A stretch of DNA of 64,000 bases from an uncultured delta proteobacterium (GCA_963724765.1 CAVRVY010000002.1:352001-416000); one strand, 5' to 3'; positions 1 through 64,000 are shown, numbered from the stretch's first letter. Notes: generated by a model from the sequence alone, not told the origin. Made by a program: numbers and translations.

Positions 1-250
1 TGACGGCGCTCTGAAGCCGTGCAACTTCGATGCGCTCGGCGCTCGTATCTCGCACCTCGCCGGTCTCAGAATTGATCGGCTCGGCCTCGGCCGCGTAGAG
101 CTTCGCCTGCGCAACCGCGAGGGAGGCTACAGCGTTGTTTAACCATACGCGCTTTCGCCCCGTTTGCTGGGCGCAAACATGCCACGTCTGGTGCCCGGCA
201 TCTTTGGCTTCGCGCTTTATGTTGATCGCCGACTTGGTGAAAAATGCCAT
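1..250 (-). CDS. Hypothetical protein (MAFFTKSAINIKREAK...), runs off the left edge
   Basis: Manual translation: ATG at 250 preceded by GGAGA, no stop to position 1; same strand as the adjacent small ORFs. Confidence 0.45.
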   Translation of the reverse strand, partial: MAFFTKSAINIKREAKDAGHQTWHVCAQQTGRKRVWLNNAVASLAVAQAKLYAAEAEPINSETGEVRDTSAERIEVARLQSAV

Positions 251-271
251 GTCTCCGTCTTCTCCGTGTTC

Positions 272-526
272 CTAAGCCACTGAGTGGCCGTGTTTTATGA
301 AATGGTCCTGTTTGCTCCGGCGAGGCTTTGTCCGCCGCCGCGGGGTTGCTAACTCGCTACGTAACTGCTTTACGTGCTCTGCCACTTCCTTCCTCAGTGA
401 CCCAGTGACCAAGGAAAGCAGACCCGAGTTGGTCTCCCTCTCGAGCTGCGTTCGGCACAGCGGCGCGGCTTCGAGGAGACGCGCTTTCATCTCCAGTAAC
501 CGCTTTGCCTTGTCACTTAACATCAC
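272..526 (-). CDS. Small basic helical hypothetical protein of the element
   Basis: 84-aa ORF; GTG start overlaps the TGA of the upstream ORF (GTGA coupling). Confidence 0.45.
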   Translation of the reverse strand: MMLSDKAKRLLEMKARLLEAAPLCRTQLERETNSGLLSLVTGSLRKEVAEHVKQLRSELATPRRRTKPRRSKQDHFIKHGHSVA

Positions 527-759
527 TGCAAAACCTCGTCGTTCTCCAGCTCCGAGATCAAAACTCGCATCTCCTCAAGCTCGGCACCCAGCGCGGCGAT
601 CGCGCCATGAATTTTTACCAGCCGCTCGAACTCGGCCTTGACCGCCGCTATGCGCCGCCTACGATCACAATTTCTGTCGCGCTCGATCCTCTTCCATACT
701 TCTTCCAGGCTACCCATCGTTGGAAACGCTCTGATTGCTATTACAAATGAGACGGTCAA
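523..759 (-). CDS. Small coiled-coil hypothetical protein of the element
   Basis: 78-aa ORF with heptad-like pattern (IAALGAELEEMRVLISELE); coupled to the downstream ORF. Confidence 0.45.
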   Translation of the reverse strand: MTVSFVIAIRAFPTMGSLEEVWKRIERDRNCDRRRRIAAVKAEFERLVKIHGAIAALGAELEEMRVLISELENDEVLQ

Positions 760-799
760 TGATCAGCTTAATCTCAGTGGCAGAGTCTGTTTAAGCTGC

Positions 800-1540
800 A
801 GTCAGCGGTCTAAGATAGGTAGCTGCGGCTCTGACTATGTTCTCAGCGTCACGCAGTAGGGTTAGGCGCGTCACTTTACAGAACAGCTTTGGGGTTCGTA
901 GCTGCGCTCCGCCCCGGATAGGTTGGTACTGATCTGACGACTGCGGCTGATGATTAAGATGGTGAGAAGCATCAGAGGGCAAGCACAGTGCTTGACAGAT
1001 TGAGCACGGGGCAGCGCTAGGCTCGCTACAGTGATAGCAGGGCTGACTAGTCTGGTAAGAGAGAGACGGTAGCAAGCTATAGGGGCTGACTATATTGGCG
1101 GGCGCGGGGTTGATTTACGTAATAATATGGCAGTCAGAGCTTTGAGTGCTGCTATATGAGCATAGAAGAGAGTGCGCTTTTAGCGGAAGAGGTAGCAAAA
1201 TTGCTCAACGCATAGAGCTGGTATTGAGTAAGATCTATATATCGTACTTGCGTCTGAAACTCACGCAGGGCGGTATGCTCGTACTTAGACCAGTACTCAT
1301 GCTCGGCCTCGACAAAACTTGTCACGCTGTCGGCATCGCCGCTTACACGATCATCTGAGTGTGTGCTCTCAAATTGGTTCTCTTTCGGTTAGAAAACGTA
1401 TGAGCTTATTTTAACGCGGCGCGATAGGCACGCTAGAGTTTGTATAGCTCGTAGAGTGTGCTGCAGATACTCTACACTGAGACGCGGATGTTATAGCGCA
1501 CACTCTTTGTACAGTGATGGACGAGAGTAAACTGACTATA
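800..1540. repeat. Dispersed CTGACT/AGTCAG hexamers in a largely non-coding tract downstream of the primase-helicase (candidate ori iterons)
   Basis: Exact copies at 800(rc), 831, 1043, 1086, 1132(rc), 1532; near copies at 934, 1565, 1686. Confidence 0.4.
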
Positions 1541-1724
1541 CTCGCTCTTACATAGGATCCAGGCGGTCAGCACATAGTGCAAATTGCCGGACTGAGAATA
1601 GCTAGTGAGGCGTCGGTGTACTTAAGAAGCAGACAGACTGTCTCATTGACAGCATCGGTGAGAGGTTTTAGGGCTGGTTTTTTCATTGACTAGGTCACTC
1701 AGTTACCAGATTGCTCCGCATCGA

Positions 1725-3730
1725 CTAATACTTAACAGGCTCAATGTCTCCAAAGAATGCGATTCGCTGTTCGCGACACTAGACCAACGCCACGCGAAGC
1801 GCGTCATCACTAAGATCGTAGTTGCTGCCTTTGAGCTGCCAGATTTTATCCTTCATTTCGCGCTTGGCGGGATTGATTAGGAATCGCTGGCGGATGTTTA
1901 CGGCCCCAGCTTCTTCAAGGGCATTAGTCAGTTGAACGTACTTGCTCTCACTAATAGAGATCTCTCGTTCGGCCGCGGCATATATCTCACGATAGGTAGA
2001 GAAAGTGGGACGCTCATCGTCGCTCATCAACTCTCTTGCGAACAGTTCAAGGCCGCTGCCGCTCGCTTACTGCACGGCTCGCTTCGCGGCTGAGAGTGGC
2101 GCGTTCGAGGTGGCAGACCAGCTGGCAAAGTACACTTAGTGTTCAAGGTAATGCCGGACGTGACTAATGCCGCCACACATCGCTCAGTTATGAATCAGAA
2201 CCCCCAGCTCCCCAGCTATCGGGTTCAGAACGTCGATAACTAGGTACAGGCGGTGATTCAGGGCTATGAACAGAGGCAGACGATCGTTAGAAACGAGAAG
2301 GAAGTTTGCGACGTTGCGCACGGAATGCGCCGGGATAAACTTTTCATTTACGAGAACCTCATCGCCGGTTATACACTCTTTCATCTCTTCTGAGTAGTGC
2401 CAGATGTTACTATTGCCCTTAACCTCTTCGCCAACAATAAACTGCTTATAGGCCATCCAACAGTTGAACGTTGAGCCTAACTCCCGATTACCAATCTTGG
2501 ACACATTAGGCTTGCCGTAAATCGCTCTCATAATCTTGCCAAGCAGGGACTTGCTCGCGCAGGGTGCGCTCTTGATTAAGAGACCACGGTGGATATTGGT
2601 CTCGGGCATCGCTATTGGCGCGGCGAGATACTGCAAGACTGCGCGCCGCAACTCTTCATCATCTGGCACAAGTTGCTTGAGCAGACAGTGGAACGGCGTC
2701 ACATCACCGGGAATGGATGCACAACCGCAGTACTGCCACGCATTGTATTTGCCATCAGGCAGCAACTTAGGTTGACCGGGCAGGTAGTCAATTACGGTGA
2801 AGGTTCTCAGGCCGCCCCACTCGGCACACTCGTCAATGAGATAACAGTACTTGAACTTCTCGGAGCGTTGGCGCACCGGAGCTTTGTTAGGTTTCTCCCA
2901 AACGTCTTTGAGGTCTGAAATTTTGTAAAGTGTGAAGGTGCTATCCGCCTCTTTCATAATGCATGGTGGCGTCTCGATCACGGCGTGACGTTCGTTGTAC
3001 GGCTTGAGCTGTTCCGCTAGGCCATAAGGAATGCGCAACAGAGCCTGATAGGCTTGAAGTCAGAACGCGGTAACGAAGTCGCTCGGTCCCTTAGCTTTGC
3101 CTGGAGGAGGCTTACAGAAGTAGACATTAGCGCCTCGATTGCTGAGCGCCTTAGCGAAGGACTCAAGTGCGGCGAGGGAGGAAGGGTTACCGAAGATGTC
3201 GTTATCGAGGTTGACCTCGATGTCGCGGCCCCGGACCTCAAACTGATTAAACTCCTTGATGAGATACTGCGCGTGCTTCCGATCTCAGTGGTTCCATACG
3301 CGCGCGATCGCGAACGCGAACACACCTCGATCATAAGCCTGACGCACTCGACCTCGCTCTCGACGCCTGTCAGCAGCTTCTTTTTGTCGGCCTGCCACTC
3401 AACACAGCTGTGATCACCGCCCAGCGATGCAAGCACCGGAACGGGCTGGTAGAGCAGCGAACAGGAATACGCAGGTTGCCAGTAGCGGAAGTACGGACGG
3501 CAGTCCGCGGGCTCATCCTTCTTGCGGACCTGGAGAAACCTGACACGAGCGAAGTCGGCAACCTTAGACTAGTCGGGGTTTCAATAGTGGATCAGGAAGG
3601 ACCACACCTTGTAGCTGGTAAGCGCTGCGGTCTGCGAGGGTGTCAGCAGATCGCTGATGATGTCGGCGACAGCGAGCGGGATGCCATGCTCCTCAAAATA
3701 GGACTTGTACAGCTCTCGGCTCTCGTCCAT
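1725..3730 (-). pseudogene. TOPRIM-like primase (DUF3854-like) fused to SF3/D5-like helicase (DUF5906-like), pseudogenised
   Basis: Reading through stops from ATG 3730 gives ...FARVRF...RYWQP...RVWNH...GRDIEVNLDND...RGANV...KGPSDF, then ORF 2184-3038 (degenerate Walker A APCASKS, Walker B FIVGEE, NFLLVSN), then in-frame ORF 1779-2030; 8 internal stops and one frameshift near 3325. Confidence 0.75.
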
Positions 3731-3811
3731 GTCGATGCGGAAGCCGCTGCCTTCGGCCGCGCCAGGCTCTTGCGCAGCGCTGCGTTTAGATTCTCTGAAT
3801 TGAGCACGGCG

Positions 3812-4057
3812 TCACTTTCCGGCAGAGGCCAACTGGGCCGCGAGCCAGTCCTCGATCTCAGAGCGGATCCAAAAATTGTTTCGCTCGATCACCGCTTTGG
3901 CTGGCTTCGGGAAAGGAAGTTCCGGCGAGATCTCGCCGCGGACCAGTCTCCTAAGCGTGGATTTGCTGATGTCGAGCGCTGCTTGGACGGCCTCGGAGCT
4001 CATCACCATACGGCCTGCTAAATCTTTGTCCGCCTCGGCCTTCACTCTGATACCCAT
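3812..4057 (-). CDS. alpA: AlpA-family helix-turn-helix regulator / excisionase
   Basis: Pattern VQAALDISKSTLRRLV...FPKP...NFWIRSEIEDWL; GGAGG RBS; lies between integrase and primase. Confidence 0.85.
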   Translation of the reverse strand: MGIRVKAEADKDLAGRMVMSSEAVQAALDISKSTLRRLVRGEISPELPFPKPAKAVIERNNFWIRSEIEDWLAAQLASAGK

Positions 4058-4289
4058 TTCTTCCCTCCAAATTTTTCTGAGGTGTCATCAACTATTGATA
4101 CCCAGTTTACTACACCTTCAAAAATCTCTAAGGCGGTTTTCGGAAGCGCAATTTCGCCTACGCGCAGAGGGGATTTGCAGCATGGCCGAAGGATTTCGCT
4201 ACTTTTTGTAGCGTTAAGCACGGGTGACTAAGCTCGCTAAGCACGAGCAGAACCGGATGCCGGATGGCGTCGAGCTGGGGTGCTACGCG

Positions 4290-4327
4290 GCTGGGTCTCT
4301 TAGAGCTGGGTCTCTTCGAGCTGGGTC
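4290..4327 (+). repeat. 15-bp tandem repeat GCTGGGTCTCTTMGA x2.5
   Basis: Read directly: 4290-4304, 4305-4319, partial 4320-4327. Confidence 0.75.
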
Positions 4328-4360
4328 GGGCCACCTCTTCGGCCGGTTTGGGCCACCGCT

Positions 4361-4652
4361 TGGGACGGGGTGGTGTCCCACGAATTCTTATTTAGATTCA
4401 AGAGGTTAAGCGCTTTGGGACACGGGACACTCAAACAGCGTCAAATACTGCTCGGCTGCGGCGGTGGTGGCTGCGGGCATAAGACATACATACATCTCTC
4501 TCTCTCTCTAAATATTAAGTATTACCCTGTCCCGGCTGTCCCAAACCCTAAAACCTTAACGACTTAAAGGTAAATTCGTGGGACACCACCGCTGTCCCAT
4601 GGCTGTCCCAAGGGTGTCCCACGGCTGTCCCATGGCTGGCGTTGGTGGGACG
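4361..4652. repeat. Inverted-repeat / GGGACA iteron array flanking an AT-rich core (origin-like)
   Basis: Perfect 18-bp IR 4369-4386 / 4573-4590; TGTCCC at 4374, 4528, 4537, 4593, 4604, 4615, 4626; GGGACA at 4417, 4424, 4580; (TC)n-TAAATATTAAGTATTA core at about 4495-4524. Confidence 0.75.
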
Positions 4653-5030
4653 CACCCAATAAGAGGTGGGCGGCTTCGAGCTGGAAGTGCATCAGCTTAG
4701 GCCTGCACCACCGCCCGCTGCCGCGTCCTGGGCCCGCTCGGGAGATGGTCTCCCGGTAGTGTTTCACAACGACGCCCGTTAGAAGGGCTCGCAGGGCATC
4801 TTTCTAGTGCGATGTGTTTAAACAGAGTATGCGTTTAAACAGACTGGTTCGCAAAATGCGAAAGCTGACGACTGAGTATTGTCTCGGCGGGCTGAGTCGC
4901 TGCGGTGCGAGTGGGTGCTCGGAGAGCGAATGAACTGAGATGCGAAGCGAGTGAGCGACCTCGCACTCGATGCCCGCCGCGCCGCGCACTATGGGTATTC
5001 AGGAGCCCGCTCGGCCGCCTCGCTCGATCC

Positions 5031-6318
5031 TTAGGCCACCTTCGCCTGCCGCCGCGCCGCCAGCTCGTCGCGCTCCGCCGCACGCTCGCACGCCCGCGGC
5101 TCGCCCGCGATCCAGGCCGCCCAGTCGTCTAGCGCTGCACGGCGCTCGTTTATGAAGTCGTAGCTGTTATAATGCTTGCCCCCGATGCTCTGATCGACAT
5201 GATTGAGGATATCTCGCGCACCGCGGCCGGGACGGACCACGAAGCGAGGTAACTGGTGGATACTGAGCGCAGGTCGTGCATCCTGAAATTGACCCGCACT
5301 TGTCGGCTACGAGCTTGCGATGCCAGTACACGGGGTTGTTTATCGGCTTCGCTCGCTCATCGCTGAATACTAACTCCCGCCCATCAGCTACAGCCTTACG
5401 AGCCGAAGCATCTCGACCGCACGTTCGGGCAATGGCACAACCCAGCTGACGCCGTTCTTGGTTCGCTCGCCGGTATGGCCCACAACCTCTCATCGAGGTC
5501 TATCTCAGACGAGCGCGCCTCGGAGACCTCGCTACGACGTGCGCAGCTCCACCACAATAGCTTCTGAAAATCCCGGAACCTCTCATCCTCAATCTCGCAG
5601 ACACTCCGCCACGCAGCGCGAACCTGCTCGGGCAGTAGCTGAAGCTTACGCGGCTTCTCATCAACAAGATTCTTCACGCGCTGCGCGGGGCTCACCGCGA
5701 TAATCTCGTTATCCAGGGCGTAGTTGAAGATCGTTTTGATAACGAAGCCACACGGTTTGAGGTCACGCCGTTCGCGGCCGCAGGAGGATCGCTACCTTCG
5801 GCCTTGCGCGCCGCGCCAGTTCCTCGGCTTCCTCGATGACGGAAACGCGCACGCTCTGGAGCAGTTCGCGGACCTCGGCGCGGGTGATCGAGCCTATCGC
5901 GCGATCCTCCACCTCGGCAATACAAAGTTTTTCAGACGGCGGTGTCATCTTTAAGCGACGCTTACGCCATCCTTCGATCTTCCAATGCGCTATTCTCGAA
6001 GGTCTTTGTCTCGCGACGCAAACGCTCCGCTTCTTCGCGTTCGGCCTTAGCGGCCTCGATAGGTAGACACCTCCGCGACCTTAGCCTTGTGTTCATTTGC
6101 TAATTCACGCGCCGAGCCAGCGTGATCGACGGATACGAGCCGAGCGTCAGGCGGCTCTTCTTGCCGTTCAATGAGTAAAGCAGCACCCAGGACTTCGCGC
6201 CTGAGCTTGTCACGCGCAGCGCGAGCCCCCGCACTTTTGCATCGCGATGCTCGTCGCGCTTACCCTCGGCAGCAGCAGGCGCGGCTTTGACGAATTGGTT
6301 AGTCAGTGTTTGTTTCAT
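5031..6318 (-). pseudogene. P4-like tyrosine integrase with N-terminal arm-binding domain, broken by several frameshifts
   Basis: Fragments: 6100-6318 (GLALRVTSSGAKSWVLLY...RLTLGSYP), 5763-5948 (IGSITRAEV), 5396-5695 (ARRSEV...IDL...WAIPA), FRMHDLR at about 5268-5288, 5031-5240 (ILNH...HYN...RRAALDDW). Confidence 0.9.
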
Positions 6319-6452
6319 TGCCTCGTCTCCGGGTGGGATTGCTCGTTAGTGAGTATTGTGAACCGATGCCAACACCCGTCAACAAGAGGGGGCATCTTAA
6401 ATAATCAGCCAAAAAGCCACGTAGTCGCGGAGCTAATTCGTTCGCAGTCCGC

Positions 6453-6487
6453 CGGGGTATCCGTCGGGGTGTACTCGTTTGCGGGGT
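6453..6487 (+). promoter_or_regulatory. Three CGGGGT direct repeats upstream of int; candidate integrase arm-type sites
   Basis: Copies at 6453, 6465, 6482 followed by an AT-rich tract; position is typical of att arms. Confidence 0.3.
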
Positions 6488-6787
6488 GCTTTGCAACAGG
6501 TATTGACTAAATAACTGAGTATTTACAAGCACTATTCGACGCCACGTTCTGACGCAAATGGGATGCTTCAACATCAACGGAGAGAAGCGAATTTGAGCTG
6601 TAACCCATTTGGTAATGTGCTTTGTAACTGAGCTGCTTTGAGGCGAGAATCATCTGCGGACGGACCATCGGAGAGGGTGACCCTGGGGGTAGGGGGGTGT
6701 CCGGTCCCCTAGCGATCGGTTCGGAAACGGCGGCAGACGTCGCGCTGGTACAAGCTCAATTTATCCGGTCGAGATATGTGAGTTAGA

Positions 6788-7003
6788 GTGAAAGGCATGC
6801 CCTATCGATACACAGAGCCGATCATCCGCATCTGCTCGGAATGCGGTGAGAGCTTCTCGACCGCGACGCCAGCTGCCTCAACCTGCTCGGCCGTCTGCGC
6901 TAGGGCTAGGAAGCTAGGCCTTCAGCGAGCGCGTCGGCGATCGCGCAGCGCGGACAGCTTCGTCGCAGTCCGGCCGCCCAGCGGTTCTATCCGGGGCGAC
7001 TGA
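6788..7003 (+). CDS. Small putative zinc-finger protein (CxxC...CSxxC, basic tail)
   Basis: CSECGESF...TCSAVC motif, of a kind common in phage and satellite ORFs; the start may be ATG 6797. Confidence 0.45.
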   Translation: MKGMPYRYTEPIIRICSECGESFSTATPAASTCSAVCARARKLGLQRARRRSRSADSFVAVRPPSGSIRGD

Positions 7004-7048
7004 GCCAAGGGGCGACTGAGCCAAGGGGCGACTGAGCCAAGGGGTGAC
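6993..7048 (+). repeat. 16-bp tandem repeat GGGGCGACTGAGCCAA x3 plus a partial copy
   Basis: Exact units 6993-7008, 7009-7024, 7025-7040, then GGGGTGAC. Confidence 0.9.
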
Positions 7049-7417
7049 CGGGCGGCCCGGGCGCATCGCGGCCGTGTCAGCTTCGCCCGCCTCGTCGCTT
7101 CGTCCCACCTGGGCTAGGAGATCCGGATCCTGAAATCGAGCAGTCCATTTTGGCTGCCCAAAAAAAAATTTTCTCTCAGGAGTCCGGTCGCGAGAGGTTG
7201 TACATCCTGGCTTCGTCCCTTCGTCGCCCCGTTTCTTCGTCGCCCAGTGGCTTCACGCTCCGCGCCGGCCTAGTCACCCGGATGCCCGGATACCCCAGAA
7301 GGGCACCCATCTACCAAAATCGCCTAAAAGACCGCGGAAAGCGATCTTGAAAGTGAGAGCTGCTCCTATTAGGTGGGGCAGTGTAGACGCAAACCCACGG
7401 GCGGGCCAGATGCGCCT

Positions 7418-8344
7418 TCAAGGCTTTGAAATCATTGCAAAATCAAAAGAGTAAGTAGCTCGCTCCAGGCTCAGACTGTAGCGCGCGGCATCGATCAGGT
7501 TCTGCATCAGCGCGAGCACCGTCATTGGGCCGGTGCCCCCGGGATTGAGCGTTACCCATCCTGCGACTTCCTTGACCCGCTCGAAATCGACGTCGCCGAC
7601 GAATTTTCCCTGTCCCACGCGACGAAATCCGACGTCGATCACGCACGCGCCCGGCTTGACCATATCCGCGGTTATCAGGAACGGCCGGCCGATGGCGGCG
7701 CCCGCGCAGGAGACCACGATATCGGACTCGCGGCAGATCGCCGCGAGGTCGCGGGTGTGGCGATGGCACCAGGTGACGGTCGTGTTGTACCTCCGGCCGC
7801 CAAGGATGAGCGCCATCGGCTTGCCCGCGATATCGCTGCGCCCGATCACCGCCACGCGCGCGCCTTCCATCGGCACGCGGTAGTAGTCGAGTAGTATCAG
7901 CACGCCGCGCGGCGTACACGGGATGAAGTGGCCCAACTGCGCGCGATAGAAGTCGCTCACGTTGATCGCGCCCACCGCGTCGACGTCCTTGGCTGGATCG
8001 ATCGCGTCGAACAGCCTGAAACGGTCGACCTTCTCCGGTATCGGCAGTTGCAGCAGGATACCGGCCACCGACGGATCGGCGTTGAGCCGCGCAATTTCTT
8101 CCAGCAGACGCTCCGTGGTCACCTCCTGAGCGGTCATCGTGACCATCCGGTTTTCGAAGCCGAGTTCCTCGGCGAAGCGGCGCTTGTTGCGGACATACTG
8201 GCGTGAGGCCGGATCGTCGCCGATCAGCACGGCGGCCAGCGCGGGGGCGCAGCGGTAGCGCTCCTTAAGCTCACGCGCGTAGTGCTCGAGTTCGGGGCGC
8301 AAGCGGCGGCTGACTTCGCGCCCGTCCATGATTATTGCCGACAT
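7418..8344 (-). CDS. folD: Bifunctional methylenetetrahydrofolate dehydrogenase/cyclohydrolase
   Basis: YVRNK, GILLQLP, KDVD, PCTPRG, GRSDIAGKP, PGGTGPMT motifs; start moved to ATG 8344 (MSAIIMDG). Confidence 0.96.
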   Translation of the reverse strand: MSAIIMDGREVSRRLRPELEHYARELKERYRCAPALAAVLIGDDPASRQYVRNKRRFAEELGFENRMVTMTAQEVTTERLLEEIARLNADPSVAGILLQLPIPEKVDRFRLFDAIDPAKDVDAVGAINVSDFYRAQLGHFIPCTPRGVLILLDYYRVPMEGARVAVIGRSDIAGKPMALILGGRRYNTTVTWCHRHTRDLAAICRESDIVVSCAGAAIGRPFLITADMVKPGACVIDVGFRRVGQGKFVGDVDFERVKEVAGWVTLNPGGTGPMTVLALMQNLIDAARYSLSLERATYSFDFAMISKP

Positions 8345-8581
8345 TCGGTACTGATCCCTCAAATGATAGTTGCAAGCTAAGAGCCGGTTCGAGTCTCAGT
8401 GTTAGCCCTCGCGCACATAGTACCGGTCTGGCAGGCACAAATCGTCACGTTCGCGCGCGGCGGGAAACTACACGGAAAAATACGATGAACAAGTTACGGC
8501 GGACAAGCTGTGGGTGAACGTGTGTCGCGCCGCCTCGTCGGCTATCCGACCCTATCTTGCCCTTTGATAGAATCGCGTCAC

Positions 8582-9703
<1,122 letters not shown>

Positions 9704-9773
9704 TCTAAACAAGCTAGTTGATAGCGAAACCCAACTGAGTATCGAAATAACCACCGGAGAACATATTCAACCG

Positions 9774-11123
9774 ATGAGATTCTTTGCCCATACCGAGAGC
9801 GACGTTCGCGCGATGCTCGACACGATCGGTGCGCGCAGCCTCGACGATCTGATCGCGCACGTGCCGGACAATCTGCGCGCCAGCGCAACCATAAACCTGG
9901 CGCCGGGGAAGAACGAGGCCGAAATCACCGCCGAACTTGAAGCGCTGGCCGCCCGCAACACGGGCGCCAGCGCCTTTGCAAGCTTTCTCGGCTTCGGCGC
10001 CTACCGCCATCACGTACCGGCCGCCGTGCGCGCCATTACCGCGCGCGCCGAATTCGCCACCAGCTACACGCCCTATCAGCCCGAGGCGAGCCAAGGTACC
10101 ACCGAGGCGATTTTCGAATTCCAGACCATGATTACCCAGCTCACCGGCCTGGAGGTCGCCAACGCCAGCATGTACGAGGGCGCTTCGGCCACGGCCGAGG
10201 CCGTTTTGATGGCGCATCGGCTGACGCCGAAACGCACGCGGGTCGCGCTGTCGCGCGCGCTATGGCCGGACTATCGCAATACGGTGCGCACGTACCTGAG
10301 CGCGCTGGAGCATCTCGAACTGATTGAAGTGCCGTTCGATTCGCAAAGCGGCGCGATCGATATCGCCGCGCTGGAGCGCCTCGCCGACGATCGGCTGCTG
10401 TGCTCGGTAATCGGCTACCCCAACGCGTTCGGTATCGTCGAGCCGCTGGCCGAGGCCGCCGCGCTCACCAAACGCGCGGGCGCGATTGCGATTTCGGCCA
10501 CGGCCGAGCCGCTCGCGCTGGGTCTTTTGAAATCGCCCGGCGAACTTGGCGCGGACATCGCGGTCGGCGAAGGACAAAGCTTCGGCCTCGCGCCGCAATT
10601 CGGCGGCCCAGGAGTCGGATTCATGGCGGCCCGGATGGCGAATCTGCGCCAGATGCCCGGGCGGTTGGTGGGCGAGACGCACGATCGCTTCGGACGGCGC
10701 GCATGGTGCCTGACGCTGGCCACGCGCGAGCAGCATATCCGGCGCGAGCGCGCGACCTCGAACATCTGCACCAACCATTCGCTGTGCGCGCTCGCGGCCA
10801 CGGTGTACCTGGCGATGATGGGGCGGCGGGGGTTGCGCGAATTGGCCTCGCGCAATGTCGAGCTGGCCCATCGCGCAGCCGCGGCGCTCGCGGCCGGCGG
10901 GATACGCGCGCGCTTCGGCGCGCCGTTCTTCAACGAGTTCGTGGTGAGCGTGGACGACGCAGCCGCGGCGCTCGCACGCGCCGAGCGCGCCACAATCCTG
11001 GCCGGTGTCGCGCTCGATAGCTATTGGCCCGAGCTTCACGGCGCGGTGCTGGTCAGCGTCACCGAGATGAATACTCAGTCGGAATTTGAGCGGCTCGCCG
11101 GCGCGCTTGCTGGAGACAACTGA
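9774..11123 (+). CDS. gcvPA: Glycine dehydrogenase (decarboxylating) subunit 1
   Basis: YTPYQPEASQG, ANASMYEGA, REQHIRRERATSNICTN motifs. Confidence 0.97.
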   Translation: MRFFAHTESDVRAMLDTIGARSLDDLIAHVPDNLRASATINLAPGKNEAEITAELEALAARNTGASAFASFLGFGAYRHHVPAAVRAITARAEFATSYTPYQPEASQGTTEAIFEFQTMITQLTGLEVANASMYEGASATAEAVLMAHRLTPKRTRVALSRALWPDYRNTVRTYLSALEHLELIEVPFDSQSGAIDIAALERLADDRLLCSVIGYPNAFGIVEPLAEAAALTKRAGAIAISATAEPLALGLLKSPGELGADIAVGEGQSFGLAPQFGGPGVGFMAARMANLRQMPGRLVGETHDRFGRRAWCLTLATREQHIRRERATSNICTNHSLCALAATVYLAMMGRRGLRELASRNVELAHRAAAALAAGGIRARFGAPFFNEFVVSVDDAAAALARAERATILAGVALDSYWPELHGAVLVSVTEMNTQSEFERLAGALAGDN

Positions 11124-12682
11124 TGGCGGGGGAGAACAAGATGGCGACGGCGGGCAATATCGTGCACGATATCGAAGAGACGCAAGCACCGACGGCTGCG
11201 GCGGGAGCGCCGGATGCATCGGACGTGCGCAGCGTCGCGCTGCTTTTCGAGGAGTCGGCGGCCGGACGATCCGGCGCGGACGTCACACCGCGCGTTTCCG
11301 GAGAACCCGACGCGGCCGCGATTTTGGGCGCGGAGCTTTGCCGCGACGACATCTCTGGTTTTCCGGAACTCAGCGAGCCGCAGGTGATGCGCCATTTTCT
11401 GCGCCTCTCGCAGCTCAACTTCGGTCAGGCGCTCCAGTTCTATCCGCTCGGCTCGTGCACGATGAAGTACAATCCCGTGCTCAACGACGAGATGGCGGCA
11501 CTTACCGGCTTTGCCGGGCTGCATCCGATGACCCCGGCGCATCTGGCCTCGGGCGCGCTCGAATTGATGGCGCGACTGGAGGCGGCGCTCGCCGAGATAA
11601 CCGGGATGGACGCCGTGTCGCTCCATCCGGCGGCCGGCGCGCAGGGCGAGCTCACCGGGCTGCTGATGATGCGCGCGTACCATCGCAAGCGCGGCGTGGC
11701 GCGTCACAAGGTGATAATCCCCGACACCGCGCACGGCACCAATCCGGCGAGCTGCACGCTGGCGGGGTTCGAGGTCGTGGTCGCCAAGTCGAATCGGCGC
11801 GGCTTTCTGGAGGCGGCCGAGATACGCCGGCTCGTAAGCGACGACGTCGCGGCGCTGATGGTGACCAATCCCAACACGCTCGGAATTTTCGAGCCCGAGA
11901 TTGAAGCGATCGCCGACGCGCTGCACGAGCGCGGCGCGCTGCTCTACCTCGACGGCGCCAACATGAACGCGCTGTTGGGCGTCGCCAAGCCCGGTCACAT
12001 GGGCGCCGACGTTGTGCAGCTTAATCTGCACAAGACGTTTTCGACTCCGCACGGCGGCGGCGGCCCCGGCGCGGGACCGGTCGCCGTGAAGAAGCATCTT
12101 GAACCCTTTCTGCCGCTGCCGCGCCTGCGCAAGGACGGCGAGGCCTGGCGCTTCGACTATGACCGTCCCGACTCGATTGGGCGGCTTCGCGGGTTTCACG
12201 GCAATTTCGGGATGCTCGTGCGCGCCTGCGCGTTCATCCTTGCGCTCGGAGGGAACGGGATGACCGAGGCGAGCCGATTCGCGATTCTCGCCGCCAACTA
12301 CGTGCGCAAGCGCCTGGAGCCGCATTTTCCGAGCGCGACCACGGAGCCGTCGATGCACGAGTGCGTGCTTACGCACGACCTGGAAAAGCGCGCCGATGTG
12401 AACACGCTCGACATCGCCAAGCGCCTGCTGGATTTCGGAATCCATCCGCCGACGATCTATTTTCCGCTGGTCGTGCATGGCGCGCTGATGATCGAGCCGA
12501 CTGAGACCGAGAGCCGCGAGACGCTCGACACTTTCGTCGCCGCGATGGAAAAGATTTACGCGGAGGCGCTGAGCAATCCCGAGATGGTGCGTACCGCGCC
12601 GCATACGCTATGGCTCTCGCGCGTCGACGAGGCGCACGCCGCGCGCCGCCCGGTGCTGCGCTGGCAACCGAAGGATAAGTAG
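11123..12682 (+). CDS. gcvPB: Glycine dehydrogenase (decarboxylating) subunit 2
   Basis: YPLGSCTMKYNP, AHGTNPAS, PLP-lysine motif NLHKTFSTPHGGGGPG. Confidence 0.97.
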   Translation: MAGENKMATAGNIVHDIEETQAPTAAAGAPDASDVRSVALLFEESAAGRSGADVTPRVSGEPDAAAILGAELCRDDISGFPELSEPQVMRHFLRLSQLNFGQALQFYPLGSCTMKYNPVLNDEMAALTGFAGLHPMTPAHLASGALELMARLEAALAEITGMDAVSLHPAAGAQGELTGLLMMRAYHRKRGVARHKVIIPDTAHGTNPASCTLAGFEVVVAKSNRRGFLEAAEIRRLVSDDVAALMVTNPNTLGIFEPEIEAIADALHERGALLYLDGANMNALLGVAKPGHMGADVVQLNLHKTFSTPHGGGGPGAGPVAVKKHLEPFLPLPRLRKDGEAWRFDYDRPDSIGRLRGFHGNFGMLVRACAFILALGGNGMTEASRFAILAANYVRKRLEPHFPSATTEPSMHECVLTHDLEKRADVNTLDIAKRLLDFGIHPPTIYFPLVVHGALMIEPTETESRETLDTFVAAMEKIYAEALSNPEMVRTAPHTLWLSRVDEAHAARRPVLRWQPKDK

Positions 12683-12924
12683 CTGCACGCGCCGCTCATC
12701 GCGGCGGCGATTTTGTGTCGCCAAGGCTGAGCGCGCGTGCGTATTCTTTGGGCGTTTCGGTAGAAAAGCCGACGATGCGTTTCGCGTGTGAATGTTAAGT
12801 TAGGGTCCAGTCCAGCCCTGCGGATTGGCAATATTTGTTCTTCTGATAACCAAAGTCTCCCTGGTCCTTGATGGAGCTGTCTGCCGCTGAGCATAGAGTG
12901 TTCTCCAGTAGGAGACGGCATTTT

Positions 12925-13212
12925 ATGGTTACAAGACAGTTGTTGCCGATCTTCGTCCTGGTAATCGGAGGACTGTCCTTTCTCGGTTGCGGAAGCCGAA
13001 CGCAGGTCCCGGGCAACGCGACGCAGGCATCAAACCAGATCTTGAGCAGGATCGATTCAGTGAGTGATGCGGGCGATGACGCACCGGTGCCTGGATCTTC
13101 TATGGCCGGCGATGCGCCTTCGTCCAGTGCGCAAGGGCGCGCCACGCAGTTTGTGATGCCTAATCCACGGCAACATGTTTTGTCATCCGGATTTCCTGCG
13201 CGCGACTACTGA
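12925..13212 (+). CDS. Putative small lipoprotein
   Basis: AGGAGA RBS, ATG 12925, hydrophobic signal ending in lipobox FLGC; locally lower GC. Confidence 0.55.
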   Translation: MVTRQLLPIFVLVIGGLSFLGCGSRTQVPGNATQASNQILSRIDSVSDAGDDAPVPGSSMAGDAPSSSAQGRATQFVMPNPRQHVLSSGFPARDY

Positions 13213-13281
13213 CCTCGCTTCACGGGGGTTTTCGCACTGGCAAAGATTATCGCTGAGCGCGACTGGCGCCAGGCCAAGTGC

Positions 13282-13926
13282 CTAGGTAATTGCCAGGATT
13301 TTGGCGCGTGCGTAATCTTCGGGCGTATTGATATTGAAGCAGCTAAGCGCGTCGGGATCGGCGCGCCGGTATTCGGCCTCGCAGACGATGCGGGCCGAAA
13401 TATGGGACTTGACCGCGTCGGCGATGGCGCTCAGGCGATGTTCTCCGCGCGAGAGCATCGCGTCCAGCGCGCCGGCGCATCGCCGGCGATACACCGCATG
13501 CAGCGGCTGCAATCGTTCGCCGACCCGCGGAATCACGGCGTCGTCGCGTTCGTCAACTAACGAAAGCATCGACGATGCGACTTCCGAACGCAGCATCGGG
13601 AGGTCGCACGAGCATGCGAACGCAAGCTCGTGACGCGCCGCGCGCAATCCTCGCGCCAGCGCGCCGACCGGCCCTTGGTACGCACTGTCGTCATGCACGA
13701 TCGTCGCCCCGCCGAGTGAGGGAAGGTCGATAGCTTCCGATTCGGGCGCCGCGACCACTACGATGTCGTCGAAGGCGCGCGCGAGTTCGGCAACGGTCCT
13801 TTCGATAAGCGTCATGCCGTCCAGGCGGAGCGTTGCCTTGGGCTGGCCCATCCGCGCACTGCGCCCGCCGGCCAGGATGATCGCGCTGGCGGACTTGACG
13901 ATGGTGCTTTCGCGGCGGTCGCCCAC
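13282..13926 (-). CDS. mobA: Molybdenum cofactor guanylyltransferase
   Basis: LAGGRSARMGQPK, GPVGAL, CDLP, FNINTPED motifs. Confidence 0.92.
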   Translation of the reverse strand: MGDRRESTIVKSASAIILAGGRSARMGQPKATLRLDGMTLIERTVAELARAFDDIVVVAAPESEAIDLPSLGGATIVHDDSAYQGPVGALARGLRAARHELAFACSCDLPMLRSEVASSMLSLVDERDDAVIPRVGERLQPLHAVYRRRCAGALDAMLSRGEHRLSAIADAVKSHISARIVCEAEYRRADPDALSCFNINTPEDYARAKILAIT

Positions 13927-14065
13927 ATCACAAGCTTAGCAGAGAGCCGCCAGGAGCGCTTTCGCGAACTGGCTTGGGACTTGTGCAAAGCTCTTTTGCA
14001 CAGAGACCAGGGTCACCTCAAATCATTTTGCCGCGAGCGGCGCGGCCCGTTATTGTCGTTCGCAC

Positions 14066-16723
14066 GTGGCAATCAAGAGCTCACCGCTGATCGCACAGTA
14101 CCTCAGCGTCAAGCAGAAGGTGCCCGACGCGATCCTGTTTTTTCGCCTCGGCGACTTTTACGAGATGCTGTTCGAGGACGCCGAGGTCGGCGCGCGCGTG
14201 CTCGATATCCAGCTCACCTCGCGCTCCAAGGACGGCGTACCCTTGTGCGGCGTGCCGTACCATTCCGCTGAACCTTATATCGCCAAGCTGCTCAAGGCCG
14301 GATTGAAGGTCGCGATCTGCGAGCAGACGCAGCCCGAGCCTCGCTCGCGTGTAACTACCGTCGCCGCCGGTCAAATCCCGGGGACGGACGCGCCGTTTCA
14401 ACTGACGCCGCAGCGCGGCCTGATGCCGCGTCAGATCGTGCGCGTGATCACGCCGGGCACGGTGGGCGAGGAGACCGTGCTGGCGGCACTCGAAAAAAGT
14501 TTTCTGCTCGCGCTCGGCGCGGGCGGCGCGGGTGAGGGCGGCTTCGCGCTGGCGGCGGTCGACGTCTCGACCGGAGAATTTCTCGCGACTCGAATTGCGG
14601 GGGCAATCGGAGTGCGCGAGGAGATCGCGCGAATCGCGCCGCGCGAAATTATCGCGCCCAAGGGCGATACCACGCTCGCCGCGCTGCTCGAAAGCGTCGA
14701 TTGCCCGGTTACCTGGCTCGACGGACCGGGCTTCGCCGCCGGGCATCCGCACCAGGCGCTGGCCGCACGCTTCGGGGCCGAAGCCGCCGGCGCGCTCGGC
14801 GACGCGCTCGGCATGGCTGCGGGCGCCGCGCTGGTCTATGTGGAAGAAACCTTCGGACGCGAGCTGGCGCATCTGCGCCCGCCGCATCTTTATCGCGCCG
14901 CCGAGTACATGCTGGTCGACGAGGTCAGCCGACGCCATCTGGAGCTGGTGATTTCCTCCGACGGTACGCGCCGGGGTTCGCTGCTTTCGGTACTCGACGA
15001 GACGCTCACGCCGGTCGGCGCGCGCGCGTTGCAGAACTGGATCGTCTACCCGCTGCTCGACCTCGACGCCATCTGCGCGCGTCACGACGCGGTCGAAGAG
15101 CTGTTCGAGACCGATCTCGGCGGCGAAGTCGCCGACGCGCTGCGGCGGATTGGCGATCTCGAGCGGCTGGCCGGCCGAATCGGAAGCCTGCGCGCGTCGC
15201 CGCGCGATTGCCTCAAGCTGGAGCAGGCCCTTCGAGCGGTCGCCGCGCTGCGTGGCGCGCTCCAGCGATGCCAGAGCGCGCTCATCCGCGAGATTGCCGC
15301 GCGAATGGTGCCGATGCCCGAACTGGCCGCGCGTATCGACGCGACGATCGGGGAGGAGCCGCCGGTCAATCCACGCGACGGCAACGTGATTCGAAGCGGC
15401 CTCAACCCCGAGGTCGACGAGTTGCGCGCGCTCGCTTCCGACGCGCGCGGCGTGATCGCGCGGTTGGAGGCGGCCGAGCGCGCGCGGAGCAACATCCCCT
15501 CGCTCAAGGTTCGCTACAATCAGGTCTTCGGTTACTACATCGAGGTTACCAAACCCAACCTCGACCGGGTGCCCGCGGAATACGAGCGCAAACAGACGCT
15601 GGTCGGCGCGGAACGCTTCACCACTGCCACGCTAAAGGAGCTCGAACGCAAGATCCTCGGCGCCGAGTCGGGGCTGAAGGAGCTCGAACTCAGACTTTTC
15701 GCCGCGCTGGTGCGCGACCTCGCGATGCATGCCGGGCCGATCCTTGCGACGGCGGCCGCGGTCGGCGAGTTTGACGCGCTGCTGGCCCTGGCGACGGTCG
15801 CGCGCCGGCGCGGGTACGTGCGGCCACGGATGAACTCGGGGCTTGCGCTCTCGATTCGCGACGGACGCCATCCGGTGCTCGAGGCCGCGATGCGCGCGGG
15901 CGAATTCGTGCCCAACGATCTCCAGACCGATCCCGACGACCGCCAACTCCTGCTCATCACCGGGCCCAATATGGCCGGCAAGTCGACCTACCTGCGCCAG
16001 GTCGCGCTGATTGTGATCATGGCGCAGATGGGGAGCTTCGTGCCGGCGACCGAGGCGGCGCTGGGGCTGGTCGACCGCGTGCTGACCCGGATCGGCGCGC
16101 GCGACGATCTGCGCCGCGGCGAGTCCACCTTTATGGTTGAAATGCGCGAGACCTCGCGCTTGCTGATGGGCCTCGACCAGCGGAGCCTGCTGTTGCTCGA
16201 CGAGGTCGGCCGTGGCACCAGCACCTTCGACGGGCTAGCGATCGCCTGGGCGCTGGCCGAGCATTTGCACGACAGCACGCGCGCCAAGGTGCTCTTCGCC
16301 ACTCATTTCCATGAACTTACCGATCTTGCGCGCGAGCGCCGGCGCGTGAAGAATCTCAGCATGGCGGTGCGCGAGTGGGACGGTGAGGTGATCTTCCTGA
16401 GACGCGTGGTCGAGCAGCCGGCCAGCCGTAGCTACGGAATCGAAGTTGCGCGGCTTGCCGGGCTGCCCGAAACCGTGGTCGCGCGCGCGCGCCAAATCCT
16501 GGCCAACCTCGAGATGGGCGAGTTGGACGAAGCGGGACAGGCCCGCCTGGCGCATCGTCCCGGTACGCAGGGCGCCACAGGCCAGCTTGGACTCTTCACG
16601 CCGGCTGAGCGGCGGGTGATCGATGAATTGAGGACGCTCGAAATCGAACGGCTGACACCGATCGAGGCGCTCAACGCGCTGGCTCGCGCACTCGATCGGC
16701 TCAGGCATGGTGGCGATTTGTAG
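14066..16723 (+). CDS. mutS: DNA mismatch repair protein MutS
   Basis: FRLGDFYE, ITGPNMAGKSTYLRQ, GESTFMVEM, DEVGRGTST, SYGIEVA motifs. Confidence 0.98.
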   Translation: MAIKSSPLIAQYLSVKQKVPDAILFFRLGDFYEMLFEDAEVGARVLDIQLTSRSKDGVPLCGVPYHSAEPYIAKLLKAGLKVAICEQTQPEPRSRVTTVAAGQIPGTDAPFQLTPQRGLMPRQIVRVITPGTVGEETVLAALEKSFLLALGAGGAGEGGFALAAVDVSTGEFLATRIAGAIGVREEIARIAPREIIAPKGDTTLAALLESVDCPVTWLDGPGFAAGHPHQALAARFGAEAAGALGDALGMAAGAALVYVEETFGRELAHLRPPHLYRAAEYMLVDEVSRRHLELVISSDGTRRGSLLSVLDETLTPVGARALQNWIVYPLLDLDAICARHDAVEELFETDLGGEVADALRRIGDLERLAGRIGSLRASPRDCLKLEQALRAVAALRGALQRCQSALIREIAARMVPMPELAARIDATIGEEPPVNPRDGNVIRSGLNPEVDELRALASDARGVIARLEAAERARSNIPSLKVRYNQVFGYYIEVTKPNLDRVPAEYERKQTLVGAERFTTATLKELERKILGAESGLKELELRLFAALVRDLAMHAGPILATAAAVGEFDALLALATVARRRGYVRPRMNSGLALSIRDGRHPVLEAAMRAGEFVPNDLQTDPDDRQLLLITGPNMAGKSTYLRQVALIVIMAQMGSFVPATEAALGLVDRVLTRIGARDDLRRGESTFMVEMRETSRLLMGLDQRSLLLLDEVGRGTSTFDGLAIAWALAEHLHDSTRAKVLFATHFHELTDLARERRRVKNLSMAVREWDGEVIFLRRVVEQPASRSYGIEVARLAGLPETVVARARQILANLEMGELDEAGQARLAHRPGTQGATGQLGLFTPAERRVIDELRTLEIERLTPIEALNALARALDRLRHGGDL

Positions 16724-16791
16724 TAGTAGCAGTGCTAGTTAAACGTGTCGGCACTCGCCGGGCGTGACAACGGCAGCAGCGGGGTGGCGGA

Positions 16792-18195
16792 TTGCGGAGG
16801 GTTTCGCGTTGGACGCGGATGGTAACGGCGCTTAGCGCGTCCGCGTTCGCGCTGGCCGCGTTCGCGCTGGCCGCGCCGAGCGCCGGCGCCGCTGTCCTCG
16901 AAAGCGCCGCGGTCGTTCAGCGCGGCGCGATCGTCGAACTGCATTTCGGACTGCACGGCAACGGGCTTAGCTGGGCGCTGAGCGCGCATGGCGACGAGCT
17001 CTGGATCGATCTCGCGCATACCCGTATCGATCTCCCGCCGCGTGCGCTCTATGGCCGCGAGAGCGCGCCGGTTATAGCCGTGCGCGCGATCGACGTGGGC
17101 GGGACGCGATCGCGCCTGGTGATCCAGGTCGCGGGGAAGACTGACTACGCGGTCGGCAAGCTGCCGCACGAGTTGCTGATTCGGCTGGCGCCGGCGGGCC
17201 AGGCTCCTAACCTGGCCGCGCCCGTGCTGGTGCGTATCGAGCGGCACGGCGAGCGGGCGGCCGCAGGCCGCCCGCTCGCCGCGGCGCCGCCCGCCGCCGT
17301 CGCCGTCGCGCCGCCGATGGCGGCGCGACGGCTCCAGGCGCCCGTGCCGCCGCCAGCATCCGCCGCGATCGCGGCGGATGCTGGCGGCGCGATGCGGGTG
17401 GCGGCGCTGCATCCGCCCGCCCCGTCGGGGCGGGCGGATGCAGCGCCGGTCGCCGGCGCTGCGGCAACCGCAGCGCCGGCCGCGGCAGCTCCGGCGCGCC
17501 AGCCCGTGGTCGTTATCGATCCCGGCCATGGCGGCTACGACTCCGGCACTGAGGCCGGGGCGCCGCTGCTGGAGAAGGACCTCGCGTTGCAAATCGCACT
17601 CCGGCTCCAGGGCGAGCTCGAGCGTCGCGGAGTCCACGCAATACTCACTCGCACGGGTGACTATTTCGTCACGCTCGCTGACCGCACTGCGTTTGCCAAC
17701 AAGGCCGGCGCCGACTTGTTCATCTCGGTCCATCTCAACTCGAGTCCCGCCGCCGCGACGACTGGAATCGAGACGTATTACCTGAACAACACCACGGATC
17801 GGGCGACGATCCGGTTGGCCGCGATGGAGAACGCAAGCGCAGGCGCCTATGGCACCGCGGCGGGGGGCGACCTAAACTACATCCTGAGTGATATGCGCCA
17901 GCAATATAAGGCTAACGAGTCGGTGGCACTCGCCTCGATGATCGAGGCGCAGACTGCGGCCGACCTCAACGCGTCGCTAGGCGTGCAGGCGAGCGCCCTG
18001 GGAGCGATGCGTGGGCCGTTCTACGTGCTGGTTGGCGCGCAGATGCCGGCGGTGCTGGTCGAGTGCGGCTTTCTCTCCAATCGGGACGAGGCCGCACGCC
18101 TGGCTTCCGCGCAATACCAGCAGGTGCTGGCGCAGGGTATCGCGGAGGCGGTAGTCCACTATTTCAATGCCGACGCCGCAGTGGGCAATCTGTGA
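16792..18195 (+). CDS. N-acetylmuramoyl-L-alanine amidase (Amidase_3) with signal peptide and Pro/Ala linker
   Basis: IDPGHGG, EKDLAL, FISVHLN, PAVLVECGFLSN motifs. Confidence 0.93.
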   Translation: MRRVSRWTRMVTALSASAFALAAFALAAPSAGAAVLESAAVVQRGAIVELHFGLHGNGLSWALSAHGDELWIDLAHTRIDLPPRALYGRESAPVIAVRAIDVGGTRSRLVIQVAGKTDYAVGKLPHELLIRLAPAGQAPNLAAPVLVRIERHGERAAAGRPLAAAPPAAVAVAPPMAARRLQAPVPPPASAAIAADAGGAMRVAALHPPAPSGRADAAPVAGAAATAAPAAAAPARQPVVVIDPGHGGYDSGTEAGAPLLEKDLALQIALRLQGELERRGVHAILTRTGDYFVTLADRTAFANKAGADLFISVHLNSSPAAATTGIETYYLNNTTDRATIRLAAMENASAGAYGTAAGGDLNYILSDMRQQYKANESVALASMIEAQTAADLNASLGVQASALGAMRGPFYVLVGAQMPAVLVECGFLSNRDEAARLASAQYQQVLAQGIAEAVVHYFNADAAVGNL

Positions 18196-20945
18196 GCGAA
18201 GCGTCGGTTCCAGCCTCCGGCGAGACCGCAGTCATCACGCCGTCCGCAGTCTCGCGCGACGAGGATTCGCTCTACAGCGAGTTCCAAAGCGGCGGGCGGC
18301 CCGGCCAGGCGGCGCGCGCCTGGCTCGACGCCGTGCGCGACGAGCTCGCGCATCGCCATTTCTCCGGCGCTGGCGGGATGGAGATCGTTCGCGAGTACAC
18401 CGGATGTGTCGACCGGTTGGTGCGCGCGCTCTATCGTTACGCGGATCATCATCATTCGCGCCGCTTTTCACGCCTAAACCAGCGCCTCGCCGTTATCGCG
18501 CGCGGCGGCTACGGCCGCGGCGAGCTCAATCCGCAGTCCGACATCGACCTCTTATTCCTGCACGACTACAAACCCGGCCCCTACGCCGAAGTAGTGACCG
18601 AGATAATTCTGCACGCGCTGTGGGATGCGGGCCTTACGGTCGGCCAGGCGGTGCGCAACGTGCGCGAATGTGTGCGCGCGGTCAACGACGATCTGAAGGA
18701 GAAGACCGCGATCCTCGACATCCGTTTTCTCGCGGGTGAGGAGAAATTGTGGGCCGCGCTCGACAAGGCGCTGATCGACGAGGTCCTCAACCGCAACCAG
18801 CAAAAATTCTTCCAGGCCAAGCTTCAGGAAAGCCGCGACCGCCATCGCCACTACGGCGACTCGATCTACCTGCTCGAGCCGCAAATCAAGGAAGGCGAGG
18901 GCGGCCTGCGCGATCTGCATACGGCGCTGTGGCTGGCCAAGGTCAAGTACAAGGTGCACTCGCTGCCCGAACTGGTGCAAAGGGCGATCATCAGTGAACC
19001 CGAGCTCGAGGAGGTCGTGCGCGCAGAGGACTTTCTGTACCGTGTGCGCAATTCGTTGCACTTTCTGAGCCGCCGCCATAACGACCAGCTAACTTTCGAG
19101 TACCAAGAGCGGATCGCTCCGCTGCTGGGCTTTACCACCAACGCCGACGCCTCGGGTAGTCCGGCTTCCGCGCTGATGCGCTTCTACTATGCGCAGGCCG
19201 CCGCCATCCATCGCTTCTCCGAGGGCCTCATCGCGCGCGTCACCGAAGATCCCGCCGTCGGGCGTTTCATGCGGCGCACCGGCGGGCGCCAGATTCGTCC
19301 CGGAGTGCTGATCCAGGGCCGCCTGCTCGCCATCGCTGAGAAGGATTTCTTTACACGCGCGCCGATCAATCTCCTGACCATCTTTGCCGATTGCCAGGCG
19401 CACGGCGTGGAGCTTTCGGGCAGCGCCTACCAGCAGGTGCGCGACAGCCTGGGGTTGGTCGACGACGCTTTTCGATGCGACCCGCGGACCGGGATGGCGC
19501 TGATGGGAATCATGTCGGGGCGCCAGCGCGTAGCCGAGACGCTGGAGGCGATGCATCGCGCGGGCGTGCTGGGCGCGGCGATTCCCGAGTTCGGCAATCT
19601 CTACGCGCGCGTGCTGCACGACCTCTACCACATCTATACCGTGGACCGGCATTCGCTGGCCGCGGTGCGCGAGCTTGAGCGGCTGCGCGCGGGCGAGTTC
19701 AAAGACAGCAATCCGCTCCTGACCGAGGTCGCGCGCGAGGTCACCGCGCTGCCGTTCATTTTTCTCGCCCTGGTCCTGCACGATATCGGCAAGGGCCACG
19801 GCCACGACCATCACGAACGCGGCGCGCTGCTAACGGCCGAGGTCTCGCGCCGCTTGGGGCTGGACGGCGAGGAGACCGACCTGGTGGTGTTCCTGGTGCG
19901 CAACCATCTGCTGATGTCGCAGGTGGCGCAAAAGGGCGACGTCGACGACGTCCGCACGGTCGAGGAGTTCGCGCGCACGGCAGGCTCTATCGACCGGCTG
20001 AAGGCGCTTTACCTGATGACTTTCGCCGACATGCGCGCAGTGGCGCCCAACGTCTACAACAACTGGCGCGATATGCTGCTGAGCGACCTCTACATGCGCG
20101 CGCTCAAGATTTTGGAGCAGGGCGATCGCGAGGCGGTCGATCCGGCGCGCCGGCTCGCCCTGGTCAAAGCCGCCGTGCGCGAGCGCCTTGGCCCACTGGG
20201 CGCCGCGCCCGAGGAGCTTGCGGCCTTTCTCGACCTGATGCCCGATCGCTACTTCCTCACCGTCCCCGAGGACGACATTCCGACCCACTTCGAGCTGATG
20301 CGGGCGCTCGGCGAGGAGGCCTTGGTCTGCCGCCATCGCCATTTTCCCGAGCTCGAGTTCAGCGAGTTTATCGTGGCCACGCGCGATCAGCCGGGCCTGT
20401 TCTCGAAGATCGCCGGCGTGCTCACGGCTAACAATCTCAATATCCTCTCGGCGCGCATCACGACCCGCGCCGACGACATGGCGCTCGATGTCTTCCGCGT
20501 CTCGCACGGCGCCGGGGGGATGGCGATGGAAGAGGAGCGATGGCTGCGCGTCGAGCGCGATCTCGAAGCCGTGCTGGCCGGCCAGCGCGACCTCGAGGCG
20601 ATGGTGGCCGAGGCGCAGCGCGCGCGCGTGGCCGGGCGCAAGTTTGTCCGCCGCGTAGCGACGGAGATCACGATCGACAACCGCAGCTCCGAGCAATACA
20701 CCGTGGTCGACGTTTTCACCCAGGACCGGGTCGGACTGCTGTTCGCGATTACGCATACGCTGTTCAAGCTCGGGATGGTGATTCATCTCGCGCGCATCTC
20801 GACCAACGCCGATCAGGCGCTTGACGTTTTCTACATCAGCGACGCAAGCGGCGAAAAGGTCGTCGAGCTTGACGCGATGCGGCGGCTGCGCGCGGCGCTG
20901 GTCGAGCGGCTCGACGACGTCCCGGCTGCGAGCGGAGCCGCGTGA
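18192..20945 (+). CDS. glnD: [Protein-PII] uridylyltransferase / uridylyl-removing enzyme
   Basis: GGYGRGELNPQSDIDLL, KEGEGGLRD, YHIYTVDRH, LHDIGKG and two C-terminal ACT domains; GTG 18192 overlaps the amidase stop. Confidence 0.97.
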   Translation: MSEASVPASGETAVITPSAVSRDEDSLYSEFQSGGRPGQAARAWLDAVRDELAHRHFSGAGGMEIVREYTGCVDRLVRALYRYADHHHSRRFSRLNQRLAVIARGGYGRGELNPQSDIDLLFLHDYKPGPYAEVVTEIILHALWDAGLTVGQAVRNVRECVRAVNDDLKEKTAILDIRFLAGEEKLWAALDKALIDEVLNRNQQKFFQAKLQESRDRHRHYGDSIYLLEPQIKEGEGGLRDLHTALWLAKVKYKVHSLPELVQRAIISEPELEEVVRAEDFLYRVRNSLHFLSRRHNDQLTFEYQERIAPLLGFTTNADASGSPASALMRFYYAQAAAIHRFSEGLIARVTEDPAVGRFMRRTGGRQIRPGVLIQGRLLAIAEKDFFTRAPINLLTIFADCQAHGVELSGSAYQQVRDSLGLVDDAFRCDPRTGMALMGIMSGRQRVAETLEAMHRAGVLGAAIPEFGNLYARVLHDLYHIYTVDRHSLAAVRELERLRAGEFKDSNPLLTEVAREVTALPFIFLALVLHDIGKGHGHDHHERGALLTAEVSRRLGLDGEETDLVVFLVRNHLLMSQVAQKGDVDDVRTVEEFARTAGSIDRLKALYLMTFADMRAVAPNVYNNWRDMLLSDLYMRALKILEQGDREAVDPARRLALVKAAVRERLGPLGAAPEELAAFLDLMPDRYFLTVPEDDIPTHFELMRALGEEALVCRHRHFPELEFSEFIVATRDQPGLFSKIAGVLTANNLNILSARITTRADDMALDVFRVSHGAGGMAMEEERWLRVERDLEAVLAGQRDLEAMVAEAQRARVAGRKFVRRVATEITIDNRSSEQYTVVDVFTQDRVGLLFAITHTLFKLGMVIHLARISTNADQALDVFYISDASGEKVVELDAMRRLRAALVERLDDVPAASGAA

Positions 20946-21943
20946 AAGTCAGGCTTAGCCCCAAACCGGCGGCGCGCCCGGATGGATCGGATGGCCCGGC
21001 GCGGGCGGCGCAGGGCCGGGATCGGGACTGGGACCAGATCATCGAGCGCCATCTCGACCGCTTGCGGGTGGAACGCGGGTTGGGCAACAACTCGGTGCAG
21101 GCCTACGCGCGCGATCTCCGCGAGTTCCAGCAGCACTGTCGCAACCATGAAGTCGAGCCCTCGGCTCTGCAGGCACGTACTGTCAGCGGCTACCTGGAGG
21201 CGATGGCGCGGCGCGGGATGTCGGTGGCGAGCCAGCGGCGCCATCTGGCGAGCATCCGCGGCCTCGCGCGCGAAATGGTCGAACAAAAGATCATCGAGCG
21301 CGACCCGGCCGCAGCAATCAAGCTGCGGCCGCATCCCCGGGCGCTCCCGCGCACGCTTGGCCGGCGCGACCTCGAGATGCTGCTCGACGCGATCGACACC
21401 GCCACGCTTCGCGGCAAGCGCGACCGCGCGATGCTCGAGCTGGCGTACGGATGCGGCCTGCGGGTTTCGGAGCTGATCGGGCTCAGGGCTGGCCAGGTCA
21501 ATGTCGCGGAGCGAATCGTGATCGTGCTCGGCAAAGGCGGCAAGGAACGGATCGTGCCGATCGGATCGGCCGCGGTGCGCGCGCTCAAGAATTATCTCAC
21601 CGCGCGCGAGGCGGAGCCGCGAAAGAAAACGCGCGCGGCGCGGCCGTCGCCGGCGCTGTTCATCAGCCGGCTGGGGCGTGCGATGACGCGTCAGGGGTTT
21701 TTCAAGGCGCTCAAGGGATGGACCGTCGCGGAGCCGCGCCTTTCGTGGATCAGTCCGCACAGTCTACGCCACTGTTTTGCGACCCATCTGCTGGAAGGCG
21801 GCGCCGATCTGCGCGCGGTGCAGGAGATGCTCGGTCACAGCGACATCTCGACCACCCAGATTTACACCCATCTGTCCAAAAGCCATCTGCGCAAGGTCCA
21901 TCGCACGCACCATCCGCGCGCCGTGCGCGCCAGCATGTCCTGA
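20942..21943 (+). CDS. xerD: Tyrosine recombinase XerD
   Basis: GLRVSEL, GKGGKERIVP, TRQGF, SPHSLRHCFATHLLEGGADLRAVQEMLGH...TTQIYTH. Confidence 0.93.
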   Translation: MKVRLSPKPAARPDGSDGPARAAQGRDRDWDQIIERHLDRLRVERGLGNNSVQAYARDLREFQQHCRNHEVEPSALQARTVSGYLEAMARRGMSVASQRRHLASIRGLAREMVEQKIIERDPAAAIKLRPHPRALPRTLGRRDLEMLLDAIDTATLRGKRDRAMLELAYGCGLRVSELIGLRAGQVNVAERIVIVLGKGGKERIVPIGSAAVRALKNYLTAREAEPRKKTRAARPSPALFISRLGRAMTRQGFFKALKGWTVAEPRLSWISPHSLRHCFATHLLEGGADLRAVQEMLGHSDISTTQIYTHLSKSHLRKVHRTHHPRAVRASMS

Positions 21944-21968
21944 AGATGTCCTGAAGGCGAACCCGCAC

Positions 21969-22610
21969 TTGGCCAACCTCAGCGCATTTATCGTCACGCT
22001 TTCGATCTGGGCGGTGCCCACGGTGTTCGCGATCGTGCTGCACGAGGTGATGCACGGTTATGTCGCGAACCTGTTGGGCGACGACACTGCGGCGCGCGCG
22101 GGGCGGCTCACGCTCAATCCGCTAAGCCACGTCGATCCGATCGGCACCGTCATCATGCCCGCGCTGCTCCTGTTTTTACATCTGCCGGTCTTCGGCTACG
22201 CCAAGCCGGTGCCGGTCGATTTCCGGCGTCTAAGCCGCGCCGGGATGATCGCGGTGGCGGCGGCGGGTCCGCTGACCAACCTGGCGCTGGCGGTCGCGAG
22301 CGCCTTCGTCGCCCGGATGTTCGTGCCGTACGTCAACGCGCCGTGGGGCGAGACGGTCGCGCTGCCGATCGTCTACATGATGCAGGCCTCGGTCCTGATA
22401 AACGTGTTGCTCGCAGTTTTCAATTTGCTGCCGCTGCTGCCGCTCGACGGCGGCCGGGTGCTGGCGGGACTGCTGCCGCTGCCGGCGGCGCGCGCGTTCG
22501 CGCGTCTTGAACCGTACGGACTTCTGATATTATTCGCGTTGTTGTATACGAACGCGGTGGACGTGGTTATCAATCCGCTGATCAACGCGATCGCGCGGGT
22601 GCTGCTGTGA
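21969..22610 (+). CDS. Site-2 protease family (M50) membrane metalloprotease
   Basis: HEVMH, AGPLTN, FNLLPLLPLDGG motifs; probable TTG start at 21969. Confidence 0.92.
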   Translation: MANLSAFIVTLSIWAVPTVFAIVLHEVMHGYVANLLGDDTAARAGRLTLNPLSHVDPIGTVIMPALLLFLHLPVFGYAKPVPVDFRRLSRAGMIAVAAAGPLTNLALAVASAFVARMFVPYVNAPWGETVALPIVYMMQASVLINVLLAVFNLLPLLPLDGGRVLAGLLPLPAARAFARLEPYGLLILFALLYTNAVDVVINPLINAIARVLL

Positions 22611-23440
22611 GCGACGGTTCGCAGGACGCGGCGGAACGCGTCGAGGCGGCCGCGGGGCCGCGCTTTCGCCTCCCGATCTACGAGGGGCCGCTCGATCTGC
22701 TGCTCCATCTGATCAAACGCGCCGAACTCGACGCGCGCGACATTACCGCCAGCGTCATCACCGAGCAGTACCTCGCCTATCTCGAACTGCTCGACTCGCT
22801 CAACCTGGACGTGGCCGGCGAGTACCTGGTGATGGCGGCGACCTTGCTATTGATCAAATCGTTCTCGATGCTGCCGCATGCGGGGACCGAGGAGCTGGAG
22901 GAGGCCGAGGAACTCAAGCGCGACCTGGTCGCGCGCCTGCTGGAGTACCAGCGCTATCGCGAGGCCGCCGAGAAACTCGGCGCGCGCGCGCTTTTGGGCC
23001 GCGACGTCTTCGCCGCGCCGGGCGAGAAGCAGCCCGATGAGCCGCCGGAAGAGGAGGGCCAGGCGCCACGGCTCAACGTGTCGCTATTCGACTTGGTCGA
23101 GGCGATGGCGGAGGTGCTGAAGCGGCTGACCGACACCACGCCACGCCAGATCGCGCTGCGCGACATTCCGGTCGCCGAATGTATTCCGGGGATCATGGCG
23201 GCGCTCGAGCAAAGCGGCGGCACGGTGGAATTCGCGGCGCTGTTCGAGAACTTTCATGATCTGCGCCATCTGAACGATCGCTCGGTGTTGATCGCGACTT
23301 TCATGGCGTTGCTGGAGTTGATCCGGCAGGGCAGGGTGCGGGCGCGCCAGGAGCGGCGCTTCGGCCCGATCCTGCTCGAGCGGCGCGATCAGGCGCCTTC
23401 CGGCGAGACGCCGCCGCCGCCCGCGGGCGGGCAGCAGTGA
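22607..23440 (+). CDS. scpA: Segregation and condensation protein A
   Basis: YEGPLDLLLHLI, EYLVMAATLL.IKS, TFMALLEL motifs. Confidence 0.95.
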   Translation: MSDGSQDAAERVEAAAGPRFRLPIYEGPLDLLLHLIKRAELDARDITASVITEQYLAYLELLDSLNLDVAGEYLVMAATLLLIKSFSMLPHAGTEELEEAEELKRDLVARLLEYQRYREAAEKLGARALLGRDVFAAPGEKQPDEPPEEEGQAPRLNVSLFDLVEAMAEVLKRLTDTTPRQIALRDIPVAECIPGIMAALEQSGGTVEFAALFENFHDLRHLNDRSVLIATFMALLELIRQGRVRARQERRFGPILLERRDQAPSGETPPPPAGGQQ

Positions 23441-23500
23441 ACGAGCATCATCTGAAAAAAATCGCGGCGGCCCGCGCCTGAGCGGCCCGGCTGGAGTGGG

Positions 23501-24340
23501 ATGGAAGAGGAACGGCTCAAGGCGATTCTGGAAAGCCTGCTGTTTGCGGCGGGTGAGCCGGTGCCGCTCGCGCGGCTGACGGCGGTGCTCGACAACGTTG
23601 TTGCGCGCGAAGCGATCAAAAAAGCGCTGGGCGAAATGCTGCTGGGCTACGGCGGGCGCGGCGTGATGCTTGAAGAAGTCGCGGGCGGCTACCAGTTGCG
23701 CACGCCTAAGGAGCACGCGCTCTACGTGCGCAAGCTGCTCGCCGCCAAGCCGCCGCGGCTCAGCCGTCCGCTGCTGGAGACGCTCGCGATAATCGCCTAT
23801 CGCCAGCCGGTTACCCGGCCCGAAATCGAGCAGTTGCGCGGCGTCGATTCGGGCGGCGTACTTGAAACGTTGCTCGAACGCCGGCTGGTGAGAATCGCCG
23901 GGCGCAAGGAGGCGCCCGGGCGTCCGATCATGTACGCGACCTCGCCGGAGTTTCTCGAGGTCTTCGGACTGCGCGACCTCGACGGGTTGCCCGATCTCGA
24001 AGAGTTCAAGGAGCTGGAGGAGCGCGCCGCGCAGGAAGCGTCCGCCGCGCAGGAAGCATCCGACGTGTCCGCTGCGCAGGCGTCGTTCGAGACGGCCGCC
24101 GCAGCGCGGGAAGGCTCGGGCGGAGACACGCCGCCCGAGCCTTCCCGCGGCGGCGAAGAATCGGCGCCGCCGCGCGGCGCCGAAGCCGCGGATGAGGCGC
24201 CGCTGTCTGGCGACGCGCAGAGCGCGTCGCCAGACACCGCGCCGCCAGCCGTCGCGCCGACGGAGGAGCGGCCTGGGGAGGCGCAGTCGCGGAGCGACTG
24301 CGCCTCCCCAGGCCGCGCGCGCGATGACGAGCCGCAGTAG
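23501..24340 (+). CDS. scpB: Segregation and condensation protein B with a long acidic low-complexity tail
   Basis: LESLLF, VAGGYQLRT, LETLAIIAYRQPVTR, PGRPIMYAT motifs. Confidence 0.95.
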   Translation: MEEERLKAILESLLFAAGEPVPLARLTAVLDNVVAREAIKKALGEMLLGYGGRGVMLEEVAGGYQLRTPKEHALYVRKLLAAKPPRLSRPLLETLAIIAYRQPVTRPEIEQLRGVDSGGVLETLLERRLVRIAGRKEAPGRPIMYATSPEFLEVFGLRDLDGLPDLEEFKELEERAAQEASAAQEASDVSAAQASFETAAAAREGSGGDTPPEPSRGGEESAPPRGAEAADEAPLSGDAQSASPDTAPPAVAPTEERPGEAQSRSDCASPGRARDDEPQ

Positions 24341-24376
24341 ATGTCGTCGCGCGGCGAAGCACATCTAGCTCTCGCG

Positions 24377-27088
24377 CTAGATGTGCTTCGCCGTCGGGCG
24401 CAGGCGCATCCGCGCGTCGACCACTATCGCGCCCTTGCCCGGCGGCAGCACCTTGACCGGATTCAGATCCATCTCGGTCAACTCGGGAATCGCCTCGATC
24501 AGCGCCGAGACACGCTGCAACACGGCGACCAGCGCGCCGCGGTCGCCCGGTGCGGCGCCGCGATAGCCGTCGAGCAGCCGGCCCATCCGCAGTGATGCCA
24601 ACATCTCGCGTGCGTCGATATCGGTAACGGGACTCAGCCGGAACGCGACGTCGTGGATCAGCTCGACCATCACGCCGCCCAAGCCGCACACCAGCAGCGG
24701 GCCGAAAGTCGGGTCGCTGGTGACGCCGACCAGCGCCTCGATTCCGCCCTGCACTTCGCGCTGCAGCAGCAGGCCTTCCAGCACGGCGCCGGCCTTGCGC
24801 GCGCGGTCGGCCAGCGTGACCGCGGCCTCAGCCACGGCGAGCGGTGAGTGCAATCCCATGATCACCCCGCCGATATCGCTCTTGTGCGTGACGCCGGGTG
24901 CGATCACCTTCGCGACCAGCGGATAGCCGATACTATCGGCGACTTGCGGCGCGTCGGCGACCGAGGCGCGCTCGGCCTGCGCGACTTCGATTCCGGCGGC
25001 GCGCAGGAGGGTCGCGATGTCCTCGGGCGCAAGCGAAATCGATCCGCGAGCGTCCTTGAGCACACGATCGACGACCGCGCGCACGGCGCCCATCGCGAAT
25101 GAACTGAGCTCGAGCGCTGCGCCGCGCGGCCGCTCGCGCCATCGGGCATACCGATACGCCGCCGCCAGTACCATCGCGGCGTTTTCCGGAAACGCATATG
25201 ACGGAAGCTTGCCGCGTGCGCCGGCATCAAGCACGGCCGGCGGCCATTTTGAGGACAGGAACACGGTAAGCACGGGTTTGTGTGCCGGCACCTGCGATGC
25301 GCCGCGCGCGATGGCGTCGGCGACAAGGTTGCGCGGCGCCTCGGTGGCCGGGATATAAACCGCCACCACCGAATCGACGTTGGGGTCGGCGCCGACCGCG
25401 GCGATCGCGCGCTCGTACTCCGCGGCACCGGCGGTCGCGGTCAGGTCCACCGGATTGCCGAACGAAGCGCGCGCCGGCAGAAATGTGCGGAGCGTGTCTA
25501 CCGTGATGTCGGCAGGCTGCGGCAGGACCAGGCCCTGCGCTTCGCACGCGTCGGCGAGCAGGATTCCTGGGCCACCAGCGTTGGTAACCACTCCGACGCG
25601 CGGGCCGGCCGGGACCGGCTGCGTCGAGAGCATCGCGACCACGTCGAACAGCTCCATCAGCGTGTTGGTCCGGATCACGCCGGCCTGCTCGAAGAGCGCC
25701 TCGACCGCGACGTCGAGGTTGGCCAGCGCGGCGCTATGGCTGGAGGCGGCGCGCCGACCGGCTGCTGAGCGCCCCGACTTGACCGCGACGATCGGGCGGC
25801 GGCGCGCGACCTCGGGCGCCAGGCGCGCGAATTTGCGCGGATTGCCGACGCTCTCGAGATAGAGCACGACCACGCCGGTGCGCACGTCGTCGAGCCAGTA
25901 GGCGAGCAGGTCGTTGTTGGAGACGTCGGGGCGGTTGCCGGCCGAGACGAAGGTCGAAATTCCGAGCCCGCGGCTGTTCATGTAGTCGAGGATCGCGATA
26001 CCCAGCGCGCCGCTCTGCGAGTACATCCCGATATTGCCGGGCGGCGGCAAGATCGGCGCGAAGGTCCCGTCCAGCCGCACTGCCGGGTCGGTATTGAGCA
26101 CGCCCATGCAGTTCGGTCCCACCATCCGCATCCCCGACGCGCGCACCATCTCGAACAGCCGCTCCTCTTCCGCGCGTCCCGCGGCCGAGACCTCGGCAAA
26201 GCCCGACGTGATCACCACCACGCCATGCACGTGCGCGCGCATGCAGTCCTCGATCGCGCCGTGGACCAGTTGGGCGGGCACCGCGACCAGCGCGAGATCC
26301 ACCGGCGCGCCAATCGCCGCCACGTTCGGGTAGCATCGCAGTCCCATCACCTCGCTGGCGCCGGGGTTCACCGGGTACACCGGCCCATTGAATCCTGCGC
26401 GCTGCAGATTGGCGACCAGCGCGCCGCCGATCTTCGCGCGCGAGCGCGACGCGCCGATCACCGCGACCGAGCGCGGATGGAGCAGCCTGCGGATGCTCTC
26501 GCCGGCCGCGGTCCAGTTGCGCAGCTCGCTCGCCTGGCGCGAGGCCTCGGTCTCGCCGGTCGGAAAGCTCAAGTGGACCACGCCGGCGTCGGTCGAGCGC
26601 TTCACGCGGAAACCGCTCTTGGCGAAAACCTCGAGCATCCGGTTGTTGTCGCCCAGCACGTCGGCCTGGAACTCGGTGATTCCGGCCGCGCGCGCGACGC
26701 GCCCGAGATGGTCGAGCAGAACAGTGCCGATACCGCGTCCCTGATGCTCGTCGAGTACGGCGAAGGCGACTTCGGCGCGCGCCGGTCCGGTGGTGACATA
26801 GCGGCCGACACCGATAAAGCGCTCGTCGGCGCCGGTGCGCAGCGTCGCCACCAGGGCGACATGGCTCGCGAAGTCGATCTCGGTGAAGCGTACGAGGTCC
26901 TGCTCGGTCAGCGAATGCTTCAGTCCGAAGAAGCGGTGGTAAATCGAGTCCTGACTCATGTGGCGGAAGTGATCGGTCAGCCGATCCTTGTCGTCGGCGC
27001 GGATGGCGCGGATATGGATCGAGCCGCCGTCGCGCAGGACCTCGTGCGCGGAATAATTTTTTGCTTCCGGACTGGTATCGTCTGTCAC
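24377..27088 (-). CDS. N-terminal GNAT acetyltransferase fused to an ADP-forming acyl-CoA synthetase-like region (Pat/PatA-type)
   Basis: AEVAFAV...HQGRGIG (GNAT); VAVIGAS, GPNCMG, SQSGALG, SHSAAL, NAGGPG, NPVD, HKSDIGGV, DPTFGP, DLNPV. Confidence 0.92.
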   Translation of the reverse strand: MTDDTSPEAKNYSAHEVLRDGGSIHIRAIRADDKDRLTDHFRHMSQDSIYHRFFGLKHSLTEQDLVRFTEIDFASHVALVATLRTGADERFIGVGRYVTTGPARAEVAFAVLDEHQGRGIGTVLLDHLGRVARAAGITEFQADVLGDNNRMLEVFAKSGFRVKRSTDAGVVHLSFPTGETEASRQASELRNWTAAGESIRRLLHPRSVAVIGASRSRAKIGGALVANLQRAGFNGPVYPVNPGASEVMGLRCYPNVAAIGAPVDLALVAVPAQLVHGAIEDCMRAHVHGVVVITSGFAEVSAAGRAEEERLFEMVRASGMRMVGPNCMGVLNTDPAVRLDGTFAPILPPPGNIGMYSQSGALGIAILDYMNSRGLGISTFVSAGNRPDVSNNDLLAYWLDDVRTGVVVLYLESVGNPRKFARLAPEVARRRPIVAVKSGRSAAGRRAASSHSAALANLDVAVEALFEQAGVIRTNTLMELFDVVAMLSTQPVPAGPRVGVVTNAGGPGILLADACEAQGLVLPQPADITVDTLRTFLPARASFGNPVDLTATAGAAEYERAIAAVGADPNVDSVVAVYIPATEAPRNLVADAIARGASQVPAHKPVLTVFLSSKWPPAVLDAGARGKLPSYAFPENAAMVLAAAYRYARWRERPRGAALELSSFAMGAVRAVVDRVLKDARGSISLAPEDIATLLRAAGIEVAQAERASVADAPQVADSIGYPLVAKVIAPGVTHKSDIGGVIMGLHSPLAVAEAAVTLADRARKAGAVLEGLLLQREVQGGIEALVGVTSDPTFGPLLVCGLGGVMVELIHDVAFRLSPVTDIDAREMLASLRMGRLLDGYRGAAPGDRGALVAVLQRVSALIEAIPELTEMDLNPVKVLPPGKGAIVVDARMRLRPTAKHI

Positions 27089-27133
27089 GATGGTAACCGC
27101 ACTGTCGTTACGGAACTCTAGTTACCGGATTGA

Positions 27134-28339
27134 CTATTTCTGGCTGCGCGCGAGCGCGCTCCGCAATTTTTCCGGCAGCGCCGAGGCGCGCACGAATACC
27201 CATCCTTCCATCAAGCGGCGCGCCGTGCGGTAGACCGTCGCACTCTCGGCGAACCATTCATTATTTTCGCGCCTCACCATCGCGCCGACCACGGTTAGCC
27301 CCGAGGGCTGCGCGATTCGCACCGGGTCGCCGGGCGACGCAGCCGGCCGCGCGATGCGGTTTACCACCGTGCCCTCGATTCGCGACGCGACCGCCAGAGA
27401 CATCGCGCCCGTCAGCGGGACGGCGCGATGCGGCTGGCCGATCGAGATCATGCGCACCGTCACGTCGGCGTGCTCGGCGGCGAGCCTCTCGCCCGCGAGC
27501 GTCCGCGCCTCGCGCGCCGGCGCGACCATCGCGACCTTCGGAATACTGGGGATTCGCGCGGCGGCTTCGGCGGTTTTCGCGATACCCATCCTGAGGCTCG
27601 CGGCGATCCGGATCGCCTCGAGACGCCGCAGCAACGCGCCGTTGGCCTCCAGCTCATCAGGCATCTCGACTCCGCTTGCGCCGAGCGCATCGGCGGCGAC
27701 GAACACGCACGGATTCGCCGCATCCACCATCGAGGCCTCGATTCCGCGCATCCCGTTCGCGTCAAGCGTGTCTATCGGGTTGCCGGTCGGCAGCAGCCTG
27801 CCGGTACCCGCGCCGCCCGGCTCGAGGAAGTCCAGCCTCACTGGCGCACCGGTGCCGGCGACGCCGGGGAGACTGAAGTCGCCGTCCACGGCGGCGCGTC
27901 CGCCGTCGAGCGGGAAGTGCGCGACGATTAGCTTGCGCGTGTTGGTATTGTGGATCCGTACCGTCGCTTCGCCGGCCGCGTCCGCGGCGGAGGCAGTGAC
28001 AAGGCCCTCGTCGACCGCGAACGGACCGACGGCGGACGACATGTTGCCGCAGTTGCCGCTGTAGTCGACCGAGGCATCCTTAACCGAGACCTGTGCGAAG
28101 GTGTAATCGACGTCGGCGCCGGCGCGAGTCGGCGGCCCGATCACGCAAATTTTCGAGAGCGACGAAATCCCGCCGCCCATCCCGTCGAGCTGGCGTCCGT
28201 TGGGATCGGGGCTGCCGATCACGCCGAGAAAGATCGGCGCCCACAGCTCGCGCTCGGCGGGAAGATCGGCCGCACGCAACATCACGGCCTTGCTGGTTCC
28301 GCCGCGCATGAAGACCGCGCGCAATTTGAGCTGCTTCAT
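27134..28339 (-). CDS. PrpF/LigU/Mii-family isomerase (diaminopimelate-epimerase fold)
   Basis: MRGGTSKA, QLDGMGGGISSLSK, NCGNMSSAVGPFA, HRAVPLTG, RTARRLMEG. Confidence 0.93.
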   Translation of the reverse strand: MKQLKLRAVFMRGGTSKAVMLRAADLPAERELWAPIFLGVIGSPDPNGRQLDGMGGGISSLSKICVIGPPTRAGADVDYTFAQVSVKDASVDYSGNCGNMSSAVGPFAVDEGLVTASAADAAGEATVRIHNTNTRKLIVAHFPLDGGRAAVDGDFSLPGVAGTGAPVRLDFLEPGGAGTGRLLPTGNPIDTLDANGMRGIEASMVDAANPCVFVAADALGASGVEMPDELEANGALLRRLEAIRIAASLRMGIAKTAEAAARIPSIPKVAMVAPAREARTLAGERLAAEHADVTVRMISIGQPHRAVPLTGAMSLAVASRIEGTVVNRIARPAASPGDPVRIAQPSGLTVVGAMVRRENNEWFAESATVYRTARRLMEGWVFVRASALPEKLRSALARSQK

Positions 28340-28361
28340 CAGCGCGCTGTTCGACGTCCAG

Positions 28362-29843
28362 CTACGAGGCGGCGCGCGCCGCGGCGCTCGCGCTGTGGCC
28401 GGCGATCCGGCCGAAGACCGCGCCCGACATCAGTCCCGAGCCGCCGGGATAGTTGTTATGGAACAGGCCGCCGACCATCTCGCCGCACGCGAACAGCCCC
28501 GGCATCGGATCCCAGTCGGTGCCGATCACCTGCGCGTGATCGCTGACCTTCACGCCGCCGAACGAGAACGTGATTCCGCCCGTCACCGGGTAGGCGTAGT
28601 AGGGCGGCGTGTCGAGCTTTTGCGCCCAGTTCGATTTCTTAAGCGCGAGGCCCTCTGTATGCATCCCGTCGCGCACGCCAGGGTTGAACGATCCCTTGCC
28701 GGCCGCGGCGTTGTACTCGCCCAGCGTGCGCGTCGCGGCCGTGCGATCGAGTCCGAGCTGAGCGACAAGGCCGTCGAGCGTGTCGGCGACGATCGGCCGG
28801 CCGGTTGCGTAGCGCGGCTCGAGCAGTGCAACGGCCTTGCTGTCGAAAATCTGCCAGCCGACCGTGCCCGGCTGATTGAGGATGGTCCCGCCGAACTTGG
28901 CGTAGGTGTAAAGGTTCTGGTCCTCGCCCTCGTCGACGAAGCGCTGGCCCAGCTTGTTGAGCATCACGCCGTAAACGTAGGAGAGGCGGTTGGTCTTGTC
29001 GGTAAGCTCGCGATCGCCGTAGGGCGGCGCCTCGGCGTCGATCGGTGTCGCATGGCATCCGCTCCATTGCCCCCACGGCATCGCGCCGATCTCCATCGCC
29101 ATGCGCAGCCCGTCGCCCTGGTTATGCCGGGTGCCGCGCACGCGCGCGTGATCCCACGGGCGGCCGAGATACTGCGCGCGCCACGCCATGTTGGCCTCGA
29201 AGCCGCCGCATCCGAGCACCACCGCGCCGGCGCTGATTTCGCGGATCCCGTCGGCGTCGCGCATCAAGACGCCGCAGATGCGCCCCTTGCGATCCTGCAC
29301 CAGGCGCTGCACCGGCGCGCCGTAACGGATTTCGACTCCCGCGCGGCGGGCGATGTTGAACCACATCCGCGAGAGCCCCACGCCCTCATGCGCGGCGCGC
29401 ACGATCGCGCCCTTGGGCCATTTGATCACGTTGCCGACGCGCACGCCGCTCAGCGACAGCGCGAGTTCGAAGGCCATCCCCTGCTCGGCCATCCAGCACA
29501 CCGTCTCGTAGGAGTTCGCGATCAGGATTTGTGAGAGCTCCGGGTCGGTGCGGCCGTCGGTCACGCGCATGAGGTCCTCGCGGAACGCGTCGGCGGGATA
29601 GGCCTCGATTCCCTCCATGAAGCCTGCGACCTCGCGCGCCTTGGGCACCAGGCGCAGCAGGTCGTCGGGACGGTTGAACGCGAAGCGGAACAGGCCGCCG
29701 CTGAAATGAGTGTTGCCGCCGCGGTCGTGCTCGGGGGCCTTTTCCAGCACCAGCACGCGCTCCGCGCCCGCGCCGCGCGCCGAGACACTGGCCGCGAGCG
29801 CTGCGTTGCCCGCTCCTATAACGATAACGTCGTATTCCGCCAT
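28362..29843 (-). CDS. FAD-dependent tricarballylate dehydrogenase (TcuA)-like flavoprotein, paralog 1
   Basis: GAGNAAL, RGGN, GGFEAN, GQRFVDEG, GITFSFGG, NYPGGSGLMSGAVFGR; AAGGAG RBS before ATG 29843. Confidence 0.85.
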   Translation of the reverse strand: MAEYDVIVIGAGNAALAASVSARGAGAERVLVLEKAPEHDRGGNTHFSGGLFRFAFNRPDDLLRLVPKAREVAGFMEGIEAYPADAFREDLMRVTDGRTDPELSQILIANSYETVCWMAEQGMAFELALSLSGVRVGNVIKWPKGAIVRAAHEGVGLSRMWFNIARRAGVEIRYGAPVQRLVQDRKGRICGVLMRDADGIREISAGAVVLGCGGFEANMAWRAQYLGRPWDHARVRGTRHNQGDGLRMAMEIGAMPWGQWSGCHATPIDAEAPPYGDRELTDKTNRLSYVYGVMLNKLGQRFVDEGEDQNLYTYAKFGGTILNQPGTVGWQIFDSKAVALLEPRYATGRPIVADTLDGLVAQLGLDRTAATRTLGEYNAAAGKGSFNPGVRDGMHTEGLALKKSNWAQKLDTPPYYAYPVTGGITFSFGGVKVSDHAQVIGTDWDPMPGLFACGEMVGGLFHNNYPGGSGLMSGAVFGRIAGHSASAAARAAS

Positions 29844-29995
29844 GACGCTCCTTCGCCTGTGTCTCGAATTCAACGCGATCATTGCACAAAAGGACACGCG
29901 CGCGAAAAGCCGCAACGCGTCGGTTCGCGCGCGCGTGTGGAGCGAGTCCGAAAAGCTTTTCTAATTCCTTTTTGTTATCTGAGGATTTTTCTTAT

Positions 29996-30030
29996 CCCTC
30001 CCCTTGTCCAAGGAGAGGGTAGGGGAGAGG
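29996..30030. repeat. REP-like palindrome CCCTCCCCTT-GTCC-AAGGAGAGGG-T-AGGGGAGAGG
   Basis: Hairpin with a duplicated purine arm in the divergent intergenic region; resembles CCCTCTCCC/GGGAGAGGG-type extragenic palindromes. Confidence 0.55.
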
Positions 30031-30051
30031 TCAGAAATCCCGGCGGGCGGA

Positions 30052-30057
30052 TATAAT
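30052..30057 (+). promoter_or_regulatory. Candidate sigma70 -10 box (TATAAT) upstream of the prpB-like gene
   Basis: Perfect hexamer about 60 bp before the ATG in high-GC context; no clear -35. Confidence 0.35.
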
Positions 30058-30114
30058 GCGTCTGGAGCGCGCCGGCGCAAGGCGCCGCGGGGATCTATTC
30101 AGGAGGGCATACGG

Positions 30115-31032
30115 ATGACGTGGCTGACGCAAGCGGATAGCGCGGCACCGGCGGGCGAGCGGCTGGCGAAGCTGTGGGAGCGGCCGGGCATCGTGATGAT
30201 TCCCGGCGCGCATAATGGCCTGGCCGCGATGCTCGCGCGGCGCGCGGGCTTCGAGGCGCTCTATCTCTCGGGCGCGGCGCTGAGCGCGAGCATGGGTCTC
30301 GCCGACCTCGGGGTCATGACCGTCGAGGAGCTGTCGATGTTTGCGCGGATGATCTGCCGCGCCGCAGGATTGCCGCTGATCGTCGATGCCGACACGGGCT
30401 ATGGCGGAATTCTCAACGTGATGCGCGTGGTGCGCGAGCTTGAAGACGCGGGCGCCGCGGCGATCCAGATCGAAGATCAGCTACTGCCGAAGAAGTGCGG
30501 TCATCTGAATGACAAGCTGCTCGCCGCGCCGGAAGAGGCGGCGGCGCGGATCGCGGCGGCGCGCCGCGCGCGCCGAAGCCTCCGCATAATCGCGCGCACT
30601 GACGCGGCAGCGTCGGAGGGAATCGACGGAGCGCTCAAGCGTGCGCGGCTTTACCTCGACGCAGGCGCCGACGCGATTTTTCCGGAGGCGCTGACCGACG
30701 CGGAGACGTTCCGGCGCTTCGCGCGCGAGATTCGCGCGCCGCTGCTCGCCAACATGACCGAGTTCGGCCGCACGCCGTATCTCACCGCGCAGCAGTTCGA
30801 GGAGTTCGGTTTCAAAATGGTTATCTGGCCGGTCTCGTCGCTGCGAGTCGCGGCCAAAGCGATCGGCGAGCTATATGCGGAGCTTAAGGCGAAGGGCACG
30901 GCGGAGGCGATGCTCGATCGGATGCAGACGCGCGCGGAGCTGTACGAGACGATCGGCTACAGCGACTACGAAAGCCTGGATGCGTCGGTCGCAGCCAGCG
31001 TCGTCCCGCCTGATCCGCGCGGGCGCCGCTAG
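30115..31032 (+). CDS. prpB: 2-methylisocitrate lyase (ICL/PEP mutase superfamily)
   Basis: YLSGA, DADTGYG, IEDQLLPKKCGHL, IIARTDA, LANMTEFGRTP, MQTRAELY; AGGAGG RBS before ATG 30115. Confidence 0.88.
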   Translation: MTWLTQADSAAPAGERLAKLWERPGIVMIPGAHNGLAAMLARRAGFEALYLSGAALSASMGLADLGVMTVEELSMFARMICRAAGLPLIVDADTGYGGILNVMRVVRELEDAGAAAIQIEDQLLPKKCGHLNDKLLAAPEEAAARIAAARRARRSLRIIARTDAAASEGIDGALKRARLYLDAGADAIFPEALTDAETFRRFAREIRAPLLANMTEFGRTPYLTAQQFEEFGFKMVIWPVSSLRVAAKAIGELYAELKAKGTAEAMLDRMQTRAELYETIGYSDYESLDASVAASVVPPDPRGRR

Positions 31033-31107
31033 GAGTGCGGGCAGTCGCTACACGATGCGATCGCGCTATACTCGCCCGCACCCTATCGATGACGGGAGTC
31101 GCGTTGG

Positions 31108-32598
31108 ATGCCTTTCTCTTATGACGTAGTCGTGGTCGGTGCGGGTAACGCCGCCCTGTGCGCGGCGCTCGCCGCGCGCGAGTCGGGCGTCAGCGTGCTG
31201 GTGCTGGAATGTGCGCCGCAAGCTGAGCGCGGCGGTAACAGCCGCTTCACCGCGGGCGCGATGCGCGTCGCTTATAGCGGTGTCGACGACCTCGCGCGCC
31301 TGATGCCCGACCTCACCGACGAGGACAAGGCGCGCACCGACTTCGGCGCCTATACCGAGGACCAGTTCTTCGACGACCTCGCGCGCGTCACGCAGTACCG
31401 CACTAACCCCGAGTTGGCCGAGCTGCTGGTTCGCCGCAGCTTCGAGACCATGATGTGGATGCGCACCAAGGGCGTGCGCTTTCAGCCGATCTATGGGCGG
31501 CAGGCGTTCAACGTCGGCGGACGCTTCAAGTTCTGGGGCGGGCTGACGGTCGAGGCGTGGGGCGGCGGGCCGGGCCTCGTCGACGCATTGCACGCGGGCG
31601 CGGCGCATCATGGAATCGAGATCTGGTATCAAAGCCGCGCGCTCGAACTCGAGCACGACGACAGCGGCGTGACCGGCGTCGCGATCCGGCGTGAGGGACA
31701 CACGATGATTGTCGGAGCCAAGGCCGTGGTGCTCGCCGCGGGCGGCTTCGAGGCCAACGCCGAGTGGCGCACACGCTACCTCGGTCCCGGGTGGGATCTC
31801 GCCAAGGTGCGCGGCACGCGTTTTAACACCGGCGACGGAATTCGGATGGCGCTGGAAATCGGCGCGATGCCCTACGGCAACTGGTCCGGATGCCATGCGG
31901 TGGGATGGGACCGCAACGCGCCCGAGTTCGGCGACTTAAGCGTCGGCGATGGCTTCCAGAAGCACAGCTACCCGTTCGGAATCATGGTCAACGGGCGCGG
32001 CCGGCGCTTCGTCGACGAAGGCGCCGACTTCCGCAATTACACTTACGCCAAGTATGGCCGCGTAGTTCTCGAGCAGCCGGGCCAGTTCGCCTGGCAGGTC
32101 TTCGATCGCAAGGTGACGCATCTGTTGCGCGACGAGTACCGCATCAAGCGCGTGACCAAGGTCAGTGCCGACACGCTCGAGGCGCTGGCGGGCAAGCTCG
32201 AGGACGTCGACGCGGCGGCTTTCCTGGACGAGGTCAAAACCTACAACGCCGCCGTCGACACCGGCGTCGAATTCAATCCGAATATCAAGGACGGGCGGCG
32301 CACCCGCGGCCTTGCGGTCGACAAGACCAACTGGGCCAACACGATCGACACGCTGCCGTTCGAGGCCTACGCGGTGACCTGCGGCGTCACATTCACGTTC
32401 GGCGGCCTGCGCGTCGATCAGCAGGCGCGCGTGATCAACACCGACGGCGATCCGATCGGCGGCCTGGCGGCGGCGGGCGAGCTGGTCGGCGGACTTTTTT
32501 ACTTCAACTATCCAGGCGGCACCGGCTTGATGTCGGGTTCCGTGTTCGGGCGAATCGCGGGGACCAGCGCCGCGCGCGCCTCGCTCGAGCGCAAGTGA
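31108..32598 (+). CDS. FAD-dependent tricarballylate dehydrogenase (TcuA)-like flavoprotein, paralog 2
   Basis: GAGNAALCAALAARE, RGGNSRFT, GGFEAN, GRRFVDEG, YAKYGR, NYPGGTGLMSGSVFGR. Confidence 0.87.
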   Translation: MPFSYDVVVVGAGNAALCAALAARESGVSVLVLECAPQAERGGNSRFTAGAMRVAYSGVDDLARLMPDLTDEDKARTDFGAYTEDQFFDDLARVTQYRTNPELAELLVRRSFETMMWMRTKGVRFQPIYGRQAFNVGGRFKFWGGLTVEAWGGGPGLVDALHAGAAHHGIEIWYQSRALELEHDDSGVTGVAIRREGHTMIVGAKAVVLAAGGFEANAEWRTRYLGPGWDLAKVRGTRFNTGDGIRMALEIGAMPYGNWSGCHAVGWDRNAPEFGDLSVGDGFQKHSYPFGIMVNGRGRRFVDEGADFRNYTYAKYGRVVLEQPGQFAWQVFDRKVTHLLRDEYRIKRVTKVSADTLEALAGKLEDVDAAAFLDEVKTYNAAVDTGVEFNPNIKDGRRTRGLAVDKTNWANTIDTLPFEAYAVTCGVTFTFGGLRVDQQARVINTDGDPIGGLAAAGELVGGLFYFNYPGGTGLMSGSVFGRIAGTSAARASLERK

Positions 32599-32622
32599 CT
32601 GCGTGCTCGGCGCCCCAATTCG

Positions 32623-34053
32623 CTACTTGCGGCTGTCCAGCAGGCGCGTGACGATGTCCTTGTATTCCCTGGCCATCGGCGAGCGGTAAAAGCGCTGGCG
32701 CGTGAAGTACGGGTCGCCCGCGTAGAACCATTCGTATTGCAACTGGCGGCTGCCGAACTGCTCGCCGATCATGTCCCACGCGAGTTTGAAGAGTTGCACG
32801 CGATCGCGCGCCGAGGCGTCCTTGCCGCGCAGATATTTTTCCAGGTAGCCGGCGATCTCGGGATTGGCGAAGTCCTTTTCGCTGGGCGTCATGATAAGGC
32901 CGCTGCCGCTGACCTCGCGGATAACCTGGATCGCGCGCACCTGGCATTGCGGGATCAGCACCCATAGCGTCGCCGCGACCGATCGATGCGCCAACTGCTC
33001 GCGCCTGGCGGTCGCGACCTCCTGCGCCGCCGCGCGCACCAATCCGCCCACCAGCTCGACGTTGGCGATAAGCTCGCCCAACTGCGCCTGCACGTGAACC
33101 GCTTCGGTGCGACCGATCGTCTCGGCGATCTGGCAGGCGAGGCCAGCTAGCAGCTTCAGCTTCGCCAGCCCGCGGATGCATCCCTGGAGCTGCGCATAAC
33201 CGGGTCGGCGCACCAGGATGCTGTTGAAGATCGCGATGTCGCGATAGATGAACATCCGCTCCCACGGCACCGTCACGTCGTCGAAAACCGCGAGCGAGTC
33301 TTCCTCGTCGTAGTGCGAGCTCAGCGGGCGGTCGAAATCGCCGCGGCCAGTGTCGTAGGGCTCACGGCAGACGAACTTGAGACCCGGCGCGCCGCACGGG
33401 ATCGCGAAACAGAGCGTGTAGTCCTCCTCGCCCTCGCGCCGCGGATAAAACGGGCCTACCCATAGCTCGTTGGCGAAGGGCGCCAGCGTCGAGAGCATCT
33501 TGGCCCCGCGCACGACCACGCCCGCGTCGGTCTCGCGCACCACGCGGAGCACCAGGTAGGGGTCGGATTGCTCTGCCGGGCCGCGCGAGCGATCTACCTG
33601 CGGATCGACCAGCGTATGCGTCAGGCACCAGTCGCGCTCGCGGCATTCCTCGTAGTAGCGCCGCATGTTTTCGCCCAGGCGCGGGTCGCGCACGCCCAGG
33701 TCGGCGGCGCCGGCGGCGATATCGGTCAGCAACGCGTTGCAGAAATCCGGCATCCGCCCCATCAGGCCGTAAGTGAAATCGGCGCGCATCTGCTCGGCCC
33801 GGATGCGCTGCTCGACCTGCTCGACCGACCCGGCCATCAGGAAACTCGCCGCCACGCGATCGCCGCTTGTGGGCGAGCGAAAGGTCAGCTCCTCGGGATG
33901 CTCGTGCTGGAGGTCGTAGAGCGAGGCGAGCGTCGCGACGATGCCCTGAAACGGCGGATGAGCGGTCACGTCCTTGACCCGCTCGCCGCCGACGTAGACG
34001 ATGCGCTCGTCGCGCAGGCTCTCGACGAATTCCTTGCCGCTGCGGATTCCCAT
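32623..34053 (-). CDS. 4-hydroxyphenylacetate 3-hydroxylase (HpaB)-family flavin-dependent monooxygenase, oxygenase component
   Basis: GERVKDVTAHP, GLMGRMPD, HTLVDPQVDR, GVVVRGAKMLST, FDDVTVPWER, FKLAWD...FGSRQ..YE. Confidence 0.9.
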   Translation of the reverse strand: MGIRSGKEFVESLRDERIVYVGGERVKDVTAHPPFQGIVATLASLYDLQHEHPEELTFRSPTSGDRVAASFLMAGSVEQVEQRIRAEQMRADFTYGLMGRMPDFCNALLTDIAAGAADLGVRDPRLGENMRRYYEECRERDWCLTHTLVDPQVDRSRGPAEQSDPYLVLRVVRETDAGVVVRGAKMLSTLAPFANELWVGPFYPRREGEEDYTLCFAIPCGAPGLKFVCREPYDTGRGDFDRPLSSHYDEEDSLAVFDDVTVPWERMFIYRDIAIFNSILVRRPGYAQLQGCIRGLAKLKLLAGLACQIAETIGRTEAVHVQAQLGELIANVELVGGLVRAAAQEVATARREQLAHRSVAATLWVLIPQCQVRAIQVIREVSGSGLIMTPSEKDFANPEIAGYLEKYLRGKDASARDRVQLFKLAWDMIGEQFGSRQLQYEWFYAGDPYFTRQRFYRSPMAREYKDIVTRLLDSRK

Positions 34054-34086
34054 CGCGTCTCCCGCCGTCCGCGTCTGGTGCGTCTC

Positions 34087-34599
34087 TTAGTGTGTCTGTT
34101 GGGCGCGGGCGAAGAAGGGCGCGAAATACTCGCGCAGGCTTGGCTCGTCGGAGGCGAAGTCAAGCTTGTCGAGTCCGAAGTACGGATCGCTCATCTTCGC
34201 GATCTCCTCGGGCGTGTTATCGACGTAGACCTCGAGCTGATTGCCGTCGGGATCGAGAAAATAGATGCTCCGCGTCACGCCGTGATTGACGGTGAAGCTG
34301 ATCGGCACGCCGCGCTGCTTGAACTCGCGATAGGCGGCGAGCAAATCCTCGGCGCTCTTGAGGCGGAAGGCGCAATGCGCGAGCCCCACGTCCCCCGGCT
34401 TGGGCGCGCCGGCGCCCTCGCCGACCTCGGCCAGAGCGATCTCGTGATGGTCGCGGCGATTGCTCGCCAGGAACACCATCTTGATCTCCGGCAGCTCCTT
34501 CATCACTTCGAGCCCCAGGACTTCAGTGTAGAAGGGGCGCGAACGCTCGAGGCTGCGCACCTTGAGTACGATGTGGCCGATCCGATCTGGACGAATCAT
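34087..34599 (-). CDS. VOC-family metalloenzyme (glyoxalase / extradiol dioxygenase-like)
   Basis: IGHIVLKV, HHEIAL, GLAHCAF, HGVTRSIYFLDPDGNQLE; GGAGG RBS before ATG 34599. Confidence 0.88.
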   Translation of the reverse strand: MIRPDRIGHIVLKVRSLERSRPFYTEVLGLEVMKELPEIKMVFLASNRRDHHEIALAEVGEGAGAPKPGDVGLAHCAFRLKSAEDLLAAYREFKQRGVPISFTVNHGVTRSIYFLDPDGNQLEVYVDNTPEEIAKMSDPYFGLDKLDFASDEPSLREYFAPFFARAQQTH

Positions 34600-34662
34600 C
34601 GCAATCCTCCTTCCGCTCGTGCGCTCGGCTAAACGCATGCAAGCGTTCGCCGGCACGCGCGC

Positions 34663-35802
34663 TCAGTGCAGGTTATAGAGCCGTTTCGCGCCGCCCGCCA
34701 GCACCGCGGCTTCGGTCTCGGGCGGCATCCCCATCTTCTTGATCATTTTGGCCGCGCCCCAAAACCCGTCCAGATGCGGATAGTCGGTCGCCCACAGGAT
34801 GGTATCGGCGCCCAGGTAATCCGCGAGCAGCTTGAGGCTCCTTTCGACCGGCTCGAACGAGATGAAGCACTGGCGGCGATAGATCTCGCTCGGGCGCATC
34901 GAGAGCCCCGTGTCGTTCATGCCCTTGTCGTCGTAATGCCGATCCATCCGATCGAGCCATCCCGCCATCCAGCCGCCGCCCGATTCAAGGAAGGCGACGC
35001 GCAGGCGCGGAAACTTGTCGCACACTCCGCACATGATCATGCTGGTCGATGCCGCGATCATCTCGAACGTATGCGCGACCGCGTGGCGCACTGCGCCGCC
35101 GCGCTTGAACCGATCCATCGCGAGCGTCTCCTGACCGCTCTCGGAGCCGCCGTGGATGCCGATGGCGAAGTCGAGTTCCTGCGCCTCCTCCCATAGCGGA
35201 TAGTAGTCGCGGTCGTGGAGCGGGCGGTCGTTATACGGATTAGGCCGCACGAAGCCGGTGCGAAACCCCAGTTCGCGCCGGACGAAACGCAGTTCGTCGA
35301 TGATTTGTGGGACCGATGACTGCATCGGCAGCATCGCCGCGCCAAACAGCCGGTCGGGGTAGGGCTTGCAGTAATCCGCGAGCCAGCGGTTGTAGGCGCG
35401 GCAGGCCGCCGCCGCGGCGTCCGGGTCTTTCATCCCGCCCAGGAACAGGCCCAGGCTCGGGTAGAGGAAGGCGGCGTCGATTCCTTCGCGGTCCATGTCG
35501 ACGATGCGCGCGTGCGGATCGAAACCGCCCTTGCGCCCTTCGAGGTACGGCATGCGCGTGTCGACCTCGCCGTCGCGCGAGCCGATCGAGCCGAGCACGC
35601 CGAGCGTCGCTGGCTCCTTGCCGCGGCGCCGCAGGCCGAAGTCGAAGCTTTCGTCGACGAAGAAGCTCTCGTTGCCTTCGGCGTCGATGACGAGCTTGGG
35701 GCAGTGGTCGCGGTACTTGGGGTCGATGTACCGTTCCCACAGATCGGGCGGCTCCAGAATGTGGCCGTCCGCGTCGATGACGTTGTATATACGGGCCCTC
35801 AC
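34663..35802 (-). CDS. Amidohydrolase_2-family metal-dependent hydrolase/decarboxylase
   Basis: DADGHILEP, AYNRWLADYC, IGIHG, AFLESGGGW, WATDYPH; GAGGTG RBS before GTG 35802. Confidence 0.9.
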   Translation of the reverse strand: MRARIYNVIDADGHILEPPDLWERYIDPKYRDHCPKLVIDAEGNESFFVDESFDFGLRRRGKEPATLGVLGSIGSRDGEVDTRMPYLEGRKGGFDPHARIVDMDREGIDAAFLYPSLGLFLGGMKDPDAAAAACRAYNRWLADYCKPYPDRLFGAAMLPMQSSVPQIIDELRFVRRELGFRTGFVRPNPYNDRPLHDRDYYPLWEEAQELDFAIGIHGGSESGQETLAMDRFKRGGAVRHAVAHTFEMIAASTSMIMCGVCDKFPRLRVAFLESGGGWMAGWLDRMDRHYDDKGMNDTGLSMRPSEIYRRQCFISFEPVERSLKLLADYLGADTILWATDYPHLDGFWGAAKMIKKMGMPPETEAAVLAGGAKRLYNLH

Positions 35803-35894
35803 ATACACCTCGTTGCGGAAGACGTTATGTTTGAAGCTTAGCAAAGCGCCGCGCGCCGGGTATACAGAATGTAGCGATCTGCGTGGCGTGCCGG

Positions 35895-37019
35895 TCAGCC
35901 CCAGATCTCGCGCGCGACCTCCACGCACAGCCGGATTTTCGCCGCCTCGTCCTCGACCGTGACCTTGTTGCCCGGCGCCGTGCTGGCGAAACCGCATTGT
36001 GGGCTTAGCGAGAGCTGGTCGAGGCCGATATATTTCGCGGCCTCGTCGATACGCATCTTGAGCAGCTCCTTGGGTTCGAGCTCGGGGAACTTGGAGCTGA
36101 TCAGTCCCAGCACGACGGTCTTGTGCCTGGGCACCAGGCGCAGCGGCTCGAAAGTGCCGGCGCGCGGCGTGTCGTATTCGAGGAAATAGGAATCGACGTT
36201 GATCTTGTTGAACAGCGTGTCGGCGACCAGGTCGTAGCCGCCCTCGGCGCTCCAGTGGCTCTGATTGTTGCCGCGGCAGATATGCATCGCGAGATGCAGC
36301 CCGGCCGGGCGTCCCGCGAACGCCGCGTTCATGATCTCGGGGTAGGTTTCGAGCAGGAGCTTGCGGCCGTCGTCGCCGCGGCGCGCAAGATACGTCCAGC
36401 TCGAGGTGTCACTCAGCGAGGCAAGCGTAGTCTCGTCGATCTGCACGTAACGGCATCCGGCCTCGTAAAGCGCGGCAAGCTCCTTGCGAAAGGCGTCGAC
36501 CACGTCCTCCCAGAAAAGATCGAGCTCGGGATACGCCTCGCGGCTGATATGCTCGCGCCCGGAGCGGAGATGCAGAATGGTGGGTGAGGGGATGGTCATC
36601 TTGGGCGTGCGCGAGGTGAGCGAGCGGAGAAACTTGAACTCGGCGGCGTGAATCGGCGCCTTCCATTTGAGCCGCGCCTCGACGGTCGGAATTATCAGCG
36701 GCAGCTTGTGCCCCTGGCGATCGACGAAGGCCCATTCCTGACCCGAGGTGTCGTAGGTTGCAGAGACCCCGCCCAGTCCGCCGTAAAAGCCCATGTAAAA
36801 TACCGCGCGCCGGTACTCGCCGTCGGTTATCGATTGGAGTCCGAGGCTTTCCTGGAAGTTGACCACGTCGCGAATCGCGGCGTCCTCGACCGCGCGGAGA
36901 TCCGTGGCGGAAAGTTTGCCGGCTTCGCGATCGGCGCGCGCGCTCAACAGTTGCGGCGGTCTAAGGAAACTGCCGACGTGATCGGCGCGAAACGGCGGAT
37001 TGTGCGGTGCGGACGCCAT
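35895..37019 (-). CDS. Cobalamin-independent methionine synthase C-terminal-domain-like (MetE-like/YxjH-type) zinc enzyme
   Basis: ADHVGSFLRP, TDGEYRR, Zn-ligand motifs HICRGN, LEYD, SPQCGFAS; single barrel only (374 aa). Confidence 0.88.
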   Translation of the reverse strand: MASAPHNPPFRADHVGSFLRPPQLLSARADREAGKLSATDLRAVEDAAIRDVVNFQESLGLQSITDGEYRRAVFYMGFYGGLGGVSATYDTSGQEWAFVDRQGHKLPLIIPTVEARLKWKAPIHAAEFKFLRSLTSRTPKMTIPSPTILHLRSGREHISREAYPELDLFWEDVVDAFRKELAALYEAGCRYVQIDETTLASLSDTSSWTYLARRGDDGRKLLLETYPEIMNAAFAGRPAGLHLAMHICRGNNQSHWSAEGGYDLVADTLFNKINVDSYFLEYDTPRAGTFEPLRLVPRHKTVVLGLISSKFPELEPKELLKMRIDEAAKYIGLDQLSLSPQCGFASTAPGNKVTVEDEAAKIRLCVEVAREIWG

Positions 37020-37066
37020 ACGATACCTCCCGTCCGGAGACTCGACGCGTTGCGGCGCGTGATCGA

Positions 37067-37094
37067 TTCGATGATCCGATTTCGATGATCCGAT
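37067..37094 (+). repeat. 14-bp tandem direct repeat TTCGATGATCCGAT x2 in a divergent promoter region
   Basis: Read directly: 37067-37080 and 37081-37094. Confidence 0.7.
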
Positions 37095-37209
37095 TCGCTT
37101 GTAATACTAAGACTCAACGCGTGCGATTGAAAACCGGTTGCGCCCGCTTGCGCGGCGAGTCTGGCGCGATGAACTCTACATCGATGAGCTTGCACGCTGA
37201 GTCTGACTA

Positions 37210-38547
37210 GTGGCTGAAACAGAATTTCGCGCCGCCCGGCCCGATGAACTCCCCGGGCATGAGGCATCTTCGTGGCGTCCGCGATGGCTCAATCGCAACC
37301 TGGTCTGCCTGTTCGCGGGACGCGGGCTGCGCAGCGCCTCACAGGCCTACCTGGTGATTGTGGTGCCGCTCTATCTCGCGGCGCTCGGCTACAACGCTAC
37401 GCATATCGGATTGATGTTCGCGATCGTGGCGATGGCCAGCGCCGTGATGGCCGCGCTCACCGGGATCATGTCGGACCGCTTCGGGCGCAAGGCGATGCTT
37501 ATCGTGATCTCGCTGATGACTGCGGCGGGCGGCGCGGTGTTCGCCTTCTCGACCAGCTTTGTTGTGCTGACGGTGGCCGCGGCCTTAGGCACGATCGGCC
37601 GCGGTGGCGGGGCCGGGAGCGCCGGCGCATTCGGTCCCTATTATCCCGCTGAGCAGCCGCTGATCGCCGAGCAGGTTTCCGACTTCGATCGCACCACGGT
37701 CTTCGGCGCGCTGTCATTCGTCGCGGTGCTCGGGGGCGCGGCCGGATCGCTGCTCGCATGGACGCCGCGGCTGATGCAACTGGGCTTCGGGTGGCCAATT
37801 GTCGAGGGCTACCGCGCGCTGTTCATCCTGACGGCCGCGCTTGGGCTCGCGATGGTGGCGGTGGTGATACCCGTGCGCGAGTATCACAGCGCACCGGGAG
37901 CGCCTCGGCACGAAAGGGCGCGGACCGGCCCACTGTTACTCGGGCTTTCGCGCGCTTCGTGGCGGCTGGTCTCGCGCTTCATGGTCACCGCCGCGACCAA
38001 TGGGCTTGCGATCGGGATGCTCGGGCCGCTGCTGGTCTACTGGTTCTACCGTCGCTTCGGGGTCGACGCGGCGGAAATCGGCAAGCTGTATTTCGTGCTC
38101 AACCTGGTCGCCGCCGCGCCCTACCTGCTGGCGGGGCGGATGGCCGCGCGGTTCGGCTCGGTGAAAGCGGTCGTTTTTTGCCGTGCGGTCGCCTCAGTAT
38201 TGCTCGGGGTGATGGTAGTGATGCCGAGCTTCTGGCTGGCGGGTCTGCTGTATGGCGCGCGGATGATTTTCAACACGCTCTCGATCCCGGTGCGCCAGTC
38301 ATTCCTGATGGGCGTGATTCCGCCCGCCGAGCGCTCCGCCGCGGCCGGGATGGCGAGCTTTCCCGCGCAGGTCGGCTCATCGATAAGCCCGTACATGGCA
38401 GGCTATCTGATGCAGCAGGTGTCGCTGGAGTTGCCGCTTGAACTGGCAGCGCTGCTCCAGGCGCTGAACGCGACGCTCTACTATTTCTTTTTTCGCGCGG
38501 TGCGGCCGCCCGAAGAAATCAGCGCCGACACCGGCGAGCGACTGTGA
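37210..38547 (+). CDS. Major facilitator superfamily transporter
   Basis: About 12 hydrophobic segments; motif A GIMSDRFGRK. Confidence 0.92.
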   Translation: MAETEFRAARPDELPGHEASSWRPRWLNRNLVCLFAGRGLRSASQAYLVIVVPLYLAALGYNATHIGLMFAIVAMASAVMAALTGIMSDRFGRKAMLIVISLMTAAGGAVFAFSTSFVVLTVAAALGTIGRGGGAGSAGAFGPYYPAEQPLIAEQVSDFDRTTVFGALSFVAVLGGAAGSLLAWTPRLMQLGFGWPIVEGYRALFILTAALGLAMVAVVIPVREYHSAPGAPRHERARTGPLLLGLSRASWRLVSRFMVTAATNGLAIGMLGPLLVYWFYRRFGVDAAEIGKLYFVLNLVAAAPYLLAGRMAARFGSVKAVVFCRAVASVLLGVMVVMPSFWLAGLLYGARMIFNTLSIPVRQSFLMGVIPPAERSAAAGMASFPAQVGSSISPYMAGYLMQQVSLELPLELAALLQALNATLYYFFFRAVRPPEEISADTGERL

Positions 38548-38651
38548 GCCATCCCGCCAGTGCCGGCACTGTTAGACCCGGTGGCCGACCATTCGGAGAT
38601 TAGTTGCCGTCTGTTCGAAGATTAATTGCTGGCTGTTCGAGAGTTGCCGAG

Positions 38652-38831
38652 TTACGCGGCCCAGCGAGGCGAACGATCACCAGATTGTGCCTTCACGTCA
38701 GACAGGTTCACTGCCAGTTCGGTGGCATCGCGCCTCTCGAAACGTCCGGGCTCAAGCAGATAGCCAAGGAATGATCCGATCACGGAGATGATCACGATAC
38801 CGAGCAGAAGCACTGGAACTGAATTAACCAT
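38652..38831 (-). CDS. 59-aa single-TM small protein (MVNSVPVLLLGIVIISVIGSFLGYLLEPGRFERRD...), absent from the ORF track
   Basis: Manual translation; GGGAGG RBS before ATG 38831; TAA at 38652-38654. Confidence 0.6.
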   Translation of the reverse strand: MVNSVPVLLLGIVIISVIGSFLGYLLEPGRFERRDATELAVNLSDVKAQSGDRSPRWAA

Positions 38832-38889
38832 TTTCGTCGCCTCCCTGTTGTATAACCCCGCGCCGACGCTGCCGTGAATCCGGATGCGC

Positions 38890-39114
38890 CTACGCCGCCT
38901 CGCGGTTTGCGCGCCGCGACACTATAGCGATCGAGCGCGTCGCTCGATTTTTCTCGCTCGCCGGCCGGCACGCGATCGCGCATACGGACGGCAGTCCGAA
39001 CATGCCCATCGGGTCGGCCCGCCGCGGATTGAAGATCGATCCGAACAGCACGACAGCCGCGCCGACGAGAATCAAACCCAAAGTAAACATCTGAATCAAA
39101 GCCCCGATAACCAC
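38890..39114 (-). CDS. About 74-aa small protein with an N-terminal hydrophobic helix
   Basis: Purine-rich RBS then GTG 39114; VIGALIQMFTLGLILVGAAVVLFGSIF segment; lies just downstream of the sigma54-type motif. Confidence 0.5.
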   Translation of the reverse strand: MVIGALIQMFTLGLILVGAAVVLFGSIFNPRRADPMGMFGLPSVCAIACRPASEKNRATRSIAIVSRRANREAA

Positions 39115-39154
39115 GAATCTCTTTCTCCCTCTTCCTCTGTTCGGTTGGAGATAC

Positions 39155-39170
39155 AGCATCGATCGTGCCA
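39155..39170 (-). promoter_or_regulatory. Sigma54 (-24/-12) promoter TGGCACG-ATCG-ATGCT
   Basis: One mismatch to TGGCACG-N4-TTGCW with correct GG-N10-GC spacing, 40 bp upstream of the small ORF. Confidence 0.65.
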
Positions 39171-39239
39171 TTCGCGCTGCTGCGGTGCAGATGTGGAAAA
39201 CCTCGAATTATGGCTAGATTTCGGGAGCGCGCGGGAATC

Positions 39240-39320
39240 GCGAATGCAGCCTGATGCATGCGAACCTTTGCGAAACGCGAATCAGATCGCGAAACGGGAA
39301 GGATCGCGAAGAATCGCGAA
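39240..39320. repeat. Seven GCGAA motifs (four as TCGCGAA), partly 10-bp phased; candidate enhancer-binding sites
   Basis: GCGAA at 39240, 39260, 39270, 39277, 39289, 39306, 39316. Confidence 0.45.
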
Positions 39321-39482
39321 TGCCAACAGCCTTTAGGCACTAAACTCATACGCCGCCGCCATCAACCTGTTACGGGCTCGTGATCGAGCCGCGCCAAGCC
39401 CACTGCACGCACATCGTTGAACAACGGACTCTTGATAGCCGAGCCGCCCTTGGCTGGACGCGGACGGCGCGGCGAGTAATTC

Positions 39483-41711
39483 TTGGCTGCCGAGGGCGGA
39501 GCGCGTTGCGCTCGCCAAGTGGGGCGGCAAGTGGCGGAAACGGGCGAGCAGATCGAACTTCTGATAGAGGGCACGCTGGACCAGCTGCTCTACGTCAACG
39601 AGCAGAGCGGCTATGCGGTCGCGGTGCTCGAGCGTAGCGATGAAGACCTGCGTCGCCGCGTTACCGTGGTCGGCAGCCTGGCCGGGCTCGACGTCGGCGC
39701 GGGCCTGCGCCTGCGCGGCCGCTTCGAGCGCCATCCCAAGTACGGCGAGCAATTCCGGGTCGAGGATTTCGAGACCGTTCGCCCGGCCTCGGTGGCCGCG
39801 CTCGAGCGCTACCTCGCCGGCGAGATAAAGGGTGTCGGACCCGCGCTCGCGCGGCGGATCGCTGAGCATTTCGGCGAGGCGCTGCCGGGCGTGCTCGACG
39901 AGACGCCCGAGCGCTTGCGCGAGGTGCGCGGCCTCGGCGCGGTGGTGGCCGCGCGAATCGCCGTGACGTGGCGCGATTCCTCGGGCCTCCGCGAGCTCAC
40001 GGTTTTTCTGCGGGGCAACGGGATCGCCGCCGGCCACGCCCGGCGCATCCACAAGATGTACGGGCGCGACTCGCTCGAGACGGTGCGGCGCGACCCCTAC
40101 GTGCTCGCACGCACCATCGCGGGCATCGGCTTTCGCACCGCCGACACGGTGGCCGAGAAACTCGGCATCCCCAAAAACTCGATCCAGCGCGCGCGCGCCG
40201 CGATGGTCTTCCTGCTCGAGCGGATGGCCGAAGAGGGTCACGTCTTCGCGCCCTTCGGCTATCTCGAACATCAGTTCGCCGCAGGGCTCGAGATGGACCC
40301 GCAGCTTGCCTCGCAGGCGGTCGAAGAGCTGGTCGAAACCGGCGAGCTGGTGGCGGAAGATCTCGGCGGCGACGGCAATCGCGCGATTTATTTGCGCCGC
40401 CTGCACGACGCCGAGACCGCGGTGGCGGAGCGGATGCGGCGGCTGACGCTGGGGCGTCCGATGGGCCGCGCGGTGGTCGAGCGCGCGATGGAAGCGGCCG
40501 GGAGCGCCGGCGGCGTCGAGCTCTCGGCCGAGCAGCGCTCGGCGCTCCGCTGCGCGTTGCAGAGCAAAGTCACCGTGATCACCGGTGGCCCCGGCACCGG
40601 CAAGACCACGCTCCTGCGCTCGCTGCTGGCGGCGCTTTCCAGCGCCGGCGTCAAGGCGACGCTCGCCGCGCCCACCGGACGCGCCGCGCGCCGGCTCGCG
40701 GAAGCCTGCGGACGCGAGGCCAAGACCATCCATCGCCTGCTCGAATACTCACCCGAGTCGGGCGGCTTCATCCGCGGCGAGGCTTTTCCGTTGCGCACCA
40801 CGTGGCTGGTCATCGACGAGGCCTCGATGATGGACCTCGAGCTCGCGGCGAGCCTTTTGGCGGCGCTGCCGCCCGATTGCTCGCTGCTGCTGGTCGGCGA
40901 CCGCGACCAGTTGCCCTCGGTCGGGCCGGGGAGCGTGCTCAAGGACGTAATCGCTTCGGGCTTGGTGCCGGTGGTCGAGCTGAGCCAGATCTATCGCCAG
41001 GCGCGCGCGAGCCTGATCGTCGCCAACGCGCATCGCCTGAACCGCGGCGAGATGCCCGAGACCGCCAACGATCCCGAGGGCGATTTCTTTTTCTTCGAAC
41101 GCGGCGCGCCGGAAGACGTCGTCGCGACCATCAAGCAACTGGTGCAGCATCGCCTCCTCGGCGATCGCTTCGAGCTGCGCGACCCGCGCGAAATCCAGGT
41201 GCTCGCGCCGATGAACCGCGGGCCGCTCGGCGCCCACGCGCTCAACCATGAGCTGCAAGGGCTGCTGAATCCGGCCGGGCATGAAATTCGCGCCGGCGAT
41301 CGGGCGCTCCGCGTGGGCGACCGCGTCATCCAGTTGCGCAACAACTACGACAAGCTGGTCTTCAACGGCGAGATCGGACGCATCGTGGCGGTCGATCCCG
41401 AGCGCGGCCGCGTCGGCGTGGCCTTCGAGGACAATCACGCGGAATACGATATCGCCGAGCTCGACGAGCTGGCGCTGGCCTACGCCATCTCGGTGCACAA
41501 GAGCCAGGGTAGCCAATACCCCGCAGTCGTCATCCCGCTCCATCCGAGTCACTACCTGATGCTGCGGCGCAACCTGCTCTATACGGCGATCACGCGCGCC
41601 GAGCGGGTGTGCGTGTTGGTCGGCACGCGGAGCGCGCTGATGCAGGCGGTACGCAACGTCGACGAGCGCCGCCGCTTCAGCCGCCTGGCCGACCGCCTGC
41701 GGATCGATTAG
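39483..41711 (+). CDS. recD2: ATP-dependent RecD-like DNA helicase (RecD2)
   Basis: HPKYGEQF, IKGVG HhH, ITGGPGTGKTT, APTGRAA, DEASM, GDRDQLPSVGPG, HKSQGSQY; the true start may be GTG 39531. Confidence 0.95.
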   Translation: MAAEGGARCARQVGRQVAETGEQIELLIEGTLDQLLYVNEQSGYAVAVLERSDEDLRRRVTVVGSLAGLDVGAGLRLRGRFERHPKYGEQFRVEDFETVRPASVAALERYLAGEIKGVGPALARRIAEHFGEALPGVLDETPERLREVRGLGAVVAARIAVTWRDSSGLRELTVFLRGNGIAAGHARRIHKMYGRDSLETVRRDPYVLARTIAGIGFRTADTVAEKLGIPKNSIQRARAAMVFLLERMAEEGHVFAPFGYLEHQFAAGLEMDPQLASQAVEELVETGELVAEDLGGDGNRAIYLRRLHDAETAVAERMRRLTLGRPMGRAVVERAMEAAGSAGGVELSAEQRSALRCALQSKVTVITGGPGTGKTTLLRSLLAALSSAGVKATLAAPTGRAARRLAEACGREAKTIHRLLEYSPESGGFIRGEAFPLRTTWLVIDEASMMDLELAASLLAALPPDCSLLLVGDRDQLPSVGPGSVLKDVIASGLVPVVELSQIYRQARASLIVANAHRLNRGEMPETANDPEGDFFFFERGAPEDVVATIKQLVQHRLLGDRFELRDPREIQVLAPMNRGPLGAHALNHELQGLLNPAGHEIRAGDRALRVGDRVIQLRNNYDKLVFNGEIGRIVAVDPERGRVGVAFEDNHAEYDIAELDELALAYAISVHKSQGSQYPAVVIPLHPSHYLMLRRNLLYTAITRAERVCVLVGTRSALMQAVRNVDERRRFSRLADRLRID

Positions 41712-41821
41712 GGCCGAGGTTACCGGGAGATTGCCGTCGTGCGGAACTCATGTTGAGATTCATCGAACCATTAAGCGAAAGCGACTTGCCTGAATCGGAT
41801 CGTCGGAGAAGGAATTCTTAG

Positions 41822-42771
41822 TTGAGCAGAACGAGCTTGTGCGTGTTGCTGATCCTTCTTGTTCTGCCGGGCGTTGCCAGGGCGCAGGTCGGTAAGCGCA
41901 ATTTCATCGAACCGCTGATTGTCGAGGACCCCAACCCCAGCAACGAAGTTGACCTGATTCCCAATTGGGTTGCGATCGCCAAGGGCAGCAACTTTTCGTT
42001 TAACTTCACCCTGGAGAAAACATTCAGCCAGAACTTCAGCATCGAACTCGGAAACGCCTGGAACGATCCTTCATGTAGTCCGGGTTTCATCTGCCTTGGC
42101 GCGGGCTCCGGCCGCCGTGGCCGGTCTCGCCATGTGCAAGCGAATTCAAATAACCTCTCGCAGCAACTGCTCACCGGCTTCGATGACCTGGAAGTTCTGC
42201 CAAAATATGCCTTTTATCGCTCCGATGAGCATGAAACGCGACTGGCAATCGGACTGGATACCTTTCTCCCGATCGGCAACAAGACTGCCGGCGGCACCAC
42301 CCACGCCTCCATTTGCCCCATTTTCATGTTCGCCAGGGGCTTGGGCGACATCCCCAACCAAGGCTTCGAAAAATACTTGCGCCCGCTGGCGGTTCAGGGC
42401 GAGCTTGCCTATTTGATCAAGACCAGCGGTCAGCAGAATGACGACGCGATCGCGGACTGGAATATCTCCTATGAGCTTTCCTACCTGACGGACAATGTCG
42501 ACGACTTCGGCCTACCCGCAATCATCAACAATCTCGCGCCGTTCGCTGAATTCAGCTACGAGCAAATCGTGAATGGGCCGCAGGGTGGAACTCAACCTGA
42601 TCTCTAGTGCTGCCGGGGCTGGCCTATGTCGCCGTAGCCTACCAGGTCAGTCTCGCCACCGAATTTGCGCTCAATGAGGCCTCTATTTACAATTGTCATG
42701 GCGCTGTCTTCGGCATGCTAAGCCTGACGCTGGATCAGTTGTTTTCGGAAGCCGGCCAGACCCTGTTCTGA
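41822..42771 (+). CDS. Exported, probable outer-membrane beta-barrel protein; frameshift at about 42605
   Basis: Signal peptide (...VARA|Q) and alternating beta-strand pattern; after the TAG at 42605-42607 the shifted frame continues VLPGLAYV...YQVSLATEFAL...GQTLF to TGA 42771, ending in Phe. Confidence 0.6.
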
Positions 42772-42961
42772 ATTGAGTATTGCGACGGCTCGCGCGGATC
42801 GCGGCATCGACGTCGTAGCTCGCAGCCTCTCTACGAGGCGTGTCCAGCAGGTAGTGCGGTCGGGTGGCGTAGCGGCGGCGCGGGCTTCCCAGTTGTACCG
42901 AATTTGCCGGCGCCACTTTCGGCTTCCGGAATCGCCTCTCCTTCGCCGCGAGGCCCGGTGC

Positions 42962-43456
42962 TCAGCGAGAAGCGGCCGCTTCGCGCGGCGGCCGGCGGCG
43001 CGCGCCGCGCTCCAGACCGAGCGCGGCCAGCGCGTCGAGAATCGCCGCGGCTTCGGCGCGAATCGCGTCGAAGTCGCCGCCGCGTTCGGCTACGATGCGC
43101 GCGACCTCGGCGGTCGTGCGTGCGTAGTCGTTCTTGAAGCGGCGGTTAAGCTCCTTCCACGGAATCCCGGCCAGCGCCCGCGTCGCCTCGGCGGTCGCGT
43201 GCAGAATCCCGCGCGCCATCAGCACCGCGATCGCCGGATAGCCGAGGTAGCCCTGCCAGTATGAGGCATTGTCATTGGAACTGATCTCCCGGCCGTCAGC
43301 CGAGACCTCGACGCGATACTTCTTGGCGCCGTCGGACGAGACGACAGCCCATGTGCCCGGCGCATCGCTATCATCGATAACCCGAACGCGTCCGTCGCCG
43401 ATCGCACCGATCGCCTCGTAAATCTTGATCGGCGGCGGCATCTCCCATTTTTTCAA
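42962..43456 (-). CDS. Hypothetical protein
   Basis: Protein-like composition and motif SNDNASYWQGYLGYPAIA; GGAG RBS before a TTG start. Confidence 0.75.
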   Translation of the reverse strand: MKKWEMPPPIKIYEAIGAIGDGRVRVIDDSDAPGTWAVVSSDGAKKYRVEVSADGREISSNDNASYWQGYLGYPAIAVLMARGILHATAEATRALAGIPWKELNRRFKNDYARTTAEVARIVAERGGDFDAIRAEAAAILDALAALGLERGARRRPPREAAASR

Positions 43457-43510
43457 TTTTTCACTGACACTCCCCGCGCTACTCCGCTCTCGGCGCTGGA
43501 GGCCTTCGTA

Positions 43511-43981
43511 TCACTTCTTGTTGAGCCGCAGACCCGGTACGACCTTCTCCCATTCGGGATCGGCCGACAGCGTCGGATAGCCCGCGCCAATCTGGATCAA
43601 CACGCCGTTGGACGAGCGCGGCGAGATAAAGGCCTCGTAAGAGTCCGGCGAATGTTCCTTTTCTTGCACAACTCGCACTCCGGACGCCTTCAGTTCAGCG
43701 ATGCGCGCTTTGGTGTCCGGAACGTCGAAGGTGACGTGGTGAAAGCCTTCCCCATGCTCGGCAATGAACTTGTGCATGAATGAGTCCTCGCCCAGTGGCT
43801 CGAGCAACTCGATTATCGTGCCGGCGAGGTCGAATTCGGCGAAGCGGAAACCTGCCTCGCGGCGTTCATAGTCGTACATGAAAGTTGCGCCGAGCGTTCC
43901 TTCCCAGAACTTGCGCGCCTCCGCGATGCTTTTGACCGCGATTCCGATGTGATCGAGTTTTCCGATTGGCTGCTTGCTCAT
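43511..43981 (-). CDS. VOC-family protein, methylmalonyl-CoA epimerase-like
   Basis: LDHIGIAV, IELLEP, GEGFHHV, FISPRSSNGVLIQ. Confidence 0.85.
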   Translation of the reverse strand: MSKQPIGKLDHIGIAVKSIAEARKFWEGTLGATFMYDYERREAGFRFAEFDLAGTIIELLEPLGEDSFMHKFIAEHGEGFHHVTFDVPDTKARIAELKASGVRVVQEKEHSPDSYEAFISPRSSNGVLIQIGAGYPTLSADPEWEKVVPGLRLNKK

Positions 43982-44032
43982 CGTTTAACCAAATCTCCCA
44001 TTTATCTCAGCCCGTAATCTCGACCCGTCGTC

Positions 44033-44383
44033 TCAACCCTTCATCGGCACTTCCTCGGTCACCATGAAGATGCAGTTGGCGAGGTCGAGGAACTTGTGCT
44101 CGTCGGGCCGAACGATTTCGAGATAGCGCGGCTCGGCGAACGCTTTCTTCACTTCGTCGAGGTTGTCGGCCCACAGTTCCGCGACGCCGTCGTACGCTCC
44201 CGACCCGCCCGGCGTGTCGGACAAACCGGTGTCGATAGCATGGCTTTGGACGTACTTGCGAAAATGGCGCATCATTTCCGGCACGCTCAGCACCAGCGGC
44301 CCGTGCACATCTCTCCAGTAGCGATGGAATTCCTGCGCGCCCATCCCGGCCTTGCGTTTGACTATCACTGCGACCTTTACCAT
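44033..44383 (-). CDS. EthD-family protein
   Basis: KRKAGM...EFHRYWRDVHGPL, YVQSH, YDGVAELW, PDEHKFLD; ATG 44383. Confidence 0.88.
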   Translation of the reverse strand: MVKVAVIVKRKAGMGAQEFHRYWRDVHGPLVLSVPEMMRHFRKYVQSHAIDTGLSDTPGGSGAYDGVAELWADNLDEVKKAFAEPRYLEIVRPDEHKFLDLANCIFMVTEEVPMKG

Positions 44384-44585
44384 CGGAGCATCCTCCATCG
44401 TTTCGAGAGTGAAAGTTGAATTTTCGACTTGTGGCTTCCTTAGCACACAATCGGACCAACCGTGGCGCGGGGGCCGAGCGCGTAGAGCTTCGCTTGGAGC
44501 CCACTACAACTCGCCTCTGCTATCTGGCACGATTGCTTGAAGCCAACGCGATGAACATCGTCTGACCTGATAGATGCCGCAATAG

Positions 44586-46250
44586 ATGAAGGACCTGATC
44601 GTATCCATTCTTAAAGCCGCTATCGAGCGCGCGCGCGCCGCCGGCCAACTCACCGCCGCGCCGCCCATCGCCGCAAGCGTCGAGGCGCCCAAGGACCCGG
44701 CCCACGGCGACGCGGCGAGCAACCTCGCGCTGGTGATGGCGCGCGGTGAGAAAAAACCGCCGCGCGCGATCGCCGAGATCATCCGCGCCAACCTGGAACT
44801 CCCGCCCGAAGTTGCGGAGGCGAACGTGGCCGGCGCGGGGTTCATCAATTTCCGGATGGCGCCGGCGTTCTGGCATGGCGAGTTGCGCCGCGCCGCGGCC
44901 GCAGGCGAGCGCTTCTGGCGTCCGCAAATCGGCGACGGGCGCAAGGTGCAGGTGGAGTTTCTCTCGGCCAATCCCACCGGGCCGCTAACCGTCGGCCACG
45001 GGCGCAATGCCGTGCTCGGCGACACGCTCGCGCGGATGCACGAGGCAAGCGGCTTCGTCGTCACGCGCGAGTACTATTTCAACAACGGCGGGCGCCAGAT
45101 GAAGCTGCTCGGCGAATCGGTGCGCGCGCGCTATCTCGAAGAGATCAACCGCCCCGCGACGATGCCCGAGGACGGCTACCAGGGCGAATACATCCGCGAC
45201 ATCGCACGCGAGCTGGTGAAGCGCCATAGCGAGGCGCTCGCCGACGCGGCCGAACTGGAAGTTTTTCGCGCACCGGCCGAGGAGGCGATCTTCGCCGACA
45301 TCCGTCGCACCTGCGAGCGCCTGGGCATCCGCTTCGACGTTTACACCAACGAACTCGACCTCATCCGCGGCGGCCAGGTCGACGCGGTGATCGAGGGCTT
45401 GCGCGAACGCGGCCTTATCGCCGAGTACGACGGCGCGGTGTGGCTCAAGGGCGAGCCGTTGGGCCTGCCCAAGGATCGCGTGCTGGTGCGCTCGGGACCT
45501 GGGCGCGAGCCGACCTACCGCACCCCCGACATCGCTTATCATATAGAGAAGCTGCGGCGCGGCTTCGACAGCGTGATCGACGTCTTCGGCGCCGACCATA
45601 TCGCGGAGCATCAGGGCGTGCTGGCGGCGGTCAAGGCGCTCGGCCACGACGTGACGCCGATTCACGCGATTATCTACCAGTTCGTGACGCTCACGCGCGC
45701 CGGCGAAAAGGTCAAAATGTCCACGCGCAAGGCGACCTACGTCACGCTCGACGAACTGATCGACGAGGTCGGCGCGGACGTGGTGCGGTTTTTTTTCCTG
45801 TTTCGCAAGCACGACAGCCATCTCGACTTCGACCTCGACCTGGCCAAGCGTCAGGCGCCCGAGAACCCGGTCTTTTACGTGCAGTACGCGCACGCGCGCC
45901 TGGCCAGCGTCTTTCGCGAGGCGGACAAGAAGGGGGTCGGCTTGCCTGCGGAAGTCTCTTCAGTCGATCTCGCGCCGCTCTCGGAGGAGGAGATCGGGCT
46001 TGCACGCAAGCTGATCGCGCTGCCCGAAGTTATCAGCGGCGCGGTCGAGAGCCTCGAGCCGCATCGCGTGCCGTTCTATCTGCTGGAATTGGCGGGCGAT
46101 TTTCACCGCTACTACAACAAGCCGTCGAATCGTATAATAAGTGAACAACGCGAACTGAGCCTCGCGCGGCTGTTTCTGGCGCGGTTGTTGATGGATGGGA
46201 TCAAAAGCGGGCTCAACCTGTTGGGCGTAAGTGCTCCCGATCGCATGTAA
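44586..46250 (+). CDS. argS: Arginine--tRNA ligase
   Basis: VEFLSANPTGPLTVGHGR, FGADH, KMSTRKA, NPVFYVQYAHAR, GVSAPDRM. Confidence 0.98.
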   Translation: MKDLIVSILKAAIERARAAGQLTAAPPIAASVEAPKDPAHGDAASNLALVMARGEKKPPRAIAEIIRANLELPPEVAEANVAGAGFINFRMAPAFWHGELRRAAAAGERFWRPQIGDGRKVQVEFLSANPTGPLTVGHGRNAVLGDTLARMHEASGFVVTREYYFNNGGRQMKLLGESVRARYLEEINRPATMPEDGYQGEYIRDIARELVKRHSEALADAAELEVFRAPAEEAIFADIRRTCERLGIRFDVYTNELDLIRGGQVDAVIEGLRERGLIAEYDGAVWLKGEPLGLPKDRVLVRSGPGREPTYRTPDIAYHIEKLRRGFDSVIDVFGADHIAEHQGVLAAVKALGHDVTPIHAIIYQFVTLTRAGEKVKMSTRKATYVTLDELIDEVGADVVRFFFLFRKHDSHLDFDLDLAKRQAPENPVFYVQYAHARLASVFREADKKGVGLPAEVSSVDLAPLSEEEIGLARKLIALPEVISGAVESLEPHRVPFYLLELAGDFHRYYNKPSNRIISEQRELSLARLFLARLLMDGIKSGLNLLGVSAPDRM

Positions 46251-46340
46251 GATGGATCAGGGCTCGGTAGGAAGACTTGAGGAAGAAGACCTGGGCAAGA
46301 CTCGGTGAAAAAAAGACTCGAGCGGATGTGAGTAGGACGC

Positions 46341-47174
46341 ATGCGTTTTGAAATCGGACCGGGCGGGGGATTTGTCATCCTGGTGGGATTGGTGGGACTT
46401 TCGGCCGCCGTGTTTTTCCTGGGAATGATTTCCGGGCGCGAGATGGCGCAAAGCGAGCAGGGCCAGTCCCAGCTCGCGAGCGTCTATCCGATGCCTGCCG
46501 GCGCTCCCTCTACCGCGCCGCCACAAGTCGCCACGCCACCGTCTCAAGCCGCCGCGCCCGCCGCGCCGCCGCCTGCCGCTGCGGCTGCCGTCGCTACGCC
46601 CAGGCAGCCGAATGCGCACAAGGCGCCGGCCCGTCCAACGCTGGCAAGCGTCCCACCGCCGCATCGATCCGCGCCTGCGGCTGAAGAATCGGACGACGAT
46701 TCTTCAGCTCCGTCGGGTTCTTCAGCTTCGTCAAATGAAGCGGATACCGGCTCAGACGAGGGCGCGCCCAGCACTCCGGCGCCGAGCGCTCGGACTCGCG
46801 GCAAGGGATACAACATCGTGATCGACGCCGCGATGGACCGTGCGGCGGCAAATCGGATGGCGTCGCGGCTGCTCGGACTCGGCTACACCTCGCATATTAT
46901 GCCGACGCAAATTAACGGTCAGACGTGGTATCGTGTGCAGGTCGGGCCATATCCATCCCCGGACGACGCGCGCGCCGCACAGGCGCAATTGCGTGCAGCC
47001 TACACCGCCCGCTACGTCAACCGCGCGGGCGCGTCGAGCACGGGGACAGCCAGCGGCGGCGCAGCCGGCGCGGGCTCCGCCACTGACACTGACACGAGCG
47101 ATTCCGGCGCGGCGGATACGGGCTCGGATGACAGCGGCGGCGGAGATTCCGGGTCGCAGGCGCCCACGGATTGA
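46341..47174 (+). CDS. SPOR-domain cell-division protein (N-terminal TM, low-complexity linker)
   Basis: WYRVQVGPY...A SPOR motif; common argS-SPOR synteny. Confidence 0.85.
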   Translation: MRFEIGPGGGFVILVGLVGLSAAVFFLGMISGREMAQSEQGQSQLASVYPMPAGAPSTAPPQVATPPSQAAAPAAPPPAAAAAVATPRQPNAHKAPARPTLASVPPPHRSAPAAEESDDDSSAPSGSSASSNEADTGSDEGAPSTPAPSARTRGKGYNIVIDAAMDRAAANRMASRLLGLGYTSHIMPTQINGQTWYRVQVGPYPSPDDARAAQAQLRAAYTARYVNRAGASSTGTASGGAAGAGSATDTDTSDSGAADTGSDDSGGGDSGSQAPTD

Positions 47175-47199
47175 CAATCCGTGCGGCGGCTGGCTAACT
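47171..47199 (+). promoter_or_regulatory. Candidate trp promoter TTGACA-N17-CTAACT
   Basis: Perfect -35 hexamer, 17-bp spacer and weak -10, directly before the leader. Confidence 0.4.
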
Positions 47200-47214
47200 G
47201 AAAAGGAGATGGAA

Positions 47215-47292
47215 ATGATGACCCTGAAGCTCAAGGCCGTATCGCGCTGGTGGTGGCACACCATCGCGCTCGCCTGCGCTCCGGGATCGTAA
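47215..47292 (+). CDS. trpL: trp operon leader peptide MMTLKLKAVSRWWWHTIALACAPGS
   Basis: AAGGAG RBS 47203-47208; three tandem TGG codons 47248-47256; followed by a terminator and trpE. Confidence 0.9.
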   Translation: MMTLKLKAVSRWWWHTIALACAPGS

Positions 47293-47314
47293 TTTAACGA
47301 TCAGCAGGGTTGTT

Positions 47315-47358
47315 GAAGGGGCCGCGGGCGAGAAGTCCGGCGGCCCTTTTCTTTTTTT
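47315..47358 (+). terminator. Attenuator (rho-independent terminator) of the trp leader
   Basis: GAAGGGGCCGC-GGGC / GTCC-G-GCGGCCCTTTT stem with a T-rich tail extending to about 47386. Confidence 0.88.
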
Positions 47359-47438
47359 GTTTTTCGCTTTTCACTTTTTGCTTTTCACTGGCCTTCCGGG
47401 CTTTCGCGAGCGGTGAGAAGGCGTTTTGGGAGGGAGCG

Positions 47439-48948
47439 ATGCTGACGCCAAACGAGCGCGAGTTCGAGGCCCTGGCCGCAAAGGGCTACAACCTGATTCC
47501 GGTCTGGCGCGAGATTGCCGCCGACCTCGAGACGCCAGTCGGCGCCTTTCTCAAAGTCGCGCGCGGCGAGTACGCTTTTTTGCTCGAGAGCGTGCAGGGC
47601 GGAGAGAAGTGGGGGCGCTATACTTTTCTCGGCTCGGAGCCCGCGATGGTGATGCGCGGGCGGGGCGGGCGATTGGATCTCACGCGGCCGGGACGCAGCG
47701 TCGAGGTGCGCTCGGTCAAAGGTCCGCTGGAAGGCCTGCGCGATGAGATGCGCCGCTTTCGCGCCTATCAGTCGCCCGATCTGCCTCGCTTCTTCGGCGG
47801 CGCGGTCGGCTTTCTTGCCTATGACATCGCGCGCTACTTCGAGCGCCTGCCCACGCATGCGCACGACGAACTCGGCACGCCCGACCTCTACCTGATGCTG
47901 ACCGACACGGTGCTGATTTTCGACAACGTCCGCCAAACGCTCAAAATCGTCGCCAACGTGGCGCTCGAAGATCATCCCTCGACCCGTGCCGCCTACCGCG
48001 ACGCAGCGGCGAAGATCGATGAGCTAATCGCGCGCCTCGATACTCCCGCGAGGGCGCCGCGGCTCGAGAGCGCCGCGAATCTCAACGGCGACGTAGTGAA
48101 GCTTGTCTCCAACCAGACCCGCGAGGGTTACATGGCGATGGTCGAGGCGGCCAAGGAGTACATCGCGGCCGGCGACGTGATCCAGGTGGTGCCCTCGCAG
48201 CGTTTCGAGGCGCCGCTGGAGAGCCATCCGTTCAACCTCTACCGCAGCCTGCGCACGATCAATCCGTCGCCCTACATGTTCTACCTGCAGCTCGACGATC
48301 ACACGCTGGTCGGCGCGTCGCCCGAGGTGATGGTGCGGGTGGAGGGGCGTGAAATCACGCTCCGGCCGATCGCGGGCACGCGCCGGCGCGGCGCCACCGA
48401 GGCCGAGGACCGCGCGCTCGAGCGCGAGCTGCTCGCCGATCCCAAGGAGCGCGCCGAGCACGTGATGCTGGTTGACCTGGGGCGCAACGACGTCGGCCGG
48501 GTCGCGGAAATCGGTTCGGTCCAAGTGACCGAGCTGATGACGGTCGAGCGCTACTCGCACGTGATGCATATCGTCTCCAACGTGCGCGGGCGGCTGCGCG
48601 AGGGATGCGACGCGTACGACGCGTTTCGCGCGACCTTCCCGCAGGGCACGGTGTCGGGCGCGCCGAAAATCCGCGCGATGGAGATAATCGACGAACTCGA
48701 ACCGGTGCGCCGCGGCGTGTACGCCGGCGCGGTCGGCTATTTCAGTTACACCGGCAACACCGACACCGCGATCGCGCTGCGAACGATCCTGAGTGAAAAA
48801 CGGCCGCGTCTATATCCAGGCCGGCGGCGGCGTGGTCGCCGATTCCGACCCCGGCGCCGAGTACGAGGAATCGGTCAATAAGGCGCGCGCGATGGTCCGG
48901 GCGCTCAGCGCGGCACGTGCCTTCGAGACCGCGGGCGGGAGCAAGTAG
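47439..48948 (+). CDS. trpE: Anthranilate synthase component I; one extra base at about 48792 splits off the C-terminus
   Basis: [56 protein letters not shown]; shifted frame gives [18 protein letters not shown]...EESVNKA to TAG 48948. Confidence 0.95.
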
Positions 48949-48950
48949 CC

Positions 48951-49537
<587 letters not shown>

Positions 49538-49541
<4 letters not shown>

Positions 49542-50563
49542 GCGAATTGCGCGACGCTTTCGCCGCCGTGCTCGCCGGCCGCTCGCTCGACGCCGCTCGC
49601 GCCGAGCGCGTGATGGGCGAGATTTTCGACAGCGAGCCGGCCGAGCCGCTGGTCGCGGGCTTTCTGATCGCGCTCAAGATCAAGGGCGAGTCGGCCGCCG
49701 AACTGACCGGCGGAGCACGTGCGATGCGGGCGCGGGCGCGCGCGCTCGATCTCAACGGCGGTAACATTCTCGATACCGCCGGGACCGGCGGCGACGGCGC
49801 CGGCACTTTCAACATCTCTACCGGCGCGGCGCTGGTCGCGGCGGCAGCCGGCGTGCCGGTCGCCAAGCACGGCAATCGTGCGATCAGCGGACGGGTCGGC
49901 GCGGCCGACGTGCTCGAACGCTTCGGGGTGAAAATCGATCTCGACGCCGAGGGCGTGCAACGATGCCTTCGCGCCGCCGGATGCTGCTTCATCTTCGCTC
50001 CGGCGTACCATCCGGTGCTCGCCCGCCTGGCGGACCTTAGGCGTGCGCTCGGCGTGCGCACAGTGTTCAACCTGATCGCGCCGCTCAGCAATCCGGCGCG
50101 TCCGCGCCGGCAGTTGCTCGGCGTCGCCGAGCCCCGGCTGGTGCGCCTGATGGCCGAAGCGCTGGCCGCGCTCGGGGTGGACCACGCGATGGTGGTGCAT
50201 GGCGAAGACGGACTCGACGAGCTGTCGCTCGCCGCGCCGACGCGGGTCGCTGAGGTGCGCGGCTTGGCGATAAACGAGTTCGAGGTCCGGCCGCGCGAGC
50301 TCGGATTCGAGCCCGGCGACGCCTCGGCGCTGATGGTGACCGACGCGGAGCAGGCGACCGAGGTCCTGCGCCGCACGCTTGCGGGTGAGGATGGGGCGGC
50401 GCAAGATGTGCTCGCGCTCAACGCGGCAGCGGCGATTTACGTTGGCGGCCGTGCGCGGTCGCTCAAAGAGGGCGTCGCGATGGCGCGCGAGATTCTCGCC
50501 GCCGGCCGGGCGCTAGAGGTGGTGGAGCGGATGAGGCGGGCGAGTCACGGAGAGACATCATGA
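49538..50563 (+). CDS. trpD: Anthranilate phosphoribosyltransferase
   Basis: DTAGTGGDG..TFNIST, KHGNR, RTVFN, GLDE. Confidence 0.97.
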
Positions 50564-51384
50564 GTTCAAGTTCCGCTTCAACTTCGGCTGCGAATTCGAT
50601 CCTGGAGCGGATTTTCGCTGCCAAGCGCGCCGAACTCGAAGCGGAACGCGCTGCCGTGCCGCTCGAGGCGATTCGCGAGGCCGCCCGGCGCGCATCTCAG
50701 CCCCGTGATTTCCTGGCCGCGCTGCGTAGCTGCCGCCCCGCGATCATCGCCGAGATCAAACGCGCTTCGCCAAGCAAGGGCGATATCCTACCCAGCCTCG
50801 ACCCGGCCGCCGTGGCGCGCGATTATGCGGCCGCGGGAGCGGCCGCGATTTCGGTGCTGACCGACCGTCATTTTAAAGGCTCGCTTGAAGATTTGCGGGC
50901 GGTGCGAGAGGCGGTCGATCTGCCGCTGCTGCGCAAGGATTTTATTTTCAACTCCTATCAGCTCTATCAGGCGCGCGCGGCCGGCGCCGACTGTATCCTC
51001 CTGATCGCGGCGATGCTGAAGGAGGCCGAGATGCGTGCGCTGTACGTCGAAGCCCGTGAGCTTCGCCTTCAAGCGTTGGTTGAAGTCCATAACGAGGATG
51101 AGTTGCGCGCCGCAATCCGCGCTGGCGCCGAAATCGTCGGTATCAACAATCGTGACTTGCATACGTTCGTCACCGATATCGCGGTCACCGAGCGGCTGCT
51201 CGGCGGCTATCGCGGTACGGCGCTCGTCGTCTCGGAAAGCGGAATCGACATGCCCGAGGATATCCGCCGGCTCGACCACGCCGGCGCGCGCGCCTTTCTT
51301 ATCGGCGAGAGCCTGCTGCGCGGGGGCGATCCGCACCACAAGCTCGAAGCGCTCTGCGCCGCGCTGGGGCGGGCTGAAGGTTAA
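50560..51384 (+). CDS. trpC: Indole-3-glycerol phosphate synthase
   Basis: IAEIKRASPSKG, ISVLT, LRKDF, GINNRDL, VSESGI. Confidence 0.97.
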   Translation: MSSSSASTSAANSILERIFAAKRAELEAERAAVPLEAIREAARRASQPRDFLAALRSCRPAIIAEIKRASPSKGDILPSLDPAAVARDYAAAGAAAISVLTDRHFKGSLEDLRAVREAVDLPLLRKDFIFNSYQLYQARAAGADCILLIAAMLKEAEMRALYVEARELRLQALVEVHNEDELRAAIRAGAEIVGINNRDLHTFVTDIAVTERLLGGYRGTALVVSESGIDMPEDIRRLDHAGARAFLIGESLLRGGDPHHKLEALCAALGRAEG

Positions 51385-51392
51385 ATCCCCTG

Positions 51393-52073
51393 ATGACGGT
51401 GCGAATAAAGGTTTGCGGCATCACGCGATGCGAGGACGCCGAGATGGCGGTTGGCCTCGGCGCGGATTTCATCGGGCTCAACTTTTATCCGCCCAGTCCG
51501 CGGTGCTTGGCGCTGGAGCCGGCGGCGGCGATCGCGCGTATCGTCAAGGGACGCGGGCGGCTGGTCGGCGTCTTCGTCAACGCCGCGCGCGCCTATGTAA
51601 GGGAGCGCCTGGAATCGCTTGAGCTTGACCTGCTGCAGTTTCACGGCGACGAAGACGACGATGCGCTGGCAGGATGGCCGGTACCGGTGATTCGCGCGCT
51701 TCGGCTGCGCTCCGACGCGGCGCTCGACGTGATCGATATCGGCAAAATCAAGGCGGACTTTATTTTGCTCGACACGTTTCATCCGCAGCTTTTCGGCGGC
51801 ACCGGACAGGCGCGCCGGCTCGACGCCCTCGGGGCGCTCGATTTAAGCCGCGTCTTCGTCTCGGGCGGATTGACGCCGGATAACGTGACCGAGGCCGCGG
51901 CGCTCAATCCCTATGCGATCGACGTCGCCAGCGGCGTCGAGTCGGCGCCGGCTATCAAGGACCACGACAAGCTCCGGAGCTTCATCGCGAATGCCGGAGC
52001 TTCAAAAGCTTCCTCCGTCAACTCGAAACCTTCGCCAGGATCTTCCCACGCCCATGCAAAGCTACCCCGATAG
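51393..52073 (+). CDS. trpF: Phosphoribosylanthranilate isomerase
   Basis: [31 protein letters not shown]. Confidence 0.96.
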
Positions 52074-53247
52074 GCGCGGACACTTCGGCGAGTTCGGCGG
52101 CCGCTACGTCGCCGAGACGCTGATGCCGGCGCTCGCCGAACTGGAGAGCGCCTACCGCGCGGCGCGGCGCGACCCGGGCTTTCGCGCCGAGCTCGAGCGC
52201 TACTCGCGCGAGTACGTCGGCCGCCCGACGCCGCTTTACTTCGCCGCCAACCTGACCGCGAAACTCGGCGGCGCGAAAATCTACATCAAGCGCGAAGACC
52301 TCTGTCATACCGGCGCGCACAAGGTGAACAACACGCTCGGCCAGGCGCTGCTCGCGGTGCGGATGGGCAAGTCGCGGATTACCGCCGAGACCGGCGCGGG
52401 ACAGCACGGCGTGGCGACGGCCACGATGGCCGCGCTGTTTCGGCGCGAGTGCGAGGTCTTCATGGGCAGCGTCGACGTCGAGCGCCAGTCGCTCAACGTC
52501 TTTCGCATGAAGCTGCTGGGCGCGAAGGTCACCGCGGTCGACGCCGGCAGCCGCAGCCTCAAGGACGCGCTCAACGAGGCGCTGCGCGACTGGATCGCCA
52601 CCGTCGCCAATACCTACTACCTCATCGGTACCGCGGCCGGGCCGCATCCGTATCCGATGATTGTGCGCGACTTCCAATCGGTGATCGGACGCGAGGCGCG
52701 CCGCCAGATTCTCAAGCACGAGGGCCGGCTGCCCGACGCGCTGGTCGCCTGCGTCAACGGCGGCTCCAACGCGATCGGGCTCTTCTATCCGTTCATCGCC
52801 GACAAGGACGTGCGCATGTACGGCGTCGAGGCGGGCGGCCTGGGGCTGAACGGCCCCTCGCATGCGGCGACGATCACCGCCGGTAGCGTCGGCGTGCTGC
52901 ACGGCAATCGCACCTACCTGTTGCAGGACGAACTCGGGCAGATTCGCGAGACTCATTCGATCGCTGCCGGACTCGACTACCCCGGCGTCGGCCCGGAACT
53001 CGCATGGCTCAAGCAGAGCGGCCGCGCCGAGTACGCCGCGGTCACCGACGCCGAGGCGCTCGACGGACTGCGCCTGCTCTCCGAGAGCGAGGGCATCATT
53101 GCGGCGCTGGAGAGCGCGCATGCGGTCGCGTATGCGGCGCGGCTGGCGCCCACGATGGCCAAGGATCGCGTGATGATCATCAATCTCTCGGGGCGCGGCG
53201 ACAAGGACATGCAGACCGTCGCGCGCGCGTTGGGGGTGACGCTGTGA
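52054..53247 (+). CDS. trpB: Tryptophan synthase beta chain
   Basis: [47 protein letters not shown]; likely ATG 52054. Confidence 0.98.
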
Positions 53248-54104
53248 GCGGGCGCGCGATGGCGAAGAAAGCGGCGGGGCGAATCGAAAAAAAATTCGCC
53301 GAGCTGCGTGCGCGCAATGAAGCGGCGCTGATTCCGTTTATCGTCGCCGGCGACCCCAACCTCGAAGCGACGCGCGGCCTGGTGCTCGAATTGGAAACCC
53401 GCGGCGCCGACCTGATCGAACTGGGCGTCCCGTTTTCCGATCCAATGGCGGACGGGCCGGCCAACCAGCGCGCGCTCGCGCGCGGGCTTGCCTCGGGCGC
53501 CTCGCTGGCCGCGATCCTCGCGATGGTGAGCGAGCTTCGCCGCCAAAGCCAGATCCCAATCGTGCTGTTCGGCTACTACAATCCGATCCTCCACTACGGA
53601 TGCGAGCGGCTGTGCGCCGACGCGGCGCGCGCCGGCGTCGACGGCCTGCTCGCCGTCGACCTGCCGCCTGAAGAGGCGGCCGAGCTTGCGCGCCCCGCCC
53701 GCGCCCACGGCCTCGACCTTATCTATCTGCTCGCGTCGACCACGCCGGTCGAGCGCATGCGCAAGATCGCGCGCGTAGGCAGCGGCTTTCTATACTACGT
53801 CGCGGTGACCGGCGTGACCGGCGCGCGCACCAGTCTCGCCGCTGGTCTCGAGGCCCGCGTGCGTGCGCTGCGTGCGGTGACCGACCTTCCAGTGGGCGTC
53901 GGCTTCGGCATCTCGACCGCCGCGCAGGCGGGCGAGGTCGCCGGGTACGCCGACGCGGTCGTAGTCGGCAGCGCGCTCTCGTTGATAATCGAGCGCGAGG
54001 GTGTCGGCTCGGGCCTTGCGCCCGCGGTGGGCGAGGCGGTGGGTGCGATGAAGAACGCGATGCGCGCGGCGCGCGGAGTTGTGCGCGCCCCGGCGGGAGG
54101 CTGA
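53244..54104 (+). CDS. trpA: Tryptophan synthase alpha chain
   Basis: [34 protein letters not shown]; start GTG 53244 or ATG 53259. Confidence 0.97.
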
Positions 54105-54107
54105 GCG

Positions 54108-54974
<867 letters not shown>

Positions 54975-55009
54975 GCTTTAGGCGGGCGGCAGGCTAAAAT
55001 TCCGCAGCG

Positions 55010-56320
55010 ATGGCACGGATATCCAAAACGCTTGACTGGCTCTATTCGCTCGAGGGCCGCGGCGAGATCTACAAGCTCGAGCGCATGGACCAGGCGCTCG
55101 CGCTGATCGGCGATCCGCATCGGCGCTTGCGCGCGGTCCATATCGCCGGCACCAAGGGCAAGGGTTCGGTGGCCGCGATGCTCGACGCGATCGCGCGCGC
55201 CGCGGGGTTGCGTTGCGGGCTTTACACCAAGCCGCACCTGGTCCATCTGACCGAGCGCACCCGGATCGACGGCGCCGAGATGCCGGCGCGGCTGATCCTG
55301 GAGTACATCGAGCGGCTGCGTGCGATTTACGAACGCGCGGATCTTGCGCTCACCTTCTTCGAGTTCACGGTCGCGCTGATGTTCCTGTACTTCGCCGAGG
55401 CGTCGGTCGACCTCGCGATTATCGAGACCGGGCTAGGCGGGCGGTTGGACTCGACCAACGTGGTGACGCCGCTGGTCAGTGTGATAACGCCGATCGGCTT
55501 CGACCACATGGATCGCCTCGGCCACACGATCGCGGCGATCGCGGCCGAGAAGGGTGGCATCATCAAGCCCGGCGTGCCGGTGGTGATCGGCGCGCGCGAT
55601 CCCGAGGCGCGCCGGGTGCTGACGTCTTTAGCCGCACAACGCCAAAGCCCGGTCCGGATTGTGGACCGCGATTTCTCTTTTCGCTCCGGCGCACCCGCCC
55701 ATCTGCTTGACTATTTCGGTCTGGGGCTCGACCTTGAGCGAGTTGAGCTGGGGGTGGCCGGGCCGTTTCAGCATGAGAACGCCGCGACCGCGCTCGCCGC
55801 GGTCGAGGCCCTGCGGGCGCAAGGGTGGCGGTTGGAGGAGCGGGCGATACGGCAGGGGCTGAAGGAACTGCGCTGGCCCGGGCGGTTCGATGTGGTGTCG
55901 CGCCGGCCGCTGGTCATCCTTGATTGCGCGCACAACGAACTCAGCATTGGCGCGCTGCTTGAAACGATTGCCGTAGAGCTGGGGCCGCAGGTCAGGCCGC
56001 GCCTGGTCTTCGGCTGCCTCGAGGACAAGCAGTGGGCGAAGATGGCGGCCATGCTGGCGCCGCGCGTGCGCGACGTGACGCTGACACGGGCGCAGCCCAA
56101 ACGTCCGCTCGAGCCCGAGAATTTGCTGCCGCTGTTTTCCGCGCAGGTTCCCGCGCGCGTGGTGCGCGACCCACGCCGCGCGGTGGAGCAGGTGATATCG
56201 GAGAGCGGACCTGACGACGTTATCGTGGTGACTGGATCGGTCTACCTGGTGGGCGAGATATATCCATTCTTCCTCAAGCGGCAGGGACGGCGGGGGCTAT
56301 TTCCTGAAGCTGCTATGTAG
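55010..56320 (+). CDS. folC: Folylpolyglutamate synthase / dihydrofolate synthase
   Basis: HIAGTKGKGS, ETGLGGRLDSTNV, WPGRF, DCAHN, TGSVYLVG. Confidence 0.96.
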   Translation: MARISKTLDWLYSLEGRGEIYKLERMDQALALIGDPHRRLRAVHIAGTKGKGSVAAMLDAIARAAGLRCGLYTKPHLVHLTERTRIDGAEMPARLILEYIERLRAIYERADLALTFFEFTVALMFLYFAEASVDLAIIETGLGGRLDSTNVVTPLVSVITPIGFDHMDRLGHTIAAIAAEKGGIIKPGVPVVIGARDPEARRVLTSLAAQRQSPVRIVDRDFSFRSGAPAHLLDYFGLGLDLERVELGVAGPFQHENAATALAAVEALRAQGWRLEERAIRQGLKELRWPGRFDVVSRRPLVILDCAHNELSIGALLETIAVELGPQVRPRLVFGCLEDKQWAKMAAMLAPRVRDVTLTRAQPKRPLEPENLLPLFSAQVPARVVRDPRRAVEQVISESGPDDVIVVTGSVYLVGEIYPFFLKRQGRRGLFPEAAM

Positions 56321-56419
56321 AGCGCTGCTCGCGATATTGTTTGCGCTCGCGGCCGTGGGCGCACTCGCCCCGCCGCACGCCCATGCACGGGCAGTCCAGG
56401 CCGCGCACCGCGGCGTCGT

Positions 56420-57076
56420 ATGAGCGCGCTCCTCGCCGCGATCGTCCACTTCGTCGAGCGCACCGCGGCTATCGCGCGCACCGGGCTCGCGTTCAGTCCC
56501 CACGGCTTCGACGCCGAGCGTTACGAGGATCTGTTGCGCGAGGCGGCTGCGATGCGCGCGGCGCTCGACGGCGCGGGTCCCGAGGAGGCCGCCGAGCTTC
56601 TGCGCCGCTGGCGCGCCGAGGTGCGCGAGGGTTACGACGGCTACGTCACCACGGCCTCGGGATGCGGCGTGATCGCGTTCAATCAGCGCGGCGAGCTGCT
56701 GATGATCCTGCGCCCTAACGGCCGCTGGTGGTATCCAACCGGGTTCTGCGAGGTCGGGATGTCGCCGGCGGAGAACGTGGCCAAGGAGGCCCGGGAGGAG
56801 ACCGGGCTAATCGTGCGGCCGCTTTGCCTGATGGCGATCATCGACAGCCGCAAGGCCGGCTCGGTCCATCGCCACATTTATTCGCACCTGTTCTACTGCC
56901 GCATCGAGGGCGGCGAGCTCAGGCCCAACCCGCTCGAGGCGCTGGAGGCCGGCTTCTTCCCGTTGGATCAACTGCCCGAGCCGCTTCACGGAGTGGACCG
57001 CAAATGGATCGGCCTTGCGCGCGAGTTCCATTTCCAGGGCCGCCGCGAAACCTACTTCGATCCGCTCGACTCATAG
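56420..57076 (+). CDS. Nudix hydrolase with N-terminal helical extension (ADP-ribose pyrophosphatase-like)
   Basis: IARTGLAF...FDAERY N-terminal domain; Nudix box G-x5-SPAENVAKEAREETG. Confidence 0.88.
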   Translation: MSALLAAIVHFVERTAAIARTGLAFSPHGFDAERYEDLLREAAAMRAALDGAGPEEAAELLRRWRAEVREGYDGYVTTASGCGVIAFNQRGELLMILRPNGRWWYPTGFCEVGMSPAENVAKEAREETGLIVRPLCLMAIIDSRKAGSVHRHIYSHLFYCRIEGGELRPNPLEALEAGFFPLDQLPEPLHGVDRKWIGLAREFHFQGRRETYFDPLDS

Positions 57077-57110
57077 CCTTTCGATGACGCGGTGCTTGTG
57101 ACAAGTCAGG

Positions 57111-57159
57111 TCAGGCGGGATCAGATCGGTCAGGCCGGATCAGATCAGTTCAGGCGGAT
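57111..57159 (+). repeat. Imperfect 19-20-bp tandem repeat at the RES toxin 3' end
   Basis: TCAGGCGGGATCAGATCGG / TCAGGCCGGATCAGATCAGT / TCAGGCGGAT. Confidence 0.6.
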
Positions 57160-57863
57160 TTGAGCGCCTCGATCGCCGGCACCGGAGTGCCTTTCCAGCA
57201 AAACCGATAGGTTGTCGACTTGCGCACGTTCATCACCAGCGGCGGCCGAAAGCATCCCAGGCACGCGCCGCCCTTGTGGCGCACGCTCGGATAAACCACG
57301 CCCAGCGAGCGCGCCCGGACGAGCAGCCGATGCGCCAGCTCCTGGGAGGCTACGTAGCTCGCGGGCGCGAGGCACTCGGCAAAGCGCTTGTCGCCACAAA
57401 GATCGTGGAACTCGGCGCTGAAGTCGGCGAGGAAATCGTCGTAGGTAACGACCTCGTCGAACCAGCCGACTTCCGCCAACTCGACCGATTTTCGAAACGC
57501 GACCTCGGCTTGGGCGGTTTCGAGCTCGAAGGCGGCGTACCAGGCGCCGCGCTCCGGCCCGTTGAAACGACTGCCCAGCGGATGCGCGTGGCCGAAGGCG
57601 GCGTTGACGATGCGATAGTACGGAACGCCAAACACGAGTTCATCGATGCCGATGCCAGGCAAAAGGCTATTTTCCGCCAGCAGCCGGTCGTTGGCGGCGT
57701 TATCGAGATCGAAGATGTCGCGCAGGTGCTTTGCGTCGTCAGCGATGGCGGCCAGGACGCTCGCGTCGTCGCCGGAGTATTTGGACGGGATCAGGCGATG
57801 TGTATCGAATTGGCGGACGAGCGTCATGCGCGGGAGCGGTGCGTCGCGGCGCGAGCGGGCCAC
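57150..57863 (-). CDS. RES-domain toxin (putative NAD+-consuming)
   Basis: THRL, SRFNGPERGAWYAA, TAQAEV, SYVASQ, GVVYPSVR motifs supply the R, E and S residues. Confidence 0.88.
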   Translation of the reverse strand: MARSRRDAPLPRMTLVRQFDTHRLIPSKYSGDDASVLAAIADDAKHLRDIFDLDNAANDRLLAENSLLPGIGIDELVFGVPYYRIVNAAFGHAHPLGSRFNGPERGAWYAAFELETAQAEVAFRKSVELAEVGWFDEVVTYDDFLADFSAEFHDLCGDKRFAECLAPASYVASQELAHRLLVRARSLGVVYPSVRHKGGACLGCFRPPLVMNVRKSTTYRFCWKGTPVPAIEALKSA

Positions 57864-57883
57864 GTTCGCGCGACCCGCCCGGG

Positions 57884-58324
57884 CTACATCCCGCCGCGGC
57901 GCGCGTCGAGCAGCCGATGCACGGTCTGAATCGCGGGCATGCCGGCGCTCATCATGAAGGCGAGCGGCGTGCGCCCGGCGAAGATGCGGTTGCTGTTGGA
58001 TAGCTGCACCCAGGCGTCGGCCAGCTTCCTGGAATAGATGATGTTCAGCGCCTTGAATATGCCGACCAGGTGAGAAATTCGCAGCAGGCGGTCGGGGTCG
58101 AGCATCCGGCTGGCCGGCGCCTTCTTCATCTCGTAAAACGGCCCGTTCGAGATCCCGCCGAGCAGGACGCGGGCATCCTCGTCGCGCACCTTCCAGCGCG
58201 CCATGACGTTGAAGAATGCCCTGATCGCGGACGGGCTAAGCCGCTCACGTTCGGCCTTGGCGGAGAGGTCGATTAACGGCGAGGGCTCGTAGCGGGTGGC
58301 CGGATAGCTGAGAGCGAAAGACAT
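57884..58324 (-). CDS. Xre/MbcA/ParS-type antitoxin
   Basis: N-terminal HTH (W...ARVLLG), RISHLVGIFKAL, AWV...N..FAGRTPL...LLDARRG; directly upstream of the RES gene; ATG 58324. Confidence 0.88.
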   Translation of the reverse strand: MSFALSYPATRYEPSPLIDLSAKAERERLSPSAIRAFFNVMARWKVRDEDARVLLGGISNGPFYEMKKAPASRMLDPDRLLRISHLVGIFKALNIIYSRKLADAWVQLSNSNRIFAGRTPLAFMMSAGMPAIQTVHRLLDARRGGM

Positions 58325-58424
58325 GATGGGTCTCCGTCTTAGGAGTATTGTTACTCCGATTGCGTAGACCGTCAACCGGGTGCGCGAAGACGAGAGCGGC
58401 GTCGAAGCGCGGTGCTGGCGGCGC

Positions 58425-59215
58425 TTAGCCGGCGGCGACCTGGCTGCGCTGGGCGACGCGCGCCGCAAACCACATCGCGGCCGCCGCAAAAACGAGGCTG
58501 ATCCCGACCGATGACGCCGCGCCCGGCAGCGCGCCCAGTGTGTGCGGCTCGGCCAGGTAGAGCGCGCGCCTCAACGCCGCCATCCCGTAGGTCAGCGGAT
58601 TGAGCCACATGACCCAGCGCAGCCAGACCGGCGCGCCGGCGGCCGGAAAGAACGCGCCGGACAGAAACCAGATCGGCACCAGGATCGAGTTCATGATCAG
58701 ATGAAACCCGCGGGTCGACTCGATGCGCCATGCGATCAGGAGCCCGATGCAGTTAAACGCGAACGCGATTATCGTCATCACGGCGATCGATGCAACTACC
58801 GCAACGGCGCTCAGATGGATTCCGGCGAGCGGCGCCAGCACCAGGAACACGCATCCCTGGAACAGCGCGAGCGTGGTGCCGCCCAGCGCCTGCCCCGCCA
58901 CCACCGTGTCGCGCGCGATCGGCGCGACCAGCACACCCTGCAGGAACCCCTGGCGGCGGTCGTCGACGGTCGCGATGGTGGCGAAGATCGCGGTGAACAG
59001 CAGCACCAGCATGATTACGCCGGGGTAGAAGTACTGCACGTAGTCGATCCCGAGGGCATCCCGCTCGGCTTGAACGAGGCCCGAAAGCCCCATCCGATTA
59101 GCACCCAGAAAATCAGCGGCTGCACGAACGACCCGATAATCACGCTGCGCTGGCGGCGAAAGCGCACGATCTCGCGCCACCACAGGGTCCACACTTGCAG
59201 GGCGATCCGGCCCAT
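58425..59215 (-). CDS. ABC-2 type exporter permease, frameshifted at about 59050
   Basis: N-terminal half WREIVRF...QPLIFW (ORF 59015-59215) joins DYVQYFYPG...FLSGAFFP...NPLTY if one G is added to the run in TCGGGATC. Confidence 0.88.
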
Positions 59216-60216
59216 CAGCGGCCATCCTCTTCGCGCGTGCGGGTGACGAAACGATGGCCCGTTAAGTGAACGAAAACGTCCTCCAGCGTGGGCCGGCCGA
59301 AGGTCACCGATTCGATCTCGCCGCCGAATTCGTCGACCAGCCGTGCCACCAGTTCGTGTCCGCGCGGCCGTTCGATCCGCAGCGTGCCGTCGACCAGTGC
59401 CGCGTCGATCTGGAACCGACCGGCGATCTTCTGCGCCAGCGCCGCGGGGGCCGGCGCGCTTATGACCATCACGTCGCCGCCGACCCGTTGCTTGAGCTCG
59501 CCTGGCGGCGCGATCGCCACCAGCCGGCCCTGGTCGAGAATGCCGATGCGGTCGCAGCGCTCGGCCTCTTCCATGTAGTGCGTGGTAAGGACGATAGTGA
59601 CGCCGTCGCTTTCGCGCAGAAGCGTAAGCAGGTTGAAGAACTCGCGCCGTGCAGCGGGGTCAAGGCCGGTGCTCGGTTCGTCGAGCAGCAGCAGTTCGGG
59701 CTCGTGCAGCAGGGCCTTGGCCAGCTCGACCCGCCGGCGCAGTCCGCCCGAGAGCGCCTCGGCGAGGTCGCTCGCGCGATCGCTCACGTTCAGGCGCGCC
59801 AGCATCGCCTGCGTGCGTTCTTTGAGCCGCGCACCGTGCATCCCGTAGAGGTTGCCGTGGATCGTGAGGTTCTCGGCCACGGTCAGCTTGCCGTCGAGGC
59901 TGGGACTCTGGAAGACCACGCCGATCTTGCGCCGCAGCGCCTGGGTCGCGCCGCGCAAGTCGTAACCCAGGATGCGCGCGTTGCCGGACTGGATCGGCAC
60001 CAGGGTCGAGAGCAGCCGGAACAGCGTGCTCTTGCCGCCGCCGTTGGGGCCGAGAAAGCCGAAGATCTCGCCGCGCGCGATGATGAATTCGACCGCGCGG
60101 AGCGCCTGCCGATCGCCATAGCTGAAGTCGAGACCCGCGACTTCGATCGCGGGTTCGGCGGACATCTGCGCGGCGCGCTCAGCTTGCGACGCGCCCGTTG
60201 CTGCTGAAGCATTCAT
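59215..60216 (-). CDS. ABC exporter ATP-binding protein (DrrA/NodI-like)
   Basis: GPNGGGKST, LSGGLRRR, LLLDEP, TTHYMEEA, TLEDVFVHLTG; likely ATG 60216. Confidence 0.95.
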   Translation of the reverse strand: MNASAATGASQAERAAQMSAEPAIEVAGLDFSYGDRQALRAVEFIIARGEIFGFLGPNGGGKSTLFRLLSTLVPIQSGNARILGYDLRGATQALRRKIGVVFQSPSLDGKLTVAENLTIHGNLYGMHGARLKERTQAMLARLNVSDRASDLAEALSGGLRRRVELAKALLHEPELLLLDEPSTGLDPAARREFFNLLTLLRESDGVTIVLTTHYMEEAERCDRIGILDQGRLVAIAPPGELKQRVGGDVMVISAPAPAALAQKIAGRFQIDAALVDGTLRIERPRGHELVARLVDEFGGEIESVTFGRPTLEDVFVHLTGHRFVTRTREEDGR

Positions 60217-60312
60217 GTAGAGGACTCGACCGATGATTATTCCGCGCCGGGGCATCGGTAGCAATCCGCCCGGCAATCTTGTCCCGCGCACCTGCGTCCT
60301 GCGTGCGCGCGA

Positions 60313-61134
60313 TTGCGCGGACGCATCGGCTCGGCTAAAGCCTTGTGCCTTGTGAGTGAAGGGCGGCGCGCGCGGGTCGATTTTTTTCAACTATTCGAAC
60401 GAATGGGGCGCGGTCGCTTGCTCGATATCCCGGCCGGCGCGGGCGGCGAGTCGGCGCGGCTCGAGCGGATGGGCTTCGAGGTAGTCTCGGCCGATCTTTT
60501 TCCGCCGTCCGCTGGCGCGCCGGCCCCGCGATGGGTCCGCGCCGACTGCAACGCGCAGTTGCCCTTTCGCTCCGGCGCCTTCGACGCCGTGCTCTCGCGC
60601 GAGGGTATCGAGCATTTCGAAAACCAGGCCGGCTTCGTGCGTGAGTGCGCCCGCGTGTTGCGTCCCGGTGGCCGGATCGTGCTGACCACGCCCAACGTGA
60701 TGCACTTAAGTGCGCGGCTGAGCGCGATGCTTACCGGGCAGCGCACGATGCGCCGCGGACTGGCCAATGAAGTCGAGACGCTGCGCGCGCGCTCGGGGAG
60801 CCGCTTCTACCACGGGCATATTTTCCTTATCGATTATTTCCGCCTGCGCTACCTGATGCGCCTGGCGGGGCTCGGCGCGATCGAGGTCTACACCGATCGC
60901 TTCAGCCCGTCGTCGATCGCGCTTGCGCCGATAGCGCCGGCGATGTACGCGGCCTCACGCGGCGCGGTCGCCGCGTTTGCCCGCAAGGCGCGCCAGCATC
61001 GCCGCGCCGTCGCGCCGCCCGAGCTTACCGCCGAGATTATGCGCCACGTTTTCTCGCCCGCGCTCCTGTTCGGCAAGCGGATGATCGTGACCGCGGTGCG
61101 CGAAGCCGCACCCGCGAACGCGCTAAGACGCTGA
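60313..61134 (+). CDS. Class I SAM-dependent methyltransferase (start uncertain)
   Basis: LLDIPAGAG, LPFRSGAFDAV, IEH, RVLRPGG.IVLTTPN. Confidence 0.87.
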   Translation: MRGRIGSAKALCLVSEGRRARVDFFQLFERMGRGRLLDIPAGAGGESARLERMGFEVVSADLFPPSAGAPAPRWVRADCNAQLPFRSGAFDAVLSREGIEHFENQAGFVRECARVLRPGGRIVLTTPNVMHLSARLSAMLTGQRTMRRGLANEVETLRARSGSRFYHGHIFLIDYFRLRYLMRLAGLGAIEVYTDRFSPSSIALAPIAPAMYAASRGAVAAFARKARQHRRAVAPPELTAEIMRHVFSPALLFGKRMIVTAVREAAPANALRR

Positions 61135-61917
61135 GGCCGCGCCCGAGGCGCCGCCCGCCTTGAGCATCGCGAAGAACTCACGGATGCGGTTGTAGTTCAC
61201 GCCGAAGTCGCCGGTGCCGTCGCGCGAGCGCGAACGCATCTCGACCAGGCTGCTGTTCGCGTCAGGGCCCGGACGCACCTGGATCACGAAGTCGTCGCGA
61301 AAGCGGAACAGCCGGGAGATCTCGACTCCCTCAATCGTTCGCGTCGCCGGGTCGATATAAACGATGAACCAACCCGGCGCCGATGGAATCTGATCGGTCA
61401 TCTGCCGGCCAACCAGGCGCGCGACGTTGGCCGCTGCTTTCACTGCGGCGAAGGCGTCGTCGGGCTTTTCGTCGAGCCGCAGCGGATCGAGCTTCGGATA
61501 ATACCTGGTCTGGATAGGCGCCAACCTGGCGCGGTCGTATTTCATCGAGTCGGCCGACAATCCCGGCGGATTAACGAACTGTGGCGGATTATCGTAGTCG
61601 GTGGTGATGTCGTTAATGTTCGGATACGGCATCGACCACCAGCGCCACATCGTGAATCCAACCGGGACGGCGACGAGCAGGCCCAGCACGATACCGGCGA
61701 CGGCCCTGGGCCGCCCGGGCCGGCGCTCGGGGGACGAGGTGCGGGCGAGACCTGCCAGTCCGAAGATCACTGCAAGGATCGCGATTACGAAGCTCAGCAG
61801 GAATGCCAGGAAGCCGGTCATGGGCGCGATCGCACCCTGACTCGCTCCCGCCACGCCCGTTGCGAACAGCACGATGGCGAATATCGCATTAAATATGGAA
61901 AGCCACGCCGGGATCAT
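61123..61917 (-). CDS. DUF1499-like membrane protein
   Basis: Three N-terminal TMs, INDITTD..NPP, LFRFRDD, RSRSRDG.GDFGVN..RI. Confidence 0.82.
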   Translation of the reverse strand: MIPAWLSIFNAIFAIVLFATGVAGASQGAIAPMTGFLAFLLSFVIAILAVIFGLAGLARTSSPERRPGRPRAVAGIVLGLLVAVPVGFTMWRWWSMPYPNINDITTDYDNPPQFVNPPGLSADSMKYDRARLAPIQTRYYPKLDPLRLDEKPDDAFAAVKAAANVARLVGRQMTDQIPSAPGWFIVYIDPATRTIEGVEISRLFRFRDDFVIQVRPGPDANSSLVEMRSRSRDGTGDFGVNYNRIREFFAMLKAGGASGAASAS

Positions 61918-61970
61918 CGCGGGATATGCAGAGCTGGTCGGGATTCGATCATCGCCGCGAATTGTCCTCT

Positions 61971-63056
61971 TTAATTCCGCGGGTAACCGAATTCGTCGAA
62001 CATTTCAGGCCAGCGAGCTTGAACCAGCCCGCGCCAGTTGGCTGAATGCGTCTCGGCTGAATGCGTCGCGGAGGGTGGATTTTGTGCCATGTACGCGCTC
62101 ACCTTCGGCAATAGCGGGGACGGATCGCCCAGAGCCAGTCGTTCATATAGAAGCTCAATTGTGCGGCACGGGTCAGCAACCAGATCCTCGTAGCGGACGG
62201 TCTCAACCCGGTCGTCGGGCAGCGTCCGCAAGGCGCTTTGTAGCTTTCGCTCCAGCGTAAGCCGCGTTCCCAGAATCCGCTCGATCAGAACTTCCTGCGC
62301 GAGCGGTGCGGCTAGCGCATAGCGCTCCCACATGTTGCGCCAGAGCCTCAAAGTCGAAGCAAAAACGGCGCATGGCTCGCGCACCAGCCGAATGAACCTC
62401 GCGCCGGGGAAGAGCGTACAGAGCCTCGCAATCCGAAACGAGTTGGCCGGAGATTTGACCAGCAGCCGCTTGTTTGTACCACACACGTAGGCCGTCGCTT
62501 TCAGGATCCACGTAATCGCGCCGTTCCATCGAAGCTCCTGTGAAGGCTCGAAGAGGTCCGGGTCGCATAAGGCCTCGAACTGACGCAGCGCCGAGGGGAA
62601 TACGAAGGCTTCGTAGGGTGACGTCGCGCCCATGCAGAGCAGGGCGAACTCTTCCTCCTGCGGTGAGGAAGATGAAACGGTCATATCGCCGGTCGGCCGG
62701 GCCAGCCGTGTCGCAGCGGGCGCGCGATGGTGCGCGAGCAGGAATTGATGGGGATTGAAGCAGGCGTATGTGCTGGGAGCGGCAAAGTCCTCGTCCAGCG
62801 CGAGCAACTCGTGCAGCAGGGTCGTTCCGCTGCGCCAATGTCCTACGAGGAAGAGCGGCGGCCTGAGATCGAGTTGGTCCAGGGTGCGCCGGTACGTTCG
62901 CGCCTGGATTGTCCCGATCGCGGAGAACACGCTTGCGGTCAGCCAGAAGCGCAATTCGAGGGCGCGATCGATCGGGTCGGGATGACGTCCCCGGATACTG
63001 CGCCATGCGGAGAGATTCAGATTGAATACCGGCCGAGACCAGGCACCCGAACTCAT
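61971..63056 (-). CDS. Sulfotransferase family protein (Sulfotransfer_3-like)
   Basis: PAPS-binding motif FLVGHWRSGTTLLH, PQEEE, LVKSP, R.P...FAS, VRYEDL. Confidence 0.9.
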   Translation of the reverse strand: MSSGAWSRPVFNLNLSAWRSIRGRHPDPIDRALELRFWLTASVFSAIGTIQARTYRRTLDQLDLRPPLFLVGHWRSGTTLLHELLALDEDFAAPSTYACFNPHQFLLAHHRAPAATRLARPTGDMTVSSSSPQEEEFALLCMGATSPYEAFVFPSALRQFEALCDPDLFEPSQELRWNGAITWILKATAYVCGTNKRLLVKSPANSFRIARLCTLFPGARFIRLVREPCAVFASTLRLWRNMWERYALAAPLAQEVLIERILGTRLTLERKLQSALRTLPDDRVETVRYEDLVADPCRTIELLYERLALGDPSPLLPKVSAYMAQNPPSATHSAETHSANWRGLVQARWPEMFDEFGYPRN

Positions 63057-64000
63057 CGAGAGGCGCCTGGAGGGTTGTTATTGAGCGCATTGCCAAAGCG
63101 CTGGTGGATGTCCGCTACCAGCGCCATCGTCATGCCGGGAGGATAAGGAGGATAAAGCGCGGGCATGGGGTGGTTTTCTTCGGGGTCACGGGCGATGTCG
63201 AAAAGCTCGACGCCGCCGGAGGGAAAATACCACACCAGATGATAGGGACCGGAATTCGCGGCGATCGACCCGACGGTGGGACGGCTAAAGGGATCCGATT
63301 GGGCGAGATACATCGAAAAGCTGGGTTGCGCCGCGGATGCCGCCTGCGTGGGCCCGATGAGCGAATGACCATCCATCCATGACGGCTTCCCGATTCCCAG
63401 CACGGCGAGAAGCGTGGGCGCGATATCGGCAAGGTCGCCGTCTTCGGATTCAGTATAGCCGCGGTTCTGGCCTGGCAACGAAATCAGCAGGGGAATGTGA
63501 GTCTCGGCATAGTGCAGATCCGGCGATTCGTGGCTCCACCAGCCGGCGGAGAAGTTCTCGCCATGATCGGCGGTCACAACCAGGACGGTATTCGCATCTC
63601 GACGGCTTGTCGCCATCCAGTCAAGGAATTCTCCCAGGGCGTTGTCGCATTCGGCGACACGCTCGTCGTAGCGGAGCCGCAGCAGATCGACGTCGTGCTG
63701 GATTTCCGGCGGATACTGCGACCCGGGCGTTTGCCAAAAGTACTGCGCTTGAGTGGTGAAGTCGGAACCCGGCAGAAAGCGGCCTAGAAAGCGCGGGTCC
63801 GTCACGTAGGGCGCATGAGGTGGGTACAGGTGAACCCACAGGAAGTAGGGCGTGCGCGCGCCGTCGATAAAGTCCCGGGCTGAGGCGAAGACCGCACGCG
63901 GCTCGACCCAGCTCACTTTGTTGAACAAGCCGAAAAGAGAGCTGAACCGAAGGAACGCGTTGACCGCAACGCCGTTGACGGCGTTGAAGAGCAGGCCATG
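63053..64000 (-). CDS. Sulfatase / alkaline-phosphatase-superfamily protein, 5' part outside the window
   Basis: FLWVHLYPPHAPY, YDERV...D, TADHGE, HIPLLI, DIAPTLL; frame open to position 64000; stop overlaps the sulfotransferase ATG. Confidence 0.87.
   Translation of the reverse strand, partial: HGLLFNAVNGVAVNAFLRFSSLFGLFNKVSWVEPRAVFASARDFIDGARTPYFLWVHLYPPHAPYVTDPRFLGRFLPGSDFTTQAQYFWQTPGSQYPPEIQHDVDLLRLRYDERVAECDNALGEFLDWMATSRRDANTVLVVTADHGENFSAGWWSHESPDLHYAETHIPLLISLPGQNRGYTESEDGDLADIAPTLLAVLGIGKPSWMDGHSLIGPTQAASAAQPSFSMYLAQSDPFSRPTVGSIAANSGPYHLVWYFPSGGVELFDIARDPEENHPMPALYPPYPPGMTMALVADIHQRFGNALNNNPPGASR

Follow-up and report, generated by a model that had tools for sequence, protein, structure and literature searches.

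Four genes lie at positions 27134–32598 of the window (the window is the whole stretch of DNA analyzed, 64,000 nucleotides) and form two divergent units. On the minus strand a gene for a TcuA-like flavoprotein (TcuA-like 1) is followed by a PrpF-like isomerase gene, and on the plus strand a PrpB-like lyase gene is followed by a second TcuA-like gene (TcuA-like 2). This arrangement, together with the open reading frames and gene families, had been proposed in a first-pass annotation, and the profile matches and translations agree with it. The host is an uncultured soil bacterium.

The TcuA1-type FAD flavoprotein is encoded at positions 28362–29843 (minus strand) and has a chain length of about 493 aa counted from the ATG at 29843; it matches PF00890 and NF006130. 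The full open reading frame is 28362–29915 (minus strand). ATG 29843 is the likely start because residue 25 is the first one covered by the NF006130 match and all five aligned loci conserve the start region. The TcuA2-type FAD flavoprotein, downstream of the PrpB-like gene at positions 31108–32598 (plus strand), has 496 aa. The two proteins are 49% identical and a whole-genome search shows them to be the only two such flavoproteins of this genome. Both score well above the cut-off of the broad NCBI TcuA model NF006130 (PRK08274), with 560.2 bits for TcuA1 and 605.3 bits for TcuA2 (cut-off 369), and it is for this reason that public records name their relatives "tricarballylate dehydrogenase". 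Both are below the cut-off of the strict TcuA equivalog model TIGR02485 (272.8 and 295.4 bits, cut-off 372.55), as is the TcuA1-type protein of locus L080 (268.8 bits). TcuA-like 1 is 38% identical to Salmonella TcuA.

The translations bear out the reported difference between the paralogs in the segment after GGN (THFSGGLFR versus SRFTAGAMR), and these segments are clade signatures, i.e. GGNT.[FY]SG..FR in TcuA1-type proteins and GGN[ST]..[FY]T[AG]GAMR in TcuA2-type proteins. The TcuA-like 1 clade has 23 leaves, of which 22 are near a PrpF-clade gene and one is of unknown context. The TcuA-like 2 clade has 102 leaves (support 0.985). TcuA2 orthologs (about 70% identical) are common across Proteobacteria, and most are found apart from the other three genes: the TcuA2-type gene stands without a TcuA1-type gene, a PrpF-clade gene or a window-type PrpB gene in 76 of the 80 loci ranked by TcuA2. 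An obligate TcuA1/TcuA2 heteromer is therefore unlikely. The neighbors of the stand-alone TcuA2-type genes vary and include TctC, aldehyde dehydrogenase, TPP enzyme and amidase genes.

The PrpF-like isomerase (positions 27134–28339, minus strand) has 401 aa, matches PF04303 with 393 bits and is the only PrpF-family protein encoded in the genome. It scores below the cut-offs of both TIGR02334, the prpF 2-methylaconitate isomerase model (342.4 bits, cut-off 440.55), and NF033377, the 4-oxalomesaconate (OMA) tautomerase model (309.8 bits, cut-off 440). Linked PrpF relatives give 318–363 bits with TIGR02334. Alignment to 2pvz shows that the residues corresponding to K73 and C107 of Shewanella PrpF are retained, and they are invariant in a five-sequence alignment of the PrpF clade; the catalytic roles of Lys73 and Cys107 are described in PMC5690661. 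Among solved structures, the 3-methylitaconate isomerase Mii (3g7k, 299 bits) and PrpF (2pvz, 295 bits) are about equally close, and LigU (6p3j, 183 bits) is the most distant of the solved relatives listed.

The PrpB-type lyase, which resembles 2-methylisocitrate lyase, is encoded at positions 30115–31032 (plus strand) and has 305 aa. The full open reading frame opens at 30004, and the likely start is ATG 30115, which is preceded by AGGAGG; the start bases ATGAC-TGGCT are conserved in all five aligned loci. The protein passes the 2-methylisocitrate lyase model TIGR02317 (402.3 bits, cut-off 354.4) and is below the NF008455 cut-off (295.3 bits, cut-off 353). Lyases of L010, L117, L169 and L142 also pass TIGR02317 (388–413 bits), and those of L080, L093 and L096 are below it (290–298 bits). 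Among solved structures 4iqd is the closest (3e-95), with PrpB of E. coli and of Salmonella next. In alignments with the latter two the D-L-G, VDAD.G and IEDQ motifs are identical; these motifs may hold the counterparts of the acidic Mg2+-binding residues D60, D87, D89 and E117 of Pseudomonas aeruginosa PrpB. The catalytic loop reads KKCGH, as in 4iqd, with the Cys retained. The lyases adjacent to PrpF-clade genes belong to three lineages that are 38%–43% identical to each other (window-type, KKCGH; L080-type, KRCGH; L142, KRCGH), all with the catalytic Cys, and at least two of these PrpB-like lineages have been recruited to the cluster.

The divergent intergenic region (29844–30114) has two conserved short elements. 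The first, AT[CA]ATTGCACAA, is at 29878–29889 and its core is invariant in all five aligned loci. The second, GATATAAT, is at 30050–30057 and is found in the window, L008 and L129; L117 displays it in the form GATAGAAT. These elements are putative promoters; a consensus scan of 29844–30114 for promoter-like sites found none.

The four genes co-occur in other genomes, as the first-pass annotation would require of a functional unit, and do so in differing orders. The full set is present in three of the 80 genome loci ranked by TcuA2 (L008, L010, L080), with three genes and a broken PrpB region in a further genome locus, L009, and in five of 80 metagenome loci selected by their PrpF-clade gene (L093, L096, L117, L129, L168). 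At least three different gene orders occur among the four-gene loci. The Binatia loci have PrpF–TcuA1 divergent from PrpB–TcuA2, L093 and L080 have TcuA2 divergent from TcuA1–PrpF–PrpB, and L096 is colinear (TcuA1–PrpF–PrpB–TcuA2). In L169, TcuA1 is divergent from PrpF–PrpB. Binatia and an alphaproteobacterial MAG are among the carriers. The linkage exceeds chance.

The conserved core is the TcuA1-type and PrpF pair, often beside MmgE/PrpD-family genes. The window's PrpF clade is often linked to TcuA1-type genes: the 80 PrpF-clade metagenome loci contain TcuA1-type genes in 23 cases, TcuA2-type in 10 and PrpB-like in 8, and MmgE/PrpD-family genes are nearby in 16. The latter are also near the cluster in L080 (two copies) and L169, and one directly follows the TcuA1-type gene on Paracoccus pantotrophus pPAN3 and on a Paraburkholderia plasmid, where carboxylate-type TRAP or MFS transporters adjoin. 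A TcuA-family open reading frame of any type is present in only 22 of the 53 PrpF-clade loci that have at least 1.6 kb upstream, plus L140 by tblastn; L112 and L119, which have full flanks and PrpF proteins 71%–72% identical to that of the window, show no TcuA-family gene. In many PrpF-clade loci the genes found instead encode an FMN-dependent dehydrogenase, class II aldolase, SDR and hydantoinase B. The clusters have no transporter or regulator in common, and the Binatia cluster has no hydratase gene. Parts of TcuA1, PrpB and TcuA2 are matched at about 92%–94% identity by contigs of a soil metatranscriptome library, which is a weak hint of expression, as such a library can contain DNA.

The partner enzymes were searched for genome-wide in the window's genome (96.98% complete, 5.16% contamination), and the absence of PrpC, PrpD, AcnD and TcuB claimed for the locus extends to the whole genome, where none is above cut-off. 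The best match to the TcuB model TIGR02484 has 37.9 bits (cut-off 246.6) and is a GlpC-like protein. PrpD and the MmgE/PrpD family have no matches. The PrpC model has two matches, a type I GltA and a divergent citrate-synthase-like protein, and neither reaches its cut-off. A single large aconitase passes the AcnA model (1310 bits, cut-off 945) and fails the AcnD model (808 bits, cut-off 1420). TcuC and TcuR are not present and no isocitrate lyase was found in this genome. Two other genomes that carry the cluster, G174 and G704, also gave no MmgE/PrpD protein, and G301, G302 and G303 gave no TcuB above cut-off. Methylmalonyl-CoA mutases are present and can provide a route for propionyl-CoA, and a preprint on Binatota gives Binatales the methylmalonyl-CoA route (10.1101/2020.09.14.296780). 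Thus, with these mutases present and with no PrpC above cut-off, PrpD or AcnD, the window's PrpB almost certainly has no part in a normal methylcitrate cycle encoded elsewhere, an alternative raised at the outset.

The four genes together probably function in the breakdown of a branched polycarboxylic acid. There is about an even chance that the four work as a single catabolic module, whose substrate would be a saturated acid rich in carboxylates, of the substituted-succinate or tricarballylate type, and which would need neither CoA thioesters nor TcuB, the membrane partner. The chemistry that we infer for such a module, substrate and electron acceptor included, would proceed as follows. The TcuA1-type flavoprotein would remove two hydrogens beside a carboxylate to give an aconitate-type alkene, and the PrpF-clade isomerase would shift or flip the double bond to give an isomer suited to a hydratase. 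Hydration would be by an enzyme encoded elsewhere, here the single AcnA, and in other lineages perhaps by the neighboring MmgE/PrpD-family protein. The PrpB-type lyase would then cleave a 2-methylisocitrate-like product to pyruvate and succinate, and the TcuA2-type flavoprotein may have another isomer, or a related acid, as its substrate. The PrpF, aconitase and PrpB chemistry that underlies the proposal is described in PMC5690661.

A more specific form of this proposal is tentative and leans to the doubtful side. Abundant soil Binatia and scattered Proteobacteria would, by a previously undescribed CoA-free and TcuB-free route, burn a methyl-branched saturated tricarboxylate of the butane-1,2,3-tricarboxylate type, perhaps derived from oxidized terpenes or other polyacids. 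The TcuA1-type protein would form 4-methyl-aconitate and PrpF would convert it to 2-methyl-cis-aconitate, with the two flavoproteins acting on different isomers, possibly as a heterodimer. If true, the lower methylcitrate cycle would be entered without propionyl-CoA. No natural source of butane-1,2,3-tricarboxylate is known to us, which counts against the module proposal as a whole. In Salmonella, 2-methyl-cis-aconitate is handled less well by AcnA than by the other aconitase (PMC5690661), and this counts against it too. The stand-alone TcuA2-type genes, the PrpF-clade loci that have no TcuA-family gene or carry the FMN-dependent dehydrogenase set, and the absence of a hydratase gene from the Binatia cluster weigh on the same side. 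A literature search for the TcuA-like, PrpF and PrpB combination found no paper describing it, in keeping with the initial impression that the pathway is not a described one. Overall, the original interpretation is partly supported; in it methyl-tricarballylate would be the candidate substrate, and the two flavoproteins might take different stereoisomers or form a heteromer.

Plain use of tricarballylate or trans-aconitate is an unlikely alternative. The flavoproteins would form aconitate, possibly the trans isomer, and the PrpF-clade protein would be an aconitate isomerase that supplies cis-aconitate to the TCA cycle; the lyase would be either unrelated or accessory, e.g. by filling in for the isocitrate lyase that this genome lacks. 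The NF006130 naming of both flavoproteins as TcuA, the frequent occurrence of TcuA1–PrpF without a lyase (23 versus 8 of 80 loci), the common TctC-type tricarboxylate receptor neighbors and the missing isocitrate lyase are consistent with this. However, both flavoproteins fail TIGR02485 and are distant from Salmonella TcuA, and the lyase passes TIGR02317. The KKCGH loop is an isocitrate lyase motif by the K[KR]CGH definitions of PMC11982470, but it is also found in 4iqd, the closest solved relative, and exchange of the motif in E. coli PrpB left specificity unchanged (PMC11982470). In addition, the recruitment of at least two lyase lineages argues that the cluster needs its lyase.

A dicarboxylate route, which would resemble the lower nicotinate fermentation of Eubacterium barkeri, is quite unlikely. 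Methylsuccinate or 2,3-dimethylsuccinate would be desaturated to citraconate, mesaconate or dimethylmaleate, followed by Mii-like isomerization, hydration and cleavage to pyruvate and acetate or propionate. Mii is the top solved relative of the isomerase, although only marginally above PrpF, to which the isomerase is equally close. Similarly, 2,3-dimethylmalate lyase (3fa3, 3.5e-50) is a solved relative of the lyase, but with 174 bits it is far behind the PrpB-type structures (322 and 231 bits), and TIGR02317 is passed. TRAP DctP/DctM genes adjoin the TcuA1-type gene in Paracoccus; the MmgE/PrpD-family and TctC neighbors, however, suit tricarboxylates as well.

Participation in an aromatic ring-cleavage pathway with the adjacent HpaB-like monooxygenase, VOC-family protein and amidohydrolase_2, where the PrpF-like protein would be an oxalomesaconate tautomerase or isomerase, is very improbable. 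HpaB and VOC genes adjoin TcuA2 in L008, L009, L010 and L117, and HpaB does so in L168; in L080 and L093 the cluster has Rieske oxygenase genes nearby, and in L042 the TcuA2 ortholog precedes a true OMA tautomerase (497 bits, cut-off 440). The window's protein, however, reaches only 310 bits with that model and is closer to PrpF and Mii than to LigU. The HpaB/VOC block is absent from the non-Binatia clusters L080, L093, L094, L096 and L169, and no LigB- or gallate-type ring-cleavage dioxygenase was seen. Chance proximity, with PrpB and PrpF in an ordinary methylcitrate (propionate) pathway and the flavoproteins unrelated, has in its favor the loose clustering of catabolic genes in many genomes and the very variable TcuA2-type neighbors, but is close to refuted by recurrence of the four-gene set across lineages in different orders, by the missing PrpC, PrpD and AcnD and by the methylmalonyl-CoA mutases and Binatales route (10.1101/2020.09.14.296780).

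Several known systems share parts of the proposed module. The isomerases of gallate/protocatechuate 4,5-cleavage (GalD; LigU, 6p3j) are PrpF-family proteins that act on unsaturated tricarboxylates, and aromatic-type neighbors are also found in the Binatia loci, but the window's isomerase is below the OMA tautomerase cut-off, and the aldolase of the 4,5-cleavage route is of another family. In the lower nicotinate fermentation of E. barkeri a PrpF-family isomerase (3g7k) is likewise paired with a C–C lyase, of the isocitrate lyase superfamily (3fa3 family), with hydration between them and without a flavoprotein desaturase; the window's lyase is, however, PrpB-type and not dimethylmalate-lyase-type, and its host is of an aerobic soil lineage.

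The tcuRABC operon of Salmonella enterica was seen in L174. Its TcuA is an FAD flavoprotein that belongs, like those of the window, to the broad NF006130 family, and it desaturates a saturated tricarboxylate, tricarballylate, to cis-aconitate. The window's proteins are only 38% identical to TcuA, fail TIGR02485 and are not accompanied by TcuB, TcuC or TcuR; the window adds a second paralogous flavoprotein and an attached isomerase and lyase. Three components of the AcnD/PrpF-dependent 2-methylcitrate cycle of Shewanella oneidensis, as described in PMC5690661, recur here: the PrpF-family isomerase, with its catalytic Lys and Cys unchanged, a housekeeping aconitase, and a lyase of the PrpB type, which in that cycle releases pyruvate and succinate. 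The proposed lower half of the route is identical to that of this cycle. The window's genome differs in that AcnD and PrpD are missing and nothing reaches the cut-off for methylcitrate synthase, and its isomerase is below the prpF equivalog cut-off (342 versus 440.55 bits). The proposed entry is also different, as it would be by flavin-dependent desaturation of a saturated acid and not from propionyl-CoA.

The gene for a PrpF-family isomerase (positions 27134–28339, minus strand) and the gene for TcuA-like flavoprotein 1 (TcuA1), upstream of it on the same strand, form one of two divergent units in the window. The window corresponds to G000:C2:352001-416000 (genome G000, contig C2); the genome is 5.4 Mb in 4 contigs, is 96.98% complete, and public records name close homologues Candidatus Binataceae. 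The TcuA1 open reading frame spans 28362–29915 and its likely start is the ATG at 29843, since residue 25 is where the family match sets in and all 5 aligned loci keep the start region. The second unit, on the plus strand, opens with a PrpB-like lyase gene (likely start ATG 30115 behind AGGAGG, end 31032), followed by TcuA-like flavoprotein 2 (TcuA2, 31108–32598). The first-pass annotation had read four genes in two divergent units over 27134–32598 and a sequence difference between the paralogues after GGN; open reading frames and family matches bear out the former, and the latter is real in the translations and separates two clades. TcuA1 and TcuA2 are 49% identical and are the sole two of their kind in the genome.

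Some 35 nt ahead of the TcuA1 start, at 29878–29889, is a short element, AT[CA]ATTGCACAA, whose core does not vary among the 5 aligned Binatia-type loci and which may be a promoter or operator. Scans of positions 24000–38800 give no signal, with 1 promoter-like site (1.6 expected) and 11 terminator-like sites (9.3 expected). Rfam has 0 matches across the whole window, and the tRNA scan gives a single doubtful call with a four-base anticodon within a helicase open reading frame. Positions 1–7400 display a low GC content (52–60% versus 63–70% elsewhere) and few long open reading frames; one contains DUF5906, the others tested have no Pfam match, and the region, which adjoins folD and glycine-cleavage genes, looks like a mobile-element remnant.

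TcuA1 and TcuA2 score 560 and 605 bits with the broad NCBI TcuA model NF006130 (cut-off 369) and fall below the stricter equivalog TIGR02485 (273 and 295, cut-off 372.55). Both share about 38% identity with Salmonella TcuA, the reference being taken from a tcuR-tcuA-tcuB-MFS operon. The closest solved structures to both are soluble flavocytochrome fumarate reductases. In the alignment to flavocytochrome c3 the His at chain position 365 is retained as H263; Arg402, His504 and Arg545, which we take to be functional residues of that protein, align with Tyr313, Phe/Thr and Tyr468. A search for fused forms found nothing but FAD-binding domains in three longer TcuA-family representatives (P0185, P0132 and P0142).

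The lyase scores above the cut-off of the methylisocitrate-lyase equivalog TIGR02317 (402, cut-off 354), and the structures nearest to it are 4iqd (3e-95), then E. coli and Salmonella PrpB. Its catalytic loop is KKCGH, the same as in 4iqd. According to one study, KRCGH is the PrpB motif and KKCGH the isocitrate-lyase motif, and a motif swap in E. coli PrpB left specificity unchanged (PMC11982470). The isomerase is below the cut-offs of the prpF model (342, cut-off 440.55) and of the oxalomesaconate tautomerase model (310, cut-off 440); 3-methylitaconate isomerase and true PrpF are equally near to it, and the residues aligned with K73 and C107 of Shewanella PrpF are retained.

The candidate pathway was proposed at first pass to be without PrpC, PrpD, AcnD and TcuB, and the whole-genome search gave none of them above cut-off. 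The best TcuB match is a GlpC-like open reading frame (37.9 bits, cut-off 246.6). There are 0 copies of PrpD or of any MmgE/PrpD-family member; one type I GltA and one divergent citrate-synthase-like protein are present where PrpC was sought, and one AcnA and one LeuC where AcnD was sought. Isocitrate lyase was not found in the genome either; partial matches came only from the PrpB-like gene and from another member of the superfamily, on contig 3. PrpF is present in one copy, and the methylmalonyl-CoA mutase family has four matches, in agreement with the methylmalonyl-CoA route assigned to Binatales in the Binatota preprint (10.1101/2020.09.14.296780). Because the partner enzymes are absent, the PrpB-type lyase does not serve a standard methylcitrate cycle. 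MmgE/PrpD is also absent from genomes G174 (98% complete) and G704, and is present in one copy in G705 and ten in G301; TcuB is below cut-off in G301, G302 (Afipia broomeae) and G303.

The most likely mode of action, to which we give about an even chance and which is argued by analogy throughout, is a four-step scheme. The TcuA1-type flavoprotein would desaturate a saturated substituted succinate or tricarballylate, and the PrpF-clade enzyme would relocate or flip the double bond. Water would then be added by AcnA, or by a PrpD-like protein in other lineages, and the PrpB-type lyase would release pyruvate and succinate. One analogy behind these steps is TcuA. The other is the AcnD/PrpF cycle (PMC5690661). 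A methyl-branched tricarballylate would fit neatly as substrate. Desaturated at its CH2-CH end, it would yield 4-methyl-aconitate, the known PrpF substrate; we know of no natural source of methyl-branched tricarballylate. There is a modest chance that the module uses plain tricarballylate or trans-aconitate, and a slightly smaller one that it belongs to a dicarboxylate route resembling lower nicotinate fermentation.

Genes for an HpaB-like flavin monooxygenase, a VOC/glyoxalase-family protein, an Amidohydro_2 protein and a MetE-like protein (PF01717) are located at 32623–37019 on the minus strand, convergent with TcuA2. The HpaB-like protein is below the TIGR02309 cut-off (403 < 480). HpaB and VOC genes adjoin TcuA2 in the sampled loci L008, L009, L010 and L117, and HpaB alone of these in L168. 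An aromatic pathway formed by the module together with this adjacent block is improbable, since the block is conserved in Binatia-like loci only and its HpaB/VOC genes are absent from non-Binatia clusters. An MFS transporter gene beyond the block (37210–38547, plus strand) was rejected as the module transporter, being conserved only in L008 and L009. On the other side, 45 bp downstream of PrpF, a gene at 24377–27088 (minus strand) encodes a 903 aa protein with an N-terminal GNAT domain followed by NDP-forming acyl-CoA synthetase domains, a predicted Pat-like protein acetyltransferase whose domain order is presumably the reverse of that in Salmonella Pat. It was rejected as a module member, as it is conserved at that position only in L008 and L168.

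The linkage on which the first-pass annotation was built holds in other genomes, and the four-gene set recurs in several gene orders in two independent samplings. For the first, one genome per species was scanned and the best 80 loci by TcuA2 likeness were retained. Among these, all four genes are present in L008 and L010, labelled delta-proteobacterial MAGs (L010 lies within G174, which shares the window's family), as well as in the alphaproteobacterial MAG L080; in L009 three of the four are found, with two short open reading frames at the expected PrpB place. For the second, metagenomes were scanned with a PrpF-clade alignment, in which the L080 protein was put first to avoid gathering Binatia alone. 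In these 80 loci a TcuA1-type gene (58–94% identical over at least half of the query) is found in at least 23, a TcuA2-type gene in at least 10, a PrpB-like gene in at least 8 and the full set in at least 5 (L093, L096, L117, L129 and L168), all of them minimum figures, since the sequence ahead of PrpF is shorter than 1.6 kb in 27 of the 80.

With T1, F, B and T2 denoting TcuA1-type, PrpF, PrpB-like and TcuA2-type genes, the order is colinear T1-F-B-T2 in L096, T2 divergent from T1-F-B in L093 and L080, F-T1 divergent from B-T2 in Binatia, T1 divergent from F-B in L169, and T1-F-T2 in L094. The lyases adjoining the PrpF clade belong to three lineages with a mutual identity of only 38–43%, all with the catalytic Cys; one lineage scores above the TIGR02317 cut-off, one below it, and that of L142 above it. 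This reshuffled gene order and repeated lyase recruitment are hard to explain without a shared function, and that the four genes are together by chance is scarcely credible.

At E ≤ 1e-60 a match is present in 12 of 301 genomes sampled from the phylum of the window, and the divergent pair in G000 and G174 only. G291, a genome of the same class, contains five TcuA-family paralogues on five separate contigs, 44–48% identical to TcuA1. A TcuA1 query of 401 Pseudomonadota genomes (E ≤ 1e-130, 3 candidates scored per genome) detected no further TcuA1-type gene, with no match beyond G301 itself and a protein of 48% identity. A different PrpF-clade neighborhood, probably betaproteobacterial, recurs in L098, L100, L111, L118, L136 and about 30 other metagenome loci. 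It contains an FMN-dependent 2-hydroxyacid dehydrogenase, two MFS transporters, a cpYpsA-family protein, a 218 aa protein with no Pfam match, TctC receptors, a class II aldolase, an SDR, hydantoinase B and at times a TcuA1-type gene.

A FastTree tree of 168 family members, rooted with Salmonella TcuA, places all PrpF-linked flavoproteins in one 23-leaf clade, which has a low MRCA support (0.188) and takes in one representative of unknown context. All TcuA2-type proteins are in a separate 102-leaf clade (support 0.985). Two plasmid records, Paracoccus pantotrophus pPAN3 and a Paraburkholderia plasmid, have a TcuA1-type gene (60–61% identity) followed by an MmgE/PrpD-family gene and a carboxylate-type transporter, with no PrpF within 9 kb of it. 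Genes of the MmgE/PrpD family occur close to the PrpF clade as well, in 16 of the 80 metagenome loci, in L080 (twice) and in L169. Thus, from clade contexts and these neighbors, the conserved core is a TcuA1-type gene with PrpF and/or a PrpD-like protein, and the lyase and TcuA2 are additions in a subset of clusters.

The remaining 76 of the best 80 TcuA2-ranked loci, which include Afipia, Pseudolabrys, Bradyrhizobium, Dongia, betaproteobacteria and two actinomycete MAGs, have a TcuA2 orthologue (about 65–75% identity) and no TcuA1-type gene, with variable neighbors (TctC receptors, aldehyde dehydrogenase, TPP enzymes, amidases). Conservation at 65–75% across phyla, usually alone, would suit an enzyme that makes a product requiring no dedicated downstream enzymes; when in the cluster, TcuA2 may take a second isomer. 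In L042 (a Rhodospirillales MAG, 9986–12552) a TcuA2 orthologue (71% identical) is followed after 3 bp by a 4-oxalomesaconate tautomerase, true by NF033377 (497 > 440), a different TcuA-family/PrpF-family pairing. In L173 (Ruegeria pomeroyi DSS-3 megaplasmid, about 8944–10402) the orthologue (70% identical) may be a pseudogene, as the match is in two pieces and no gene is annotated; it comes after genes for a TPP-binding enzyme, two large FAD oxidoreductases, an aminotransferase and a trimethylamine-methyltransferase-family gene.

Distribution speaks against TcuA1 and TcuA2 forming an obligate heteromer, and that idea was rejected, as TcuA2-type genes mostly occur without TcuA1-type genes. The complex prediction weakly suggests an association, with a score of 0.50 (best of 3 controls 0.00), at least 89% agreement in contacts between runs and partner pLDDT of at least 90. 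Of 80 solved complexes 58 reach this mark, as do 2 of 110 mismatched pairs; of these, only 7 of the 80 complexes together with both mismatches lie at 0.60 or under. The counts hold only roughly, as the alignments used were made for this analysis. Since the two chains are paralogues, it may reflect a family homodimer interface.

Contigs about 92–94% identical to parts of TcuA1, PrpB, TcuA2, HpaB and the Pat-like gene are present in the soil metatranscriptome library X19. These are contigs from relatives, not reads, in a type of library where DNA is possible, and they give a weak hint that the module is expressed. Shares in the sequencing runs are 0.48 or lower; the runs compared with the window were X1, X2, X19 and X20.

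The combination had not been recognized as a described pathway, and the literature search likewise found no publication on the four-gene set. Among the papers listed on tricarballylate dehydrogenase, none describes the cluster in its title or abstract opening, and no paper linking Binatota with tricarballylate was found. The module thus consists of known enzyme families in an undescribed combination. Should the catabolic reading hold, the lower half of the methylcitrate cycle could receive its input straight from the flavin-dependent desaturation of a free acid, and Binataceae, which occur widely in soil and peat, would gain a carbon source absent from every pathway map. Annotation would be corrected as well, in that PrpB here would not denote propionate oxidation via methylcitrate. 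As TcuB is absent, the TcuA-like flavoproteins of the module are predicted to function without it, and on the same reading many genes named "tricarballylate dehydrogenase TcuA" would do so too, probably on other substrates. The lack of the partners that define the known systems is what sets the module apart. The tcuRABC operon of Salmonella includes TcuB, whereas the window's genome has none; the methylcitrate cycle is defined by PrpC and PrpD/AcnD, whereas here none is above cut-off.
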